Source: Strigamia acuminata (Eukaryota). Taken from it: a stretch of 64,000 nt of DNA. Of this stretch, positions 1 to 64,000 are shown in pieces. Every line of letters starts with the position of its first letter. Within the stretch, counting starts at the first letter, position 1. The notes beneath the pieces are model-generated. The model ran no database searches and was not told the origin of the DNA. It worked only from the letters and a program-made list of their open reading frames with translations. The stretch covers positions 8,246,001-8,310,000 of the forward strand of contig OX442314.1 in NCBI GenBank assembly GCA_949358305.1, given 5' to 3'. The translations under genes and the position numbers were made by a program.

Positions 1-190
1 ATGGTATAGCATGTAAATAATGAGGGTTTATGTGCTAAGCTTATATACATTATTTTAAGATAAAAACACAAAGAAATTAGAAAAAATTGCTTTAAAATTA
101 TATTTAAGACTTTAATTAATGCTTTGTTTAACACTTTATTGTAAATTAGCTTTTTCCCTGCAGTCTTTACTTTTACCTTTAGACTTTATA

Positions 191-573
191 TTATTATTAA
201 AGGCTCTAGTAAAGAAATGCAGTCTGCAAGTTACATAAAAATAAATAGTTTGTGAAGTTAAATGTGGCAAATGATTTAAATCTGGACATCCAATTTTAAA
301 ATTTGGCAGATTATTATTGTTAATAATTTCATTACTAATTTTACTAAAAATATTATCAGTTGAGAAATCTTATTAAATTACTTTCATTTGTAGAAAATGC
401 TATTGAAAATAATTTAAAAGATTTCTCAACTGGTAATATTTTTAGTAAAATTAGTAATGAAATTTTAAAATTGGATGTCCAAATTTAAATCATTCGTCAC
501 ATTTAACTTGACAAACTATTTATTTTTATGTAACTTGCAGACTGCATTTCTTTACTAGAGCCTTTAATAATAA
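191..573. repeat. Imperfect foldback (inverted repeat) remnant
   Basis: 191-304 is the reverse complement of ~459-573, and ~326-371 of ~418-463. In addition ~13-123 recurs directly at ~580-684, and ~116-162 recurs inverted at ~683-730. Confidence 0.7.
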
Positions 574-726
574 TGTCTTGTAAATAATGAGAGTTTATGT
601 GCTATACACATTATTTTAAGATAAAAACACAAAGAAATTAGAAAAAATTGCTTTAAAATTATATTTAAGACTTTATTTAATGCTGCAGGGAAAAAGCTAA
701 TTTACAATAAAGTGTTAAACAAAGCA

Positions 727-2113
727 TTAAATAAAGTAGCAAAGAAGCAGAGTTCCATTTGGCATCCGAATTTCGCTAGAGCGAATTAAGCCGTCTGGTC
801 CTTCCTTCACGGAGGTGATGTGGCCCAGCTTCCCCGTCATTCTAGGTTTATTCTCGTCTTCAATGATGACAACGTCGCCAACATTAAATTTCGTGCGGCT
901 TGTAGTTCCTTGATGTTGTCGGAGTTCGATCAGGTATTCTTTGGTCCAACGATCCCAAAAACGACCAAGGAGTGTTTGACAATGTTTCCACGCTCTTAAA
1001 ATGGTTTCCTTCGACCCCGTACCAGTGGAATACTTCGGTGCAATCGGCAAAAACGAAATTCGTCTTCCCAGCAAAAAATGAGAAGGGGAAAGGGGTAATT
1101 GCTCACTAGGATTATCATATAAATATGTTAAAGGTCTGGAATTTATAACTTCTGCCAAAATCGTAACGAGTCCTTCGTAATCAAGTGAGTTCTTTCGGAT
1201 GGTTTTTTTCAATGTCAATTTTACAGAGCGCATTATTCGTTCTCAGAAACCGCCCCACCAAGGCGCGGTCTCCACAATGTATTTCCATTTAATTTGTTTC
1301 TCTGTAACAAATCCCTGGAATTGGTCTTCCAGCAAACATTTCAAAAATAAATTAAGTTCTTCATCTGCTCGTATAAATGTCTTCGCATTATCGGAATACA
1401 TTGTTTTCGGAATCCCTCGCCTACAAATGAAACGCTTCATTGCATCTATGAAACGCTCAGTTGACAAATTTGAAACTAGCTCGAGGTGGACCGCTCTCGT
1501 GACTGCACATGTGAACAACGCAATATATGTTTTTGCCCCTAACTTGGTGAAGAGAGGCCCGGCAATGTCTATACCACAAACTTCAAAAGGTTCACAAGGT
1601 GTAATTCAATCCACAGGCAGCAAACCCCCACTTTTCTTTAGCCAAACGCCCCTGTACTTTCCTGCACTGCACACATTTGTTGATTACGCTCTGGATGGTT
1701 TTCAGTGCTCGTGGTATCCAAAACTGTTCGCGAAAACTGGCTAGTGTGTCGGCCAGTCCACCGTGGAGTAATCTGTCGTGTTCACCACGTATGATTAGTT
1801 TGGTAATCGGGTGCGAATGAGGAAGAATACAGGGTTCTCGAACATCTCAAGGCACGTCTGCCAGTTGCCATCTGTGGGTTGCTCGAATTATTTCGTTGTC
1901 ATCTAAAACAGGTGTAAGTTTGTATATTAGTGAGGTTTTTTGCAACAGTTTTTTGTTTTGTAATTGTCTAATTTCATCTCCGAAGTTGGTCTGCTGCAAG
2001 TATTTCACCCAATATTGTTCACTCAGTTTTAGTTCTTCATTTGTTAGCGGTTCACCATTTCGATTTTTCGTTTTTAAATTGTTGACAAATCGAAACGTCC
2101 ATGCTGTGACTCG
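727..2113 (-). pseudogene. BEL/Pao LTR retrotransposon pol remnant (integrase region), frameshifted
   Basis: Fragmented minus-strand ORFs with BEL/Pao integrase motifs: FTCAVTRAVHLELV..RRGIPKTMYSDNAKTF (DDE core), PLSPSHFLLG..FWDRWTKEYL..VGDVVII..GPDGLIR (C-terminal region), and a HGG..FWIPR..CVQC zinc-binding segment near 1650-1790. Stops and frameshifts lie between the pieces. Confidence 0.9.
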
Positions 2114-3518
2114 TGTTGCGATCCTCCGGGCTTTCCACTCTGAAACAAATACTTACCTTGTTTTGAGCGGTTCGCAATTGAGATGCCGTTTATAGGCCTT
2201 ATACTCGGTTGCCTGTGTGGTGTCTAGGGGTAATTTTATGAAAGGAAAACGATAGTTTGGATTGAATAAAATACAAAAATCTTTTATTTGAATGGAAATT
2301 TACAAATATAATTATGAGAAATATAATTATTACATTTACTAAGAATTATGAATTTAGTAGTTAAAACTAGGGAGAGAAAACAAGAAAATGAGTGAGAAAT
2401 GAGAAATGAGTCAAGCGAAACGGTTACGCTCACTTGAAACAAAGGAAAAAGGTGCCAACAACGACGGTTGATCGTTGGGCGCGAGTGTTTGGCGCGCAAC
2501 AAACGGCAGCCTGTTGCGCTCGGAAAATGGCGAGTAGGACTCGCCTGAGAAATATTATTTCTCGTTGAAGAACAGCTACTTTTATCTGTAAACTCCGGAG
2601 TAAAGCTCGCAGGTGGTTTACAGATAGCGGCGACGATTCTCTACGAGAAGTTTGCCGTTGACGACGACGATGAGTCTCGGAACAAGTCGGACGAGACTCA
2701 CAATGGTTGACAACGAGCGGGTACAAATTCCTTCGCTCGTTCGATGGCGATGAACAGTGAACTCCGGAGTAAAGCTCGCAGGTGGTTCACTGTCTTCTCA
2801 CGAAGGTTGACGGCGACGGGTTGCTCGATCGACGGAGGCGAATCACGGAACAAGTCAACGCGACTCGACGGCGGCGGGTGAGCGGAGTTTCTCGGGCGTT
2901 ACCCGAAATCCGATGCCTGTGCGCAAATGTGGCTGGTTCCACCGAAATCTATTCTTTGGAAACAGCAATGTCTCTTAACTCACCAAAACGTGTAAACCCG
3001 GTCAGCACTTCGAATCCTTGTTTGAAGTTCTTTCGTGATGATCATGTGGGTTGTTTGTTGTTGGTGTGTTGTGTCAAGAGTGGGCCAAACCGCCAAAATT
3101 TGGGGTTTTATGCACTCTCGAAATCTGCGCACAAAATATGTGCAGATTACTAATTTTGGCACAACAAAGGATTTTGTTGCGCCAAAAGCCGTTATTATTG
3201 CACCATAACCGTTGGCTAAAGAAAGGGTGGCGTGTGCCAAGCACGCTTCAAATATGCGCAGCGGATGCTGCGCAGACGTCTTAATTTAGTGAGACAAAGG
3301 ATTTTGCCTCACTAAGCGGTTAATTAACGCCTCACCCCACACAATATTGGGGTGAGCCGTGCTAGGGGAGGATTTTCTCCCCTAATTATGTAATCGTTTG
3401 GCGTGTGCCAAACATAAATATTACCAAAATAAAATGTAAATACAACTTCTTTTGTGGTGACTCTTTTATTAAATAAAACACAACCGCAATTGAATAAAAG
3501 TGGCTCAGGGTCACCACA
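2114..3518 (-). mobile_element. Solo LTR (1405 bp) of a Gypsy-like family inserted in the BEL/Pao remnant
   Basis: Minus strand starts TGTGGTGACC and ends GGATCGCAACA (TG...CA). It is flanked by a CTCG direct repeat (2110-2113, 3519-3522). Removing it restores the BEL reading ..KKLKRV-TAWTFRF. Its termini resemble the LTR at 6958 (TGTGGTGACC...GGATCGCCGCA). Confidence 0.85.
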
Positions 3519-4045
3519 CTCGTTTCAGCTTTTTCCACGTACTAAATCGAGTATAATCGATGTCTGGTTCCGCAATTGTTATCAATGTCATATTCACTTC
3601 CATGTCATCGTCCTCGATGTTTGGATTCACGTTCACGTCTTCATTTGGCCATTTTGATTCGATGTCTGCTAGCCATGCCGGTCTTTTCAACCAGAATGGT
3701 TCTTTGGTAAGTTGTTTCACGTTCACTCCCCTCGTAACCAGGTTGGCTGGGTTGTCCTTCCCTGGGCAATGGCGCCAATCGTCTCTTGATGTATTTTCGA
3801 CAATTTCCCGCACACGATTGTACACGAACGTCGCTGGTCGGTTCTTGGTGTCGCGGATCCAATGTAAAACTATCTTTGAGTCGGTCCAAATCGTGAAGTC
3901 CTCACATCCGAGCGTTGTCTTTAAAGTTGAGATTAGTCTTGATGCTAGTAAAGCACCCATCAGCTCCAACTTTGGCAGTGTTAACTATTTAACTGGTGCG
4001 ACTCTACACTTTGAAATAACAAAATCAACATTAACCTTCCCATAG
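3519..4045 (-). pseudogene. BEL/Pao pol remnant (RNase H-like region)
   Basis: LELMGALLASRL..WTDSKIVLHWI..FVYNRVREI..WRHCPGKDNPANLVTRG..FW are typical BEL/Pao motifs. The region is truncated upstream. Confidence 0.9.
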
Positions 4046-4214
4046 CCATGGTGGGTCAAAAAAATTACACTGTAATACTTTTTTTCCTGAAAATTAATTA
4101 ATGAGGTTAACATTTATTCCTCAAAAATCTTTTTTTCTTATTTTATAATGTCTAAATACAAATAGTTTTTCAATTATTATTAAGATAATTTAATATTTAC
4201 AAGTATTTGAAGTT

Positions 4215-5150
4215 TTTGTGCCTATAAAATGAGATTTTTTGTGGATATAAAATGAGTTTTTGGGCTATAAAATTAGGTTTTGTGGCTATAAAATGAGTTT
4301 TTGTGGCTATAAAATGAGGTTTTGTGGCTATAAAATGAGGTTTTGTGGCAATAAAAAGAGTTTTTGTGGCTATAAAATCAGTTTTTGGGCTATAAAATTA
4401 GGTTTTGTGGCTATAAAATGAGTTTTTGTGGCTATAAAATCAGTTTTTGGGCTATAAAATTAGGCTCAAAAAAGTGGTTTTCATCAAAAAACCAGTAAGG
4501 TTAGGTTCGCGGGGGGTCAAGGGGGGGGGGCGCAGCCCCCCTTGTTAGCCCTTCTTAGGAATTAAACCTAGGTTTTTGTGTCGCTAAAATGACGTGTTCG
4601 CTAAAATGGTGTGTCGCTAAAATGAAATCACTAAAATGAAATTGCTAAAATGATGTACATCCGATTTTGTTGCTATAAAATGAGATTTATGTGGCTATAA
4701 AATGAAGTTTTGTGGCTATAAAGTGAGTTTCTGTGGCCATAAAATGAGGTTTTGCGGCTCTAAAGTGAGTTTTTGTGGCTATAAAGTGAGTTTCTGCAGC
4801 CATAAAATGAGTTTTCAGGCTATAAAATGAGTTTTTTGGCTATACAATGTGTTTTTGTGGCTATAAAAAGAGGTTTTGTGGCAATAAAAAGAGTTGTTGT
4901 GGCTATAAAATGAGTTTTTGGGCTATAAAATTAGGTTTTGTGGCTATAAAATGAGTTTTTGTGGCTATAAAATGAGGTTTTGTGGCTATAAAATGAGGTT
5001 TTGTGGCTATAAAGTGAGTTTTTGTGGCTATAAAGTGAGTTTCTGCGGCCATAAAATGAGTTTTCAGGCTATAAAATGAGTTTTTTGGCTATACAATGTG
5101 TTTTTGTGGCGTTAAAATGAGGTTTTGTGCCTATAAAATGAGATTTGTTG
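4215..5150. repeat. Minisatellite, ~20-21 bp unit (GTGGCTATAAAATGAGTTTTT), interrupted at ~4465-4663
   Basis: Dozens of directly visible copies of the unit. The interruption contains a G-rich motif and CGCTAAAATG repeats. Confidence 0.9.
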
Positions 5151-6460
5151 TGCACAGGAGAAATTATCTGGAGTGGTGTAAGGGCCATAAAAATTAGCTT
5201 GTTGGTTAATGAAAGAAAATATATTCAGTTATGAATCATATGTGGGTGTGTTGGTAGTGCAAGTGATTATGGAAAATTTTTTTGGTGTAGAATGGATGAG
5301 AAATTGAAAAATAAGTGTTTGTTTAAAACAGTAGTAAAATTTCAACAATCATTCACATTGCATGTTATGAAATAAGACAAGCTAGATGTATATTGTCAAA
5401 ACATCAGATATACAAATATTCTCAGATATTATTGAATTCCTTTTATTACACATGATTGGAGAAAAATTTAGTGAATCTGATCTGCCAGATCTGCAGACAT
5501 TGGCAACACTTTCTAATCATTTACAATTGTCTCAGTTGTATAAAATGGTGCTCTGGGCATGTCCACTTGTATTTTTAATCTCTATTGAGAGATTTTAGTT
5601 TGAAAATTGGCAAACTTTTTGTTAAAAATGTGACAAATGTAAGAAAATTTTAAAAATATGTGCGAAATTGCTGAAAATTTTAAAAGATTTGACATATTTT
5701 GACAAAATTAAAAAAAAAATTTTAAAAATATACATTTACTTGTGAAAATTTTAATTGATTACCAGAAAAAATATGAAATAGCAATAAAAAAATACATTAA
5801 AACCATACCCTTGACACGTGCGAGACAAAGTTTTTATAAATTACCATATTTTTTATTTAACTTTTTTACATTTTTTTTTATAATTTTTTTTATTATTTCA
5901 AGTTTTTTTAATTTTTTCAAATTTTTAACAAATAAATGCATTTTCAGGCAATAAAAAAATTATTCACACAAAAAATAACATTTAAAAAAAAAAGAAATCC
6001 ATTTTATGACAGATGGATGAAATTGCCTGAGAAATTACGAGAAATTAAAGAAATATTTGAAAATTTTGAAGGAATTTGAACATTTTTGAAACAATTTTGA
6101 GAAAACTTGAAAAACTTAATATTATAAAAAACTTATAATAAAAATTATAAAATTTTTGTCTCGTGTCAGATATAGTTTTAATCTATTTTTTTTATTGCTA
6201 TTTCATATTTACTCTGATAATCAACAGTCAATAAATTCTAATTAATAAAAATATTAAAATATAAAGTGTCGCATCAAATCAATTGAATAGGATTAATCAA
6301 ACCCCATTCATATTCCAAAACTTGTCCATTAAATATTAATTACCTCTCTCTCTCCATATAAACTGTATCGCAACTACGGCAGTGACATCACAATCGAGCA
6401 CAGCAGATCTTCCACAAGCCACCAGTCAACTTTTTTCTTCCACGAGAGCATCCGTCGAAA

Positions 6461-6709
6461 ATGAAATTACAATTCATCTTGTTCTGTGTTTTTGTTATTC
6501 TGTCCTGCTTGGGTAAGTTATATTTTGAAAAAAATAATTCATTCACTATTAAGCGTTGGTGATATGTTATAACCTGATTAGCAGTGAGGGCAACTGAGAG
6601 CTGTGAGCTAAGTCGTTGCCAGATAGACTGTGATTCGAAGGTTGGGTATGAAACTTATTGTGACCAAAATGACGACTGTGCGTGCCGTATAGAGGCCCCA
6701 AATGAATAA
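6461..6709 (+). CDS. Secreted CS-alpha/beta defensin-like peptide 1 (59 aa; exons 6461-6512, 6582-6709)
   Basis: Spliced: MKLQFILFCVFVILSCLAVRA-TESCELSRCQIDCDSKVGYETYCDQNDDCACRIEAPNE. Hydrophobic signal peptide, phase-1 GT-AG intron, C-x4-C-x3-C-x9-C-x5-C-x-C, AATAAA downstream (~6749). Paralogous to four other loci in the window. Confidence 0.85.
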
Positions 6710-6957
6710 TTTTAACAATTTTAAAATTAATGTAATTAACTGAAACAAAATAAAAATTTAAAATGATAAGAATATTGTTTTTATAATTGATTCATTTACT
6801 TTGTGCCATGCCTGGCACTACCCGAGTGGTGTTTCTCGCTTTTTGTCGTCGTTTTCGTCACCACAGGTCTGGTCATGTGGTGCCGACCGGTCTCCGCCTA
6901 GCGGCTACCTGAGAAAATTTTAAAAATGTTGAAAAATTGAAAATATTTGAGATAAAT

Positions 6958-8035
6958 TGTGGTGACCTCAAATATTCCTATTTGAGTGCGCACCATATTT
7001 CCAAATTGTCTTATAAACATATTCAACAAACTTATATGTTTTGTTTCAATGTAAATTGAAATAAAACATACATTAATAAAATATAAAACAAGACACAATA
7101 TTACCCAAATAATATTGTGTTTTGCAGCAAGTTTTGGCCCAGCAACAGCGTCAACCAATCGCGCTGCAGCGTGCATTGCTTTGATGATGCTGCTAGGCGT
7201 GTGCCTGGGCGGAGCATCCCTTCCCCTCGCGCGTGCCCGGCTCGATTGTTGCACACGACCCGAAGGCGGCCGTGTGTGATCTTCATGCAACTCGTCATCT
7301 GCGCAGCTTTTCTGAGCAGATTTAGAAGTGAGCCAAACGGTTTTGGCCCACTCTTCCCGCACTCTTGATTCCACCTCCAAACTGTTCACAACCGTGTCAA
7401 ACTTCTGCCAAAACTGCAAAGTGTGATCTGTGATTCTTGGACGAATTGAGTTTCATCGCTGGTCTGTACCCACTGTACGGAATAGCAACTTTCTAGCTTG
7501 AATTACTACGAGTAATTTAAGCCATTTCTGTGTGTGAAACTAACATCGAGTTTACTCTGTTAGTTTGAAGGCTTTGTGTCGAGTTTAACTCCACAAGGCG
7601 AATTGTGTTAAGACGGATTGTTACGTCGAGCTTGCTCCGTAATAATCAAATCGCTGTGTGCAAGACGTATTCTCGTGTTGAGCTTGCTCCGCGAGGATTT
7701 TTAGTATATTTTAGCAAAGTATTTTAGCGTCGAGTTTACTCCGCTAAAATCCCGCGCTCACACGACGCCATCGACGCCATTTTGGAGCCAACGGTCAACT
7801 GTGAGTGTCCAAGTACGAAGAGAAACCAGATCGACCCAGTCATTACACTTATTATTTCGCATTATATTCGGGTGTATTTAAAACGATTAAAACAATCTAA
7901 TTTTTCCTTTACTCTGTGTAAAATCATTCCCCTAGACAACCATTTGGCCACAGAGTAGAAGTCCTGTACGGCATCTCACCGACGATTGCTTATTAAATTT
8001 ATATAATTTAATAAGTAAAAACCCGGATCGCCGCA
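6958..8035 (+). repeat. 5' LTR (1078 bp)
   Basis: Direct repeat of 18711-19788. I noticed only one substitution (7478 C vs 19231 G). Confidence 0.95.
7537..7750 (+). promoter_or_regulatory. Array of five bulged stem-loops in the LTR (copy at 19290-19503)
   Basis: Hairpins at 7537-7566, 7571-7599, 7616-7647, 7669-7698 and 7721-7750. Each has an 8-10 bp lower stem of different sequence, a 2-nt UC/UU bulge, and GAGY-loop-RCUC. The function is inferred. Confidence 0.7.
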
Positions 8036-8037
8036 CT

Positions 8038-8055
8038 TGGGGGCCCGGCCGGGAT
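8038..8055 (+). promoter_or_regulatory. Primer-binding site, tRNA-Pro-like
   Basis: TGGGGGCCCGGCCGGGAT begins after a 2-nt spacer (CT) following the LTR. It matches the classical tRNA-Pro PBS TGGGGGCTCGTCCGGGAT at 16/18 positions. Confidence 0.8.
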
Positions 8056-8127
8056 TGTTTTGATTATTAAAATCCGATTTTTGCGAAAAAATCCTTTATT
8101 TCCATTGTTCTTTTTCAATTTGACAAA

Positions 8128-11019
8128 ATGGCGACGCCAATGCAAATTGTAAAACGACAACGAGGTCGACCAAGCACTCAGAAACGAGCAGCGACGGTTT
8201 TGCCGGCTCTCGAGCCTGAAATGCTTATGGAGAAAATTATTTCTGAAGAAATAACACCAGTTCCAGATCCGAAACAACTTAAGGATGCTGAAAATGAAGT
8301 TGCTAGAGCATTAAGCGCTTCAAGTGCGAGTTCTAACGACCAAGAACTCCCGCCACTTCCACTGGAGGAAGTGGAAAATACGTTACGTGAAATGGAAAGT
8401 GAATCGTCTCACGAATCACCTCCTCGCATGACCATGTTGGATGCTTTGAGAAATCAAGCACGCCAAGATGGCGCCCAAATAACGGACGACATGACGGTGG
8501 AAGAGATTCATCGCGCCATGATACGACTTCACACTGACCGAGCCGTTTCAAATTTACAATTTGAAATGGAACGAAAAGAAGCTGAGCTTCAACAACAAAA
8601 AGCGGAGGTTGAGCTTCAACACATGGAACTCAATCGACAAAATGAGGAATTTCTAGCCCAAAAAGCTAGAGAATACAGATTAAAAGGTGAAGTGGAAGAT
8701 CTTTCTAAAATGAATACTAGAAATGAACTTTCAATTCGCTCACACCAAGAGGCGCGAAGACAGCTCGAGCTTACCAAAAGTAAGCTGGAGCAGAAAAATA
8801 AAGAATTGATTGATTTGGCAGACCACTACCAACGCAATCATAATCAACTAGTGAGATATGCTGCTGAATTAGACACACGTGCTAAAACACAGCGTACTCG
8901 CGAAAGCAAAATAGCTAAGCGTGAAGACGAGATTTTCCACTCGCTGGATCAACCCAGTACGAGCGGACAAGTCAAGTCTAGCGGCCCTGCTAAGCGATTA
9001 CAACCAGAATCGCAAAATCAAATAAACGAGAATGAAATTCTCCGAGCTGATTTGTTACGCGCTCAAGAAGAGCTTGCAGAAATGAAAGACCGTTTGCAAG
9101 CAAGAAATTATACTGACCAATTGGTGCAACCAGAAATGGCTGCGCCAACTGTCCCTATTTTGACTCCCGAAACAATAACAATTTCTGTTGTTTCAGAGTT
9201 AAGTAGCCAATCTGGATTATCGAGTGATGACGACCAACGTTCGCGTCGTCGCCATCGCTCAAAAAGAAAACGTCCTTCAGATTCTGAGGAACGGAGAGCT
9301 GATCGCAATCCGCTCCCTGGTAATCGAAACCCTATTTTTCACAACAGTGACCGACTGTTGGGGATAGTAGACGATCGAAATAGACGGCATGAAACTGGTA
9401 TTCATGTTACTCGAACGATACCACTGACTCAACAGCAAGACTCGTCAAAAAGAAGTCGACGAGACACCAATCCAACACGCGAACCGCCGGACGGACATGA
9501 AAGCCCGCCAGGTGGGGGTCAGTATAGAAGAAATCCACCAGATGGAGGAAATCCAGATGGACATGGAGATGGACCACCTGGAGGTGGACGTCGACCGCCC
9601 GACGATGACGGCGACCCACCCGACCCACCTGAAACACCACATTTTAACACGCCTTCAAATTCACAATCTGATTCAAGGTCGGATTCTGATGTGAATGCGC
9701 AACAAGAACGCGATAATCGACATCGATCTCATCGACGTCGACATCGAGGCCATTCTTCTCGGCGTAATACACATTATTACACTGCTGAAGAAATTGATCG
9801 ATTATTAGCTGATCGTCGATCTTCCGATCGATCTGACGCTACTGCCGATAATGCTGATATTGCATTACGACAAAAAATTGCACAATATACTGCCAACAAC
9901 TGGACTCACGATCTAGTTGATGAAAGAACTATTAGATGGGATCACATCAAACCCGCTTTATTCGATGGAGAATGGGAAGCTGGATCCACTCTTTTAGATG
10001 AAGTGTTACGAATTTCAAGGTTGAATGGCATTGCATGTCACACTGCTTTGAAAAGAGTAGTACCAAAAGCTCTTATAGATCGAGCTGAGAAATGGTTTTA
10101 TTCTAAACAATTTCAAAACTGGAATCACTTTGTAGAGGAATTCATGACTGAATATGGGGAGTCAAGTGAAGACTTACTACAAATGTGGGATAATCTTTCT
10201 CAAAATAAAGGCGAAAGTCTTCGCTCTTATTTAAGAAGGACTGAGGATTTATTGGTCACTCTCCCTTATACAATGGGAGATGCAGCCATTGATCGTCAAT
10301 TCCGACGTGGATTGACAGATTATTCAAAAAATGTTCTACTTTCAGTACGAGCACCTTATCCGGGTGGTTTCGCTGAATTAGCCAAATTTATGCGAGCCAA
10401 TCAAATAAGGATTGACGAAAATTATAAAGCTTATCTACCAGCTGATGAAAAAGTTGCGTACGCTAAGCGACAGCAACGGAGAAAGGAATTAGCAAAAGAC
10501 ACACGTTTTGCTAACACCCCTCTTTTGCAACCCCCAAAACGAGGAGATTTTTTGGCAGAGACTGCTAAGGAATCTAAAAAGGGATCGGATGGGAAAAATC
10601 CACATCCAACCCCTAAAGCTCACTTAGCCGAAGTGACTGAAATGGAAACTGCTTCTGAACCAGAGAAATCTGACTCGGAACCAGAAAGCGAGGCTGCAGC
10701 TGCTTTATTAGCCCGTAATAACGCAGTAGCTCGAAAATTTGGACCAAAGATGGCGCCTAAAAACGTTACTTTTGGTTCACCAAAGACAGACGCGCTCAGT
10801 AGATCGAAGTCGCCGACCCCTAAAAAGGACGAAGCCAAACGTTCAAGTTCGCCTTCGCCAAAAGTCGCGAAATCGCCTGCTACTGACCCGTGTAATATTT
10901 GTAAAAAATTGGGACATTGGGCTAAAGAATGTCCTGATAGGAAATCGAGCAAAGACAAGATCATTGAGGAGTTCGAAAAATCGATGAAATCAATCGGCGA
11001 GCTTCTAAAAAACTTGTAA
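8128..11019 (+). CDS. gag: Gag polyprotein (963 aa)
   Basis: CCHC zinc knuckle CNICKKLGHWAKEC. Capsid-like segment LIDRAEKWF..WNHFVEEF..QNKGESLRSYLRR. Long N-terminal coiled-coil-like and low-complexity regions. Confidence 0.92.
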   Translation: MATPMQIVKRQRGRPSTQKRAATVLPALEPEMLMEKIISEEITPVPDPKQLKDAENEVARALSASSASSNDQELPPLPLEEVENTLREMESESSHESPPRMTMLDALRNQARQDGAQITDDMTVEEIHRAMIRLHTDRAVSNLQFEMERKEAELQQQKAEVELQHMELNRQNEEFLAQKAREYRLKGEVEDLSKMNTRNELSIRSHQEARRQLELTKSKLEQKNKELIDLADHYQRNHNQLVRYAAELDTRAKTQRTRESKIAKREDEIFHSLDQPSTSGQVKSSGPAKRLQPESQNQINENEILRADLLRAQEELAEMKDRLQARNYTDQLVQPEMAAPTVPILTPETITISVVSELSSQSGLSSDDDQRSRRRHRSKRKRPSDSEERRADRNPLPGNRNPIFHNSDRLLGIVDDRNRRHETGIHVTRTIPLTQQQDSSKRSRRDTNPTREPPDGHESPPGGGQYRRNPPDGGNPDGHGDGPPGGGRRPPDDDGDPPDPPETPHFNTPSNSQSDSRSDSDVNAQQERDNRHRSHRRRHRGHSSRRNTHYYTAEEIDRLLADRRSSDRSDATADNADIALRQKIAQYTANNWTHDLVDERTIRWDHIKPALFDGEWEAGSTLLDEVLRISRLNGIACHTALKRVVPKALIDRAEKWFYSKQFQNWNHFVEEFMTEYGESSEDLLQMWDNLSQNKGESLRSYLRRTEDLLVTLPYTMGDAAIDRQFRRGLTDYSKNVLLSVRAPYPGGFAELAKFMRANQIRIDENYKAYLPADEKVAYAKRQQRRKELAKDTRFANTPLLQPPKRGDFLAETAKESKKGSDGKNPHPTPKAHLAEVTEMETASEPEKSDSEPESEAAAALLARNNAVARKFGPKMAPKNVTFGSPKTDALSRSKSPTPKKDEAKRSSSPSPKVAKSPATDPCNICKKLGHWAKECPDRKSSKDKIIEEFEKSMKSIGELLKNL

Positions 11020-11052
11020 GCGCGCATCCAGACGGTCTAGTGGATGCGACGC
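11007..11052 (+). promoter_or_regulatory. -1 programmed ribosomal frameshift signal (gag-pol)
   Basis: A_AAA_AAC heptamer in the gag frame (11007-11013), followed by the hairpin CGCATCCA (11023-11030)/TGGATGCG (11041-11048). The -1 frame is open into pol (..KLVSAHPDGLVDATP). Confidence 0.85.
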
Positions 11053-14000
11053 CTACCGCCTCGGAAAATGAACTAACACCATCTCAGATTTTAGATGAAT
11101 TTTTAAATACCCAGATTAAATTAGAATTAGAAAATAATTTAGTATTTCCAAAAATTGATGTTTCCAGTTTAAGGCTTGTGCTGCAAAATGAAAACATCAC
11201 TGAAGAATTTTTTAAAGAAAAAGTTCAACAAATAAAAGTTGATTGGGAATCTAAAATAAAAGATGCTGTTACTTTACTAGATGGAAAAGCTAGGCCCACA
11301 CCTGAAATTGTTGAAAGGTCAGGTAAAATTGATTTACCTGGTCTTGATGAATGCATTGAAAAATTAATGGCTACAACGCTAGTCACTAATGATTTATTGG
11401 ACGAATTACCATTGGATCCGCCAATAGAAATTAAGCCACCGCGACGTTTTAAATGCAAGTACGCGGACATACCAAACAGCAATGATTTGCCGACGATTCG
11501 ATTGCAGACGGCAAACGGTATGATAACAGGGATGTTAGACTCTGGAGCTAATCGAAGCTTCATGGCCTACTCCGTAGTAATTTCGCTGAAACTGGAAGAT
11601 GAAATTCGACCAATAGGACCGGATGTGAGAGTTACGACTGCTTCAGAAGATGTAGTCCCTGAAGGGACTCTCCTACTTTCTTTTGCATGGACACACGGGA
11701 TGTTAAGTCATCCATTCATAATTTTAAGAAATAAATATCCTATTATTTTATTAGGATGTGATTTCATGAATCGACTCAATATTCAACCAAATCCTAAGAC
11801 CATGTCTTGGAATTTTGTCAAGTCTTTGAAAGAAGATTTACCTTTTGTTCCTCAAGCGATTCTTGATCGTTATCAAGAGTTTCTTGATCCACCCGAAGAA
11901 ATCATGAAACGCGACTTTATTAAAGCAAATCACATGAAAGCTGGTTCCGCCACTGCATGTCAAGCTAAAGTTGCCGATGAAGAAAATATAGTACAAAGAC
12001 TTGTTAGGGATGCTAATTTGTCAATGGAAAATAATTTAATGCTTGAAAAAGTATTAAAGAAACATGAAAAGATTTTATCTCGCCGACCAGGTAGAACACA
12101 CCTCGTTAGGCATGAAATTAAACTGGACACTAAAGTTCCTATTAGAGTTCCGTTTAAAAGCGTAAATCCACAGAAACGTGAAATTATCCGTCAAATCTGT
12201 CAAGATATGTTGGATAATGGGTACGTCGAACAAGCCACTGGAGACTATGGAATGCGAATAGTTCTAGTGATGCGTCCGGATTGTGATCCGAGACTCTGCA
12301 TTGATTTTAGACCACTCAATGCACATACATTATACGATTTTCCTCAAATGCCGAGCATTGAGGAAATCTTGCGAGAACTCGGAAGATTTGAATGGGTCAC
12401 AACGATAGATTTGTCAAAAGGCTATTGGCAGATAGAGGTTCATCCGAACGACCGTGCTAAAACTGCGTTTTGGAGCCCTTTGGGTCGACTACAATTTCGA
12501 GTCATGCCCTTTGGCCTCGTAAATGCACCGTCAACTTTTCAAAAGTTGATAGAGAAGATTTTGGGGGACGCCTATCGAAAATTCGCATGGGCATACCTCG
12601 ATGATATAATTATTATATCAAAAAATTTTGAAGAACACATGATTCATCTGGAAGAAATTCTGAGTAAACTTGAAAATGCAAATCTTCATGTTCATCCAGA
12701 AAAATCAAAATTTGGCAGAAAAGAATTAACTTTTCTTGGCTACAAGTTAAGTGTTCACGGAGTTAGTGTCGACCCTAAAAAAGTCGCCGCCATTAAAGAA
12801 ATGCCAGCTCCTTCAAATTTGAAAGAGTTGCAAAGATTTTTGGGAATGGTGAACTTTTTTCACCGATTACTTAAAAATCTGGCAGTAATGACAGAACCTC
12901 TACGTCCTTTACTCAAAAAGGATGTGGAATTTATTTGGTCAGAAATTCATCAAGAAGCTTTTGATCAAATAAAAGATGCTTTAACGAATGCAGAAACAAT
13001 GGCCATGCCTGATTTGACAGAACCATTTATTGTGCATACCGACGCCAGCAGAAAAGGACTAGGCGCCGCGCTTATGCAAATGAGAGAAATCGATGATCAA
13101 AATATCGAAGTGCCTTGTGTTTATGCCAGCAGAAGTTTACAACCTGCTGAGATAAATTACAGCGCCACAGAATTGGAGTGCCTAGCGGTAATCTGGGCAT
13201 TACGTAAATTTCGACATTATTTGGAATTTACAACATTCATAGTAAGGACTGACCATCAAGCATTAAAATGGTTGATGCAGTTGGACGAACCTGCTGGAAG
13301 GTTAGCGCGTTGGCAAATGGAGCTAATGCGCTACTCTTTCGAAATACAATATATTAAAGGTCCACTAAATGTTTTAGCGGATGCTTTATCCAGATCACCG
13401 ATTGATAAACCAGAAAATCCTGAAGATGATGGAGATAATGACGAATTATTATCTTACTGTCCATCACCACAACGAAAATGGAAAATGGGAAAATTCCATG
13501 AGCTTCCTGTCTCCACATTAGAGGAAAAGGAAGATCATGAATTCGTCAACTATTGGACTAAAATTTATGACTCCTCTGAGGAATCAGATGACGTCATAAG
13601 AGCGCAAATTTCAAGGAAATTCCAAGTTCCTTCGTCAAATGTTTTAATAAAAGCATTTGTCGCCAAAATTGTAGAACGTCTTGATTGTGAACCTCCCACA
13701 AGGGAAGACATAATCAAGGCCCAAAAAGAAGATAAAGTTTGCCAATTGATGCGTAATTTTTTAAATTGTAATCAATTTCCGCCTGACGTCACAACGCGAC
13801 TCCAGAGGAAACAATATAGAAAACACGCAACCACCTTCTTAATTGAAGATGACTTATTAATGCAATTTCATCCCACAATGTCTGATGAATTGGGGGAGGA
13901 TGGGAGAGCACTCAAAGTTTTTGTACCTCAGACATTGAAGTATAAAATTATTTGGCTGATGCATGGCCACCCACTTTCTGGCCACCCAGGAATTGCAAGG

Positions 14001-15488
14001 ACTCTTTATCGAGCACGCCGAATTTATACCTGGAAAGGCATGAAATCGGACATTACGAGATTCATTCGACATTGTGAGCGTTGTCAAGCTTGCAAACCTC
14101 GAACGAAAGGACAAATTGAAGCAGCGCAAATGGGTCCTTACAGCCCATTTGACTGTCTAAGTGTTGATTTGACCGGCCCAAAACCTCGGACGCGCAAAAA
14201 CAACACACATATTTTAGTCATACTTGATGTGGCAACTCATTGGCCAGAATTATATCCAATGTGTAACCCCACTGCTGGAAAAGTAGCAAATTGCATTTAT
14301 CACCTTTCCATGAGCATGGGATTCCCTCGTAAAATTATTTCTGACAACGGCCCGCAATTTCGTGCCCAAGTCTTTAAAAAATTTTGTGAAAAGTTCAAGA
14401 TGGTTCCAACACCAACTTCAACGTATCACCCACAAGCTAACCCGGTTGAAAGGGTTAACCGTGACATCAAATATTTGGTTGCAATTTATTCATCTGTTCA
14501 TTCCAAATGGGACGAATATTTGCGTGAATTTGCATTTAGTTTGAGAACTACGGTGACGAGAGGAAGAGACTTCTCTCCCGCATTTCTTAACTTTTTTCGC
14601 GAACTCAGAGTACCTTGGGATCCAAGAATACCTGAAGGAATTTTGGTCGTAGATCCAAAAAACCCACATTTATACGTGCAAAAATTAGAAGCCGTTATCG
14701 CCGAAACATATCAGCACATGATGTCGCACGTGTTAGATTTGCGTAGACGAGTTAATCTTAAAAAAGAAGGTGAGAAGTTCTCCAATTTTAAATTAAACGA
14801 TTTAGTTTGGAGAGATTCTCATGTTTTGTCGAGCGCTGCCCGCGGCATTGCAGCTGGCATCGCTGATAAAAGAACAGGACCTTATGTAATAACCAAAGTA
14901 TTACAGGGAGGTTCAGTAGAATTGAGAAAGCTAGAAAATAACGAAATATTTCCAGCTGTCCATTCGTCTGAATTAACTCCGTATTTCCCGAGTTTCGACC
15001 AGGAAGTATGGTTAGAAGGCGAAGAAGTCGGTCAAAAGACTGAAAATATAATTAATACGTTAGATGACGATGAATTAAAGAAAATACCTGTCGATAATTC
15101 ATCCAAACCACAAATGGAGTCAGACCTCGTGAATAACGACGTTGAACTTCGTGACAGTTTCAAAAAGCTTGAAATTGCTAAAAAAATAAATAAAAAGGTG
15201 TTTTTAGAAAAGAAACAAAAAACATCTGAAATAAAAGACTCATCTGACTCAGTCTCCGATGACAATGAAGACGGCGATTTAAATACAATAAATCCCTCGC
15301 CGACAAAGAGATATAATCTTCGGACTCGTAAACCGAGAGGAAAAAACAACATGTGTCTTCTCCCCTCGATAACCTCGAGATCCAGGGATCAGCCGTATGA
15401 CGTAAGGAGCAATTCCTCAAGCCATACTCAAACCAATCAAACAGTAAGATTGGATGACGTCACTAACAGCGACGTTACCCAAACGTAA
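11013..15488 (+). CDS. pol: Pol polyprotein (protease, RT, RNase H, integrase), expressed by frameshift
   Basis: LDSGA aspartic protease; RT IDLSKGYWQ..MPFGL..YLDD; RNase H TDASRKG..ELECLA..TDH..ADALSR; integrase H..H..CERC, D..D(SDNG)..E and GPY motif. No stops. Confidence 0.97.
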   Translation, partial: LVSAHPDGLVDATPTASENELTPSQILDEFLNTQIKLELENNLVFPKIDVSSLRLVLQNENITEEFFKEKVQQIKVDWESKIKDAVTLLDGKARPTPEIVERSGKIDLPGLDECIEKLMATTLVTNDLLDELPLDPPIEIKPPRRFKCKYADIPNSNDLPTIRLQTANGMITGMLDSGANRSFMAYSVVISLKLEDEIRPIGPDVRVTTASEDVVPEGTLLLSFAWTHGMLSHPFIILRNKYPIILLGCDFMNRLNIQPNPKTMSWNFVKSLKEDLPFVPQAILDRYQEFLDPPEEIMKRDFIKANHMKAGSATACQAKVADEENIVQRLVRDANLSMENNLMLEKVLKKHEKILSRRPGRTHLVRHEIKLDTKVPIRVPFKSVNPQKREIIRQICQDMLDNGYVEQATGDYGMRIVLVMRPDCDPRLCIDFRPLNAHTLYDFPQMPSIEEILRELGRFEWVTTIDLSKGYWQIEVHPNDRAKTAFWSPLGRLQFRVMPFGLVNAPSTFQKLIEKILGDAYRKFAWAYLDDIIIISKNFEEHMIHLEEILSKLENANLHVHPEKSKFGRKELTFLGYKLSVHGVSVDPKKVAAIKEMPAPSNLKELQRFLGMVNFFHRLLKNLAVMTEPLRPLLKKDVEFIWSEIHQEAFDQIKDALTNAETMAMPDLTEPFIVHTDASRKGLGAALMQMREIDDQNIEVPCVYASRSLQPAEINYSATELECLAVIWALRKFRHYLEFTTFIVRTDHQALKWLMQLDEPAGRLARWQMELMRYSFEIQYIKGPLNVLADALSRSPIDKPENPEDDGDNDELLSYCPSPQRKWKMGKFHELPVSTLEEKEDHEFVNYWTKIYDSSEESDDVIRAQISRKFQVPSSNVLIKAFVAKIVERLDCEPPTREDIIKAQKEDKVCQLMRNFLNCNQFPPDVTTRLQRKQYRKHATTFLIEDDLLMQFHPTMSDELGEDGRALKVFVPQTLKYKIIWLMHGHPLSGHPGIARTLYRARRIYTWKGMKSDITRFIRHCERCQACKPRTKGQIEAAQMGPYSPFDCLSVDLTGPKPRTRKNNTHILVILDVATHWPELYPMCNPTAGKVANCIYHLSMSMGFPRKIISDNGPQFRAQVFKKFCEKFKMVPTPTSTYHPQANPVERVNRDIKYLVAIYSSVHSKWDEYLREFAFSLRTTVTRGRDFSPAFLNFFRELRVPWDPRIPEGILVVDPKNPHLYVQKLEAVIAETYQHMMSHVLDLRRRVNLKKEGEKFSNFKLNDLVWRDSHVLSSAARGIAAGIADKRTGPYVITKVLQGGSVELRKLENNEIFPAVHSSELTPYFPSFDQEVWLEGEEVGQKTENIINTLDDDELKKIPVDNSSKPQMESDLVNNDVELRDSFKKLEIAKKINKKVFLEKKQKTSEIKDSSDSVSDDNEDGDLNTINPSPTKRYNLRTRKPRGKNNMCLLPSITSRSRDQPYDVRSNSSSHTQTNQTVRLDDVTNSDVTQT

Positions 15489-15698
15489 CTTCCGGTATTT
15501 GAACTGATCACTTCGCGTCTGAGTTCACTTCGATCTCACACGTGTGCTAAGTGCTCATCCCCAAAAAACCAAAAGCGAAACAACTGGATTATTTCAACGG
15601 GATTCTTCAATTGTAAGTAGTTTTTTCTTTGGAATTTTCCAAGGAAAAACTAATAAATTAATTTTCGTTTTTCTTTTCCATTTGGATTAGTCGTTCAA

Positions 15699-18536
15699 AT
15701 GGAAGGAGAGGAACCGAAAGAAGGAAGCGAAGCCGGCGCCAACAGCCTCGAATTAGAAACAAATTCGACGCTGCTTGGTTCCGCAAACACTTCGAATGCA
15801 TCCGTGGATGTCACCGAAGAGTCCGCCGAAGCGTCCGCTGAAGCTCAAGCCGCTCTAGCCGACGCTGCTGCCCGTTTGCCAGTCACGCCGTCTCAGCCCC
15901 GACTTCGAGGAGGCCTATTCGCCGATCCAAACGGCGAAACTCGTGCACAGAGACACGACCGGGTAAATAATTTAAAATAAAATTACCTTTCAGTCATGAA
16001 AAGTAATTAAAAGTGCATTTTCACTCCGAAAAAGCAAAAAGTTCGTTGGTAACGCCTTCGCAAGAAGACGCCGCCATTATTATCATCAGATGGCGCTGTG
16101 TCTCATTTTTGAGGCGTTGCTACGGTAACGCTCCAAACACTGAAACATAGCCGTCGGAAACAACGTTTTTTACGATTTTTCAAATATTTTGAAAAAATTT
16201 AATGAATCTAAACTGTCGAATGAAATCTCACCCGTGATTTTATTCACTGAAAATTCGGAAATAATTATTTTACACGAAAAAATGGATTTTAATTATTTCT
16301 TCGAATATTTTTACAGATTATCCAGCTTCGGGAGACGCATCTCGAACTACACCCCGATGTTCCGACCGCTCCTGGTGTCTGGCGACACGCATTGCCGCCA
16401 GAAATCATAAAGTCGAAAGGACGACTGACGTTTTGGGCGGCCCGACACAAATTCTCCAAGGCCTTAAACAAGCGATGGGGAACGAAGTTTCGGATCGCCT
16501 ATTTAATCGATGGATTCGGTCATCGCGACGCCCTCGAGTGGGCAATGAAGCGCGACACCTTCGGACCACTGCGAAACGTGTTGCTCGACTTCGCCTTCAC
16601 AGTGATCGCACAAGAAACGCGAGACCATCGCCGTTACTTCAACGCTCCTGCATGGGAGCGTCGACAGATTTTGGAGGACATTTTCCAACGCTTGGATCAA
16701 ACCAAGGCCGAGGTTGTACGCCTCTACAACGAATCTTTCCGTGTAACAACGGACGGAAAGAAACGTTGGGTGCCGACATGCCAGTCGGAGATGCATCAAC
16801 TAGCCATGGGCGGATGTTTCCATGCAGATTTCGTGCCGAACCCGTATCCAGAGCCTGAGCCCCGGGTACAGGTCGCTTCCACCATCCACGTGGTGCCACC
16901 GCGCTCCACGTCGAGGTCACGATCATCGAGGTCGCCCTACAGTGGCCGTCGCTCCTCCCCAACACAGTCGTCGGGGGAAGGCGCCATTGGAGGGTTACCT
17001 CCACTCCAGAAGGCTCGTCATCGCTCACATCACCGACGCGAGCCGACGCCGCCGAAAAGACATTCGAAGTCCGTATCGAGACCCACATCCCGAAGCCGAC
17101 CTCGAGTGCAATCGCGTCAATCTTCCACGAGGAGTTCACTCTCGTCGCGTGAAGAACGATCCAACGCTTCACAGCTTACCGCTTCCTCCTCCGGCCGGAT
17201 TGACTGGTCGGACGAGATAGCGAAGGAAGATCAACGCATCGCCGCATTGCAAGCCGGTCAGGGAGACGTTAACACCTCTTTGCCGTTCGCTTGCCGTCCA
17301 GTCACCAGCGACATGCGACCAGATCCATCGGTGCCCGTGCCACAAGTGACATCGGTCATCCGTTTTGAGGGATACGTCTCTCACGAACCATTTCCCGCAC
17401 AGGAGTGCGCTGATCTCTGGAGGCGATTCTCATCGTTTCCCGAGACAGCCCAAACGATGTACCTCGCGCATCTGGACGAATACCAACTCGCTCAGATCCG
17501 CGAAGGTGAGAAGGAATGGCAATGGCTTGCGCGAGAGCTTACGTCGTGCAAGTCCGACAAGCAACTGCAACGGACGCTGCAGAAGATGAACAGGAAGTTG
17601 TCGGAGGGACTTCTTCGAATCCTGTTCCAAGGAGTCTTTCCCGACCCACAGATTGCTCTGGCCGCCGCCACTCGATTGTGGACCGTGCCGCTAGGGCTTC
17701 CACGAGCCTTGCTGGACGATTGGGAGTCAGTTCGCCCCGATCCTCCAACGATGCTCGCCGAATTGACGCAACAAGCCGAGGCGACTGGCGAAACTCCGGC
17801 TGGATCCGCCATTCGACTACGGCAGGAATGGGCTGCGCTGAAGCAGCGACGCACAGCAGAACGAGCCACCGCCCGTCCCGCTGGCGCACCACCGTCATCC
17901 GCAGCTCCACTCCACGCTGCCATCACGGCAACGTCGAGTGTTTCCCGTGCGACCGAGGCACCGAGTTGCAACATCTCGTCTCCGATGGAATGGCTCGACA
18001 GCGACGATCGCGAGTTCGTCGTGCCTGTGGCCTGCGGTGCCAGACCAAAGACGCGCACCCCGGCTTTACGCAGATCCAGATCCCTCTCGATCTGCAAGAA
18101 GTCGCCGCCACCGCCGCCTCCTCCAAAGGATTCGCCGCCAAGAGATAGGGGATCGAGTATGGCCACCCACCTCACCGCCTATCAACGTTTGCGCTCATTA
18201 TACGCCTTTTGCTACATAACGAGCGCAACGAAAACGATTCTCCAGAACAGCGAGGATTTATGCAACCGAGTCCTCGCGTGGCTGGAAAACCACATCAAGG
18301 AACAGCAGCCGTGGATCCTGCATCAACGCCTGGTGTTCGCTCGAATTACGCCTCAAGACCCGCAGGAGTACTTCGAGATGGGTTTTGGACGAAGGGATGG
18401 TGTGGACCGCATCAAGCAAGTGTGGCTCCACATCAACCCTGGCTTCCGGTCAGGACCAAACGCCGGCCGACCTTTGTGCACCGTCACCGAGCACAAAGAT
18501 CCAAACGATCATTCGACGGACATGTTGCCGAAATAA
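15699..18536 (+). CDS. ORF3, spliced non-env accessory protein of unknown function (~827 aa; exons 15699-15962, 16317-18536)
   Basis: A phase-0 donor CGG|GTAAAT at 15962 and acceptor TTTTACAG|ATT at 16317 join the 93-aa and 714-aa ORFs in frame. The frame is open from 16317 to 18536. There is also a probable 5'UTR intron at 15613-15690. Confidence 0.72.
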
Positions 18537-18696
18537 TTAGGGAACACGCCCGTTTATTAAAAATGATTCCTTTTTTATTTTTATATTGTAATGAAAAAGA
18601 ATAAATATATATCCTGTTTCATTTTACTTTGAAACCTTGTGTATTTATTCCTATACTTACCTGTCTCTTTTTGGAAAAGAATAAGATTCTTTCTTA

Positions 18697-18710
18697 AAAG
18701 GGGGGGGAAG
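18697..18710 (+). promoter_or_regulatory. Polypurine tract
   Basis: AAAGGGGGGGGAAG immediately precedes the 3' LTR. Confidence 0.9.
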
Positions 18711-19788
18711 TGTGGTGACCTCAAATATTCCTATTTGAGTGCGCACCATATTTCCAAATTGTCTTATAAACATATTCAACAAACTTATATGTTTTGTTTC
18801 AATGTAAATTGAAATAAAACATACATTAATAAAATATAAAACAAGACACAATATTACCCAAATAATATTGTGTTTTGCAGCAAGTTTTGGCCCAGCAACA
18901 GCGTCAACCAATCGCGCTGCAGCGTGCATTGCTTTGATGATGCTGCTAGGCGTGTGCCTGGGCGGAGCATCCCTTCCCCTCGCGCGTGCCCGGCTCGATT
19001 GTTGCACACGACCCGAAGGCGGCCGTGTGTGATCTTCATGCAACTCGTCATCTGCGCAGCTTTTCTGAGCAGATTTAGAAGTGAGCCAAACGGTTTTGGC
19101 CCACTCTTCCCGCACTCTTGATTCCACCTCCAAACTGTTCACAACCGTGTCAAACTTCTGCCAAAACTGCAAAGTGTGATCTGTGATTCTTGGACGAATT
19201 GAGTTTCATCGCTGGTCTGTACCCACTGTAGGGAATAGCAACTTTCTAGCTTGAATTACTACGAGTAATTTAAGCCATTTCTGTGTGTGAAACTAACATC
19301 GAGTTTACTCTGTTAGTTTGAAGGCTTTGTGTCGAGTTTAACTCCACAAGGCGAATTGTGTTAAGACGGATTGTTACGTCGAGCTTGCTCCGTAATAATC
19401 AAATCGCTGTGTGCAAGACGTATTCTCGTGTTGAGCTTGCTCCGCGAGGATTTTTAGTATATTTTAGCAAAGTATTTTAGCGTCGAGTTTACTCCGCTAA
19501 AATCCCGCGCTCACACGACGCCATCGACGCCATTTTGGAGCCAACGGTCAACTGTGAGTGTCCAAGTACGAAGAGAAACCAGATCGACCCAGTCATTACA
19601 CTTATTATTTCGCATTATATTCGGGTGTATTTAAAACGATTAAAACAATCTAATTTTTCCTTTACTCTGTGTAAAATCATTCCCCTAGACAACCATTTGG
19701 CCACAGAGTAGAAGTCCTGTACGGCATCTCACCGACGATTGCTTATTAAATTTATATAATTTAATAAGTAAAAACCCGGATCGCCGCA
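18711..19788 (+). repeat. 3' LTR (1078 bp)
   Basis: Direct repeat of 6958-8035. Confidence 0.95.
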
Positions 19789-20515
19789 CTATATCAAAAA
19801 ATGTTTGAAAAGACAGGAGTAGGAGCAGACCAACCTTGAATATTCTGCGCTTTTATTATCTTCTGGGTATGAATCACACTCAGAAGATAATAATATCAAC
19901 ATTTATGATAATCATGCTCAAGAAATTGCAGAAATTTGTAAAAAAAATTGAACACACTTTGGAAAAATTTAACGACTTGTTAAATGCCAAGCAAATTTAG
20001 CACAACCTCCATTTGGACATTTTATTAAATTGTAATAATTTGTTGAGTTGCAGGAATAAAAAATAATTTTTTATTCATTTTAGATGTTTGAATATTGAAC
20101 CTTTCTCCACCTACACAGCTCCGTCTAGCGGCCAGTTGAAAACATATGGAAAAATGTCAAAAAATTTCAGAAAATCTAAAAAAAATGGCCTTAAATTTTT
20201 CACATATTTTTCCAGAATGATAAAAATGAACAAACTGAACACTTGAACAAATCAGAAAAATCTTGATCAATTTGCCCACCTGTATGTCAAACAGGGTTTC
20301 TATTCTATTTTTCTTATTGCCAATTAAAATTAACATCAAAATTTGTAGTGTCTCATAAAATCAATTGAAGAAAAGAAAATTCCAGCGACGGCCATTAAAT
20401 AAACATAATTACCTTTCTCTCTCTCTCCACATAATACCGTAGTCCAACTAAAGCAAACAAGACTTCCAACAATCCACCAGTCAACTTATTTCTCCTTCAA
20501 AGGGATCCATCCAAA

Positions 20516-20741
20516 ATGAAATATCTAGCCATCTTGGTCTTTATCATTCTGTCGTGCCTAGGTATTGTATATTTTGCACAAAAATAAATCATTCATCGTT
20601 GACATTTTATATTTTTTAATCGAATTAGCATTGACGGCTAATGCGGGCTGTCGTCTGGATAGATGCAGAGCAGATTGCTACGGGATTGGTGAGGATGGTA
20701 ATTGTGAAAAAAATATATGCCACTGCTCGCCACCAAAATAA
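20516..20741 (+). CDS. Secreted CS-alpha/beta defensin-like peptide 2 (52 aa; exons 20516-20561, 20629-20741)
   Basis: MKYLAILVFIILSCLALTANA-GCRLDRCRADCYGIGEDGNCEKNICHCSPPK. Signal peptide, phase-1 intron, C-x4-C-x3-C-x8-C-x4-C-x-C with GxC. Confidence 0.87.
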
Positions 20742-21176
20742 GAAAAGAGCCAAAAGTGTCCAAAAACCCGAGACGAACTGGGCACAACCGTAAAAGAAAA
20801 AATGTAAACAATCTTAAAAATCAGTGTAAATTAGAAATAAAATGATTATGAGTTTTGTTTCTTAAATTGATTCATTTATTTCGAGTCACAATCCGAGTGC
20901 CATTTACGAATAATAGAGGGGCACTCAAACTAGGCCTAGGTTACGAAAATCCCAAAGTGTGTGGCGTACGGATTAGTGAAAAAATTTGAACAATTTGGCC
21001 ACGTATCAAATATGGTTCTATTTTTGTTCTTATTATTATTATTGCCAATTAATATTTATTATGGTCATCAGCACAAACAATTGATTTTTCGTAATCAAAA
21101 TTTTACAATTTACTGTGACATCCGGTAAACAAGATCCTCCATCTTGTGTCTTCTATTCGCTTGAGATCCGTCAAAA

Positions 21177-21429
21177 ATGCAATATCAATTCATCATGTTC
21201 GTCGTTTTTCTGTCGTGCGTAGGTTAGTTATATTTTGCATAAAAATAGTTTATTTATTATTGAGCGTTGATGAGATGTTTTATTTTGGCTAGCAATGACG
21301 GCAAATGCGAAATGTGATCCTAATGAATGTACTTCGAAGTGTCGTAGTAGCGGTGGCGGTACCGGAACTTGTTCTTACGAACTTGGAAGTTACGTTGCTC
21401 TTTGTAATTGCAAAAAGTTGCCGAAGTGA
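21177..21429 (+). CDS. Secreted CS-alpha/beta defensin-like peptide 3 (60 aa; exons 21177-21222, 21293-21429)
   Basis: MQYQFIMFVVFLSCVAMTANA-KCDPNECTSKCRSSGGGTGTCSYELGSYVALCNCKKLPK. Same intron phase and position; C-x4-C-x3-C-x9-C-x10-C-x-C. Confidence 0.87.
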
Positions 21430-21849
21430 CGGGAAGACCAAAGTGCCTAAACAAACCATGAAACGAACTGGACATCACCTTCTGGAGACGCCGTAAACAT
21501 AAAATAAAATTAAAATTGGAAATAAATACAATAAAATTAAAATTACAAGAAAAACTTCTTATAACATTAAATATTTTAATGTTGAAATCCATTGTATTTT
21601 TCTTATTGCTAATTAATATTTATCCTAGTAATCAGCAACAAACAATTGATTCTAATAAATTAAAATATTAAAATTTAATAGTATCTCATGAAATGAATCG
21701 TCCGGAGTTAATTAAACACCATTCATATACGTGGCCATTAAATATATATATATTTATACCGTATCGTACTACGGCAGTCACATCCAGCAACCAAAATCTT
21801 CACAATTTGCTAGTAAACGTGTTTCTCTGGCTTGTTTCATTCATCAAAA

Positions 21850-22188
21850 ATGAAATATCTCATCATCTTGGTTTTTGTTATTCTGTCGTGCATGGGTAAG
21901 TTATATTTTGCACAAAAATAATTCATTCATCAGTGAGCATTGACATGTTTCTTTTTTTGGTTAGCAATGATGAATGGCCACAGACATAGTGGGTACGGCG
22001 ATAGATATGAAGGGTACGGCGATAGATATGAAGGGTACCGCCATAGACATAAAGGGTACGGCCATAGATATGCAAGTAGAGGATACGGTGACGCGGTCTG
22101 TAATATTGAGAGATGCATGGAAAATTGTAAGCTTAGAGGTTGGAGCGGTTATTGTGTAAGAGGTTACTGCAACTGCAGATATCCCTAG
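21850..22188 (+). CDS. Secreted CS-alpha/beta defensin-like peptide 4 with Gly/Tyr/Arg/His repeat extension (89 aa; exons 21850-21895, 21965-22188)
   Basis: MKYLIILVFVILSCMAMMNG-HRHSGYGDRYEGYGDRYEGYRHRHKGYGHRYASRGYGDAVCNIERCMENCKLRGWSGYCVRGYCNCRYP. Same gene structure as the paralogs. Confidence 0.88.
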
Positions 22189-22465
22189 TGAGGAAAGGGC
22201 CTGAAATGTCCAAACCAGGCAGAAGTAAAAATTTTAATACTGTTAAAAATTAATGGAAACTCATTAAAGAAAATAAAAAATGAAAAAGGATTACGAATTT
22301 TGTTTTTGGAATGGCATTAATATTTATTCCAGTCATCAGTAAACGATTAATTTAAAAATAATCAGAGTATTGAAATTTATAATGTTTTGTGAGAACAATT
22401 GAACGGAATTAATAAAACAAAATTGATCAGCGACCATTAAATGTAATTCTTATTAAAGAACCAGA

Positions 22466-22860
22466 GAGGATTTATTCTAATTTTAGTTTGTTTATTGTCC
22501 TATCCGAAGATGGGACTGCAAAAATTAGTCTATGGACTCATTGAATGCTCCTCGCCACGGAAATCTTTAGTAAAAGGCGAAAGATTTGCTCCTAAATTGA
22601 CGAGAAGCCAGAGATTGACGAAACAACAACACTTTTACAAAACGAGCCGTGTCAGAAACTGCGTAGAATTATGCTGGTCTTTCGACTTTTCCGCTCAATA
22701 TTAAATTCAATTTGTGAAGCTATACTTAATTTAATCAAACATTTCAGGTTAAAATGTGTAAATAGATTTATTTATTTGACTAAAAATAAAACAACCCATT
22801 TTAAGACTAAAATATTAAATATTTTATTTAATTTTCCAGGCAAACGTGACGATAAACAAA
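22466..22860 (+). repeat. Local duplication of ~23790-24185
   Basis: Shared text GTCCTATCC.AAGATGGGACTGCAAAAATTAGTCTA..CCACGGAAATCTTTAGTAAAAGGCGAAAG..CCAGGCAAACGT in both copies. Confidence 0.8.
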
Positions 22861-23064
22861 TACAAGAAAATCACATTATTAGTTTTATTTGAATTGATTA
22901 GTCAAGAATGACTATTGTATAAAATAGGAAGTGACTTGGAAAATACGAGAGTCTTTCCCTGTTTTATGGCCCTTTATTTCACCCAAAAATCACAAAAAAT
23001 TTGTTTCTAGTCATTGCAACAGTTATGATTGTTTACTTTGGTCTGGTTTAAAGGTTGCTTATTG

Positions 23065-23415
23065 GAGCAAACCAAAAATAAAAAAACATACAGGTTTGTG
23101 CAAAATGCAAATTCCAATCGATTGAGCCTGGTTCGAGAAATTTTTTGACCTATTTTTAATACAGAATACATGAAAAAACGCATCGAGCCGAAATTTTTTG
23201 CCTCCATTATAGTATACGGGATCCGCCGGGTGTCGCTTCGGTTTGCTTACATTTCGCCTGGCGGATCCCGTGTACTATAATGGCGGCCAAAATGTTCGGC
23301 CCGATAGGTTTTTTCATGTTTTCGATATTAAAAATAGGTCAAAAAATTCTCAAACCAGGTCCATTGGATTGGAAATTGCATTCTGCACAAGCCTGTATGT
23401 TTTTGTTTTTGGTTT
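23065..23415. repeat. Diverged foldback element
   Basis: ~23080-23232 is an imperfect reverse complement of ~23255-23405. Confidence 0.7.
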
Positions 23416-23625
23416 AATCAAGAAAAAGTTCCGTTTCGGGCGATCGAAGCCGGTGACCGCATGACAAATTCGGTGGGAAATTTGAAAATGTGCATTGCAG
23501 TGAAGCCAACAGGGATACAACATAAAATCCTTTTTTTACTCGTTTTTAAATCAAATCAAATATGAAAAAAAACATCGAGGAGGAAATATAAATTTCACAT
23601 TAAAAATAAAAAGTAAAAATGAAAT

Positions 23626-23697
23626 TAGCAGAGGATGGTTTCGATCCATCGGCCTCTGGGTTATGGGCCCAGCACGCTTCCACTGCGCCACTCTGCT
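23626..23697 (-). tRNA. tRNA-iMet(CAT), eukaryotic initiator
   Basis: AGCAGAGTGGCGCAGTGGAAGCGTGCTGGGCCCATAACCCAGAGGCCGATGGATCGAAACCATCCTCTGCTA. A1:U72 pair, GGG/CCC anticodon stem, ATCGAAA T-loop, and a downstream oligo-T terminator. Confidence 0.96.
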
Positions 23698-24590
23698 TCG
23701 TATTTTTCAGGCATTGTTTTCCTCAAATGTGAATACGCACGCTGCCATTTTAATTTTCATATCTTCAGCTATGTACATGGAGGATGGAAGAGATTTTATT
23801 CTACTTTTAGTTTGTTTATCGTCCTATCCAAAGATGGGACTGCAAAAATTAGTCTACAGACTCATTGAATGCTCCTCGCCACGGAAATCTTTAGTAAAAG
23901 GCGAAAGATTTGCTCCTAAATTGACGAGAAGCCAGAGATTGACAACCGACCCAATTTTACAAAAACGAGCCACTTTCGAAACGGCGTGCAATTATGTTGG
24001 TGTTTCGAGTCATCCAGTCAATAATAAATTTAATTTATTCAGCTGTACATGTTTACATTGAATATTTCACTTAAAAACGCCGAAATTGATTTATTTATTG
24101 AATAAAAATAAAACTACCTAATTTTCAAACGATGAAATCAATGTTTTGCTAATTATTCCAGGCAAACGTCACCGATAAGCAAATACTTTCGCCCACAAAC
24201 TGCAAAAAATGATACATTCTTCAATTAAAGTTTGTAATTGGTGATGATAAATGATGATGGTAATAACTAATAATAAATACGTTTGACCGATATTAAGTTT
24301 GGTCCTGGTTCGTTGGCTGTTGCTTGAAATGATTTTTCTTTTTTGTTTGATTTGATTTTGTTTGAAGCCAATTTCTCAAATATTGAAAACAAAGACGATT
24401 ATTTTATATAAAAAAGCACGAAGAAAGTAAATTCTCGCGATTTTCGGTGCTTTTATTGAAATAAAATTTGACGCCACCTGTTACCAAAATGGAGCGACAC
24501 GATTAGCTGATCTCTCTTATTTATAAACTACAAGTGTTTTGTACATTTGCGCATTTTCTTCCGTCAGTCAACTTGTTTCATCCGTCAAAA

Positions 24591-24680
24591 ATAAAATTTT
24601 CTGAGAATCTTGTTGTTCCTTGTTATTCTGTCAATTATCGGTAAGATTGTCGTCTGGTGGCGTATAGATACAAATGAAAT
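24591..24680 (+). pseudogene. Decayed paralog of the defensin-like genes
   Basis: Same leader (CAGTCAACTT..CATCCGTCAAAA) but ATA replaces ATG, with a 1-nt frameshift before ..ILLFLVILSII G|GTAAG. It is followed by TGT CGT CTG GTG GCG TAT AGA TAC AAA TGA (C-x4-[Y]-x3-[stop]). Confidence 0.55.
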
Positions 24681-25212
24681 AATCACGAGATCATCTCAAC
24701 CAATCACAACACGCGCTAAGAAATGCAAAAATGTCCAGGTATGCTCATAATAAGCAGGGCCGGCGCGATTGTTCTTGATACTTAAAAATCCGAGCGACGG
24801 ATTTTGATGAAACTTAGTTTGGCGGTTTCGAACATGGTTTTCTGACACTTTCCAAACTTTCAAACACCTAGGTCTTGCGATTTTTTAGCTACGCCAATTT
24901 TATCGTACTGTTTCTGAAAGGCTTATTTTGTTCGTCTCGGTGAGCTGATTCCGAATATGTATAGTAGAAGTGCCAAATGTGTGCGCAAAGGCCTAAAAAA
25001 TTATTATTTCTGAATTTCAAAAAAACCAAAATTGAAATGGGAGTCGAAAAAGAATGAAGTATCGGACCTCTTATAGACAAAAATTAAAGCAATTTTAACC
25101 TATAATTGAAGAGAATGAATTGATGGCTCTACAAAAGATCGTATTGTGTTTAAAAACAAATTTTTATATTTTATTTCTTTGATATAGGTCCTGTGCTGGC
25201 AAACCTACTAAA

Positions 25213-25464
25213 TTATCCAACACTACCAGTATGTATTTCAATTGATGTGCAAACACACTCTCCACCTTCACAAGCACCACTGGCATTTGGCCTAAGCTTA
25301 AGGCATCCATTGGCACATTTTGAGTTATCGCATACATCAGCAGCCATTGCTAAATATGAATAAAAAACATCAATTCTGATTATTGAAACATATAATATAA
25401 TTTGTGTAAAATATTACTTACCAATACACGACAAAAGAAAGAAGATGATGATTATGTATTTCAT
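25213..25464 (-). CDS. Secreted CS-alpha/beta defensin-like peptide 5 (59 aa; exons 25464-25422, 25349-25213)
   Basis: MKYIIIIFFLLSCIAMAA-DVCDNSKCANGCLKLRPNASGACEGGECVCTSIEIHTGSVG. Phase-1 GT-AG intron; C-x4-C-x3-C-x10-C-x4-C-x-C. Confidence 0.87.
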
Positions 25465-26898
25465 TTTCTGTAGATGCTTTTGTTGTAGAAAGAATTTAGC
25501 TAGGGAACCACAAATGAAGATTTCCGTTGGATGTCACTGCTGAAGTAGCGACACCGTTGGTAAAATACTATATTTTAATGGTCGCATGTGGATGGTGTTT
25601 ACTTAATTCTATTCAACTCATTTTATGAGAAGCTGCCAATTTGAATTGATTGCGAATTACAAGAATAGCTCTTAATCACCATTAAGCAGAAAAATTGTCA
25701 AACATAAACCCGAACGAATAAAATTAAAAATTTTGCTTTTAACCTTTCGATGCAAAAGGGTTAAATATGCTTTTTTTAGTATCAGCCCTTTATCTTTTTG
25801 GACAATTTTCATCTCCATTATTTAAAGTGTCGTTTAGTTTGTTTTTAGTTCAAGTATAATTTTATAGATGGCGCTAATGTGTGAACAATAAAAATAAATA
25901 AGATTGCACCATCTGGTGGTGGTTTTAAACATTACTGGTAAAAGCCAGAAGCTGTTAGCATAGTCTAAACAGGACTTCTCAATCGCCATTTTTTTGGAAT
26001 CACTTGCAATTGTGAAGTAGGCACTATATGACGTCGCACTGTATTGTGTGATTTTCCATCGCGGTTGTTGCATCTGACTGTTGTCTTCACCTAGTTTCTC
26101 CCACCTACTAAAAACAAAGACGTAGTTCTATGTCAAAAACAAGGAATGACATGTGTATTGCCAATAAAAGATGTTTTTACAACCACTATCAATTATATTG
26201 TACGTAGTGGCACTATAACAATCGAAATGAATGGAAGTTTTTTTTCTCAAATGTCAATGATTAAGAAACGTGATTTAATCCAAACTTCCGCCAAAGTTTT
26301 ATCTATTTTTCTTCTTGCAGTTTGTGTGTTTTCAAGTAAAGTCTTACATGGGTAGCATAAGAAACCTGAAATGACATACAAGAAATGAATGAAATGAATT
26401 AAAACAAGTAAATATAAAAAAACGAAATTTTTTGATAAAGGCTTTTCTATCGATGCTACAAATCGTCGCCAGAATGCCAATAAACCATTAAAAAGCGTAA
26501 TTTTTCTTTGCAATTTAAAGAAACAAAACATACAGGTTCGTAGAGCATTAAATCATCTACAAACCGAGACTAGTTTCAGCATTTATCGGAACCTTTTAAA
26601 CGTCGAAAAAAGCAGTTTTAGAGTCGAGTCGGACGATTTGGCATCCATTATAGTTTTAGTCGCGTATAGATGGCGCTAGCAACACTGGACGTTGAAACAA
26701 ACACACGAACATTCATGTCAAGTTAAATAAAAGCCTTTAAAAAGGAGATTTTCAGATTTAAGACGTGATATTTGCAAACAACACACGGTTAGTAACTGTT
26801 AAAACATTGATTTACTGCGTGACAAAAATGCACAATATCAGCTACAACTTAGACTTTGTTTTTTATCCATATAGCCTCCAGAATCTCAACAATAAATG

Positions 26899-26938
26899 AA
26901 AAGAAAAGAAAAGAAAAGAAAAGAAAAGAAAAGAAAAG
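26899..26938. repeat. (GAAAA)n microsatellite
   Basis: About 8 perfect copies. Confidence 0.9.
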
Positions 26939-27425
26939 CAGTTTTATATAATTTTCTAGAAATTAATGAAATCAATCAACCTGACAACACAAACTGTAAA
27001 AGGCGTTTCAATATTTTACATCTTTACAGATGAAAGGTTATGTATTTACATGGTGAATGAGTGACATCTCAACTATACATCAAGTGACTAGAAATGTGAA
27101 TCCTATGTCACACAGATTGACAAGTTTAACATTTGATTTTTCTTTGGTAATCTCGAAATTCCAGTTCCTTTCGAATACAAAATTTAATTTTCAACAAAAA
27201 TTTGCATTGGAATTTCATTGTTGTTTGGAACCAAAGAGTTTAGGAACTGAAAATTCATCAACAAATGTCTCTGATCCAATTCAATAATATATATATATAT
27301 TTTTTTAAATTTTTTTTCAAGTTCCTGAACCCTTTGATCCCGAAAGAAACAAAAATCAATCCAGTGGAGAATCAAACTTGTTTCTCGACAAGAACAGTAA
27401 TGATAATGATAATAATAACAATTTT

Positions 27426-28418
27426 CACTGCAAAAAAAATTAGATTTTCGTCCATAAAATATTTTGGAAATATAACTGAAATTTAAAATTTCCAAATTGT
27501 ACGCAACATCAAATTTCCAATGACTTTCCAAGACTGAATGAAACCGTTTGCAAACAACTTTTCGTAGCACGATATATTATATTTCCAAACAGTTAGACAT
27601 GTTTCTCAACCAGTAAAGACAACATTTCCAAGTATAAAATATGAGTGTCCCATCAGTAAATAACAACTTTCCAAATATAAAATATAATATTTCTATAATC
27701 TCTATTACATAGTTTTTTTAAATAAAAATTCTAAATGAGTTAAATCTAAAAATAAATCCCTAGACATTTTCATGAAAAATCAACACATCCTGAAGATATG
27801 CAGAAGATTCATAAATCCTGAATCCAATAATCTTGAATCCATAATCCATAAATCAAGGCTATGATCATAGCCTCGACACGAAAAAAGAGCAAAATGAACT
27901 AAAGGCAGTGATACAAACTCGTATCAACGTGATGGTGAAACAAATTCTAGAACCAAAATAAAATGTTACAATACAGAATTTGTGTCAACTTTTTAATTCA
28001 TCTAACTCAAACAATAATAATCTAATTATTTGTTGAAGTAAAAATGATAAAACCAATCCCATATTTAAAACACATAAATTTTCTAGTTTTGAATTATGTC
28101 GTCATCTGATGATAAACCCATACATTTCCAAATCTACTTTACATTAACTTTCCATACAATTACAATAACTTGCAACATCATCTTTCAGTCTTGTAAAATT
28201 TAGAGAAATTTAAATTTCCAAACCTAGTTTACATTGGCTTTCCATACATTTAACAATAACTTACAACATCATCTTTCAGTGTTGAAAATTTACAGAAATT
28301 CAACTTTCTATAAAATATTTCCATTTCCTTTCCATTATATTTCCAAACTGGAATTTATCCAATTCCTCCTTTAACTTTCCAAAGACTTTTTTTTGGAAAT
28401 CCAAAATTTTTTGCAGTG
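27426..28418. mobile_element. Non-autonomous DNA element with CACTG-starting TIRs (CACTA/EnSpm-like)
   Basis: CACTGCAAAAAAAATTAGATTTTC ... GGAAATCCAAAATTTTTTGCAGTG. No clean TSD seen. Confidence 0.45.
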
Positions 28419-28487
28419 GTTCAATAACACAATTCACTATAAACTCATTTTATATTTACATTAGCAAAACTGCTGCTAATAACTTAA

Positions 28488-28983
28488 CACTAGAACGGCT
28501 GGAATTTCCCCCTACCTAGAACGGCTGAAACCGGTCAAAATGACCCATTACGTACAAATGTCGTTACAATATTATTACGTTTGTTCATTATTCCAAATTA
28601 AAAATCCAATTTTAGACATGGAAATATTCTGCTATCACAGATCGCAGCGCCATTTAGCAGCAAAATATAAAACTAATATCAAGTTTTAAATGCGATCAAT
28701 TTAACAAAAAAAAAACAGCATGTGATTGGCTTAAACTTACTTTAAAATTGGCATATATATACATGTACATAATAAAAACGTTATATGCACGTATTGTTCA
28801 TGTTATTTCGACCGGTCATTTTGACCGGTTTCAGTCGTTCTAAGGTAATTCTCTTTTTTTTATTATTGTTTAAGAAAAATAGCACACAGCTAAAGTAAAA
28901 AAAAAACACCTTTGGAAACCCATTGGGTTTATTGCTACAGCTGTTTTAAACAGCTGTGCCGGACCGGTCCAACCGTTCTAGTG
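28488..28983. mobile_element. piggyBac-type MITE
   Basis: TTAA on both sides, TIR CACTAGAACGG/CCGTTCTAGTG, and a subterminal inverted repeat (GAAACCGGTCAAAATGACC). Confidence 0.75.
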
Positions 28984-29986
28984 TTAATGATAACTATATA
29001 CAATGTTAGACTTTGAGCCACACAATTCGTCTCAATATCACTTTAGTTGAAAGAAAAATAAAATAAAAACAATTTTATTTTAAAAATCAATCATTATAAT
29101 TATCATTATTATTACAACTGCTTCTAAAATAATATCCACATGAACACCATTTTAACAAATCCTGGAACTTATTAGTAGCCCCATTGACAATAACATTGTA
29201 TACTAAATTCCACACAAATTTTCAATTTGAAACCATTTCTTAACAAATCACACATTATTATTATGTTTTTATTCCCCATTTTTTAAAAAATAGATATTTT
29301 TTAAAATTTCTATTACTGTATAACACTGAATTATTGTATTTTTAATCGATGTATTCAGAAACAGTTTTCCATCGGCTTTTAAAAGCAAAAAATATACAAT
29401 GACAACATTCCTAAAATCAAACTTCCAACCCACACAGCAAACATTTCAGATTGTAATAAATTTTGATTGTTAAAAAAATGCACATTGTTTTAAAAATGCA
29501 AAACAATCTCTGAATACTCTGCTGTTGTTTTGAAAAATGTTAAATTCCAAACAAACTGAGCACATTGTCTATCCTCAATTGATATAAAACATGGCAGTTA
29601 AGCAATTTATCATCGTTTTTGGCTCTAAAATCAAAATCAAAATCAAAGACGGTCCTGTCCAACCAAAACAGAGCAGAGCACTAAAAAAACCAAGTGTTAG
29701 TGACTATTTTTAACACCAGACGATAGAGATTTGCAAGGTGAAACGAGGTGGGACTGAGACTGAGACTGAGGAAGCAGAAGGGATTTCAATCATGAAGGAT
29801 GAAAAGCATCGACGAGATAACACGAAGACGGACTTGAGAATGAGTTTACGATTCATCTTTTTCTCCCTTTCTTTTGTTTTTGTTTTTAAAAGTTCTTGTT
29901 TTCATAACATCATCTAAATTAGTTTACAGCACAAGATGAAATTTATGGCCTTAGAAGTGATGACGGATAGTGAAACTGTGAGCAGC

Positions 29987-32900
29987 TCAAATGCCAATGC
30001 TTAGGCTTGGCAGTTTAGGAATGAACGATTTACCAACCTAGCAACAAACAAGGAGACAAATGTTAGTGACAAAGCGTGGAAAATCAAGTGCAACGAGTGT
30101 TAAATCCTGTTACCAACTAAAACATTTTTCTCTACATTTTTGCTTTTCTGCATAGCGTGCAAATAGTAATTAAAGACACATGTTATTTATTGCCAAGGTG
30201 GGTTCTCACTTAGATGTAAAGTAATGCAACGCAATGCAATGTTTCTACGAGTTGCATTGTGGGATTGATTTAGGCGTAACCAAGGGAGAAAGTTACTTCA
30301 AATTAGTTTGTTATGCAATGCACCAAACTTACATCCAGCCAATCAGGTGCGACTTCAATCTCGCGAAGCAAATTGAGACTGAACGAGACTCAAAATACAC
30401 AGGTTGTAGTTTAGGGCCGCCATTTTGCTGATCCAACTTGGTTTGTGTTCTGAATCGAAGTGTTGCCAGTCAATTCTGATTGGTTCATTATTACTTCAAC
30501 TTCAAACAAGTACGCACATACAAGGTGGTAACCAAAAATAACCGGAATTCTCTTCCGATGGGCAGATTCCTTTTAGTAAAAGCTTCCCCTGCTAGGTGAG
30601 TCTTCTATACTCAAACCCACTCCAAGAGTGGCCTAACTCTCAATGGCCGAGTCTTATTACCCCTAACTACAGACTGTGAACTATCTGCATCAGTCTGTCA
30701 GCTGGAGTTGTTGAGAGACACTGCGTTCGACTTCAGTGAACATTTTTCGAAGATTATACTCCAAACCGGTACAATGTTGTCCTAACTTCTATTGGTTGAG
30801 CCGGATTACGCCTAACTGGACTGTGCTCTACTACGCAGAAAGTAGTTCCGTTTATTTTCAATGAATTTCAGTGTAAAAAGTGATTTTAATGATGGATTGT
30901 ATTTATTTGATAATAACATGTCTATTTTATTTGCTAAATAAGCTTTTAATCAATCAAACAACGGTTCAGTTTTTTATTGGTTGTTTTGTCAAGTTAGATT
31001 ACAATTCTGGGACAATTCTGGTGTGCCACTACACCAGTGGCTCGGCTCAACCAATAGGAGTTAGGACAATGTTGTACCGATTTGGAGTACAGGTCAAGTG
31101 GTTTGGCGATTTCCTAATGATTGGTTTTCACAAACACTGTACGGCAGTAAAATTCGTCACAACAACTGTTCTAGGAGTCTATCTGCATCAGTGTACCAGC
31201 AGATGATGCAGCTGAGTTCCTAGAACAGTTGCTTTGGGAAAGTGCATTAGGAAACAAATTTTACTTGCTCACATTGTTCATGTAAACTAGTCATTAGAAA
31301 AATGCCAAACCGCTTTGACCTATACTCTTGTTCGACTCAAAAGGGTGGCCTTCTCCCATTGGCCGAGCCGTATCACTGGTGTAGTGATCCAAAAATATAG
31401 ACCCAAACACCAGAAATGCATTACAATGTACTGACATTATAATCGATTGCCTAGGTAACGGCCAAAATTTCAAAAATTTGCGCTTTATAGACAAAATAAC
31501 CAATAAACAGAACAAACATGAGTTTTGCATTTATACGTGTATAGAACTTTATTTCATAAAAGGAAGTAACATTTCTTTATAAAAATAATCAAAATTATAT
31601 CTACTTAAATGGTAATAACAATCACAAAACAAAATAAAAATAATAACTACTTCTCCTAGGCGTAGTAATACAGACTAGAGTTAAGAGTAATGCGGCTCGG
31701 CCAATGGGAGAAGGCCACCCTTTTGATTCGAAGAAGAGTATAGTCTCCGGACAAATTTCACTGAAGTTGAACGTGCATTATCTTACTAATTTACCTTACC
31801 TTTTTATTTTTACTTTACTTCCAAGTAGGAACCCACCCTAACAGTTTCAAATGAATGCTGGCAGTTGCTACTGGCTGGAAACATTACTAGATGCCTGCTG
31901 CCAGTAACAGCTGACAGTAAGCATTTCTAAAATCAAAATAAATTTGAAAGGCAGCAAAGCAAGGTGACTACAGTTCCAGAAGCTATTAGATTGCAAACCA
32001 TTATTAACTAGATTTTTAATTGGTTATACATTTAACACTATATCAGTGCACTCAAGTTTTAAAGAAGAATAGCAAGGATTTAAATAAGTTGAAACTAAAA
32101 CTCAAATTCATTGTTTTATGAAAGCAATGTCAGGATGGTTCAGCTATTACTCTACCTTCCATGTGAAGGTGGATTTCTCACAGTTGATATGTGATTAAGT
32201 AAGAAAATATAAAATCTTTGCTATTTTCCTTCAAGAAAACAAAAAATTGGCACAAAAAATTGCCTTAAAAAAAAAAAATACCAAAAAAAAAAAAAAAATT
32301 CCATAAATTCTGTATTCAAGACATTGATAACAGCCATTAAACCATTTTTTAAAGGCACATTAAAACTATTTTCTGGATAAAATATATTCTGCTGTTCTAT
32401 AGTGCAGTGACTTGCTCTAATGCTTCCCCTTCCCCCTTCTAACTAAGAAGATACAATCTGACAACGACGAGAAACAGCTGTAATTGCCAGTAGGTCACCC
32501 AAGGCTTGTGCCTAACTTCTGGTTATAGGCTTAGTGTGCCAATCCTTCCTACGCTGTCTCTTCCTTGAAAATTAACCGCCCTAAAAACAGATCATTCACA
32601 CTTGTAGAAATTAGACTCTCTAAAAGTTACGACTTCTACATAAGTGGTTCAAGTGTGAATTAGATATTACAGTACTTTATTTGGATGAATCTACCAGATT
32701 TAGCTAAGTTTACATTCACAATGTGTGGTTGTTCACATGTTCCTTGCGAGTACGGAAACAAATGTGAATATTTAACACCAAGTTTAAAAAAAATATATAT
32801 TTATTTGAGCTGCCATCTGTCCTCGGAAAGTTTTAACATTGCAATATTGTCAGTCATATTGATTCACACAAAATGGTGAATGAGAAGTTCTACAGGGAAC

Positions 32901-35900
32901 AAGAATCCGCATAATAATTTTGTCAGTTACAGGGAATTGGTAATTCTGGGCACCTTTCTTCCCAAGCGATGAATGACTATGCACTTTCATCACCATCGTC
33001 TGATCCAAACAGGGTCGGGTTAAGCTGAAGAAGCTTCTGCGATTGTGGGAGCCCCACAATTCTGCAGACGACCATTTTTACATTCGTATTGCGGCGTTAG
33101 AGATGAAATTCTTGGATCGTTGCAAGACGAACTACTGCGAAAGCATTTGCCAAGAATGTTTTCATGAATCAAGAATAAAACTTCGAGGTTTGAAGGCGAT
33201 CAGAAACCGCGATCCAAACCACACAGCACTTATTGACTGTGGCAAAGTAAAACAGGTGTAAAAGAGTACAAGATTGCAATTTTATAGGTTGAATTTTGGT
33301 AGTGGAAATCTATTTTCTGAAACTCAGTCCTGTCACATTAAGCAATATTAAATTTCATTGATTTAAAGTTACCCTCAAAATCAGAACTCCCTGAACTGTA
33401 CTACAGCAGAATGAAATAAATCTCTAGTATAAATATTCATGAGTTTCTAAATCAAAATTAAAAAAAAAATCTTTTTAAAAATTAATGTCGACTGTGCCTC
33501 ATAACAAATTTATTATTTAATGTAAATTCCAAAAAAAAACAAAAAAAAAAAAAAACCAAAGGCCAACTTAAAAATGAGCAAAATAACAAACAGTACACAA
33601 ACAATGGCTGTCCATTTAAAAAATGAAAAAAAAAAAAAAAAAACTGCAAACTGCGCCTGCATTATGTAAAGTAAAACAACGGACCAAAAAAAAAAAAAAA
33701 AAAAAAAAAACAACAAAACTTGGACAATCAAAAAATGAGCAGCAAAAATTAATTGCGGCGGCGAAGATACCGTACCACAACGATTCACACTGTTCCATAT
33801 CAGCACAGACATAAAGCAGTTTCGTGTAAAATTCGTGTAATCACGTGTCACTAGAAGCTAAGGTCCAGGTACATGGGGGAGAAAAAGAAAACACATCTTT
33901 TCTCTGTGAAAACCAATGCTTTACTGATTTAATAATGTATAAAATGCTTACAAAAACGCATTGCTTCCCAACTAATTATGTTCGTTACCCGTTGTCATCC
34001 AAGAATACAAAGCGACTGTATATTATGTGGCAAAACACACTGAACATGTTGTCCTTAGTTCATGGTTCTACACTGTAATTTGCGGCACTGTTGGTACTGT
34101 GCCTCTTTGACATTTTTTATTTGGATTTCTTGTCAATGTGTTCTTGTAGATTAAAAAGAGACTGCTTAACTTCTGTGTTCAAATGGAAACAAAGTATCAA
34201 AGGGTGGATAGCAACATCTGCTTAACTATTTTTACAGTAGAAAAAATGAGCCAATAATCTTCCTTAATCCACCCCTGCGAGTTATCCCATATGGTTCAAA
34301 AATACATTAAAACTATACGGTTCTGAATTTATTGCAATGCATTTAGAAATGCCTTGGGTTTCAAGAGAATGCATTTTGTAATATATTTTAACATGCTATA
34401 GGTTTGCATTCCCAATATTTCTATTGTATTGTGAAATGAATTATTTAATGTAGAAATAACACACGGTACTTGATTCTGAGAAATGCAATACAAGCCTAAA
34501 CACGCAATTAGAATAAGAATTTACAAATTCTCTCACTGGATGGCGTCAGACTGATTTATCTATACTACATTTACATTTACATTACATTTACAAGTTAACT
34601 GGGTTTCCCCCTATTGTAACAAAGTTAAATCTCCCAGTGGTGCTGAGTGCAAATGCACTCCAGCGCCAACTGGTGAGAAATTATGTAAACTATCACTTTA
34701 AACAGAGCGGTCGGACTCGCTGCTTTTCAGCGCAGTCCGGGCGCGTAACAATATATTTTGAACCATATGGAATGTAGCCGTTTGGTAAATCGTACCGTTG
34801 AATCGCTGAAACACGGTAGAATGGAGCAAAATAATTGGGCAGGGAAAAATATGTCATGGTTCGTACCCTTCCATTAATATATGAGCACTTTAGTTTGTTA
34901 ATTTCTCACCAAATCGCGTTTTGGACACACTACTAGGAAGATGAGGCTTGATCTTTGCGTCCAGAAAAGGAAATTACAGATCGGATCCCTTTGACTGATG
35001 TCTAGGGGGAAGATAAAGAAAGAAATGTGAGTTGTCACCATCTCAAGACAGGGCTCACAATTCATTGCATTCGGGGACAGCGACAACAAGGGTTTTTCCT
35101 CATCTAACAAGTGTAAATAAGGGAACGATGCAACCCAAGAGTAATGAATGATAAAACAAAGTGTTTTTTTTTTAACAAAATTATAAAATCATGCGCCGGG
35201 AGGGATAAAGATCTTGAAATCTCAATTCGAAAAGATTTAAAGTTATAGCGTTTGAATGGCGCTGATTGGTGCAATCGCGGTGTCGGTGTTCAGAGTTTGT
35301 CCGAAGTTGATATCGATGTATTTTTCTAGATGTTAGGTGTGGGGAATAAATATAAAGGCACTTAAAAATTGGATGTAAAATTAACAAACTGAAAATATAT
35401 TTATTGTATTATTTATTAGGATGTTACTTAATATCAAAATGAAGTTACTGTGGTCTGTTTATCACATTTGGATATGATCAGTTTTAATTTGAAAAAACAA
35501 AAAAAAATTTCTATATTTGCTTGTTCTGAATATTTTTGTTAAAATTCAACAACTCTGAAATTTTTTGTTAAAATTCAACAATTCTGAAATTTTTGTTAAA
35601 ATTCAACAATTCTGAAATTTTTGTTAAAATTCAACAATTCTAAATTTTTTGTTAAAATTCAACAATTCTGAAATTTTTGTTAAAATTCAACAATTATCAA
35701 ATTTTTGTTAAAATTCAACAATTATCAATTTTTTTTGTTAAAATTCAACAATTATCAAATTTTTGTTAAAATTCAACAATTATCAATTTTTTTTGTTAAA
35801 ATTCAACAATTATCAATTTTTTTTGTTAAAATTCAACAAATATCAGAAATTTTTATTTAAATTTAACAATTTTCTGAAATTTTTGTAAAAATTCAACAAT

Positions 35901-38900
35901 TATCAAAAATTCTAGTTAAAATTTAACAATTATCAAAAATTCTAGTTAAAATTCAACAATTATCAGAAATTCTTGTTAAAATTCAACAATTATCAAAAAT
36001 TCTAGTTAAAATTCAACAATTATCAGAAATTCTTGTTAAAATTCAACAATTATCAGAAATTTCAACAATAAATGAAAATGTTTTTATTTATAAACTTTAA
36101 CAAACGATTTAAAACAAGTAAGCTTTAAATTTAGCCGTACTTGACTGCCGCTATCTCTTGTTTGTCTAAATACCTCAGTTTTGCTCACAAACTGTTTACC
36201 CACACGGCGTTATCATACCATTCCACACGGCACAAACTCCAAAACAAGACCATTCACCGGACACTGATGACGCTATTAATTAGACCAATCAGCACCATCC
36301 AGGTGCTCAACCTTTAATTGCTCGTTCTCTTAAAGCAGGTCAAAGAAACAATTGTCTCATGCACAAAACTAAAACCAGTGTTGAACGAAAGTAACAAACA
36401 AAACATAAAATACAAAGAGAAAATAGAAAAACAAGCAGTAAAAAAATAAACAACCAAATTAAGAGAGATAATGCGAGTACAGAATTAATGGAAGATGACA
36501 TTTTGAAAAAAGTATCAGCACAATGTGCAAACTGTGGTGCAAACTCACGTCTTACCTTTTTCTTTGATCCACTAAGATATTCTTTGTACATCTCTGAGCG
36601 CAAATACCTCGAATAACTATCAGTCTTCATAAGTTGATAAACATGAGCCTTTAAACACAAATATATAACATCAAATTATTTTAATTCCCATTGCAGCCAG
36701 GTGTGGTGAGATGAGGTGAGGTGAGGTTAAGTCAGGGGTCGGCAAGTAATTTTAAGTGGGGTCCGGATACTATTGAAAATTTTTATCGAGGCCCAGACAA
36801 AAAAACTCATAATACTACTTACTAGTTTTAAATTTTTATTTTTTGACTCATTTAAGTAATTATATAAAACACAATTCTTAAAAATTATTGCACGTAATTA
36901 CACCCTACACCTTTGGCAGTCCAAGTTTCGACCTTCAGTGGTCCGGATACGGATGCCGACCGCTGGGTTAGGTTAAAATGTCAATAAATGTCGAAATAAT
37001 GACCGTCTAGCAAATGACTGGGGAACAAACGATACTACTTCGACTATGTTCATGTCCGACATTAACGTATTATTTTAATGACATGTTGTGATTGGTTGAG
37101 ATCTATTGATGTCGGTTCGTTTCCTAAACGCACGTTTTCGAGGTTTTATCTTCTTTTTTTGTCATGTCGGACATGAACGTAGCCACTTTGTATACAGTAG
37201 TTATACTCTAACCAACTACACGTTGGTCCTTTCTCCCATTGGTCGAGCCTCATTACTCCGACTGTACTGCCACTAGGAAAAGTATTTTTTTTATTTTTTT
37301 TATTTTGTGGCTTATTCTAATGATAAAAATGATGAAATTTTATTTGTATTTTATAATAAAATGTTTTTTCCATTCATGAAATAAAGTTTTATGCTGTTTT
37401 TAATTCATCATACATGTTGGTTTAGTTTATTGGTTGCTTTGTCCGAAAAGCAAACAATGTTTGAATTTTTTCCATTACAATGTCTGTACAATGTCTGTAC
37501 ATCAATTCTGGGAGAAAGAACCAAGTTGTAGTTGTAGAGTATGATGCTGACGTTATCTCAACATTTTTATGTTGTATAGGGACTTAAGAAGTTTTAATTT
37601 TCATCAATACAATTTTATTTTATCCCATTGATGCATTGAAGTGACACCACAAAACCAAAACACAAGCATCTAAAAATCGACTTTTTGAAAGCAGCCTATG
37701 TAATGAATTAGGTGTCAAGTCAGTGAAATCCCTAGGAGTATAGGGCATCCGGTCTTGAGCGGTTTCCTCTAGTCCGGAAATAGACAAAAAAGAAGCTAAT
37801 ATCCTGTCTGGAGGAACTGAATATTAAATTAAGTGGCAATGATTAAAAACTAAAATCAGATAAAGCCGCACTTACGTTATGGCAAACAAAAAGAGTTACC
37901 ACCAATTCCACCCTAAAGCGGTACGGTGGAAACAGAAGAGAGCGGGTAAAATTTAAAAGCTGGCTTTTACTTGAAAACGCAGCTAAAAACTCACCTGCTT
38001 GAGCAAACACAAGCCTGCGTTTCCATCACAGCTTTGCTTTGAAGCCAGTTTGTACTCACTCGCTCCAATCAAACTGAGTTTGATATACCAGCAAGTTAAG
38101 CGACGCGAAACAATCACTAAAAACCAACTGGAATTTTACCCGCTCCCTTGTGTTTCCACCTTTAAACGGGAAGAAGCAAGTCAACTTCAAAAGCTTGCAG
38201 GTTACCGTTACCGTTACCGATACCTATAGCAGCTTGCTGCTTAAAGCGAGGTAATATGGTAAGACATTAGAGAGTTTGCGGGATGTATTTTTCCCTTACA
38301 GTTAAAGACTATACAGTATAAAAATAGTGTAAGGAAAAAATGATAAATTAAGTTTTTGCGGGCTGCACTTTTCCCTTATCACTACACTATTTCAGCCAAC
38401 TACTGACAGTTAGTTATTTTGGACCTAAAAATTCAATTTGGGGACGTAAATGTGCAAATTTCTGCATAAAATTCCATTATTATGCCTATAAAGTATGGTT
38501 TTGGGCCTAAAATTCAATTTAGGGCCTCACTTATCATTCAATCTCCGTACCTATGACTGTGATGTGTTTGATCGGGACAACAAAATAATCGCCATTTGCA
38601 ATGGGCGGAGCTTAAAATTTAGTGTTCTCAATTCTGATTGGCTGCGCTATATTTTAATTTAGTGTTGAAAACGATACACTAAAGATTTTTCCCTTACGAT
38701 ATGGCACTAAAATAGTGTAACGTGGCACAAAATAAGGGAAAAATGCATGCCGCAAACTCTATTAGAAAGCCGCATCTGGGGCCCAGGACAGAAAACGGAA
38801 TGTGGGCAACTTCAAAAAAGGCAATTAAGGGGTTCAAAAGAGCCTTAAACATGAGTCCAAAGCAGGTTATTCTTTTGTAATGCTTACAGTTGCTTCATCA

Positions 38901-41900
38901 AATGTCCACCTGTCTGGATTTGCCATGTTTTGTTTAGTTACATCTGCACTTCTTGAGTCTATATTTATAGGAACATTGGCATCAGGTGCTAAATATTCCC
39001 TTGAGAACAAAAGATAATTTGAAAATGAAATGAAAAGAGTTGAAGGATAATTATTTATTTCATCTCACTGCCAAATGTCTTGAACTTTGGATTGAATATC
39101 TTTTGCGGGTAGACACTTCAATTCTTGCACTGCATCCCAAAATCTAAGAAAAAGAAATTTAAGGTTTTGGAATAATTTTTTTTTTTTTTTTAGATGTTGA
39201 CTGGAGGAATAAAACTTGCTTGAGATTTTCAGCACTGAATTCCTTTTCAAGAAATTTCATAAACTGGTCCCGGCCGGCAGGATCCTTTAGGAGTTCTTGC
39301 AATGAGAAACCCCACCGCCGGACACGCCGCACCGACACATCTTTCCTGAGTATCAAATTGAATTGTCAAATGAGATTATTAAAGTAAAAACACTGGACAA
39401 AAGTAGTAAACAAAAAGATAATTCCCTCAAAATGAACTTTTTGTTTGACGGCCAATTTTGCACTAAAAAATAAAAATACATTTTTGCAGTAAAAAAAAAT
39501 TCGTTTTGCAGTAAAAAAAATGCATTTTGGAGTTAAAAAAATGCATTTTTGTTGTAAGAAAATTCATTTTTGCAGAAGAAATCCATTTTTGCACATAAAA
39601 ATACATAATTGCATGTAAAAATCCATTTTTGCAAATAAAATACATTTTTGCAAAAAAAATGGATTTTTTGCATCTAAAAATTAATTTTTGCACCCAAAAA
39701 TTGATTTTTGCACCCAAAAATTGATTTTTGCACCCAAAAATTGATTTTTGCACCCAAAAATTGATTTTTGCACCCAAAAATTGATTTTTGCACCCAAAAA
39801 TTGATTTTTGCACCCAAAAATTGATTTTTGCACCCAAAAATTGATTTTTGCACCCAAAAATTGATTTTTGCACCCAAAAATTGATTTTTGCACCCAAAAA
39901 TTAATCTTTATACCTAAAATTTAATTTTTTGCACATAAAATTTCATTTTTGCATATAAAATTTCATTTTTGCACTGTAAAGTACATTTTTGGACTGTAAA
40001 GTACATTTTTGCACTGTAAAGTACATTTTTGCACTGTAAAGTACATTTACGCACTTGTAATGTACATTTTTGCAATTGTAAAGTACATTTTTGTAACTAA
40101 AACAACATTTTTGCAGATAAAAGATACAGCAATTTGTTGTCTTGTCGCATTAATTTTTCAGATTCGTGATGGGTTTAATGTGCGTCAGTGAGTAACACTT
40201 CGCGTTCGTTTTATTTGGCAGACAATAATCCTTACGACTGTTTGTCTTGTTCCCAGAACTCAATGTTATCGGTAATCCATGGGTTTGATGGTTCTGGCGT
40301 TGTAATGAACGGATCATATTCTTGGTATTGCTCAAAATAATTTATGTAACTACAAAAGAGAACAACAAAATAACTATGCGAATAAAATAAAACAACAAAC
40401 AAACGTACGATTCAGCCACTTTTGATATCTTCACATTCCTGTGGTCTAATTTCTGTTTCAACGTCTCTATCTGCAAATAAAAAACAAACATATAATAATA
40501 CTTGAATTTTTGTTGTCTTAATTTGTCCTTACCTCTTTTTTAAGTGTCTCTATTGGATTTTGTAAGTCCGCTTCGGAAACACTTGGACTTATTCTTCCAC
40601 CTGGTACAGCAAACTGCATGTGCTTAAAGAAACAATTTCAAAATCAACAAGGAACAAAAGTAAAAACAGTAGAAGACTGGAGATTTCAAGTTTTAGGATA
40701 GCCAAATCCCAAAAATCCAATAAAATACATGAAATTCTTAGAAATTCTAAATATTGAAGCAAAGTCTTAACAATAGCAAATGTTTAAAATTCTACCAAAT
40801 CCTAAAACAAGTGTTTTCAATCCTATCAAATCTTGAAATAAATCTTGAAAATCCTAAAATCCATAGCAAATCCATGAAATCTTTAGAAAAACCATCAAAT
40901 CTTTAGAAAAACCATCAAATCTTTAGAAAAACCATCAAATCTTTAGAAAAACCATCAAATCTTTAGAAAAACCATCAAATCTTTAGAAAAACCATCAAAT
41001 CTTTAGAAAAACCATAAAATCTTTAGTAAATCCAAGAAATCTTTAATAAATCCATGAAATCTTTAGTAAATCCATGAAATTTTTAGTAAATTCATGAAAT
41101 CTTTAGTAAATCCATGAAATCTTTAGTAAATCCATGAAATCTTTAGTAAATCCATGAAATCTTTAGTAAATCCATGAAATCTTTAGTAAATCCATGAAAT
41201 CTTTAGTAAATTCATGAAATCTTTAGTAAATCCATACAATCTTTAGTAAATCCATGAAATCTTTAGTAAACCCATGAAATTTTTAGTAAATCCATCAAAT
41301 CTTTAGTAAATCCATCAAATCTTTAATAAATCCAAAAAATCTTTAGTACATGAATCAAATCTTTAGTAAATGCATCAAATCTTTAGTAAATCCATCAAGT
41401 CTTTATTAATCCATTAAATGTTTAGAAAATCTTTAATTCATAAATGTTTAATATCTTGCAGGATTTAACAGTGACTACCAAATCCTTTTACAATATTAAA
41501 TTATTTGTTTTATAATCCTGCTTTAAACTCCACTCAAAGTATAAAAACATAATGAGTATCAAATAGGGCACATGCAACATGCAACTCCAGTACCAACAAA
41601 CAACAAGCTCTATAGAGCAGAGAAACATGACCATTCCATAATAAAAATGTAAACAAATCATAAAAAAACACTAAATGCAAAACAGGACTGAGATTTATCA
41701 TTCATCAACACAAACATCTCTTTGTTCCATCATCTGAAACCACACAGATCAAGAATCAATGATAACTATCACATGTCCAGTCGCCATTAATGTTTAAACT
41801 GATGTATGATGGATTAGTTCACAATCTACACAACATCTGTGCATTTAGTCGAGTTTAATTCAGATTTCGACTTTAAACTTCATCTTCCCAAGGAAAAAAA

Positions 41901-44900
41901 AAGAATATTAAATCATGAAGCAATTATTTAAGTAAAATTTTCAAATTTTCAATAAGTTACGTCATTTATGAACGGCCCCAAAGGCCTGCCCTACAGAAGA
42001 GAATTCCGTTTATTTTTGGGCACTTCCTCCTATGAACTCATTCACGTTCATGAACTTGAACCAAAAGATTAAAACTGCTTGTTTATAAATGTCGTTTACT
42101 CTAAATGACAGCTACTACGTGAGTTTGCCTAAGTGTTCTATGGTTGGTCGATAAATTGATGGATTGACTACAAACACCAATTATGCGTGTTCTACATGTC
42201 TTTCAATTTGCTGTTTGTTGAAATTTACAGCATTCACCAGATTACCTACTGAACTAAAAGCGTGTTCAATTTTCTACTTTCACTTTTAGATTACAAAGTG
42301 TCAGTGCATCGTGGGAATACATGTCGTATGTCGGTTTATCGGGAAGAACCAAAGGTCCATCAGCATAACTCTGTCCACCAGAAGAAGTTGTAGATCCCAG
42401 AGGTAGAATGGGAGACTGGATGATGCAAGAGTTGACACGTATAAAAGCCCAATGTAAATTAGACGGAAACTATAAATGTGACCAGCAAACGCAACAATTG
42501 CGTCTTGCGGTCCTTCCACTCTTGTTCACCATGCTGACACTCAGGGAAATGGTTAAACCAGGAATGTCGAACCTTTTGGTTTCCGCAAGCCCAGGTCGGA
42601 TCCCTTCATCGAATCCCGTTTCATCGAATCCAGAATTCTTAAAGTGTCAAATGGGCTCCGCAGTGCGTAGATAAAAAAAACCGTTAAGGGGAGGTTGGGG
42701 GGTTCAAGGGGGGACAAGAAAAAAAAAGTTATCATATTTAGGTAACCGAAACGGGATTTGATAAAACTGGATTCGATGAAATGACCCAACTTCCTGCGAG
42801 CCACAATGGAAGAAGAGGAATTGTCTCGGTCCACACACCCCTTACATCCAGGGGTATACCTTCAGATCTCGTTCGTCTCGTAATCTCGGTCTCAGAGATC
42901 TCCATTTTTTTTTTACGATGCATATTCACCATCAAGATAAGGCAGAAAACACTAGTTTCAAGATTAAAAAATATTTATACATTTATGTTTCCTTAATGGA
43001 AATAATGAAAATAACTAAATTTTTAAAACGATTAAATTAATTTGGTTAAATTGCTCCGTTTGTTGTTCGGCCAAATTATCTTTATCTAAAAAACTCCATC
43101 AAACTAAACCTTGATGTCTTTAAGAAGTAAATAAAAGTGGATTTGTTTTTATTTTGTCTCTCCTTTAAACACCATCTTTTTTTCTAGTGGAGAGAATTCA
43201 ACTGTAAACAACAAACCAGCTTGAAGCGGGACACATCCATCTAAGCTAATAGGGTACATTGAAAATAAGTGTGCAAATCGAAGCAAACCCTTGTAAAAAT
43301 AAAGAAAATTAACATTAAGGTTTAATCAAATTTGCTCCGATAAAGTAATTTAAAAAAATTAAAATTAAAATTAAAATACTAGAAAGCCTAAATTCCACCC
43401 AAAGCTATTTAAAAATCTGGTTTGTTCATTAATTACCAACAATTAGCCCTTAACACATGCAACAAAGACATGTTGTCACAACAAAATGATGATTTATCAT
43501 TGCAGCTGCACTAACAACAACCACACATTTAATAAAGGAAAAGTGAGAAAATCTGACTGGCTTTAAATTTATCATCATCAAACTCACTGTTTCTTCTTGT
43601 ATTTAGTTTGGAGCCACGCAACCTAACCTAACCTAACCAAACCAAATAACTCATTTTGTTGATCGTTTATGTTGATCATTGTTTGTTAGTAATATTGTTT
43701 AGATATTGTATCACTAAATTCAATTGTATATGTGGTTGCCAAAAATAAAATAAATACTTAGAATGAAAATTTGGATATGAAGCTTTAATGCAAACTTAAA
43801 TGATGCATCAACAGTTTTGGTGCAGCAATGGTGATCGGTAATGTCGCTGTGGAAAAAAATGAATGCATACCAGTTCACACTTCAAACTAAATATGTTGAC
43901 TGTTCTGGTTCCGGCATTCGAACAAACTGCGCGAAGACATTCACCATGTTTACATCGTCACAGTTTTCCAGATAAATGAATATTCGGATTTTATTTATCT
44001 GGATAACCGTTTGCGTTTACATGACGTTAGTTTTCTGGTAAACGTGACGTCATACGAGAATTACCTATACTGCCCTTTGATTATCTGGAACAACAAAATT
44101 GCTGTTCATCCATTTCAGCCAAACAAATGAAATGGTGGGTAGGAAAGAGGTTTTTGCTCGAATCTTTGCAATGGTGCCTAATATGCAAATTCTGATCCCA
44201 AAAATGGTGGTTTTAGCTGATTTCACATTGATTTTGGTACCAAATGTCGTTGGTATGTAGGCCTAACGTATTTTTACTACAACGATCCGACCATATCTCG
44301 ATCCAAGTTTTTGAATTTTTGCATCCACGAGTGTTTACTTGCAGTTTTCAATGCGCAAAACGCCCAAAATCTAGCTCGTACAACTGGAATTTAGTTTTCC
44401 AGATAAGTCTGTCTTTTCTAAAAAACTGATTTGTTTACATGATCAATTTTCCAGAAAGGTAAAATTCGCATTTTCAGTTATCCAGATAACTGGGTACATG
44501 TAAACATGGTAATTGTTTCCGGTTCGACAAATTTGTATCGCTAAAGTGTGTCCCAGTTTTTTATTTCCAAAATCTGGTCACCATCATCCCCAATGCCATT
44601 TTATACGATAGCACTTATCTACTCACGATTGGTTAAATCAGGCCACATGATAATCGCCACATTAATGAAACCCCTTATTGACTTTCACGATCAATAAAAT
44701 AACACCCCCAAGCAGATCTTCCCACGTTTGATCCATCTTTTATCTCATTTTCCGCTCGGATGAGTACAATTCAAAACTTTTAAACCTCCGAGCCAACAAG
44801 CAGTTCATCACTGTCAATTGACAAACGACACAATCAGTGCAGATAAAAGTGTTTAACTGCTGCCTCTATTTAACCTCCCATTCACTTATCAACTCCTCAT

Positions 44901-47900
44901 TCAGATGAACGATCAACACTTACCTTAGCGCTTTTAATCGGTTTGTTCATCCGACACGCCTTCTTTATATCAATTTCCGTCGTATTTACGCAACCCGGCT
45001 GCAATTAAAAAACAATAATAATCACACTAATTACCAAACAATTGATTAGTGTTTATTTCATGTCACCGCTAATGAGCACTTATCATATTATACAAGACAT
45101 AAATCATAATGCAAAAATGGCTTAAATTTAATTAGAATTATGACATTAATGCATTAATTTACTCATTTGGAGTGAGTCAAGTGTCAACTACGGTAGGATG
45201 CACAGCCAATATAATAGGTGCATTCAAAGGGTGTTTTGACTGTTTTAAGAATTTCTATGAACAGAATGGACACCAAAAACAGCCATAATACCTAGAAAGT
45301 TTAAATCTAGTTCTGGTTCTTGGTGCGAACGCATCTAGTCCAAAATTAGGGGTTTCTTCATTTCGTCGCCCTTCATTTCGTCGCCGTGTCATTTCGTCAC
45401 CAAAAACGGCGACGAAATGACACTCAAAACGGAAAAAGGGCGACGAAATGAAGGGCGACGAAATGAAGGGCGACGAAATGATATGGTTGAACAACCAAAA
45501 CAACCAAAACTGAACAGAAGGGCGACAAAATAACACGGCGACGAAATGAAGGGCGACGAAATGATACGGCTAAGTAGCCGAAACAACCCAAACTCAACAC
45601 GAAGTGGTGGGATTAAAAAAGGAAATGATGGCAAACTTATGGCACTATAATGGCAAAATTATGGCAAAATTGTGACCAAATTGTGGCCAAATTCTGACAA
45701 ACTTGTGGCGAAATTATGGCCAAATTCTGACAAACTTGTGGCGAAATTATGGCCAAATTCTGACAAACTTGTGGCGAAATTATGGCCAAATTGTGGCCAA
45801 CTTGTGGCTAAATTCTCGCAAACTTGTGGCCAAATTGTGGCTAAATTGTTGCCACAACAATAACATGGCGACAAAATGATATGGCGACGAAATGATATGG
45901 CGACGAAATGATATGGTGACGAAATGATATGGCGACGAAATGATAGGCGACGAAATGATAGGTTGATGAAATGAGGGCGACGAAATGAAAAAAAATTTTT
46001 AAAAAAAACATTTAGCAAAAAAAAGTATGAGGGCGACGAAATGAATGACGACTAAATGAAGTGACTTCTTAACAAAGTAAAGGTGGCACAATCTTTTGCC
46101 TTTGCCATCTAGTACTTTCACTTTTTTTTCTATTACAGTAGTTCAAGATTTTTATTTTGTCAATCCATCATGTTTCTTGGTGCACATTTTCCAAGTCTTC
46201 TATGTTCTCATTTGAGATCTTGACCCTATGAACCCACCGCTGCACTACAAGAAGTTCTTGCACATGCTTTAAACCAATACAACATAAGGTTTCAAGCTTG
46301 TTCTTTACCCTTAACATGTAAAAGCTATTAGCAACAATACTATGAACATGTTGGTTTAAACACCATCACATTAATTGTCAAATGTGATGAAGCCAACACA
46401 GTTCAATAAAACACGTTGGATTGCAATTACAAGCGGTGGGAAAGAGGATCTCCAACAGTAAATCTTCTTTACATTACAGCTATAATAGGTAAGCTAAGTG
46501 GTGTAATATTGACTCTACAAGAGGGGTTGGATCAAAAAATGGCTCACTGTTGACTTAACTAGATAAATAATAAATACAACTTCTAAGCCCGGCAGTAAAC
46601 AGAACTGAGTAAATACGAAGCTTCCGTATCGCACTTTGCAGACCTTGCAAATTTTGTTGTTCTGGGCCTTGCTAGATGCAACTACCGTATGTCTTCGATT
46701 CTTCGACGCCATTGATTGTGAGACGCACCCCGCATCTTTAAATGCCAATCACTAGCAAGTACACTTTTAAAGTGCTTCATTTTTGAGTATTCACACTCTG
46801 TACTGTACTATACTTTGGCTAACTATAAGGTTAGCCTTTCTCCCATTGGCCAAGCCATTTCACCTGTGTAGTGATACAAACAAATAAACCAAAACACTAG
46901 AATTGTAATTGATGTACAGACATTGTAATCGATTGTCTAGGTAACGACAAAATATTCAAAATTGTTTGCTTTCCAGACAAAGCAATCAATAAACTGAACA
47001 AACTTGTGTTGAATTAACCCTCAGATGGACAATCTCCAAAGACGACGCTTTGGTGCCCACAACGTACCGATTTGGGTGCAAAATAATTAAATAAAAAAGG
47101 CCCGTAGCTGAAGCGCTTTAGGATAGTGCGAAAAATTGTCGCACTTGGAGCTACTGTAATCAATTAGTTTTTTGCTTGGCGCACGTGCCATACAGGACTA
47201 CTAGCGCCATACGGCGTCTACTGGTAAAATTTGAAAGCACTTAGTAGAAGCGCTTTTATAAGATTGGGAAAAGCCAACTTAAATTTAAGCTGGAATTTCT
47301 AAGGGGCAGAATTTTAAAAGGTGAATAAATAAATAAATAACGTACAGAACACTCCACATTTTTTTTACACAAACTTTTGTGTTGTGTGAACAAAGTCAGA
47401 AATTTTCAGAAAATTATATTAAGCCAAAAAAAAGATTTCCTATTCAAGAAGAGTGTTGCACCCAAATAGGTATAGGGTTGTCCATCTGAGGGTTTAAAAC
47501 AACATAAAACTGTATTTTATAAATGAAAAAAAAAATATTTTATTATAAAATACAATTAAAATTTTATCATTTTATCCATTATAATAATCACAAAAAAAAA
47601 TACTTTTCCTAGTGGCAGTACACAGTCTACAGTTAGGAGTAATGAGGCTCGGCCAATGAGAGAATGGCCAACCTTATAGTTGGCCCGACTATACATCAAC
47701 TGATAAATTTCTAGTGGAGATTATTCCTATCGTTAACGTTCATTTTACAAACGAAATAGCAGATGCCAATTTTTTTAGATTTTTATATTGTTTCCTTTGA
47801 GAATGTGATAAAAACTCACTCACAAGGGGAGGGCACCAATAAGCTATCACAGATTGTTGTAATATTAAACAAGAAGGATTGTTATATCATGCTGAATGAG

Positions 47901-50900
47901 ACCCTAAAATAATTTCATTCCATAAACAGCCAACAATGCAAACAATGAGCTGAAAGTTGGCACTATTTTGTCTGTGTATACATCAAATCTGAGCAATCAG
48001 GCCTAGTGTATGAATACTGTAAACAACAGTTGCTAGGTAAAAAATAGTTCCAAGATCCAAGTTCAATTTTATCATTTGAGATTCAATGATGTCATTTCCT
48101 CTTTTGATATCACATGACATATGACATCAGAACTTTGTTCAACAACATGACTGTCTTCATGAAGACAATAATAGTTTGTAGTGGTGGTCCAGTGGTTAAG
48201 GCAATGGACTAGCTATCTTTCCACACAGGTTCAAATCCTGTTGTGTGTGAAAATTTTTACATTCATTTTTTGTTAAATTTTAGCAGTTATTTTAATGTTT
48301 GTAATTTTATATTTGTTAAAAAATTAAAATTAATCAAATTAAAATTTTCTGAAAACAAATATAAAATTACAAACATTAAAATAACTGCTAAAATTTAACA
48401 AAAATAAATGTAAAAATTTTCACACTCAACAGGATTTGAACCTGTGTGGAAAGATACCTAGTCCATTGCTTTAACCACTGGACCACCACTACAAACTATT
48501 ATTGTCTTCATGAAGACAGTCATGTTGTTGAACAAAGTTCTGATGTCATATGTCATGTGATATCAAAAGAGGAAATGACATCATTGAATCTCAAATGATA
48601 AAATTGAACTTGGATCTTGGAACTATTTTTTACCTAGCAACTGTTGTTTACAGTATTCATACACTAGGCCTGATTGCTCAGATTTGATGTATACACAGAC
48701 AAAATAGTGCCAACTTTCAGCTCATTGTTTGCATTGTTGGCTGTTTATGGAATGAAATTATTTTAGGGTCTCATTCAGCATCAGCATGATATAACAATCC
48801 TTCTTGTTTAATATTACAACAATCTGTGATAGCTTATTGGTGCCCTCCCCTTGTCAGTGCACTTGCCCTCCAACAAGCAAAAAGAAGAGTGTTTTAAAAT
48901 CAAACGACTGGCAAGTTACTTAGCCGGAGCAGAGCAGAGTAAATGGCCGCAACACGCGATTCCAGCACATTGACACCTTCTGTCGAATCCCGTCATCAAT
49001 ATTTAATTGAAGCTCCCTTCCTTTTATCGCCATAGAGAAATACAATTAGGGGCAACCCTCCACCTTCACCTCTTTGGCTGCACGACCTAAGTGCACTCCC
49101 ATTTGGCTGCACAATGTGCCAAAAGAACAAATCAATTCCGCACTTTTAAATCAAATCTAGATATTTCAAACAAGCGATTCCCATTTTCCAATCCATTCAA
49201 CCTCCAAGATGGCCCTGTCCTTCAGTTCGCGACCGGTATCTTGATGTCAAGTTCACGCTGCGCATCCCATTCTGCACATACGATATCCTAATTCCAGTTG
49301 TTATTTAGCAGAATTACCTACTGCTTCAAATAAACGCCAGGTTCAAATAGGCGCCAGAACGGCTACTATTCGAGGGTGGCTACAAAACGAAAGCGACTCT
49401 TAATACGGTAATTGTTATTCATACAATTAATATTTTACGTCATATCTTTGTAAAATTTACAATTTACAGCTTGGTAGAGAAATGTTGTCGCTTTATTTCT
49501 TTTGTGTGCAACAAGCTTGACAACCGCATGTTAAATGCATGTGCAGAACGTGATGCGCAGTTTGAATTTGGCACCAAGATAAGCCTAAACGAGCCGCGCC
49601 ACCGGTGCATCAGGAAAAGGGAAAATAAAATCAGCAAATTCGACACTTTCACTCATTTCCTCAACTTACCACGGGTCGATGCACGTCCCAAAAGGCCCTC
49701 TCTTGACTGTCGAGGACTTTCCTTTCCAGTTTATCTCTTTTTTTGTCGACTCTTAAAGAAGAAATAAATGTTTAAAAAAGGTTTTATTTTATTTACTTCC
49801 CAACACTGTACTTGGATTGAGCTTCTGCCTGCATGAATATAAATTCCCATTTTCTCGAAAACATTTTCTGTAGTCGAGCTAGATTTTCGGCTTCGTAGTC
49901 AGCCAATTCCAGCCGTGTCTTGTTCTGCATCGTTCTCTTGCATAGGTATACGGCTAAAAACAAAACAAGCATCCATTTTAGTCTATTAATTTAATTACAA
50001 GTCCAAAGACTAATACGTGGTTCACATTTAAACAACTTTTCTAGAACTTATGATTTCCTAAAAGTCTATGTTCTACAAATCTGAAATCAGTTGTTCACAC
50101 TTAACAATAGTTTTGTACAAGTGTCATGACGTTTTAACTTGCTGTTGGCAGCCATCTTTTGTGAACGTCAGCTCAAAACTAGTCACATGACACAATGGGG
50201 GCGTGTTTTGCAGTTGTAACGTCAAATTTAAGAAAACCTTTCTTCACCTTGAGTTTTAGAAAAGTCCGTCATCTTGTTTTGAGTTCTAGAAAACCTGTGA
50301 TAATGTGAACACCAGTTTTCTACGCAATTGGCGGGTTTTCTACAAAAGTGGTTTAGGTGTGAACAGGGCATAAATCTCATGGTGTCCACTTCATTCTTCG
50401 TAAACTGTGTATAGTCGAAACTCTTTATAACGAATTGCAAAGGACCGAACGAATCGATTCGTTAAAACGAATTAGGTGAAAAAATCAAATTTTAGTACCA
50501 AGCACTTTTTTTTTGTAAACCTTGATTACCACTTGCAAGTTTCATGTTAATTTTATTCCAATTCCTTAAAATTGTTGAAATTGTAGAATGGGACAATTGA
50601 TGGCTTCTTGCCATTGTCAATAACACCAATAATGTTCAGCTTGCCGTAAATCAAAATTGCCTTTCATTTGGCAGCCAATTTCATTTTACTTTGTTTTTTA
50701 AATATGGGCATCGAATGTTGTCAGTAATGTGATCAGTTTTGAAAATTCGTTGTAACAGAGCTTATGGGTATTATAGTGTACCTGAAACTTGTTTGTTATA
50801 ACGAATAATTCGTTATATCGAAATTCATTATAATGAAAATATTTAACATGGTGTTCTTTCTATGGCTGGCCAACCAAGTCATTTTCAACAATTCGTTATA

Positions 50901-53900
50901 GCAATAATTCGTTATTTCGCGATTCGTTATAAAGAGTTTCGACTGTATTAACTCGACAGAAAGTTTCCGTAGCAGAAAAATTTCAGAGCTAAAAAGTAAT
51001 CTTTTCTATTGCTGCTTCCCAAACTCGTCTGGCAGAAAAGCGGGTAAAAAACCCCAGATATAAATATCCCATAATTCCATTTGACAGCATTTATAAATGG
51101 ATGCCAGAAATGATTTAGTAGCAAAGCATAAGTACTACTGCTTTCTTTACAGTAGTGTGTATTAAATTAGCACTTCTCAAACTACATAATGTAGACGACC
51201 GGCATTTTTGTCTTAAGACTTCCGGAGTCAGAATTTGTTTAAAGGCTGAAATAGACCGACAACCATTTTGTTATACCAGATAATCAAAATGCATTATGTG
51301 TAACTCACATGTGGCGTTATTTTTAACAGAAAACTAGGGATTTTAACTTTTCTGGAAAACTGAGTACACGTAAACATGGTAAATGTGTTTTGGACCAATA
51401 ACCTAACATCTACTAATCTTAGTGTCTATAAGAGAAAGTTATGTCATAACAAATTGAAAACTAGGACTTCCTGCTCTGTTTCAGACGAGTGGGAAAAAGT
51501 CATTTCGTTTGCAGACCAATAAAATCTATAATTACAATTTTTTTTTTCCTTCTTACCGTAATCAGTGTTTTCAGGTTCCCAGCAGTTGGAGGGCCAAAAA
51601 TAAGGCGTCTGGAAAATGTAATAAATGTTAAGTGAAGATAATTTCTTCATAAATCATTCAAGTGATTAAAAATTCAAATAACCTAAAGACATAAAATTTT
51701 CAAATTTATTACAGGGTAAATGAAAGATAAAACAAATTGCATGCAATTGCAATCTATCAAACGATGAAAAGTAATAACAGCGACGCTAAGTATAGCGACT
51801 CTGAAGTAGCGACGCTAGAAAGAGCGACGCATTAAAGCACGACGCTGCGAATAGCATGCCACAAACATTGTATACAATCCCACATGGTTTGCACCAACAA
51901 CACGGTTAAACCTCGAGTGCCACGACTCAACAGAATTTGTTGTTCGCGGCTGTTGTGTGTTGTACACAAGGTGATTGCTCCAGACTTCAGGCGGGAATAA
52001 TGGTGGATTGCGAATGCCAGTTCGATGCCTTCTGCCTAAGACATAATTATTTTCCCACCGTAACATAGCTTCTGGTCAAAACTGAGGCTTCAGCAAAGCA
52101 TAAGCAGCTACAATGTCATTTGATGGCAAAAAACACTGCTGGCAGTGGACGCACGTTGTTCTTGCAGTATTTTACTTTCAGCCCTGATTCCATTACTCGC
52201 TTGTATACTGACTGCGCCAAGTGGAAGTAACATCCGTGAACTAAGACGTTGGGAAACACCTGCTTTGCTGCATTCATGGCTCCAATTTCAAAGTCACTGA
52301 TGAAAAAAGTCGGATCTAGTACAACAGAAAACAATTCCCTAACGAGACTCATCACCTTCTCAAACACGCTGCCTTGGTTTTGTGCTCCATCAGACAGAAC
52401 GCAACCGGAAAAGTTCGTTTTGTTTCATCACGCACACCCACCTGGAAGTGAAGTGTGTACAGTTGCTTAAATAAGCCTGGAAATGTCCGTAAAGTCCCAT
52501 CTCCAAGCAAACTCTCAGCTCTTGTCAGTTGCTTAAGGTTCCTCTTTGTTGTAAATAGAAACATTCTGGATCCGCACGCAGTTTGCAACATATACATGAA
52601 CCGTTCTCCTCTAAGGGTGTTCCGAAAAGGTAAAATGGGTGTTCTAGTATACGCGATCAGATTTTTTTCGTATCAAACTACTCATTTCTAACTTTTTAAA
52701 AGCATTTATCATGTGATAATTTCCTTTTACCCACAAAAAGCAATTCAATCAACACATTTAATCAAAAACCACTTTCCAAATTATAGATTTTTGAATAAAA
52801 CCAACTCCCCAGAGATGCAGTGAAATGTTTCCATTTCTCTCACCACAAGTTGGGATATAATCAGTCCCATCACCAGACAACTTACTTGTGGTTCTGTAAC
52901 CAAACTCCCAAAAGACTACTCAATAAAAGCCAAGTCCAAACTGCAACTCCCCACTCTCCATACCTGCAACCCATTTGCTTTTGCCCCTTGCTGAAACAAA
53001 CCTATTCTGTTCTTCCTCCATTCTAAGCCAAATAATTCTAAAAACGCATAAAACCACCACAAGAGGATGCTGATTGCAAATAGAAACTAGTGATTATATT
53101 TAGAAGTTAGTTTTGAACTTGGGCCATTCCTTATGAGTTAAGAAGGATCATGTGGCCTACTACAATCGAACTTCGTTATAACAAACCGCGATATAACAAA
53201 TTTTCCGTTATATTGAATATAAATATATTGCATGCATTTATGCATTTATCCGATCTCTAGTTATAACTGGTTACTGTTGAGTGGTAAAAATTGCTTATTA
53301 ATAACACTAGCTGGCATAACCCCTTCTGCCCTATTAATATTTTCAATGTCCAAAAATAGTAGCGTATAATTAAACTAAAATTGCATTCTTAATGAAAAGT
53401 GCTATTTGCACATTCTCTCTCTCCACAGGTCACTTTAGAGTTTGCTGTACATCAACACTAACTAAGCATATGGACATAACCTAGGGATTACCACTTGTTA
53501 TTAGAGCACTAAAATGCAAATTATTCATAAAATCAGCAACAGCTGTTGTGTGGCAATTGTGGTCTAACATTTGAAGAAATAAATGCTTGTAACACCTGTA
53601 TGTACAATGTGACCTTCTCCCACAAAAGGTCAACAACAGTGTGATTTTTAAAAAGCAAAATTGACCTCAGATAGTAAGTGTTATTCAATTTTGAAAGCCG
53701 CCAAAGTCGACTTTATTTGACTTCGCTTTCAAGTCTTGTGGAAGCAGCTTATCATCTTAAAATGGCTTTTTCAAGGGGAAGTGATGAATAATTTGTAATG
53801 AGTTTGTAAAAGTCATACTTCACAAGTCATTTTTATGTTGGTTATAGAATTTGTTGACCTCTGCTTGGAGCTGCCGGAAGTGGTGCTTGAGCATGGGCCC

Positions 53901-56900
53901 AGGCTTTCCTATGAATCCAGTGTCATAACAACTAATCAATGGACCGCTCAGTGAGCATTTCTTTGAGGAAATAAATTTTAATACATGGAAAATTTTGATG
54001 TATTTTGATGTATTTGGACATATTTGGGATTTTTTTTTAATAATTTAGAAGAATTTTGAAACTTTCGACAAAATTTTTGACAAATTTTGACAAAATTTTG
54101 ACAAATTTCGACAAAATTTTGACAAATTTCGACAAAATTTTGACAAATTTCGACAAAATTTTGACAAATTTCGACAAAATTTTGACAAATTTCGACAAAA
54201 TTTTGACAAATTTCGACAAAATTTTGACAAATTTCGACAAAATTTTGACAAATTTCGACAAAATTTTGACAAATTTCGACAAAATTTTGACAAATTTCGA
54301 CAAAATTTTGACAAATTTCGACAAAATTTTGACAAATTTCGACAAAATTTTGACAAATTTCGACAAAATTTTGACAAATTTCGACAAAATTTTGACAAAT
54401 TTCGACAAAATTTTGACAAATTTCGACAAAATTTTGACAAATTTCGACAAAATTTTGACAAATTTCGACAAAATTTTGACAAATTTCGACAAAATTTTGA
54501 CAAATTTCGACAAAATTTTGACAAATTTCGACAAAATTTTGACAAATTTCGACAAAATTTTGACAAATTTCGACAAAATTTTGACAAATTTCGACAAAAT
54601 TTTGACAAATTTCGACAAAATTTTGACAAATTTCGACAAAATTTTGACAAATTTCGACAAAATTTTGACAAATTTCGACAAAATTTTGACAAATTTCGAC
54701 AAAATTTTGACAAATTTCGACAAAATTTTGACAAATTTCGACAAAATTTTGACAAATTTCGACAAAATTTTGACAAATTTCGACAAATTTTTGACAAATT
54801 TCGACAAAATTTTGACAAATTTCGACAAATTTTTGACAAATTTCGACAAATTTTTGACAAATTTCGACAAATTTCGACAAATTTTTGACAAATTTCGACA
54901 AAATTTAAACGAATTTTGACAAATTGCAACACATTTCGACAAATTTCAACAAATTTCGACAAATTTCAACAAATTTCGACAAATTTCAACAAATTTCGAC
55001 AAATTTCAACAAATTTCGACAAATTTCAACAAATTTCGACAAATTTCAACAAATTTCAACGAATTTCAACAAATTTCAACGAATTTCACAAATTTCAACA
55101 AATCCATAAATTTTTGATCTTTTATTACCAAATTTAAAAATCTCTATTTCCAACAACCTCTCCTATCTCCAACCCAGCTTTAAAAACCATAAAAATTCCA
55201 TGTCTATTTCTAGTCAACCCTTGCAGTCAATAAATTCTGCCATTCCTGCATCCCTTCCATCACTAATGATGTTCAAATTGACCATTACCAAAACTCGCTG
55301 ACAAAATACCCTCCATAACTCCACAAGCAACAACCAGAGACAGAGACAAATGCTTCCACACACCAGCAATATCTCACAACTAACATGAAAACCATTTCAA
55401 TTTATTGCCTCATCTGCATTTCCCATCAATCTATTCAATTTGCCAGCAGTAAATCGAGGGTCGGCTCTTACCGCTGTCAAATCAATACAAGTAGAATTTC
55501 TCAGCCGGAGACAGATTCTCTTCTTCCCCTTCGGCGGAAGTCGTTTAAAGCAAAACTCACGTAAAGTCTGAATTTCCAAAGCGCCATTGAGAGCAATGAA
55601 ATCTCCCCGGCACGTTCCCGGCCCCCTTCTGCCGTGCAACCGACGCCGCAACTACAAATGCCTCTTTCACCCTTCCAAACCGCCTAGAATGTAAATGGTC
55701 ACGTTTTTCGGTTCAAATTGCTTCGCTGCATCTTTCTCGACTGCTAACTCCAGAATGTCATAGACATACTTCGTAAGGAAATGTAAAACTGGTAGCCATC
55801 AACCACCGTTGAAGATCCACAAACTTTTATTGCTGTTTATCTTTTTCGATGAAATTAAAGTGCAGTTATCTTCCAGTTTACTTCGGCTTTGTGCAGTACA
55901 GGTCTAACTTTGCTATTACAAACACCGTTAGAACGAAATCCTCATTAGAGAGTTTGCGGGATGCATTTTTCCCTTACAGTTAAAGACTATAACGGTATAA
56001 AAATAGTGTAAGGGAAAAATGCTAAATTAATTTTTTGCGGGCTGCATTTTCTCCTTATCACTACACTATTTCAGCCAACTACTGACAGTTAGTAATTTTG
56101 GGCCTAAAAATTCAATTTGGGGGCATAAATGTGCAGATTTCTGCATAAAATTCCATTATTACGCCTATAAAGAATGGTTTTGGGCCTAAAATTCAATTTT
56201 GGGCCTCACTTATCATTCAATCTACGTACCTATGACTGTGATGTGTTTGATCGGGACAACAAAATAATCGCCATTTGCAATGGGCAGAGCTAACAATAGA
56301 GGGTGGTTTAGAAAGTCTGGTTCACAGTAAATAATTCCCAAATTGTTCTAGATGTTGATTCAGCAAAATGATTGTTAAGGTAGTATGTCGGGGGAAATCC
56401 AATTATGACATCCAATTTGACCTCTGAGGTCATCTTCAAGGTCATCCATATTGTAACTCGAGAACCGTGACAGTTAGAGCAAAAAGGTGAATTAGAAAGT
56501 TGTAGAGCATAATCCAATTAGTCTAGAACTGTTCTTAAAAAAATTATCTTTTACTGAAAAGTTTTGAGAAAAAAAGGTTTGAAATGTTAGCCTACTCAGC
56601 TTTGTAACCTAAAACTATCATGTGGAATGTATTTCCAAAGTAAATTATTTCCTTTCTTTTGTTTCCTCTCTTCCACTTACAAGTATGGCCCAATAAAGTG
56701 TCCTAATTGAGGATTAGTTTGGTTGCCTCAATAGTTTTAGGTTACAAAGCTGAGTTACAATGCTGAGTAGACTAATGTTTCAGACCTTTTTTCTCAAATC
56801 TTTTCAGTAAGAAATAATTTTTTAAAGAACAGTTCTAGACTAATTGGATGATGCTCTACCACTTTCTAATTCACTTTTTTGCTCTAACTGTCACGGTTCT

Positions 56901-59900
56901 CGAGTTACAATATGGATGACCTTGAAGATGACCTCAGAAGTCAAATTGGATGTCATAATTGGATTTCCCCCGACATACTACCTTTACAATCATTTTGCTG
57001 AATCAACATCTAGAACAGTTTGAGAATTATTTACTGTGAACCAGACTTTCTGAACCACCCTGTATAGTGTTCTCAATTCTGATTGGCTGCGCTATATTTT
57101 AACTTAGTGTTGAAAACGATACACTAAAGATTTTTCCCTTACGATATGGCACTAAACTAGTGTATCGTGGAGCAAAATAAAGGAAAAATGCATCCCGCAA
57201 ACTCTATTATAAAGGAAAAGTCACTGCCGCAAACTATGAAATTTATGATTTCACTTACAGTCGAGACCTCGATATAACTACATTATCTACCGCGACTCGG
57301 GTAACTGCAACTGCATGTATTTTTGGTTCATCTTTTTCTTTGTCTTAATAAGGGGGGCCTGGCAGTTGTCTCTTTATTTAATTTTTCCAATTTTCCTGGA
57401 AGTTCCAGCTAGAAAAAACTCCACACTTGTCTGCAACACTGACTGTGATGATTGCATTTTTTAAGTAATGTTTGAAGGTGAATAGTCCTGAAGAACATCT
57501 CTGAGTCCTGATTGATAGAATGCTGAAAGTCTTGCTTGATAAAATGCATTTTTCCTTCAAAATTAAATCATCTTCCACACTGTTGACATGCTAAAATAGA
57601 TCATGCAAATGGACTGTGTCTGCAGAAACTCTACTTTGTTTGTCCAAACAATTTTGAAGTGTTGTTCACAAAAGAACATCAAATTCATACATATTTGCAA
57701 GATTCCCATTTGGGAATCATTTGAAATGCAAAAGAAAAATTGATTTTCCTAGGATTGTCAACACAAACAATTGGCAAATTGGAAATCAGTAAATTACAAG
57801 TTGGCAACTTGCAACACCTGAATAAAATTCTCTTGCATTTCAACTAATATTATGACAAGTGGTCACAAAATTCAATCAACATCAAGCAAATTTTCAATAA
57901 CCATGTAGCAACTTGCTTTGCTCTAATTACTGACATTGTACACTCATTATCAATTGCTAATGGTAAAACCCAGCCCTTGAGAAACAGACAGATGCCATTA
58001 ATTAAGTTGAATTTAAAGTGCATATGTCCACATTAACTCCAGCAAATTTACACTAAGCTTTAATTGAAGTAAACAAAACTCCTTTCCCATTGTTTGTGCA
58101 TAAAAAAAGTTCACAAAATGGTGCTTAATTAGTCCTATTTGCATGTTCTGCGAACTTGATTCTATCAGTTGCCGCATAGAAATGAGAATTTTAATTTTCT
58201 TTTATGCCTGAGTAAAAGAACTTGTCAGACATGACAAGAAATTATCAGTGTATAAAGCTAGGTTTACACTTGTGTTCACACTAGGCGCAACACAAGAAAA
58301 CAGATGGAATGCAAGCTGCTTGCGTCCAAAAATTCTTGACGTTGACGCCAATTCCTGCTTCGACTCCAAGTTGAAGTAAGCGACGCAACGCAAGGAAAGT
58401 TATTGCGAACAACCAATCACGATCGACTCAAACTCTCGTCGATTCACGTCTGGTTGGTGAGACTTTGCCACATGCAAACAAGCCGCCATTTTCGGATTCT
58501 GGAACTAGTTCTAGAACCAGATCCAATTCCAGGTTTCATTGAAACCATCTGATTGGCCAGACGCAACATCAGCTCGTGGGTCGATGAAGAACGCAGACGA
58601 CTGCGTGAATTAATGTGAATTGCAGGACACATTGAACATCGACATTTCGAACGCACATTTGTTTCAGCTCTGTTCACACGTGCCCTACAGTGTGAACAGA
58701 CTCTGCGTTGCGTTTGACTAATTTTTCCTTGCGTTGTGTTGCGTTTAGTGTGAACACAAGTGTGAACCTAGCTTTACAGACTCCACAAAATCCAATAGAA
58801 GTTTCTGTGGTTGTCAGAGAGAAATAAATTGTCACATCTGCATTTTTACAATTATAGACAAAAAAAAATTTCCTTTCAGTTCAAATCAAACTATCCCACA
58901 ATGCTCTTTATGTTAGAAAAATAAACTCAAATTACCTGGAACCTGTAAAAAGTGCCATCACATTTTACAGTTAGGATATGGTCATCGATGGGGAAAAAGT
59001 ATCCATGGGCGGCCATCAAATGGGCCAGGTGAAGGGCTTCGGCTAAAATAAACATTGAAAAGTTAATGTCCATATATTCAACCGTTAGGATCTATTATTT
59101 TAACAACTTTTCCACGATTTATGGTGTATGATACAGCATTGTCTCATGTACAGTGACACCTGGTGGTAAAATTGCAAAAATTTTGCTAAATCATAAAGCA
59201 TGTAAGTAATTTTTATTAAGTTATTGGACAAGCCGTAAGTAACATCATTTATTTGTTGATATTATTCAATTTGTTAACCCTAAGCAATACAATGCCAGAA
59301 TGCGTCGTGGCTAATTTGCATGAATTTCTATTAGAATTAATGGAGTTTATCATTGAAATTCTAATAGTAGTCACATTGCAGAATGCCCGATTATGGTGAT
59401 TCTAATTTCTCAGGTTTAAATGTTTAATTTTATTTTAATTTTGCAGCTAAGTGGTTTGCCGGAGTTTGTTCCAAATTGCTGTGGAATGAAAATGTGATGT
59501 GGGTTTAAAAAAATATATTAGGATGTTTTAGTAGATTTTCTTCTCATGTTTGGCTTATTATTCCAATTTATGGGTCATTATATTCAGAAATAAACTCAAG
59601 TAAAACCGATTGAAATTGATAGGTATCTATACCATCAAAATAAAAAGTGGGATTTATAAGGTTAAGTGCAAAAACTTTGCAGGTTAAATAATTTAATTTT
59701 AAGTTAAAACTAAGTAATTTTAATGCAAAAATGCACTATTTTAATGCAAAAATGCACTATTTTAATGCAAAAATGCACTATTTTAATGCAAAAATGCACT
59801 ATTTTATGCAAAAATGCACTATTTTAATGCCAAAATGCACTATTTTAATGCAAAAATGCACTATTTTAATGCAAAAATGCACTATTTTAATGCAAAAATG

Positions 59901-60558
59901 CACTTTTAAGGTAAAATTCCACTTAAGAATGCAGAGAAATGCATTTTTAGTCCAAAAATGTTATTAAAAAGTGCTAAAATGTTCTATCCAACTGTAAAAA
60001 TGCATCTCTCCTTGCTGAATCCATTTTTCAGTTCAATAATGCATTTAATGTTACTTAACAAATCAATCAAATTCTACAGTTGCACTTACTTTGATCCTCT
60101 ACATCTAAATTCTTCATCATCCAAGTGACTAAGTCCTGACCTAAAAAAAAATCACAAATAAATAAATTTTTATAAAAAAATCACAAATAATTAATTTTTT
60201 TTTTAAAAATTACAAATAATTAATTTTTTTTAAAAAAATTACAAATAATTAAAATATTAAAAAAAAATTACAAACAATTAAAATATTTAAAAAAAAAATC
60301 ACAAATAATTAAAATATTAAAAAAAAATCACAAATAATTAAAATATTAAAAAAAAATCACAAATAATTAAAAAATTTAAAAAGAAAAATAATTTAAAAAT
60401 TTAAAAAGAAAAATAAGATAACTAAATATATAGATAAAATAATTAACCAATCACCACTCACCAGTAAAGACACTAGGAATTTTGGACATAAAACTCTTGA
60501 CAGTTTTGACAGGAATTCCTGCTTGTTCATCTTGCATTCTTTCAACTATCAATTCCAT
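29987..60558 (-). CDS. RGS7: Regulator of G-protein signalling, R7 family (RGS7/RGS6/EGL-10-like; DEP-DHEX-GGL-RGS), 5'-partial
   Basis: Exons (minus): 60558-60462, 60140-60090, 59042-58936, 51608-51557, 49953-49812, 49751-49670, 44998-44924, 40622-40533, 40470-40409, 40349-40236, 39345-39220, 39143-39069, 38999-38888, 36648-36556, 30037-29987. They join in frame (1329 nt, 442 aa): [149 protein letters not shown]. The last exon is the least certain. The first visible exon is preceded by an acceptor, so an upstream exon is likely outside the window. Confidence 0.93.
30755..31091. mobile_element. MITE, TATACTC-terminal family (copy 1)
   Basis: ~45-bp inverted termini. The internal segment is shared with copies at 31321, 37202 and 46809. 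Confidence 0.55.
31321..31742. mobile_element. MITE, TATACTC-terminal family (copy 2)
   Basis: TIR TATACTCTT..AAAAGGGTGGCCTTCTCCCATTGGCCGAGCCG is mirrored at 31693-31742. Confidence 0.65.
35530..36065. repeat. Minisatellite, ~28-30 bp unit (GTTAAAATTCAACAATT..AAATTTTT)
   Basis: Directly visible tandem copies. Confidence 0.9.
36733..36965. mobile_element. hAT-type MITE
   Basis: TIR CAGGGGTCGGCA/TGCCGACCGCTG with 8-bp flanks GGTTAAGT/GGTTAGGT (1 mismatch). Confidence 0.7.
37202..37542. mobile_element. MITE, TATACTC-terminal family (copy 3)
   Basis: TATACTCTAACCAACTAC..TTTCTCCCA mirrored at the right end. The interior is similar to the other copies. Confidence 0.55.
38270..38761. mobile_element. 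PIF/Harbinger-type MITE (uninterrupted copy; second copy at 55948-57206)
   Basis: TTA TSD, TIR AGAGTTTGCGG/CCGCAAACTCT, and high similarity to 55948-57206. Confidence 0.8.
39680..39900. repeat. Perfect 20-bp tandem repeat (CACCCAAAAATTGATTTTTG), with degenerate flanking arrays to ~40090
   Basis: About 10 identical units. Confidence 0.95.
40870..41410. repeat. 20-bp tandem repeat (AAATCTTTAGTAAATCCATG)
   Basis: Directly visible tandem copies. Confidence 0.92.
43944..44510. mobile_element. MITE with ACCATGTTTACAT termini
   Basis: ACCATGTTTACAT ... ATGTAAACATGGT, with internal TCCAGATAA repeats. A related end occurs at ~51345-51380. Confidence 0.5.
45350..46060. repeat. Composite repeat (CGACGAAATG units in both orientations plus ~32-bp TGGCCAAATT array)
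   Basis: Directly visible repeats. Confidence 0.8.
46809..47693. mobile_element. MITE, TATACTC-terminal family (copy 4) containing a nested element
   Basis: Inverted termini (AACTATAAGGTTAGCCTTTCTCCCATTGGCC) with an insertion at 47018-47492. Confidence 0.6.
47018..47492. mobile_element. piggyBac-like MITE nested in the previous element
   Basis: TIR CCCTCAGATGGACAA/TTGTCCATCTGAGGG at a TTAA site. The homologous copy at ~37400 has the empty site. Confidence 0.7.
47823..48853. mobile_element. ~1-kb palindromic PIF/Harbinger-type MITE with tRNA-Ser-derived segments (copy 1)
   Basis: Arms of ~490 bp are near-perfect reverse complements. 3-bp TSD TCA in CAC-TCA-GTG context. tRNA-like segment at ~48178-48250 and mirrored in the other arm. 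Confidence 0.85.
50412..50945. mobile_element. Tc1/mariner-pogo-type MITE
   Basis: TA flanks and TIR (C/T)AGTCGAAACTCTTTATAACGAAT. Confidence 0.75.
51815..52650 (-). pseudogene. MULE (Mutator-like) transposase remnant, frameshifted
   Basis: [41 protein letters not shown] and [20 protein letters not shown] motifs, split across three ORFs. Confidence 0.88.
54060..55090. repeat. 21-bp satellite (GACAAATTTCGACAAAATTTT) grading into a 10-bp unit array
   Basis: About 40 near-identical units, followed by ACAAATTTC(A/G) repeats. Confidence 0.97.
55948..57206. mobile_element. PIF/Harbinger-type MITE (copy 2) carrying a nested element
   Basis: TTA TSD, same TIR and body as 38270-38761. Confidence 0.8.
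56299..57062. mobile_element. Tc1/mariner-type foldback MITE nested in a Harbinger MITE
   Basis: TA flanks, (C/G)AGGGTGGTT termini and ~320-bp inverted arms. It is absent from the copy at 38270. Confidence 0.8.
58256..58773. mobile_element. MITE with AGCTAGGTTTACACTTGTGTTCACACTA termini
   Basis: ~28-bp TIR with TAA/TTA flanks (not an identical TSD). Confidence 0.6.
59716..59905. repeat. 21-bp tandem repeat (AAAAATGCACTATTTTAATGC)
   Basis: About 8 copies. Confidence 0.9.
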
Positions 60559-60965
60559 CTAGAAAGACAAATAAAAAAAAATTTCCAAAATTAATAACTC
60601 AAAAATTAAAAAAAATAAATAAATAATAATATAAATTCACTTGGAAGTGACATTTCCTGTTCTATGTTGACTGTTGGCATTTTGATTTAAGCCTATTTCT
60701 GGATTTGCGAAAACATTTGTTGTTGATATGACAAGTGCATGATACGGTGTATTACAACTCACACAATGTCAAGATGAAAGCAAATCAATAGACTTCTGCA
60801 ATGGCACAACAAACCAATATTCTTTTCATCAAAATCCAAAAAATAATAACAAACCAAACCCACACATTAACGCTCACATTTTAGATACAAAAATGTACAT
60901 TTTAGATACAAAAATGGACTTTTTAGATACAAAAATGCACTTTTTAGCTGAAAAATGCACTCTTA

Positions 60966-61991
60966 CAAGGGGAGAGCACCAATAAGCTATCACAGATTGT
61001 TGTAATATTAAACAAGAAGGATTGTTATATCATGCTGAATGAGACCCTAAAATAATTTCATTCCATGAACAGCCAACAATGCAAACAATGAGCTGAAAGT
61101 TGGCACTATTTTGTCTGTGTATACATCAAATCTGAGCAATCAGGCCTAGTGTATGAATACTGTAAACAACAGTTGCTAGGTAAAAAATAGTTCCAAGATC
61201 CAAGTTCAATTTTATCATTTGAGATTCAATGATGTCATTTCCTCTTTTGATATCACATGACATATGACATCAGAACTTTGTTCAACAACATGACTGTCTT
61301 CATGAAGACAATAATAGTTTGTAGTGGTGGTTCAGTGGTTAAGGCAATGGACCAGGAATCTTTCCACACAGGTTCAAATCCTGTTGGGTGTGAATATATT
61401 TACATTTATTTTTTGTTAAATTTTAGCAGTTATTTTAATGTTTGTAATTTTATATTTGTTTCCAGAAAATTTTAATTTGGTTAATTTTAATTTTTTAACA
61501 AATATAAAATTACAAACATTAAAATAACTGCTAAAATTTAACAAAAAATAAATGTAAAAATTTTCACACCCAACAGGATTTGAACCTGTGTGGAAAGATT
61601 CCTGGTTCATTGCCTTAACCACTGAACCACCACTACAAACTATTATTGTCTTCATGAAGACAGTCATGTTGTTGAACGAAGTTCTGATGTCATATGTCAT
61701 GTGATATCAAAAGAGGAAATGACATCATTGAATCTCAAATGGTAAAATTGAACTTGGATCTTGGAACTATTTTTTACCTAGCAACTGTTGTTTACAGTAT
61801 TCATACACTAGGCCTGATTGCTCAGATTTGATGTATACACAGACAAAATAGTGCCAACTTTCAGCTCATTGTTTGCATTGTTGGCTGTTCATGGAATGAA
61901 ATTATTTTAGGGTCTCATTCAGCATGATATAACAATCCTTCTTGTTTAATATTACAACAATCTGTGATAGCTTATTGGTGCTCTCCCCTTG
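60966..61991. mobile_element. ~1-kb palindromic PIF/Harbinger-type MITE with tRNA-Ser-derived segments (copy 2)
   Basis: TTA TSD and near-perfect palindrome. tRNA-like segment at 61321-61393, mirrored at ~61564-61637. Confidence 0.85.
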
Positions 61992-62012
61992 TTAGTCACA
62001 AAAATGTACTTA

Positions 62013-63016
62013 CGAGGGGAACACATGTATAAGATACTCACAGATTGTTGTAATAATAAACATGGAGAATTGTTGTATCATGCTGAATGCAACCCTAAAG
62101 TAATTTCATTCCATAAACAGCCAACAATGCAAACAATGAGCTCAAAGTTTGCACTATTTTGTCTGTGTATTCATCCAATCTGAGCAATCAGGCCTAGTGT
62201 ATGAATACTGTAAACAACAGTTGCTAGGTAAAAAATAGTTCCAAGATCTAGGTTGAATTTTCTCATTTGAGATTCAATGATGTCATTTCCTCTTTTGAGA
62301 TTCAATGATTGCATGACATCAGAACTTTGTTCACCAACATGAAGACAATAATAGTTTGTAGTGGTGGTGCAGTGGTTAAAGCAATGGCCTAGGAATCTTT
62401 CCTCACAGGTTCAAATCCTGGTGTGTGTGAAAATTTTTACTTATATTTTTTACTTTTTTTTAGCAGTAATTTTAATGTTTGTAATTTTATGTTTGTTTTT
62501 AGAAAACTTTAATTAATTAATTTTAATTTTTAACAAACATAAAATTACAAACATTAAAATTACTGCTAAAAAAAAGTAAAAAATATAAGTAAAAATTTTC
62601 ACACACACCAGGATTTGAACCTGTGAGGAAAGATTCCTAGGCCATTGCTTTAACCACTGCACCACCACTACAAACTATTATTGTCTTCATGTTGGTGAAC
62701 AAAGTTCTGATGTCATGCAATCATTGAATCTCAAAAGAGGAAATGACATCATTGAATCTCAAATGAGAAAATTCAACCTAGATCTTGAAACTATTTTTTA
62801 CCTAGCAACTGTTGTTTACAGTATTCATACACTAGGCCTGATTGCTCAGATTGGATGAATACACAGACAAAATAGTGCAAACTTTGAGCTCATTGTTTGC
62901 ATTGTTGGCTGTTTATGGAATGAAATTACTTTAGGGTTGCATTCAGCATGATACAACAATTCTCCATGTTTATTATTACAACAATCTGTGAGTATCTTAT
63001 ACATGTGTTCCCCTCA
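62013..63016. mobile_element. ~1-kb palindromic PIF/Harbinger-type MITE with tRNA-Ser-derived segments (copy 3, diverged subfamily)
   Basis: TTA TSD, near-perfect palindrome, homologous to copies 1 and 2. Confidence 0.85.
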
Positions 63017-63629
63017 TTAGTAGACAGAGAAACTGCTATTTAGACACAAAAATGCACAAATCTGTAACTCCCAACAAGAAAAATAATTTCTAGACATTTT
63101 TAAAAGTTTAAATGTCAGTTACAATCTACGAAGAAAATATATCATCAATTCTTCTGGCAGAAAAGCCAGAGGTCCAAGTCCAAACAGAACAAAAGCTTCA
63201 TTTTTAATATTATCAACAGCAAACTGTGTAGAGATGATTGGAAATTGGAATTCGAGACCCTTGCTGAAATGATTCTCCTCCAGAGACGAGAACCAAGATG
63301 CCATCAGTCCACAAGTGTGCTTTCTCTTGGCAATCAATCATGCCCAAAGGTTTCAAACTTCAAACCACAAGCAATACTAGACCTCCAAGCAGCTGAGAAT
63401 ACAAAAGTCCAACAAACTCCAGAACCGACAACTTCCTAAATATGTCGAACGGTTAACGGAACTTGTCGGATGTCCTCAAAAAAATAAAGTTATCATTAAA
63501 GGTCATGGGAAGAGAAAAATAAAAAATGAGGAGAAGATTGTTTGTGTCATTATTAGACCAAATCCATTGTTGAAACGTGTTCAATTGTTTCGAGATTGTT
63601 ATATCGTTCGTTTAAACGTTTGAAAATTC

Positions 63630-64000
63630 TCAAATGTCCTCCATTTTTAGTTTTCGAAAGTTTCCAAAAGTTGCCGTTGGTGGCGCTATTTATGACGTCA
63701 TCGGCGACAAACAAGCAGCTTTTTAGCATGGGCTTGGCTTCATTTAAGAGCTACGAAAATTTATTATTAGTTCTTTTGAATCTATACACTTGCAACAAAT
63801 AGCAAATTGGAATATTTAGTGAATATTAAAATCCCAACAACCTAACAGTGTTGTCAAATTTGGAAAAAAAATTTTGTAGCTCTTAAATGAAGCCAAGCCC
63901 ATGCTAAAAAGCTGCTTGTTTGTCGCCGATGACGTCATAAATAGCGCCACCAACGGCAACTTTTGGAAACTTTCAAAAACTAAAAATGGAGGACATTTGA
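63630..64000. repeat. Foldback element running off the window end
   Basis: ~63630-63760 is the reverse complement of ~63870-64000. Confidence 0.8.

Follow-up and report, generated by a model that had tools for sequence, protein, structure and literature searches.

Five bulged hairpins with a TAR-like core in the LTR of a Gypsy-type retrotransposon

The window analysed here, a stretch of 64,000 nucleotides, contains a retrotransposon (element A) whose LTR carries five small hairpins, each with a pyrimidine bulge beneath a GAG/CUC upper stem. All five lie where the original prediction had placed them in a Gypsy LTR, at 7537..7750, and they are repeated identically in the 3' LTR at 19290-19503. 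Judging from the sequence, we tentatively read this array as a multivalent site for an arginine-rich protein encoded by the element itself, most likely the product of ORF3, which would govern post-transcriptionally what becomes of the RNA. The features on which this reading draws are collected in Table 1.

Table 1. Features of element A, of LTR B and of their hairpins, in window coordinates
Feature	Position	Strand	Basis or remark
5' LTR of element A, TG...CA, 1078 nt	6958..8035	+	matches 3' LTR at 1077/1078
Putative core promoter: initiator-like CCACTCT (predicted +1 = 7350), weak TATA-like word some 30 nt upstream	7319..7356	+	motif sharing with LTR B
ATG-free stretch ending at gag start, containing the array	7288..8127	+	likely 5' leader
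Hairpin A1: 9-bp stem, UC bulge, GAG/CUC, UUUA loop	7537..7566	+	RNA folding, pattern rule
Hairpin A2: 8-bp stem, UC bulge, GAG/CUC, UUUAA loop	7571..7599	+	RNA folding, pattern rule
Hairpin A3: 10-bp stem, UC bulge, GAG/CUC, CUUG loop	7616..7647	+	RNA folding, pattern rule
Hairpin A4: 9-bp stem, UU bulge, GAG/CUC, CUUG loop	7669..7698	+	RNA folding, pattern rule
Hairpin A5: 9-bp stem, UC bulge, GAG/CUC, UUUA loop	7721..7750	+	RNA folding, pattern rule
Predicted intron inside LTR, just 3' of the array (GTGAGT ... CTAAT ... CCCCTAG)	7801..7935	+	splice motifs
Primer-binding site, tRNA-Pro-like	8038..8055	+	start resembles the Cer1 tRNA-Pro site TGGGGGCCG as given in the available part of PMC10309623
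gag, 963 aa, Retrotrans_gag, one CCHC knuckle	8128..11019	+	domain search
pol, PR-RT-RH-IN, open frame, overlaps gag end	10968..15488	+	ORF list, domain search
Predicted first coding exon of ORF3: ATG, 88 codons, then GT donor	15699..15962	+	264 nt, phase 0, in frame with acceptor 16316
Main exon of ORF3, coding for an orphan protein that has helical domains and lacks a transmembrane stretch	16317..18536	+	ORF, domain and structure searches
Polypurine tract	18697..18710	+	directly before 3' LTR
3' LTR of element A, same five-hairpin array at 19290-19503	18711..19788	+	LTR comparison
BEL/Pao remnant interrupted by solo LTR B	727-4045	-	Peptidase_A17, DUF5641
Solo LTR B, diverged, TG...CA, target-site duplication CGAG, inside BEL/Pao remnant	2114..3518	-	LTR comparison
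Hairpin B1: 9-bp stem, G-UU bulge, GA/UC, CUUGU loop	2839..2867	-	covariance-model E 0.037
Hairpin B2: long stem with one bulged C, GAG/CUC, CUUUA loop, core lacking an adjacent bulged U	2753..2794	-	folding
Hairpin B3: 10-bp stem, G-UCC bulge, GA/UC, CUUGU loop	2670..2701	-	covariance-model E 0.77
Hairpin B4: as B2; three double changes in first nine distal-stem pairs	2584..2625	-	folding

The hairpins of LTR A and their core

The five hairpins share one plan in both LTRs, stem-R-UY-GAG-YUU(A)R-CUC-Y-stem, and each of them appears when the + strand is folded, in the minimum-energy and the centroid structure alike; folding the entire LTR gives their lower-stem pairs probabilities of 0.80-1.00. 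A pattern rule requiring a stem of at least 7 pairs, derived from A1-A5 themselves and hence post hoc, matched five times per LTR and nowhere else in the window on either strand, while among 5000 shuffled versions of LTR A one match was obtained in 23 and two in none. Both LTR A and the second LTR in the window, LTR B, are hairpin-rich throughout, U3 included, where both strands fold with z about -8. The Rfam search returned eight weak matches at E <= 10, none of them near the gathering score and none to a TAR family; a pseudoknot match on A3 (E 9.2) was rejected.

The lower stems had been described as unlike in sequence yet all able to pair, and this held: 59 of 60 cells are paired in register, although pairwise stem identity is only 3-10 of 16 bases, and 7 of the 12 stem pairs show changes on both sides. 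The covariation score of 0.75 compares with 0.27 +/- 0.08 in shuffled alignments, none of 500 being as high, for what are paralogous copies in one LTR scored against a structure model drawn from the same copies. Equally, the bulge and upper stem proved as invariant as claimed, with U, GAG, UU and CUC constant in all five hairpins.

Other parts of the original prediction stood in modified form. The G-U pairs do fit the sense strand, + showing four of them and not one C-A apposition, but four out of four is weak on its own; fold energy does not pick a strand (z -2.68 on + and -3.74 on - for the 251-nt array region), and the + strand form is the more stable in only three of the five hairpins. What had been drawn as a four-pair upper stem closed by a two-base loop is better written as a YUUR tetraloop (UUUAA in one case), the two descriptions being equivalent in a known di-loop fold. 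Covariation, G-U pairs and the kept bulge do speak for selection on RNA structure, yet the array, with its spacing of about 52 nt and its similar spacers, arose by tandem duplication. These are not alternatives: duplication came first, and its products were then kept by selection.

In an arginine sandwich, as set out in the available part of PMC6189040, a bulged pyrimidine joins the stem in a triple, beneath which lies the paired base that immediately precedes the bulge, the pocket consisting of A22 and U23.A27-U38 in TAR and of A39, U40U41 and U40.A43-U66 in 7SK. In sequence and secondary structure this layout was found in all five A hairpins and in two of the four hairpins of LTR B. Constant across A1-A5, B1 and B3 are the purine below, a U-first pyrimidine bulge (of 2 and 3 nt in B1 and B3), a G-C and an A-U pair (R-U-Y-G-A / U-C-Y). 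The accessible part of PMC5311481 counts CUUG, UUUAa and CUUGu among the di-loop folds, in which positions 1 and 4 pair, and this explains the exchange of C-G for U-A at loop places 1 and 4; since the loops of these seven hairpins all belong to the di-loop class, the cap looks structural and the bulge functional. The simplest reading is that a tight cap sits on a pocket for arginine, in which triple formation and binding are predicted. As to the likeness to TAR that had been proposed, the core is of the arginine-binding type, but the loop is not of the TAR type, the predicted position is +188 to +401 instead of the 5' end, and no Tat homologue was found; the array is TAR-like in its core, yet no TAR proper.

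A second LTR family and searches further afield

LTR B shares with LTR A only the termini, a 14-base initiator block and a 62-base acceptor block. A covariance-model search with A1-A5, a kind of check that the original prediction had proposed for the genome, was run on the window and returned B1 as the best match outside element A. B1 and B3 read stem-G-U(U or CC)-GA-CUUGU-UC-C-stem, and the relaxed rule that describes them matched these two and the ten A copies in the window, and nothing else; shuffled versions of LTR B gave two such matches in 1 of 5000. B1 and B3 alternate with B2 and B4, which retain C-GAG-CUUUA-CUC, and paired changes are seen again between B1 and B3 and between B2 and B4. 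The U-bulge core is therefore kept in seven of nine distinct hairpins (A1-A5, B1, B3) and not in the other two, and in B1 and B3 the bulged form lies 0.3 and 0.6 kcal/mol above the lowest-energy fold, in which the two-pair upper stem is open. Taken together, recurrence of a TAR-type arginine-binding core in a second LTR family is supported by these sequence comparisons. The U3 part of LTR B (window 3160-3390, -) holds another set of three hairpins, with an AAAATCC top on unlike stems (motif at 3376, 3305 and 3175).

Further afield, the relaxed rule gave 21 scattered matches, at most two per locus, in 148 distant reverse-transcribing loci (1.31 Mb, both strands), and the covariance model of the A hairpins had no match in the 84 of these loci that were searched with it; because the loci are distant elements, many of them without LTRs, such counts give a background rate and not proof of absence. 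In viral contigs a two-core pattern reached 25 loci, none folding as a bulged hairpin, and an LTR-block pattern reached none, while the single metagenome match of the LTR-block pattern reads as chance in bacterial-looking DNA. A search of the open-access literature found no TAR-like array in an LTR retrotransposon.

Element A, its leader and ORF3

Element A (6958-19788, +) is a young, intact Gypsy-type LTR retrotransposon with gag, pol and the orphan ORF3 and without env; paired LTRs, primer-binding site, polypurine tract, gag, and pol in the order PR-RT-RH-IN place it in Ty3/Gypsy. The 18-nt primer-binding site presumably matches a tRNA end in full. The best relatives of its RT-RH are no more than 47% identical, so that the element represents a distinct Gypsy lineage. 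Its host reads as an AT-rich eukaryote that has spliceosomal introns and is probably an arthropod. Its RT as a single query had no match in viral contigs, whereas an RT alignment as query reached 68 viral and 80 genome loci (25-46% identical); a homologue search with the Gag capsid region found none. Gag contains two arginine patches, at aa 371-382 (nt 9238-9273; seven arginines in 12 residues) and aa 531-547 (six in the ten residues 531-540). An errantivirus (env-bearing) identity was rejected, the top 19-residue hydropathy of ORF3 being 1.09 with no Pfam match. Although the LTRs are near-identical, a target-site duplication is absent (AAAT versus CTAT in the flanks, 6950-6957 and 19789-19796), possibly owing to recombination between two copies or to an assembly join.

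Around the element, reading by eye points to four short genes of two exons each, whose starts resemble signal peptides and whose ends are rich in cysteine and defensin-like (6461-6700, 20517-20741, 21178-21430 and 21850-22190); element A lies within this cluster. The window also contains a tRNA-Met gene (23626-23697, -) and three copies of a repeat of about 1 kb (47806-48850 and 60949-62991), the first copy being one long inverted repeat.

The predicted promoters of LTR A and LTR B have TTTGGCCCACTCTT in common, and the TATA-like word some 30 nt upstream of the initiator is clear in B (CATAAAA at -31) and weak in A; on these motifs, transcription in LTR A is predicted to start at about 7350. 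From there to 8127 no ATG occurs on the + strand (10.8 expected; 0/5000 shuffles; 11 on the opposite strand), ATG being the most depleted trinucleotide of that interval. Because ATG is lacking from 7286 right up to the gag start, which is the signature of a scanned 5' leader, the array likely lies within the leader and is likely transcribed. Counted from the respective initiator-like sites, the A array is predicted to run from +188 to +401 and the B hairpins to begin at +215; a 710-nt ATG-free stretch spans B1-B4, LTR B having one ATG at +37 and one late. The acceptor block of the predicted LTR intron is also common to LTR B (46/62 identical, E 3e-05), and the two predicted donors, 7801 and 8015, are both downstream of the array. 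In both LTRs an AATAAA close to the 5' end of U3 falls within a predicted stem (7035-7070; 3455-3518), which could hide a premature poly(A) signal; the second AATAAA of LTR A, at 7075, is unpaired in the fold, and another sits between ORF3 and the 3' LTR at about 18600.

The open frame of ORF3 has 747 codons (16293-18536), 10.6% arginine and 23 RS/SR dipeptides, with an Arg/Ser-rich tract at about nt 16902-17162. Given an in-phase GT donor and the acceptor at 16316, ORF3 is predicted to be a spliced accessory protein translated from spliced RNA, an in-phase exon match that arises by chance in one case out of three; extra donor- and acceptor-like sites occur between pol and the ORF3 start (15613-15690). 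Its densest windows hold four arginines in 10-12 residues, compared with seven in 12 in Gag, an export-signal pattern scan gave no match, and its 11 cysteines are scattered, with no Cys-rich cluster. Sequence searches against 1.84 billion representatives, Atlas, Pfam, NCBIfam and PDB sequences returned zero homologues. The full structure model reached a pLDDT of only 41, making the viral structure search meaningless, and a domain model at pLDDT 70 had no Foldseek match, its best VIA hit (Z 6.1) being generic helical.

Readings of the array and comparison with known systems

If an element protein reads the array after transcription, each bulge would fold into an arginine pocket of the TAR and 7SK kind, with a U.A-U triple and an arginine stacked between that triple and the underlying purine. 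The pockets would load several copies of the protein, most likely ORF3, which would itself be made from spliced RNA, and the bound, unspliced gag-pol RNA would be held back from splicing and exported, as with Rex, whose element is located in the LTR, and with CERV of Cer1. Spliced and unspliced RNA would both bear the array, so that something else must provide the selectivity. Covariation, the kept bulge, the leader position, the core in LTR B, a predicted spliced and Arg/Ser-rich ORF3, and the CERV and Rex precedents argue for this reading. Against a role of ORF3 stand its arginine windows, no denser than four in 10-12 residues, the failure to find an export-signal pattern in it, and the lack of any detectable likeness to known proteins; LTR B, being solo, offers no ORF3 of its family for comparison. 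Weighing against the reading as a whole are B2 and B4 with no bulged U, the bulged form of B1 and B3 that is not the lowest-energy one, the general richness of these LTRs in hairpins, and the use by CERV of a Cys loop. Overall we would sooner keep this account as a working one than rely on it.

Since Gag reaches seven arginines in 12 residues and ORF3 at most four, binding of Gag through its arginine patches is the main rival, and the array would then be a packaging signal or a translation-to-packaging switch. The two patches are the most Tat-like stretches of element A, packaging signals usually lie in the leader, and multivalency would suit capsid nucleation; however, an array upstream of the predicted donors 7801 and 8015 would be carried by spliced RNA too, the CCHC knuckle is also available for RNA, and arginine patches can be mere nuclear-localisation signals, so that we consider Gag binding unlikely, if still worth serious attention. 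A Tat/TAR-like use appears improbable to us: here the nascent array would be used by ORF3, or by a HEXIM-like host protein that the 7SK-like pockets decoy, to bring in P-TEFb and boost elongation from the LTR. Such a use would suit an array in the LTR downstream of the predicted start, but the predicted +188 to +401 falls past the zone where pausing usually occurs, the hexaloop of TAR is missing and ORF3 has no Cys-rich cluster. TAR itself, according to the available part of PMC6189040, forms at the 5' end of stalled transcripts; the core geometry is nevertheless that of the TAR bulge and of ASM3 in 7SK, an RNA to which the same source also ascribes several pockets. The start is moreover only predicted, and the true one may lie nearer the array.

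More doubtful still is a host RNA-binding protein reading the hairpins, for instance in germ-line RNA transport, export or translation. Bulged stem-loops are localisation signals in insect retrotransposon RNAs, and B2 and B4 retain the apical GAG-YUU(N)R-CUC with no bulged U; on the other hand, the motif occurs in the 148 distant loci only as scattered single matches, and the fact that families A and B have diverged agrees better with an element protein that co-evolves than with a host protein that stays fixed. Finally, the hairpins could be a by-product of tandem duplication and of palindrome perfecting by template switching, or only generic structure. Both LTRs are indeed hairpin-rich, in U3 on both strands, the array region folds as well on the - strand, and the units of some 52 nt have similar spacers, but palindrome perfecting would erase bulges and G-U pairs, of which five out of five and four remain, respectively, and an invariant core on stems that share so few bases, recurring in family B, makes this explanation very improbable.

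Returning to the favoured reading by an element protein, the arginine sandwich is described for retroviral TAR and cellular 7SK only, as far as the available part of PMC6189040 extends, and a selected array kept between two diverged Gypsy LTR families would mean either convergence on a Tat-type recognition code or an older origin of it. LTR retrotransposons have many orphan ORFs at the place of env, with mostly unknown functions (PMC10309623, in the part available), and one of them would here gain a short RNA target. What is special about the LTR A array is its exact pocket geometry. We raise, with somewhat greater reserve, the possibility that an invertebrate Gypsy lineage independently evolved the TAR/7SK arginine-sandwich pocket, multiplied it in the leader and coupled it to a new accessory protein made from spliced RNA; element A would then count as "complex", a retrotransposon equipped with a Tat/TAR- or Rex/RxRE-like switch of its own, and in its array the arginine sandwich would be seen for the first time in a natural RNA that is neither lentiviral nor 7SK.

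Among known RNAs, TAR is the obvious point of comparison: the upper stem of A3 and A4 is presumably the GAGC/GCUC of TAR, and the bulge of HIV-2 TAR has 2 nt. Like the TARs of HIV-1 and HIV-2 and of BIV, as portrayed in the available part of PMC6189040, the array combines a purine pair, a U-first pyrimidine bulge, a G-C and an A-U within a retroelement LTR. Unlike TAR, it comes in five copies, has di-loop caps (UUUA, UUUAA, CUUG) where TAR has an apical hexaloop, lies a predicted 190-400 nt from the start, and belongs to an invertebrate Gypsy element in which no Tat homologue was found, ORF3 showing neither a Pfam or PDB sequence match nor a Cys cluster. With ASM3 of 7SK stem-loop 1 it shares the 2-nt-bulge layout and the presence of several pockets per RNA (PMC6189040, same part), but each pocket here has its own hairpin whereas those of 7SK are stacked in one helix; nor is the array a cellular snRNA, given that no Rfam match reaches gathering level. 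The loops of A1-A5, B1 and B3 resemble the di-loop (Z-anti turn) caps CUUG, UUUAa and CUUGu, with the difference that they cap a bulge resembling a protein site, and CUUUA, the loop in B2 and B4, does not figure among the di-loops listed in the accessible part of PMC5311481.

The RxRE is located in R of the LTR and is also found on spliced RNAs (PMC6714889, in the portion available), and the array is like HTLV Rex/RxRE and HERV-K Rec/RcRE, as far as those sources reach, in being structured LTR RNA, predicted here to be on both spliced and unspliced RNA, near a predicted spliced, Arg-rich accessory gene. The RxRE is nevertheless one branched fold in that account, unlike the separate small hairpins described here, and ORF3 is about four times longer than Rex with no detected export signal. 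CERV, the spliced orphan protein of the Gypsy element Cer1, is required for export of the genomic RNA according to the available part of PMC10309623, which names no RNA element for it; no sequence link between CERV and ORF3 was found and, unlike ORF3, CERV has exons in common with gag and relies on a Cys loop instead of an arginine-rich motif. Within the same limits of that source, element A nonetheless resembles Cer1 of C. elegans: both are Gypsy/Ty3 elements whose primer site is of the tRNA-Pro type, and both have an orphan ORF in the position of env that is spliced, by prediction in our case.

Follow-up and report, generated by a model that had tools for sequence, protein, structure and literature searches.

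The question raised by this locus, which lies in a window of 64,000 nucleotides of Strigamia acuminata DNA, is whether an invertebrate retrotransposon could steer its own RNA in the manner of complex retroviruses. The nuclear exit and capsid entry of intron-bearing RNA remain largely an open question for LTR retrotransposons, and an earlier note had proposed a Tat/TAR- or Rev/RRE-like circuit here, from the co-occurrence in one young element of a spliced accessory gene with Arg-rich segments, retained introns and an LTR array of bulged hairpins. At this locus lies an intact Ty3/gypsy retrotransposon with paired LTRs, gag, a frameshifted pol and a third gene, ORF3:

6958..8035, + strand: 5' LTR, 1078 bp, TG..CA, delimited by comparison with the 3' LTR
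8038..8055, + strand: primer-binding-site-like stretch, starting TGG 2 nt past the LTR, which we take to be tRNA-Pro-like
8128..11019, + strand: gag, 963 aa, open frame with capsid and CCHC knuckle (Pfam Retrotrans_gag, zf-CCHC)
11007..11056, + strand: predicted -1 frameshift site, slippery heptamer and downstream stem-loop
10968..15488, + strand: pol, open frame in the order PR-RT-RH-IN (Pfam)
18600..18605, + strand: AATAAA, 3' of the ORF3 stop and 5' of the polypurine tract, a putative poly(A) signal
18696..18710, + strand: polypurine tract
18711..19788, + strand: 3' LTR with the second copy of the array

Within the TG..CA limits the two LTRs are identical at 1077 of 1078 positions, with a single mismatch, and no clean target-site duplication was found around the element. 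Ends at AGT..ACT were also considered and rejected, TG..CA with two extra inner bases being preferred. The direct LTRs, the primer-binding site and polypurine tract, and gag followed by a PR-RT-RH-IN pol are those of Ty3/gypsy elements (Metaviridae); RT, RNase H and integrase score above the Pfam cut-off and protease below it. The RT-RH relatives share at most 46% identity, no relative was returned by the RT-RH search of viral contigs, no match by the Gag word search, and none in other species by the libraries searched; blank homologue searches for ORF3 and Gag show little, since the lineage is simply undersampled. The primer-binding-site-like stretch had no match in the seven supplementary files of PMC13524379. 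A flanking exon matches RGS6/7/9, an animal-type gene.

The array of the earlier note is confirmed. Each LTR carries five bulged hairpins, at 7537-7750 and 19290-19503. By folding, those of the 5' LTR are:

7537..7566, + strand: H1, 9-bp lower stem, UC bulge, GAG/CUC upper stem
7571..7599, + strand: H2, 8-bp lower stem, UC bulge
7616..7647, + strand: H3, 10-bp lower stem, UC bulge, GAGC/GCUC upper stem
7669..7698, + strand: H4, 9-bp lower stem, UU bulge, GAGC/GCUC upper stem
7721..7750, + strand: H5, 9-bp lower stem, UC bulge

All five combine a paired lower stem that differs from one hairpin to the next with a UY bulge and an upper stem that is G-C/A-U/G-C throughout; past the fourth upper pair, 2-3 U-rich bases are left as apical loop; the pair under the bulge is G-C in four of the five, and the pair probability of H1 in its LTR context is at least 0.97. 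Not even once did the strict motif appear in dinucleotide shuffles of the LTR (0/5000). In the lower stems, 60 of 61 cells are paired and 7 of 13 pairs are changed on both sides, a level seen in 0/500 shuffles, these pair counts being inflated in that the hairpins are paralogues and the very source from which the structure was read. The core is unchanged in 5/5 hairpins despite the divergent lower stems, and the fourth upper pair covaries (U-A in three, C-G in two). Among other copies of the element, viewed as short contigs from two runs (X1 and X2) of one study, 0/35 core positions vary, and variants number 5 in 151 hairpin nucleotides vs 11 in 63 spacer nucleotides (P=0.0008), a depletion inflated to the extent that short contigs differing inside a hairpin may drop out or align to a sister hairpin; over the whole 391 nt it is weak (P=0.08). 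Two H1 variants break pairs on their own, compensation for them, read by eye, being seen only in a single loose end.

These repeats could act as DNA, either through a transcription factor that recognises them as interrupted palindromes or as single-stranded hairpins in reverse transcription, having arisen by tandem duplication. GAG-N4-CTC is indeed such a palindrome, and the antisense strand folds well too, better over the region than the sense strand (z-score -3.74 vs -2.68). Hairpin by hairpin, H2-H4 are stabler on the sense strand, H1 is equal on both and H5 is slightly stabler on the antisense strand, while four G-U cells favour the sense RNA. Since duplex DNA recognition leaves unexplained both the G-U pairs and the compensatory changes in the divergent lower stems, and Tandem Repeats Finder reported no array at the hairpin region, a DNA-level role is very improbable.

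Read as RNA, the invariant bases of the array are those contacted by Tat arginines in TAR, where a bulge U is followed by G-C, A-U and G-C (PMC1524922, PMC6189040, accessible parts), which renders an arginine-motif/RNA switch plausible in an element with a spliced third gene. By analogy with the TAR and 7SK structures, each hairpin would form a base triple and bind arginine. The arginine might instead come from the host, the array imitating 7SK and binding a HEXIM-like motif so as to bring in or set free P-TEFb at the LTR without any viral Tat. Stem-loop 1 of 7SK contains four arginine-sandwich motifs, one of which, ASM3, is identical in secondary structure to the TAR bulge (PMC6189040, in the text available), and a convincing Tat-like protein is absent from the ORF3 main frame; but the 7SK motifs are packed into one helical turn and not spread over separate hairpins, and Rfam gave no TAR or 7SK match at E<=5 (two chance miRNA matches only), so that this host mimicry is distinctly unlikely. 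In viral contigs a scan with the hairpin pattern found 7 loci, and in metagenome contigs 119 (52 of 64 parts covered), with gag, pol, ORF3 or LTR similarity in 0/126; the divergent-stem array was absent from the four loci with two or more stems.

The candidate partner put forward first was ORF3, whose gene region is organised as follows:

15489..15612, + strand: predicted upstream exon or internal promoter region, no ATG
15613..15690, + strand: candidate intron 1, GT..AG, 78 nt, predicted from splice signals and low GC (0.24)
15699..15962, + strand: ORF3 coding exon 1, 88 codons, acidic
15963..16316, + strand: intron 2, GT..AG, 354 nt, phase 0
16317..18536, + strand: ORF3 exon 2, 739 codons

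Joined, the coding exons give 827 codons, and intron 2, if retained, introduces 10 in-frame stops. It is skipped exactly in a single contig (28 letters on the short side) of X1, a run from another sample, and in none of the X2 contigs listed; the summed depth is about 69,000 over the bin, nearly all of which retains the intron, vs 506 for the skipping contig, depth not being equal to copy number. As intron 2 is spliceable, overlaps no gag or pol codon and is mostly retained, unspliced RNA seems to be favoured for replication. Of the 'retained introns', intron 1 is a prediction. Gag-to-ORF3 fusion donors at 8780 (phase 1), 8851 (phase 0) and 11016 (phase 2), the last a GTAAG donor-like site overlapping the gag stop, suit some acceptor by phase only; neither an intron 1 joint nor a fusion joint was present among the 15 joints listed of 33. 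ORF3 is under purifying selection, 7 of its 8 listed variants being synonymous (P=0.003).

Could the ORF3 main-frame protein then bind the hairpins on nascent RNA and trans-activate the LTR as Tat does on TAR? It shares one element with the array, the upper stems of H3 and H4 have the four pairs of TAR (PMC1524922, in the part consulted), and the protein is selected, soluble and has basic linkers. An env-bearing errantivirus reading, which would call for a signal peptide, a transmembrane segment and fusogen similarity, was rejected, the protein having no hydrophobic segment (maximum 19-residue hydropathy 0.5 and 1.1) and an acidic N-terminus. Yet the cyclin-T1 loop is missing, TATA-like words stand at 7012 and 7082, more than 450 nt upstream of H1, the sole strict Inr word at 7924 is downstream of the array, and the 827-residue protein shows neither a Tat-like basic cluster nor a Cys cluster: its Cys are scattered and its basic tracts are Ser/Arg low-complexity stretches with at best 4 Arg in 9 and 6 in 17. 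Its patterns resembling the leucine-rich export signal (NES) that a Rev-type regulator would carry, five loose matches, do not exceed the 5.2 expected from shuffling. Such a Tat-like role is distinctly improbable. The array, lying upstream of the LTR ATTAAA words or downstream of the early TATA-like words, is likely transcribed in either LTR layout.

As to what ORF3 is, exon 2 is predicted to form three helical domains separated by Ser/Arg and Pro linkers. No homologue of it was found in Pfam, by word search, by HMMER over 1.84 billion representatives or among PDB sequences, and the ESM Atlas gave no match for the whole exon or residues 344-523. Single-sequence folds reach a pLDDT of 40 for the whole exon and 67 for the middle domain, and fold searches returned generic helical matches only (best Z 6.6, rmsd 4.3, 107 aligned, and 7.7, rmsd 4.9, 102 aligned), together with BAK1 (Z 5.8, rmsd 3.9, 106 aligned). 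The C-terminal domain weakly matches Pfam Bcl-2 (PF00452; E 0.013-0.045, 14.7-16.5 bits vs a cut-off of 31.4), covering half of the profile, a match that came from about ten trimmed fragments. A 7rdr match in the phmmer search of PDB was rejected as a repeat artefact.

The Bcl-2 match bears on the possibility that the array and ORF3 are unrelated, the hairpins acting in cis without any element-encoded arginine ligand (in 3'-end processing, translation or strand transfer) and ORF3 being a cassette picked up separately, provided with a promoter and poly(A) site of its own and modulating the host (anti-silencing or anti-apoptotic). GC3 is 0.61 in ORF3 exon 2 vs 0.31-0.33 in gag and pol, Inr-like and E-box-like words occur in the ATG-free upstream exon, and the AATAAA precedes the polypurine tract; besides, BCL2-like motifs are described in planarian Burro gypsy elements (PMC6431247, available part) and separately transcribed extra ORFs in plant and rotifer elements (PMC7264820, PMC5408684, likewise). 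However, a purely structural role would not need the invariant bulge-U/GAG-CUC core in five copies, and the Bcl-2 match, below cut-off, disappears with the whole exon as query (Pfam, E<=1), no Bcl-2 chain being returned by phmmer of PDB at E<=10. The ORF3 half of this explanation fits our preferred one too, and as a whole it is of low probability. The main frame is best taken to encode a working accessory protein, for which a tie to the array is unlikely.

Nothing beyond the shared element joins ORF3 to the hairpins, and denser arginine is found elsewhere in the same element:

9238..9297, + strand: Gag Arg/Lys tract 1, 7 Arg in 12 aa, NLS-like run, candidate ligand
9718..9768, + strand: Gag Arg/His tract 2, 8 Arg in 17 aa, candidate ligand
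15692..16858, + strand: candidate overlapping frame across intron 2, about 270 codons, found post hoc

Gag reaches 5 Arg in 9 and 8 in 17, above the ORF3 tracts. The overlapping frame has one stop in this copy and no ATG in exon 1, where its part is about 30% Arg (26-27 Arg and 5 Cys in 90 codons); against the strictest null, its longest run anywhere gives P=0.053, its Arg excess P=0.09 and exon 1 alone P=0.24. Judged from its composition, this exon 1 frame may be a better Tat/Rex-like candidate than the ORF3 main frame, at a borderline level, and the array's binding partner is more likely Gag or the overlapping frame than ORF3 itself. What holds of the original proposal is the anatomy of a young element, with a likely spliced ORF3 under purifying selection and five hairpins that bear the Tat-contact motif; the plural introns and the Arg-richness of ORF3 hold in part.

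The reading we favour, at a little under an even chance, is that the element encodes an arginine-rich motif which binds the array and directs unspliced RNA towards export or packaging. The five hairpins would be a multivalent landing pad, a number that would fit an oligomeric binder; the ligand would most likely come from the tracts in the N-terminal part of Gag or from the frame that overlaps ORF3 exon 1, and its binding would tag full-length RNA that still carries the intron, in a Rex/Rev/CERV-like way and not as a Tat-type elongation switch. Since the LTR array 3' of ORF3 could also sit on spliced mRNA, it need not discriminate unspliced RNA. A bolder form, in which a TAR arginine-sandwich motif evolved independently, fivefold in the LTR, with its own Arg/Cys-rich ligand in a spliced frame overlapping an orphan gene, as a complex-retrovirus-style RNA switch outside Retroviridae in an animal Ty3/gypsy element, has a low though appreciable probability. 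Were the binding confirmed, the TAR-type arginine pocket would be a convergent or ancient solution, beyond lentiviruses, and the element would offer a natural orthogonal peptide-RNA pair; as the candidate ligands are short peptides, direct testing is feasible.

No TAR-motif array was found in the open literature searched. Osvaldo is reportedly described with TAR- and RRE-like sequence similarities. The primer-binding site of the present element is presumably Pro-like. Osvaldo-like elements, in contrast, prime on tRNA-Lys, while the Osvaldo lineage of animal Ty3/gypsy also has a long LTR (997-2055 bp vs 1078 bp here) and the 5' end of the present element fits the TGTGGYG motif of CsRN1, another such lineage (PMC3286476, PMC3601003, accessible sections). 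With the extra ORFs of plant and rotifer retrotransposons (Grande gene23, Retand and the bdelloid ORF3s), the present ORF3 shares a non-env position between pol and the 3' LTR; such additional ORFs are kept in most copies, often with unknown function and sometimes with their own promoter, whereas ORF3 runs in sense, is interrupted by a spliceosomal intron and has no recognised domain, and the available parts of PMC7264820 and PMC5408684 make no mention of a bulged-hairpin array.

TAR and the array have in common the U-first pyrimidine bulge, G-C/A-U/G-C above it and the LTR location, and HIV-2 TAR the two-base bulge as well; the array differs in its five separate hairpins, its 2-3 base loop instead of the G-containing six-base cyclin-T1 hexaloop, and its mostly G-C pair below the bulge (TAR features from the accessible parts of PMC1524922 and PMC6189040). 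TAR stands at the 5' end of the nascent RNA, in the R region; the promoter words of the present LTR are ambiguous in this respect. Tat is small and combines a dense arginine motif with a Cys-rich activation domain, unlike the ORF3 main frame. The HTLV-1 RexRE is located in the 3' LTR, and Rex/RexRE and MMTV Rem/RmRE likewise pair a spliced regulatory gene with a folded RNA element, which lies in the 3' LTR or overlaps it, for the unspliced-RNA export that is proposed here, RexRE and RmRE being single branched structures as opposed to a modular array (PMC12789967, in the part available). As in Rev-, Rex- and CERV-type systems, the element has a spliced gene and intron-bearing genomic RNA (from one contig, with a putative regulatory role) and a predicted structured element in that RNA.

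That such regulation is not standard for Ty3/gypsy elements, as had been supposed, is outdated: a spliced export factor is already known in CERV of C. elegans Cer1, required to export unspliced RNA (PMC10309623, available text, as for what follows on CERV). CERV and ORF3 are both large spliced accessory proteins with three predicted domains and flexible linkers, have no homologues outside their own clade and come with genomic RNA that retains splice sites; a search of the libraries showed no sequence similarity between them. CERV has exons in common with gag and requires a Cys loop, whereas ORF3 is placed after pol and ahead of the 3' LTR and has an ATG of its own. Finally, CERV demonstrates that the protein can do the export, no RNA response element being defined in that account, whereas here the candidate site is sharply defined, as a 30-nt module in five natural variants.

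The interval 6958-19788 is one intact Ty3/gypsy LTR retrotransposon, bounded by two LTRs that start with TG, end with CA and differ from each other at 1 of 1078 positions. A primer-site-like stretch beginning with TGG lies just after the 5' LTR and a polypurine tract just before the 3' LTR; no clean target-site duplication is found at the two ends of the element. The annotated features are as follows.

6958-8035, plus strand: 5' LTR
15699-15962, plus strand: exon 1 of ORF3, the third gene, between pol and the 3' LTR (open frame from the ATG at 15699, 88 codons)
15963-16316, plus strand: intron 2, inside ORF3 (GT..AG, 354 nt, phase 0; splice signals, skipped in one contig)
16317-18536, plus strand: exon 2 of ORF3 (open frame, 739 codons, 827 aa in total)
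18711-19788, plus strand: 3' LTR
7537-7750 and 19290-19503, plus strand: H1-H5, the array of five bulged hairpins in each LTR (sequence and folding; LTR offsets 580-793, array end 288 nt upstream of the primer site)
23626-23697, minus strand: tRNA-Met gene

The gag frame is open and encodes 963 aa with Retrotrans_gag and CCHC matches in Pfam, while pol, also open, matches reverse transcriptase (RT), RNase H (RH) and integrase, its protease match falling below the cut-off. In the overlap of the two genes lies a slippery heptamer with a stem-loop downstream of it. Since identity to the nearest RT-RH relatives does not exceed 46%, and a word search with Gag returned no relative, the lineage is poorly sampled. 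None of the 126 loci sharing the hairpin pattern in the viral and metagenome contigs scanned is related to the element.

Two public sequencing runs of one study, X1 and X2, each hold a contig joining both flanks across the insertion site, thereby representing the empty site. The flank of this contig (6710-6957 and 19796 onward) differs from the window at 28 of about 250 bases, whereas many element contigs are at least 99% alike, which indicates that the element is more recent than the divergence of its flank. Besides, an X1 contig with a depth of about 1825 links 13646 to 15820 (gap 13647-15819), suggesting a multi-copy derivative with an internal deletion that removes integrase and the start of ORF3. 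As to the host flanks, a minus-strand exon at 36343-36675 resembles the RGS domain end of RGS6/7/9, which makes an animal host probable, and a short plus-strand frame at 21937-22188, without Pfam match, carries Gly/Tyr/His repeats and ends in a six-Cys pattern that is presumably defensin-like. A dispersed repeat of about 1 kb occurs in three copies (47806-48823, 60949-61967 and 61997-62991), another in two (38313-38612 and 55992-56291), together with many AT-rich satellites of 20-30 bp units, e.g. at 54052-55103.

Among the 24 coding variants found in the best-supported 40 of 412 variants between copies, 7 of 8 in ORF3 are synonymous, compared to 33.5% expected for transitions (P=0.003); the figures are 4/5 for gag and 10/12 for pol, one site being counted in both. 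The 12 listed of 44 indels include none in the ORF3 exons and two in intron 2, and low-depth contigs of about 80-85% identity also cover ORF3. Taken together, these sequence data argue that ORF3 is a maintained protein gene. The prediction, of low to moderate confidence, is a fold of three helical domains joined by linkers rich in Ser/Arg and Pro; an Env identity was rejected, no hydrophobic segment being present. The accessory gene put forward in the earlier note thus stands as spliceable and maintained, but its arginine-rich character is limited, in its main frame, to RS-type stretches (at most 4 Arg in 9 residues and 6 in 17, with scattered Cys). Gag is denser, reaching 7 Arg in 12 residues and 8 in 17 N-terminal to its capsid domain, and contains NLS-like runs.

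Intron 2 is AT-rich, is flanked by GC-rich exons and contains 10 in-frame stops. Exactly its 354 bases are missing in one X1 contig, and no skipping is seen among the X2 contigs listed. Since X1 and X2 contigs also cover the intergenic flanks of the element, this one contig, whose shorter arm at the joint spans 28 letters, probably represents a genomic copy derived from spliced RNA. Of the introns said to be retained in the genomic RNA, intron 2 thereby gains support, while intron 1 (15613-15690), like the upstream exon without ATG, is predicted only.

ORF3 also differs from its neighbours in GC3 (0.61 vs 0.31-0.33 in gag and pol), promoter-like words occur 3' of pol and AATAAA lies 5' of the polypurine tract. 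These features suggest that ORF3 is a separately acquired cassette, and it may have its own transcript. It could also be independent of the array, the hairpins acting in cis without ligand, a reading that we consider unlikely and towards which a lead below the Pfam cut-off points, namely a weak Bcl-2 match in the C-terminal domain (18165-18350, plus strand, E 0.013). The link between ORF3 and the array is unproven; the orphan gene itself is real.

The LTR array announced by the earlier note is borne out. Each hairpin has a lower stem of 8-10 bp, a UC or UU bulge and then a GAG:CUC pairing; in 5000 dinucleotide shuffles of the LTR sequence the strict motif never appears, while 25 of them contain one loose motif, and the remaining plus strand of the window has none. 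The lower stems differ in sequence, yet 60 of 61 cells are paired, with both-sided changes in 7 of 13 pairs, counts that are favoured by the derivation of the structure from the same five hairpins. The first and last bases of the loop covary as well (U-A three times, C-G twice). Over 391 nt, 26 variants at 24 positions are listed for the other copies, of which 5 fall in hairpins (151 nt), 11 in spacers (63 nt; P=0.0008) and 8 in flanks; the depletion, which short-contig mapping bias may inflate, has P=0.08 against everything outside the hairpins. None hits the 35 core positions, three leave the fold intact by themselves (one at the second base of the bulge, one turning G-U into A-U and one turning a terminal G-C into G-U) and two in H1 disrupt pairs singly, with compensation only in one loose-end contig. 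The RNA motif is real and unusually clean. G-U pairs point to the sense RNA; the antisense strand, however, has the better z-score over the region and a slightly more stable H5. That the repeats would be DNA-level sites is, beside the paired but divergent stems, highly improbable. At window 19284, loose ends suggest that some copies have an H2-like hairpin, added or moved, 5' of H1 as well as further loop variants; array order or number seems to differ among copies.

Besides Gag and the main frame of ORF3, a third candidate ligand was found post hoc. It is a stop-poor, arginine-rich frame (15692-16858, plus strand), one base ahead of ORF3, running from the 15690 acceptor across exon 1 and 180 exon-2 codons; this copy interrupts it with a single stop, where the copies vary. 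Third-position T is rarer where it would create a stop in this frame (1/47 vs 15/63, P=0.0009), and the exon-1 part has about 30% Arg and 5 Cys. The rest of exon 2 is stop-poor in this register as well, including a second stretch at 17510-18604 (plus strand). Under the strictest null, however, the 5'-anchored run has P=0.007, the longest run at any position P=0.053, exon 1 by itself P=0.24 and the Arg excess P=0.09. With no ATG within exon 1, the frame would need either an upstream exon in phase 2, supplied by the predicted exon 0 (15489-15612) or through the donor-like site where gag stops, or a non-AUG start, and its translation is doubtful though plausible. The GTAAG at 11016-11021 (plus strand), overlapping the gag stop, fits its phase; splicing there would drop pol.

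The most economical reading, to which we give slightly less than even credence, is that an element-encoded arginine motif would load onto the five hairpin sites, and that the loaded array would commit full-length RNA to export or packaging, since the array is multivalent, the cyclin-T1 loop is missing and a spliceable intron persists. As this intron is kept although it overlaps no gag or pol codon, unspliced RNA is probably favoured for replication. Such an architecture, which the earlier note did not know as standard in Ty3/gypsy elements, has a precedent: CERV, a 517-aa protein that the gypsy element Cer1 makes from a spliced RNA, is required for genomic RNA export (PMC10309623), and additional ORFs located after pol and before the 3' LTR are common (PMC7264820, PMC5408684). 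The architecture thus has known counterparts. The literature searched yielded no gypsy LTR with a fivefold array of the TAR motif. An Osvaldo paper reportedly mentions TAR- and RRE-like similarities.

An Rfam search with the array gave neither a TAR nor a 7SK match, arguing for a shared motif rather than family membership. Tat arginines touch G26 and G28 of TAR and sandwich U23, itself in a triple with A27-U38, and 7SK has four motifs of this kind (PMC6189040). Mimicry of host HEXIM/7SK by the array is quite improbable. PMC1524922 gives U23 and the pairs G26-C39 and A27-U38 as critical, a two-base bulge for HIV-2 TAR, an upper stem from G26-C39 to C29-G36, and a six-base loop read by cyclin T1. 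Compared to TAR as there described, the invariant bases of H1-H5 are those critical or contacted by Tat, and H3 and H4 have the full four-pair upper stem, whereas the six-base loop is absent. Besides, TAR has to occupy a 5'-terminal position within R (PMC12789967), while the promoter words here permit placement of the array in U3 or in a long 5' leader. True Tat-like activation by ORF3 is accordingly rated as decidedly improbable. With the same invariant bases and the loop missing, the hairpins are predicted to resemble TAR in binding an arginine-rich peptide, but not in recruiting P-TEFb.

What the first reader, a model, noticed from the sequence alone, without database searches (positions are those of the whole stretch)
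15613..18536. Intron-containing, non-env third gene inside an intact Gypsy element
Seen: downstream of pol are a 78-nt GT-AG intron (15613-15690) just before ATG 15699 and a 354-nt phase-0 intron (15963-16316), which together give an ~827-aa protein. I see no signal peptide or transmembrane segment, so it is not an errantivirus-type Env. It has an acidic N-terminus, Trp-rich helical-looking blocks, an Arg/Ser-rich tract (RSTSRSRSSRSPYSGRRSSP..KARHRSHHRREPTPPKRHSK) and poly-Pro. The exons are visibly GC-richer than gag/pol, while the introns are AT-rich. Sense-strand spliceosomal introns retained in a retroelement imply that unspliced genomic RNA is selectively protected or exported.
Basis: partly seen in the sequence, partly recalled or inferred. 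Interest (0 to 1): 0.82.

Follow-up and report, generated by a model that had tools for sequence, protein, structure and literature searches.

The report
Spliced orphan gene inside Gypsy retrotransposon
A young, intact Gypsy retrotransposon carries, where retroviruses keep their envelope gene, an intron-split gene with no relatives found in the databases searched, which is likely kept by selection and most likely encodes a nuclear regulator that would help the element's own full-length RNA escape splicing.

Summary
The gene is real; its function is inferred. The element (6956-19790) has LTRs differing at 2 of 1082 bases, intact gag and pol, and a third gene whose two exons give 827 residues with no hydrophobic segment. 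One contig in a public run joins the exons across exactly the predicted 354-nt intron (one of two runs, 28 letters on the short side). Among related copies, 6 of 7 listed exon substitutions are silent and 4 of 4 listed indels lie in the introns. The 78-nt intron has good signals but no junction was seen. No homologue or fold was found, but gag also finds none, so the lineage is poorly sampled. Best reading (about 0.35): an early, fully spliced regulator that protects or exports genomic RNA, working like CERV of C. elegans Cer1 without being its homologue. Rivals: transactivator or anti-silencing factor, host-directed cargo (weak Bcl-2 hit). What stays odd is that both introns are non-coding yet are kept in nearly all sequence laid. 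The scan noted similar spliced non-env third genes in other genomes. New variant of a known kind; interest 0.58.

The parts
6956..8037 (+). 5' LTR, 1082 bp; AGT...ACT-type ends with a short imperfect inverted repeat (or TG...CA if the outer two bases are counted outside)
   Evidence: 2 differences from the 3' LTR
8038..8055 (+). primer-binding-site-like stretch starting TGG directly after the LTR; tRNA identity not tested
   Evidence: sequence
8128..11019 (+). gag, 963 aa: coiled-coil-like N-terminal part, Retrotrans_gag domain, one CCHC knuckle
10968..15488 (+). pol, PR-RT-RNaseH-IN, overlapping gag in the -1 frame; slippery-type heptamer at 11007 followed by a predicted hairpin
   Evidence: heptamer pattern recalled
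15488..15612 (+). spacer after pol: candidate internal promoter and ATG-free first exon; ETS-like 9-mer at 15488-15496, E-box at 15539, Inr-like hexamers at 15508 and 15525
   Evidence: motif consensus recalled, chosen after seeing the sequence
15613..15690 (+). intron 1 (5' UTR), 78 nt; its pyrimidine tract is predicted to pair with the start of the coding exon in a 25-bp stem, acceptor AG in the loop
   Evidence: no junction seen
15699..15962 (+). ORF3 first coding exon, 88 codons, acidic
   Evidence: (2 of 2 listed substitutions silent)
15963..16316 (+). intron 2, 354 nt, phase 0; structured; holds X-box-like (16116-16129), CTCF-like (16084-16096) and YY1-like (16072-16080) motifs
   Evidence: joint across it
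16317..18536 (+). ORF3 second coding exon, 739 codons: three predicted helical blocks separated by an Arg/Ser-rich tract and Ser/Pro-rich linkers with poly-Pro
   Evidence: (4 of 5 listed substitutions silent)
18537..18708 (+). AT-rich 3' UTR with an AATAAA at 18600 (predicted paired) and the polypurine tract before the 3' LTR
18709..19790 (+). 3' LTR

Best explanation
The element carries an intact 827-codon third gene split by a 354-nt intron that is likely removed by splicing, and the protein is most likely a nuclear regulator that would bind the element's own transcripts through its Arg/Ser-rich tract and keep the full-length genomic RNA unspliced or get it exported. Steps. (1) Shown in the sequence: open frame, splice signals, no membrane segment. 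(2) Supported by population data: purifying selection on both exons and a joint across intron 2. (3) Inferred: ORF3 has its own early mRNA, probably from a promoter in the spacer after pol, with enhancer-like motifs in intron 2; this would explain why non-coding introns are kept, since an intron-less copy would lose them. (4) Inferred: the first acceptor is held shut in full-length RNA by a hairpin. (5) Inferred by analogy with CERV and Rev: the protein made from the spliced mRNA then licenses export or stability of the intron-containing gag-pol/genomic RNA. Confidence that the gene is real, spliced and selected is about 0.9; the figure below is for the whole mechanism.
For: Selection: 6 of 7 listed exon substitutions silent against 0.34 expected for transitions, P about 0.007; gag 3 of 3 and pol 10 of 12 silent as controls (on the 40 of 280 rows shown). 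4 of 4 listed indels in the ORF3 span fall in the introns, which are 15% of it (12 of 29 rows shown). 9 of the 16 contig pieces shown lie in ORF3 exons at 9-13% difference, 8 of them without gaps, while the piece in intron 2 has 4 gaps. Splicing: joint 15962/16317, skip 354, GT..AG. Separate expression regime: codon use of exon 3 correlates -0.19 with gag and -0.30 with pol, while gag and pol correlate 0.79; GC3 0.61 against 0.31 and 0.33. Single exact ETS-like 9-mer of the window sits at the start of the spacer (0.27 expected in 64 kb); single X-box-like 14-mer sits in intron 2 (0.03 expected). Acceptor-1 tract is the most paired of 213 YAG tracts, 0.93 against 0.62 for T-rich tracts. RS/SR density 17 per 90 residues. 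Precedent: CERV lies in the env position of a Gypsy element, is made from a spliced mRNA, has three structured domains with flexible linkers and is needed for genomic RNA export (PMC10309623, sections read); internal promoters after pol are shown for Tor4b elements (PMC4402516, passages).
Against: No direct test of localisation, RNA binding or export was possible. No sequence likeness to anything, CERV included, among 1.84 billion representatives; no Cys cluster like the CERV loop (11 scattered Cys). No K-K/R-x-K/R nuclear signal and only one loose export-signal match. Intron 2 is structured (z -6.4) but ranks only 7 of 33 equal windows, so no special response element stands out; the whole element is hairpin-rich (mean z -2.4 against -0.2 in flanks). 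The acceptor-1 hairpin ranks 10 of 213 once corrected for composition, and 836 of 3000 random synonymous versions fold as well, so it may follow from the amino acids. Acceptor 2 is not specially paired (75 of 213). Promoter motifs were picked after seeing the sequence; the E-box count is at chance and no TATA box was found. The joint rests on one contig, one run, 28 letters on the short side at 85% likeness, below the tool's 31-letter bar, and the run's kind (DNA or RNA) is not on record. The different codon use fits a recent capture equally well.
Confidence: 0.35

Rival explanations
1. ORF3 is an early nuclear transactivator or anti-silencing factor. It would be made from the internal promoter and then switch on, or keep open, the LTR promoter, as foamy virus Tas does.
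For: Acidic N-terminus, basic tract and Pro-rich linkers suit a transcription regulator; candidate internal promoter; foamy viruses express Tas and Bet from an internal promoter through spliced mRNAs (PMC9143442, passages); two loose PxVxL-like matches (motif recalled).
Against: No DNA-binding family in Pfam or NCBIfam; the basic tract is RS-dipeptide-rich, which by recalled knowledge points to RNA processing; PxVxL-like matches are common by chance; one GW/WG only.
Confidence: 0.25
2. ORF3 is host-directed cargo, for example a survival factor that keeps element-bearing germ cells alive; its last helical block would be a remnant of a Bcl-2-type fold.
For: Pfam Bcl-2 (PF00452) matches the C-terminal block over profile positions 47-97 of 100, E 0.046 and 0.0093 after trimming; host-gene-like exon/intron anatomy and foreign codon use; bdelloid elements carry captured enzymes as ORF3 (PMC5408684, passages).
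Against: 16.9 bits against a cut-off of 31.4; 11 fragments were scanned, and trimming inflates the score; the first half of the profile is unmatched and poly-Pro lies there; no Bcl-2 chain at E up to 10 in the PDB sequence search; no C-terminal membrane anchor.
Confidence: 0.15
3. ORF3 is a particle-associated or transfer factor that helps capsids traffic or leave the cell without a fusion protein.
For: One PTAP motif near residue 104 and a poly-Pro run; gag has no such late-domain motif; non-Env transfer proteins exist in the env slot (sORF2, PMC13486581, passages).
Against: One PTAP in 827 residues of this composition is expected about one time in ten (my estimate from the counts); no membrane segment, unlike sORF2; the RS tract is unexplained.
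Confidence: 0.1
4. ORF3 is a recently captured passenger with no use to the element; the introns stay only because RNA structure blocks splicing of the genomic RNA.
For: Foreign codon use; element-wide hairpins; a deletion derivative that removes the ORF3 start exists at depth 1825 in one run.
Against: Silent-site excess equal to that of pol, indels confined to introns, gap-free exon pieces at 9-13% divergence.
Confidence: 0.07

Closest known systems
CERV of Cer1 (C. elegans Ty3/Gypsy element); PMC10309623 (abstract, Introduction and two sections read), PMC3315495 (passages read)
   Same: [quoted passage not shown]
   Different: CERV shares its first exons with gag, so its introns overlap coding sequence; here both introns lie after the pol stop and code for nothing. 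No sequence likeness, no Cys loop. CERV function is shown by mutants; here it is inferred.
Accessory-gene region of complex retroviruses: foamy virus Tas/Bet from an internal promoter, HIV Rev, HTLV Rex, MMTV Rem (PMC9143442, passages read)
   Same: 3' accessory gene, spliced mRNA, candidate internal promoter, Arg-rich protein.
   Different: No env; one 827-residue protein; no likeness in sequence; promoter and response element unproven here.
Tor3b/4b elements of Oikopleura (PMC4402516, passages read)
   Same: Third gene driven by an internal promoter that can lie in the spacer after pol.
   Different: Tor Env is a membrane glycoprotein and those transcripts showed no splicing.
Non-env ORF3s of bdelloid LTR elements and additional ORFs of plant elements (PMC5408684, PMC7264820, passages read)
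   Same: Family-specific third ORFs in the env slot, many of unknown function.
   Different: Those described are recognisable enzymes, membrane proteins or antisense ORFs; the word intron does not occur in either main text.
Errantivirus env-F (PMC12992720, passages read)
   Same: Position after pol and a strong acceptor just before the ORF.
   Different: No signal peptide, furin motif or membrane segment; an extra intron inside the coding region.
Penelope-like elements (10.1101/2021.04.23.441226, passages read)
   Same: Retroelements that keep spliceosomal introns, including a short 5' UTR intron overlapping an internal promoter.
   Different: Different class of retroelement and mechanism; single RT/EN gene.

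Membership tests
Ty3/Gypsy LTR retrotransposon | pol order PR-RT-RNaseH-IN | tested here: met
   protease 186-269 (weak), RT 448-594, RNase H 657-789, IN 986-1155
Ty3/Gypsy LTR retrotransposon | two LTRs, primer-binding site, polypurine tract, gag | tested here: met
   (Retrotrans_gag E 3e-9, CCHC)
Ty3/Gypsy LTR retrotransposon | target-site duplication | tested here: inconclusive
   best pair ATAA/ATAT, one mismatch
named Gypsy clade (osvaldo, mdg3, mdg1, gypsy, chimpo) | RT tree placement with named references | not testable with these tools
   tree has no named elements; nearest P0063 (unnamed), inside a group holding fly and bee proteins
errantivirus Env-F | signal peptide and C-terminal membrane segment | tested here: not met
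   highest 19-residue hydropathy 1.09; acidic N-terminus
errantivirus Env-F | furin site R-x-K/R-R | tested here: not met
   none in the exon-3 product
errantivirus Env-F | likeness to baculovirus F / gypsy Env | tested here: inconclusive
   no Pfam match at E up to 1; low-confidence models cannot exclude a remote fold
CERV (Cer1) | non-Env ORF in env position from a spliced mRNA | tested here: met
CERV (Cer1) | N-terminal exons shared with gag | tested here: inconclusive
   four in-frame (phase 1) donor candidates in gag among the top 20; no such joint among 15 of 26 shown
CERV (Cer1) | Cys-loop M domain | tested here: not met
   11 Cys, no cluster
CERV (Cer1) | G-protein-like domain | tested here: inconclusive
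   models are all-helical but low in confidence
CERV (Cer1) | nuclear protein required for genomic RNA export | not testable with these tools
   needs cell work
Rev/Rex/Rem-type export regulator | Arg-rich RNA-binding stretch | tested here: inconclusive
   Arg/Ser/His-rich tract present; binding untested
Rev/Rex/Rem-type export regulator | Leu-rich export signal | tested here: inconclusive
   one loose match near residue 784 (pattern recalled)
Rev/Rex/Rem-type export regulator | distinct structured response element in an intron | tested here: inconclusive
   intron 2 z -6.4 but rank 7 of 33; no Rfam match
foamy-type internal-promoter gene | capped transcript starting after pol | not testable with these tools
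   motifs only
Introner / MITE-derived intron | terminal repeats, target duplication, free copies elsewhere | tested here: not met
   only a 5-bp end pairing; no second copy in the window; depth over intron 2 not raised
Bcl-2 family | full helical-bundle profile above the curated score | tested here: inconclusive
   half-profile, 16.9 of 31.4 bits; no PDB sequence hit

The most novel reading that the evidence does not exclude
An env-less animal Gypsy element has independently evolved a complex-retrovirus programme: a host-like early gene with its own promoter and non-coding spliceosomal introns makes an SR-like protein that shuts off splicing of the element's genomic RNA; the introns survive reverse transcription because they carry the gene's enhancer, and the rare intron-less copies are dead ends. 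The family would be a natural, many-copy test of RNA-mediated intron loss.
Probability: 0.2. Interest if true: 0.82.

Novelty: new variant of a known kind. Interest (0 to 1): 0.58.

Why it matters
How env-less retrotransposons get intron-containing RNA out of the nucleus is worked out for few elements; the one clear Gypsy case I read about is CERV. An unrelated protein in the same slot would show that such regulators arise repeatedly. The anatomy adds a sharper question: both introns are non-coding, so nothing in gag or pol forces their retention, a copy made from spliced RNA would lose them for good, and a joint of that form exists; yet intron 2 is present in nearly all sequence laid and in a piece about 10% diverged. 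That makes the cost of intron loss measurable from existing long reads. The protein is also an orphan with three predicted helical domains.

Tried and rejected
Homologues of ORF3 exon 3: none in near-length search, none among 1.84 billion representatives at E up to 0.001, none in the Atlas, PDB sequences, metagenome or viral contigs, Pfam or NCBIfam above cut-off. Control: the gag capsid-knuckle region also found none and pol found none in metagenome contigs, so absence reflects poor sampling too. No likeness to the element's own gag. Folds: whole exon pLDDT 40, middle block pLDDT 66 in one of five models; no match at E up to 0.001 in PDB or viral libraries, best Z 7.0 among generic helical bundles; this shows neither a new fold nor absence. 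The 7rdr hit is a designed repeat protein whose score sums eight weak copies; rejected. No RNA holder was listed; no whole genome is held, so copies could not be read in full. Only 15 of 26 joints, 40 of 280 substitutions, 12 of 29 indels and 16 of 11,838 pieces were shown, so the intron-1 junction and any LTR- or gag-to-ORF3 junction stay open. Intron 2 as a unique Rev-response-like element: not singled out. A special hairpin on the gag donor at 8780: rank 272 of 499, dropped. A gag-end donor at 11016 is out of frame with both acceptors (phase worked out by hand). A private poly(A) site at 18600: AATAAA is common in pol and this one is predicted paired, lead only. The 15522/15832 GT..AG joint has poor splice signals and is better read as a diverged copy. 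A foamy-virus precedent for intron-less proviruses is recalled; the passages in PMC6950106 did not confirm it. Literature searches listed no paper on an animal Gypsy element with non-coding introns in a non-env third gene; the library holds only openly licensed papers and no supplements were read. PMC13524379 passages gave nothing on this.

Full report
What is there. The finding lies in a complete LTR retrotransposon. Its LTRs (6956-8037, 18709-19790) differ at 2 of 1082 bases, so the insertion is young. A primer-binding-site-like stretch follows the 5' LTR and a purine tract precedes the 3' LTR. gag (8128-11019) has a Retrotrans_gag domain and a CCHC knuckle; pol (10968-15488) has the order protease, RT, RNase H, integrase, which makes it Ty3/Gypsy. 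The RT-RNase H region is at most 45% identical to anything found. In a tree of the window's sequence and 92 of the 120 hits (those with a long RT match next to RNase H), it pairs with an unnamed protein, P0063, inside a group that holds fly and bee proteins. The host is therefore probably an arthropod; this is inferred, and no named clade could be assigned.

The observation. Exon 3 is open for 739 codons while its other five frames hold 8 to 20 stops, and intron 2 holds 10 stops in the ORF3 frame. The two acceptors rank first and second of 232 YAG sites by T-richness, and the intron-1 donor is the only GTRAGT between the LTRs. The protein has no hydrophobic segment and its exon-3 part has no furin motif.

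Is intron 2 spliced? Two public runs hold the family. Their kind is not on record; depth is flat over LTR, gag, pol, exons and introns, which looks like genomic DNA of a many-copy family. One contig of run X1 joins 15962 to 16317, skipping exactly 354 bases with GT..AG ends. The caveats are one contig, one run of two, 28 letters on the short side (below the tool's 31-letter bar), 85% likeness, and 'between: not known'. But both ends match a prediction made beforehand, which a stray joint in 13 kb would almost never do. If X1 is DNA, this is a copy made from spliced RNA; if RNA, a spliced transcript. Either way it supports the intron. Its depth (506) is under 1% of the depth over intron 2 (70,339); the tool warns that depth is no copy number, so this is a rough guide. 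No junction for intron 1 is among the 15 of 26 joints shown.

Is the gene selected? Of the 40 substitutions shown (of 280), 7 lie in ORF3 exons and 6 are silent, against 0.34 expected for transitions (P about 0.007); gag gives 3 of 3 and pol 10 of 12. Of 12 indels shown (of 29), 4 lie in the ORF3 span and all are in the introns; AT runs raise indel rates there, so this is supportive, not exact. Nine of the 16 pieces shown lie in ORF3 exons at 9-13% difference, 8 without gaps, while the piece in intron 2 has 4 gaps. ORF3 and intron 2 are thus shared with a diverged subfamily.

What is the protein? No relative was found by sequence, profile, language-model or fold search. The gag capsid region finds none either, so the lineage is thinly sampled and 'orphan' is weak evidence of novelty. 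Single-sequence models suggest three helical blocks joined by disordered linkers. The first linker has 17 RS/SR dipeptides in 90 residues, against at most 6 in gag. The last block gives a weak half-profile Bcl-2 match that the PDB sequence search did not back.

How is it expressed? Codon use of exon 3 is unrelated to that of gag and pol (r -0.19 and -0.30; gag to pol 0.79). The spacer after pol has no ATG and starts with the window's only exact ETS-like 9-mer; intron 2 holds the only X-box-like 14-mer and CTCF-like and YY1-like motifs. These motifs are recalled and were chosen after seeing the sequence; the E-box is at chance. They suggest, and do not show, an internal promoter, as mapped in Tor4b elements (PMC4402516, passages). 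An env-like route from the LTR donor at 7801, or a CERV-like route from in-frame gag donors, stays open.

How are the introns kept? Intron 2 folds well (z -6.4) but ranks 7 of 33 equal windows, because the whole element is hairpin-rich. The acceptor-1 tract is the most paired of 213, yet the hairpin is largely implied by the encoded residues (836 of 3000 synonymous versions fold as well). Cis structure may damp splicing, but no dedicated response element stands out.

Mechanism. The reading I favour (0.35) is an early, fully spliced regulator of the element's own RNA. The closest system is CERV of Cer1: a non-Env ORF in the env slot, made from a five-exon mRNA, nuclear, and required for export of unspliced genomic RNA (PMC10309623, abstract and three sections; PMC3315495, passages). 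ORF3 would work like CERV but is not filed as CERV: no likeness, no Cys loop, and its introns are non-coding. Rivals are a Tas-like transactivator or anti-silencing factor (0.25; PMC9143442, passages), host-directed cargo (0.15), a particle or transfer factor (0.10) and a neutral passenger (0.07).

Novelty. Non-env third ORFs are known in rotifers and plants (PMC5408684, PMC7264820, passages), spliced env in errantiviruses (PMC12992720), sORF2 in mdg1 elements (PMC13486581) and retained introns in Penelope-like elements (10.1101/2021.04.23.441226). The scan itself noted spliced non-env third genes in other genomes (unchecked notes), though none like this one in sequence. Searches listed no paper on non-coding introns inside such a gene in an animal Gypsy element; the library is limited to open papers and no supplements were read. 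Verdict: new variant of a known kind, interest 0.58; 0.82 if the two-phase programme is shown.

Noticed in passing
window 6956-18708: The whole element is far richer in local RNA hairpins than its flanks: mean z -2.4 over 78 windows (29 below -3) against -0.2 over 59 flank windows (2 below -3); antisense -2.0. It holds in gag and pol coding sequence too; strongest at 8756-8905. Resembles genome-scale ordered RNA structure of RNA viruses (recalled).
   Followed up: partly
window 13646-15820: A joint that drops most of integrase and the start of ORF3, depth 1825 in run X1 only: likely a non-autonomous deletion derivative.
   Followed up: no
window 18174-18326: Weak half-profile Pfam Bcl-2 match on the last helical block of ORF3, not backed by PDB sequence search.
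   Followed up: partly
window 8780, 9512, 9518, 10364: Donor-like sites in gag that are in frame with the ORF3 acceptor at 15690; splicing from them would fuse the coiled-coil-like start of gag to ORF3, as in CERV.
   Followed up: partly
window 6945-6957 and 19791-19810: The flanks are joined without the element in both runs, with two letters between; the insertion site has no perfect duplication.
   Followed up: no
window 730-3984 (- strand): Fragments of a Bel/Pao element (DUF5641, Peptidase_A17).
   Followed up: no
window 23626-23697 (- strand): tRNA-Met gene.
   Followed up: no
window 47806-48859, 60949-61996, 61997-63022: Three copies of a roughly 1-kb palindromic (foldback or MITE-like) element, two of them adjacent.
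   Followed up: no
window 4200-5200, 35500-36100, 39500-41500, 53900-55100, 59700-60500: Many AT-rich tandem arrays with 20-, 21-, 28-30- and 11-nt units.
   Followed up: no
whole window: CGCCATNWT occurs 13 times against 3.4 expected and a CTCF-like motif 5 times against 0.8.
   Followed up: no
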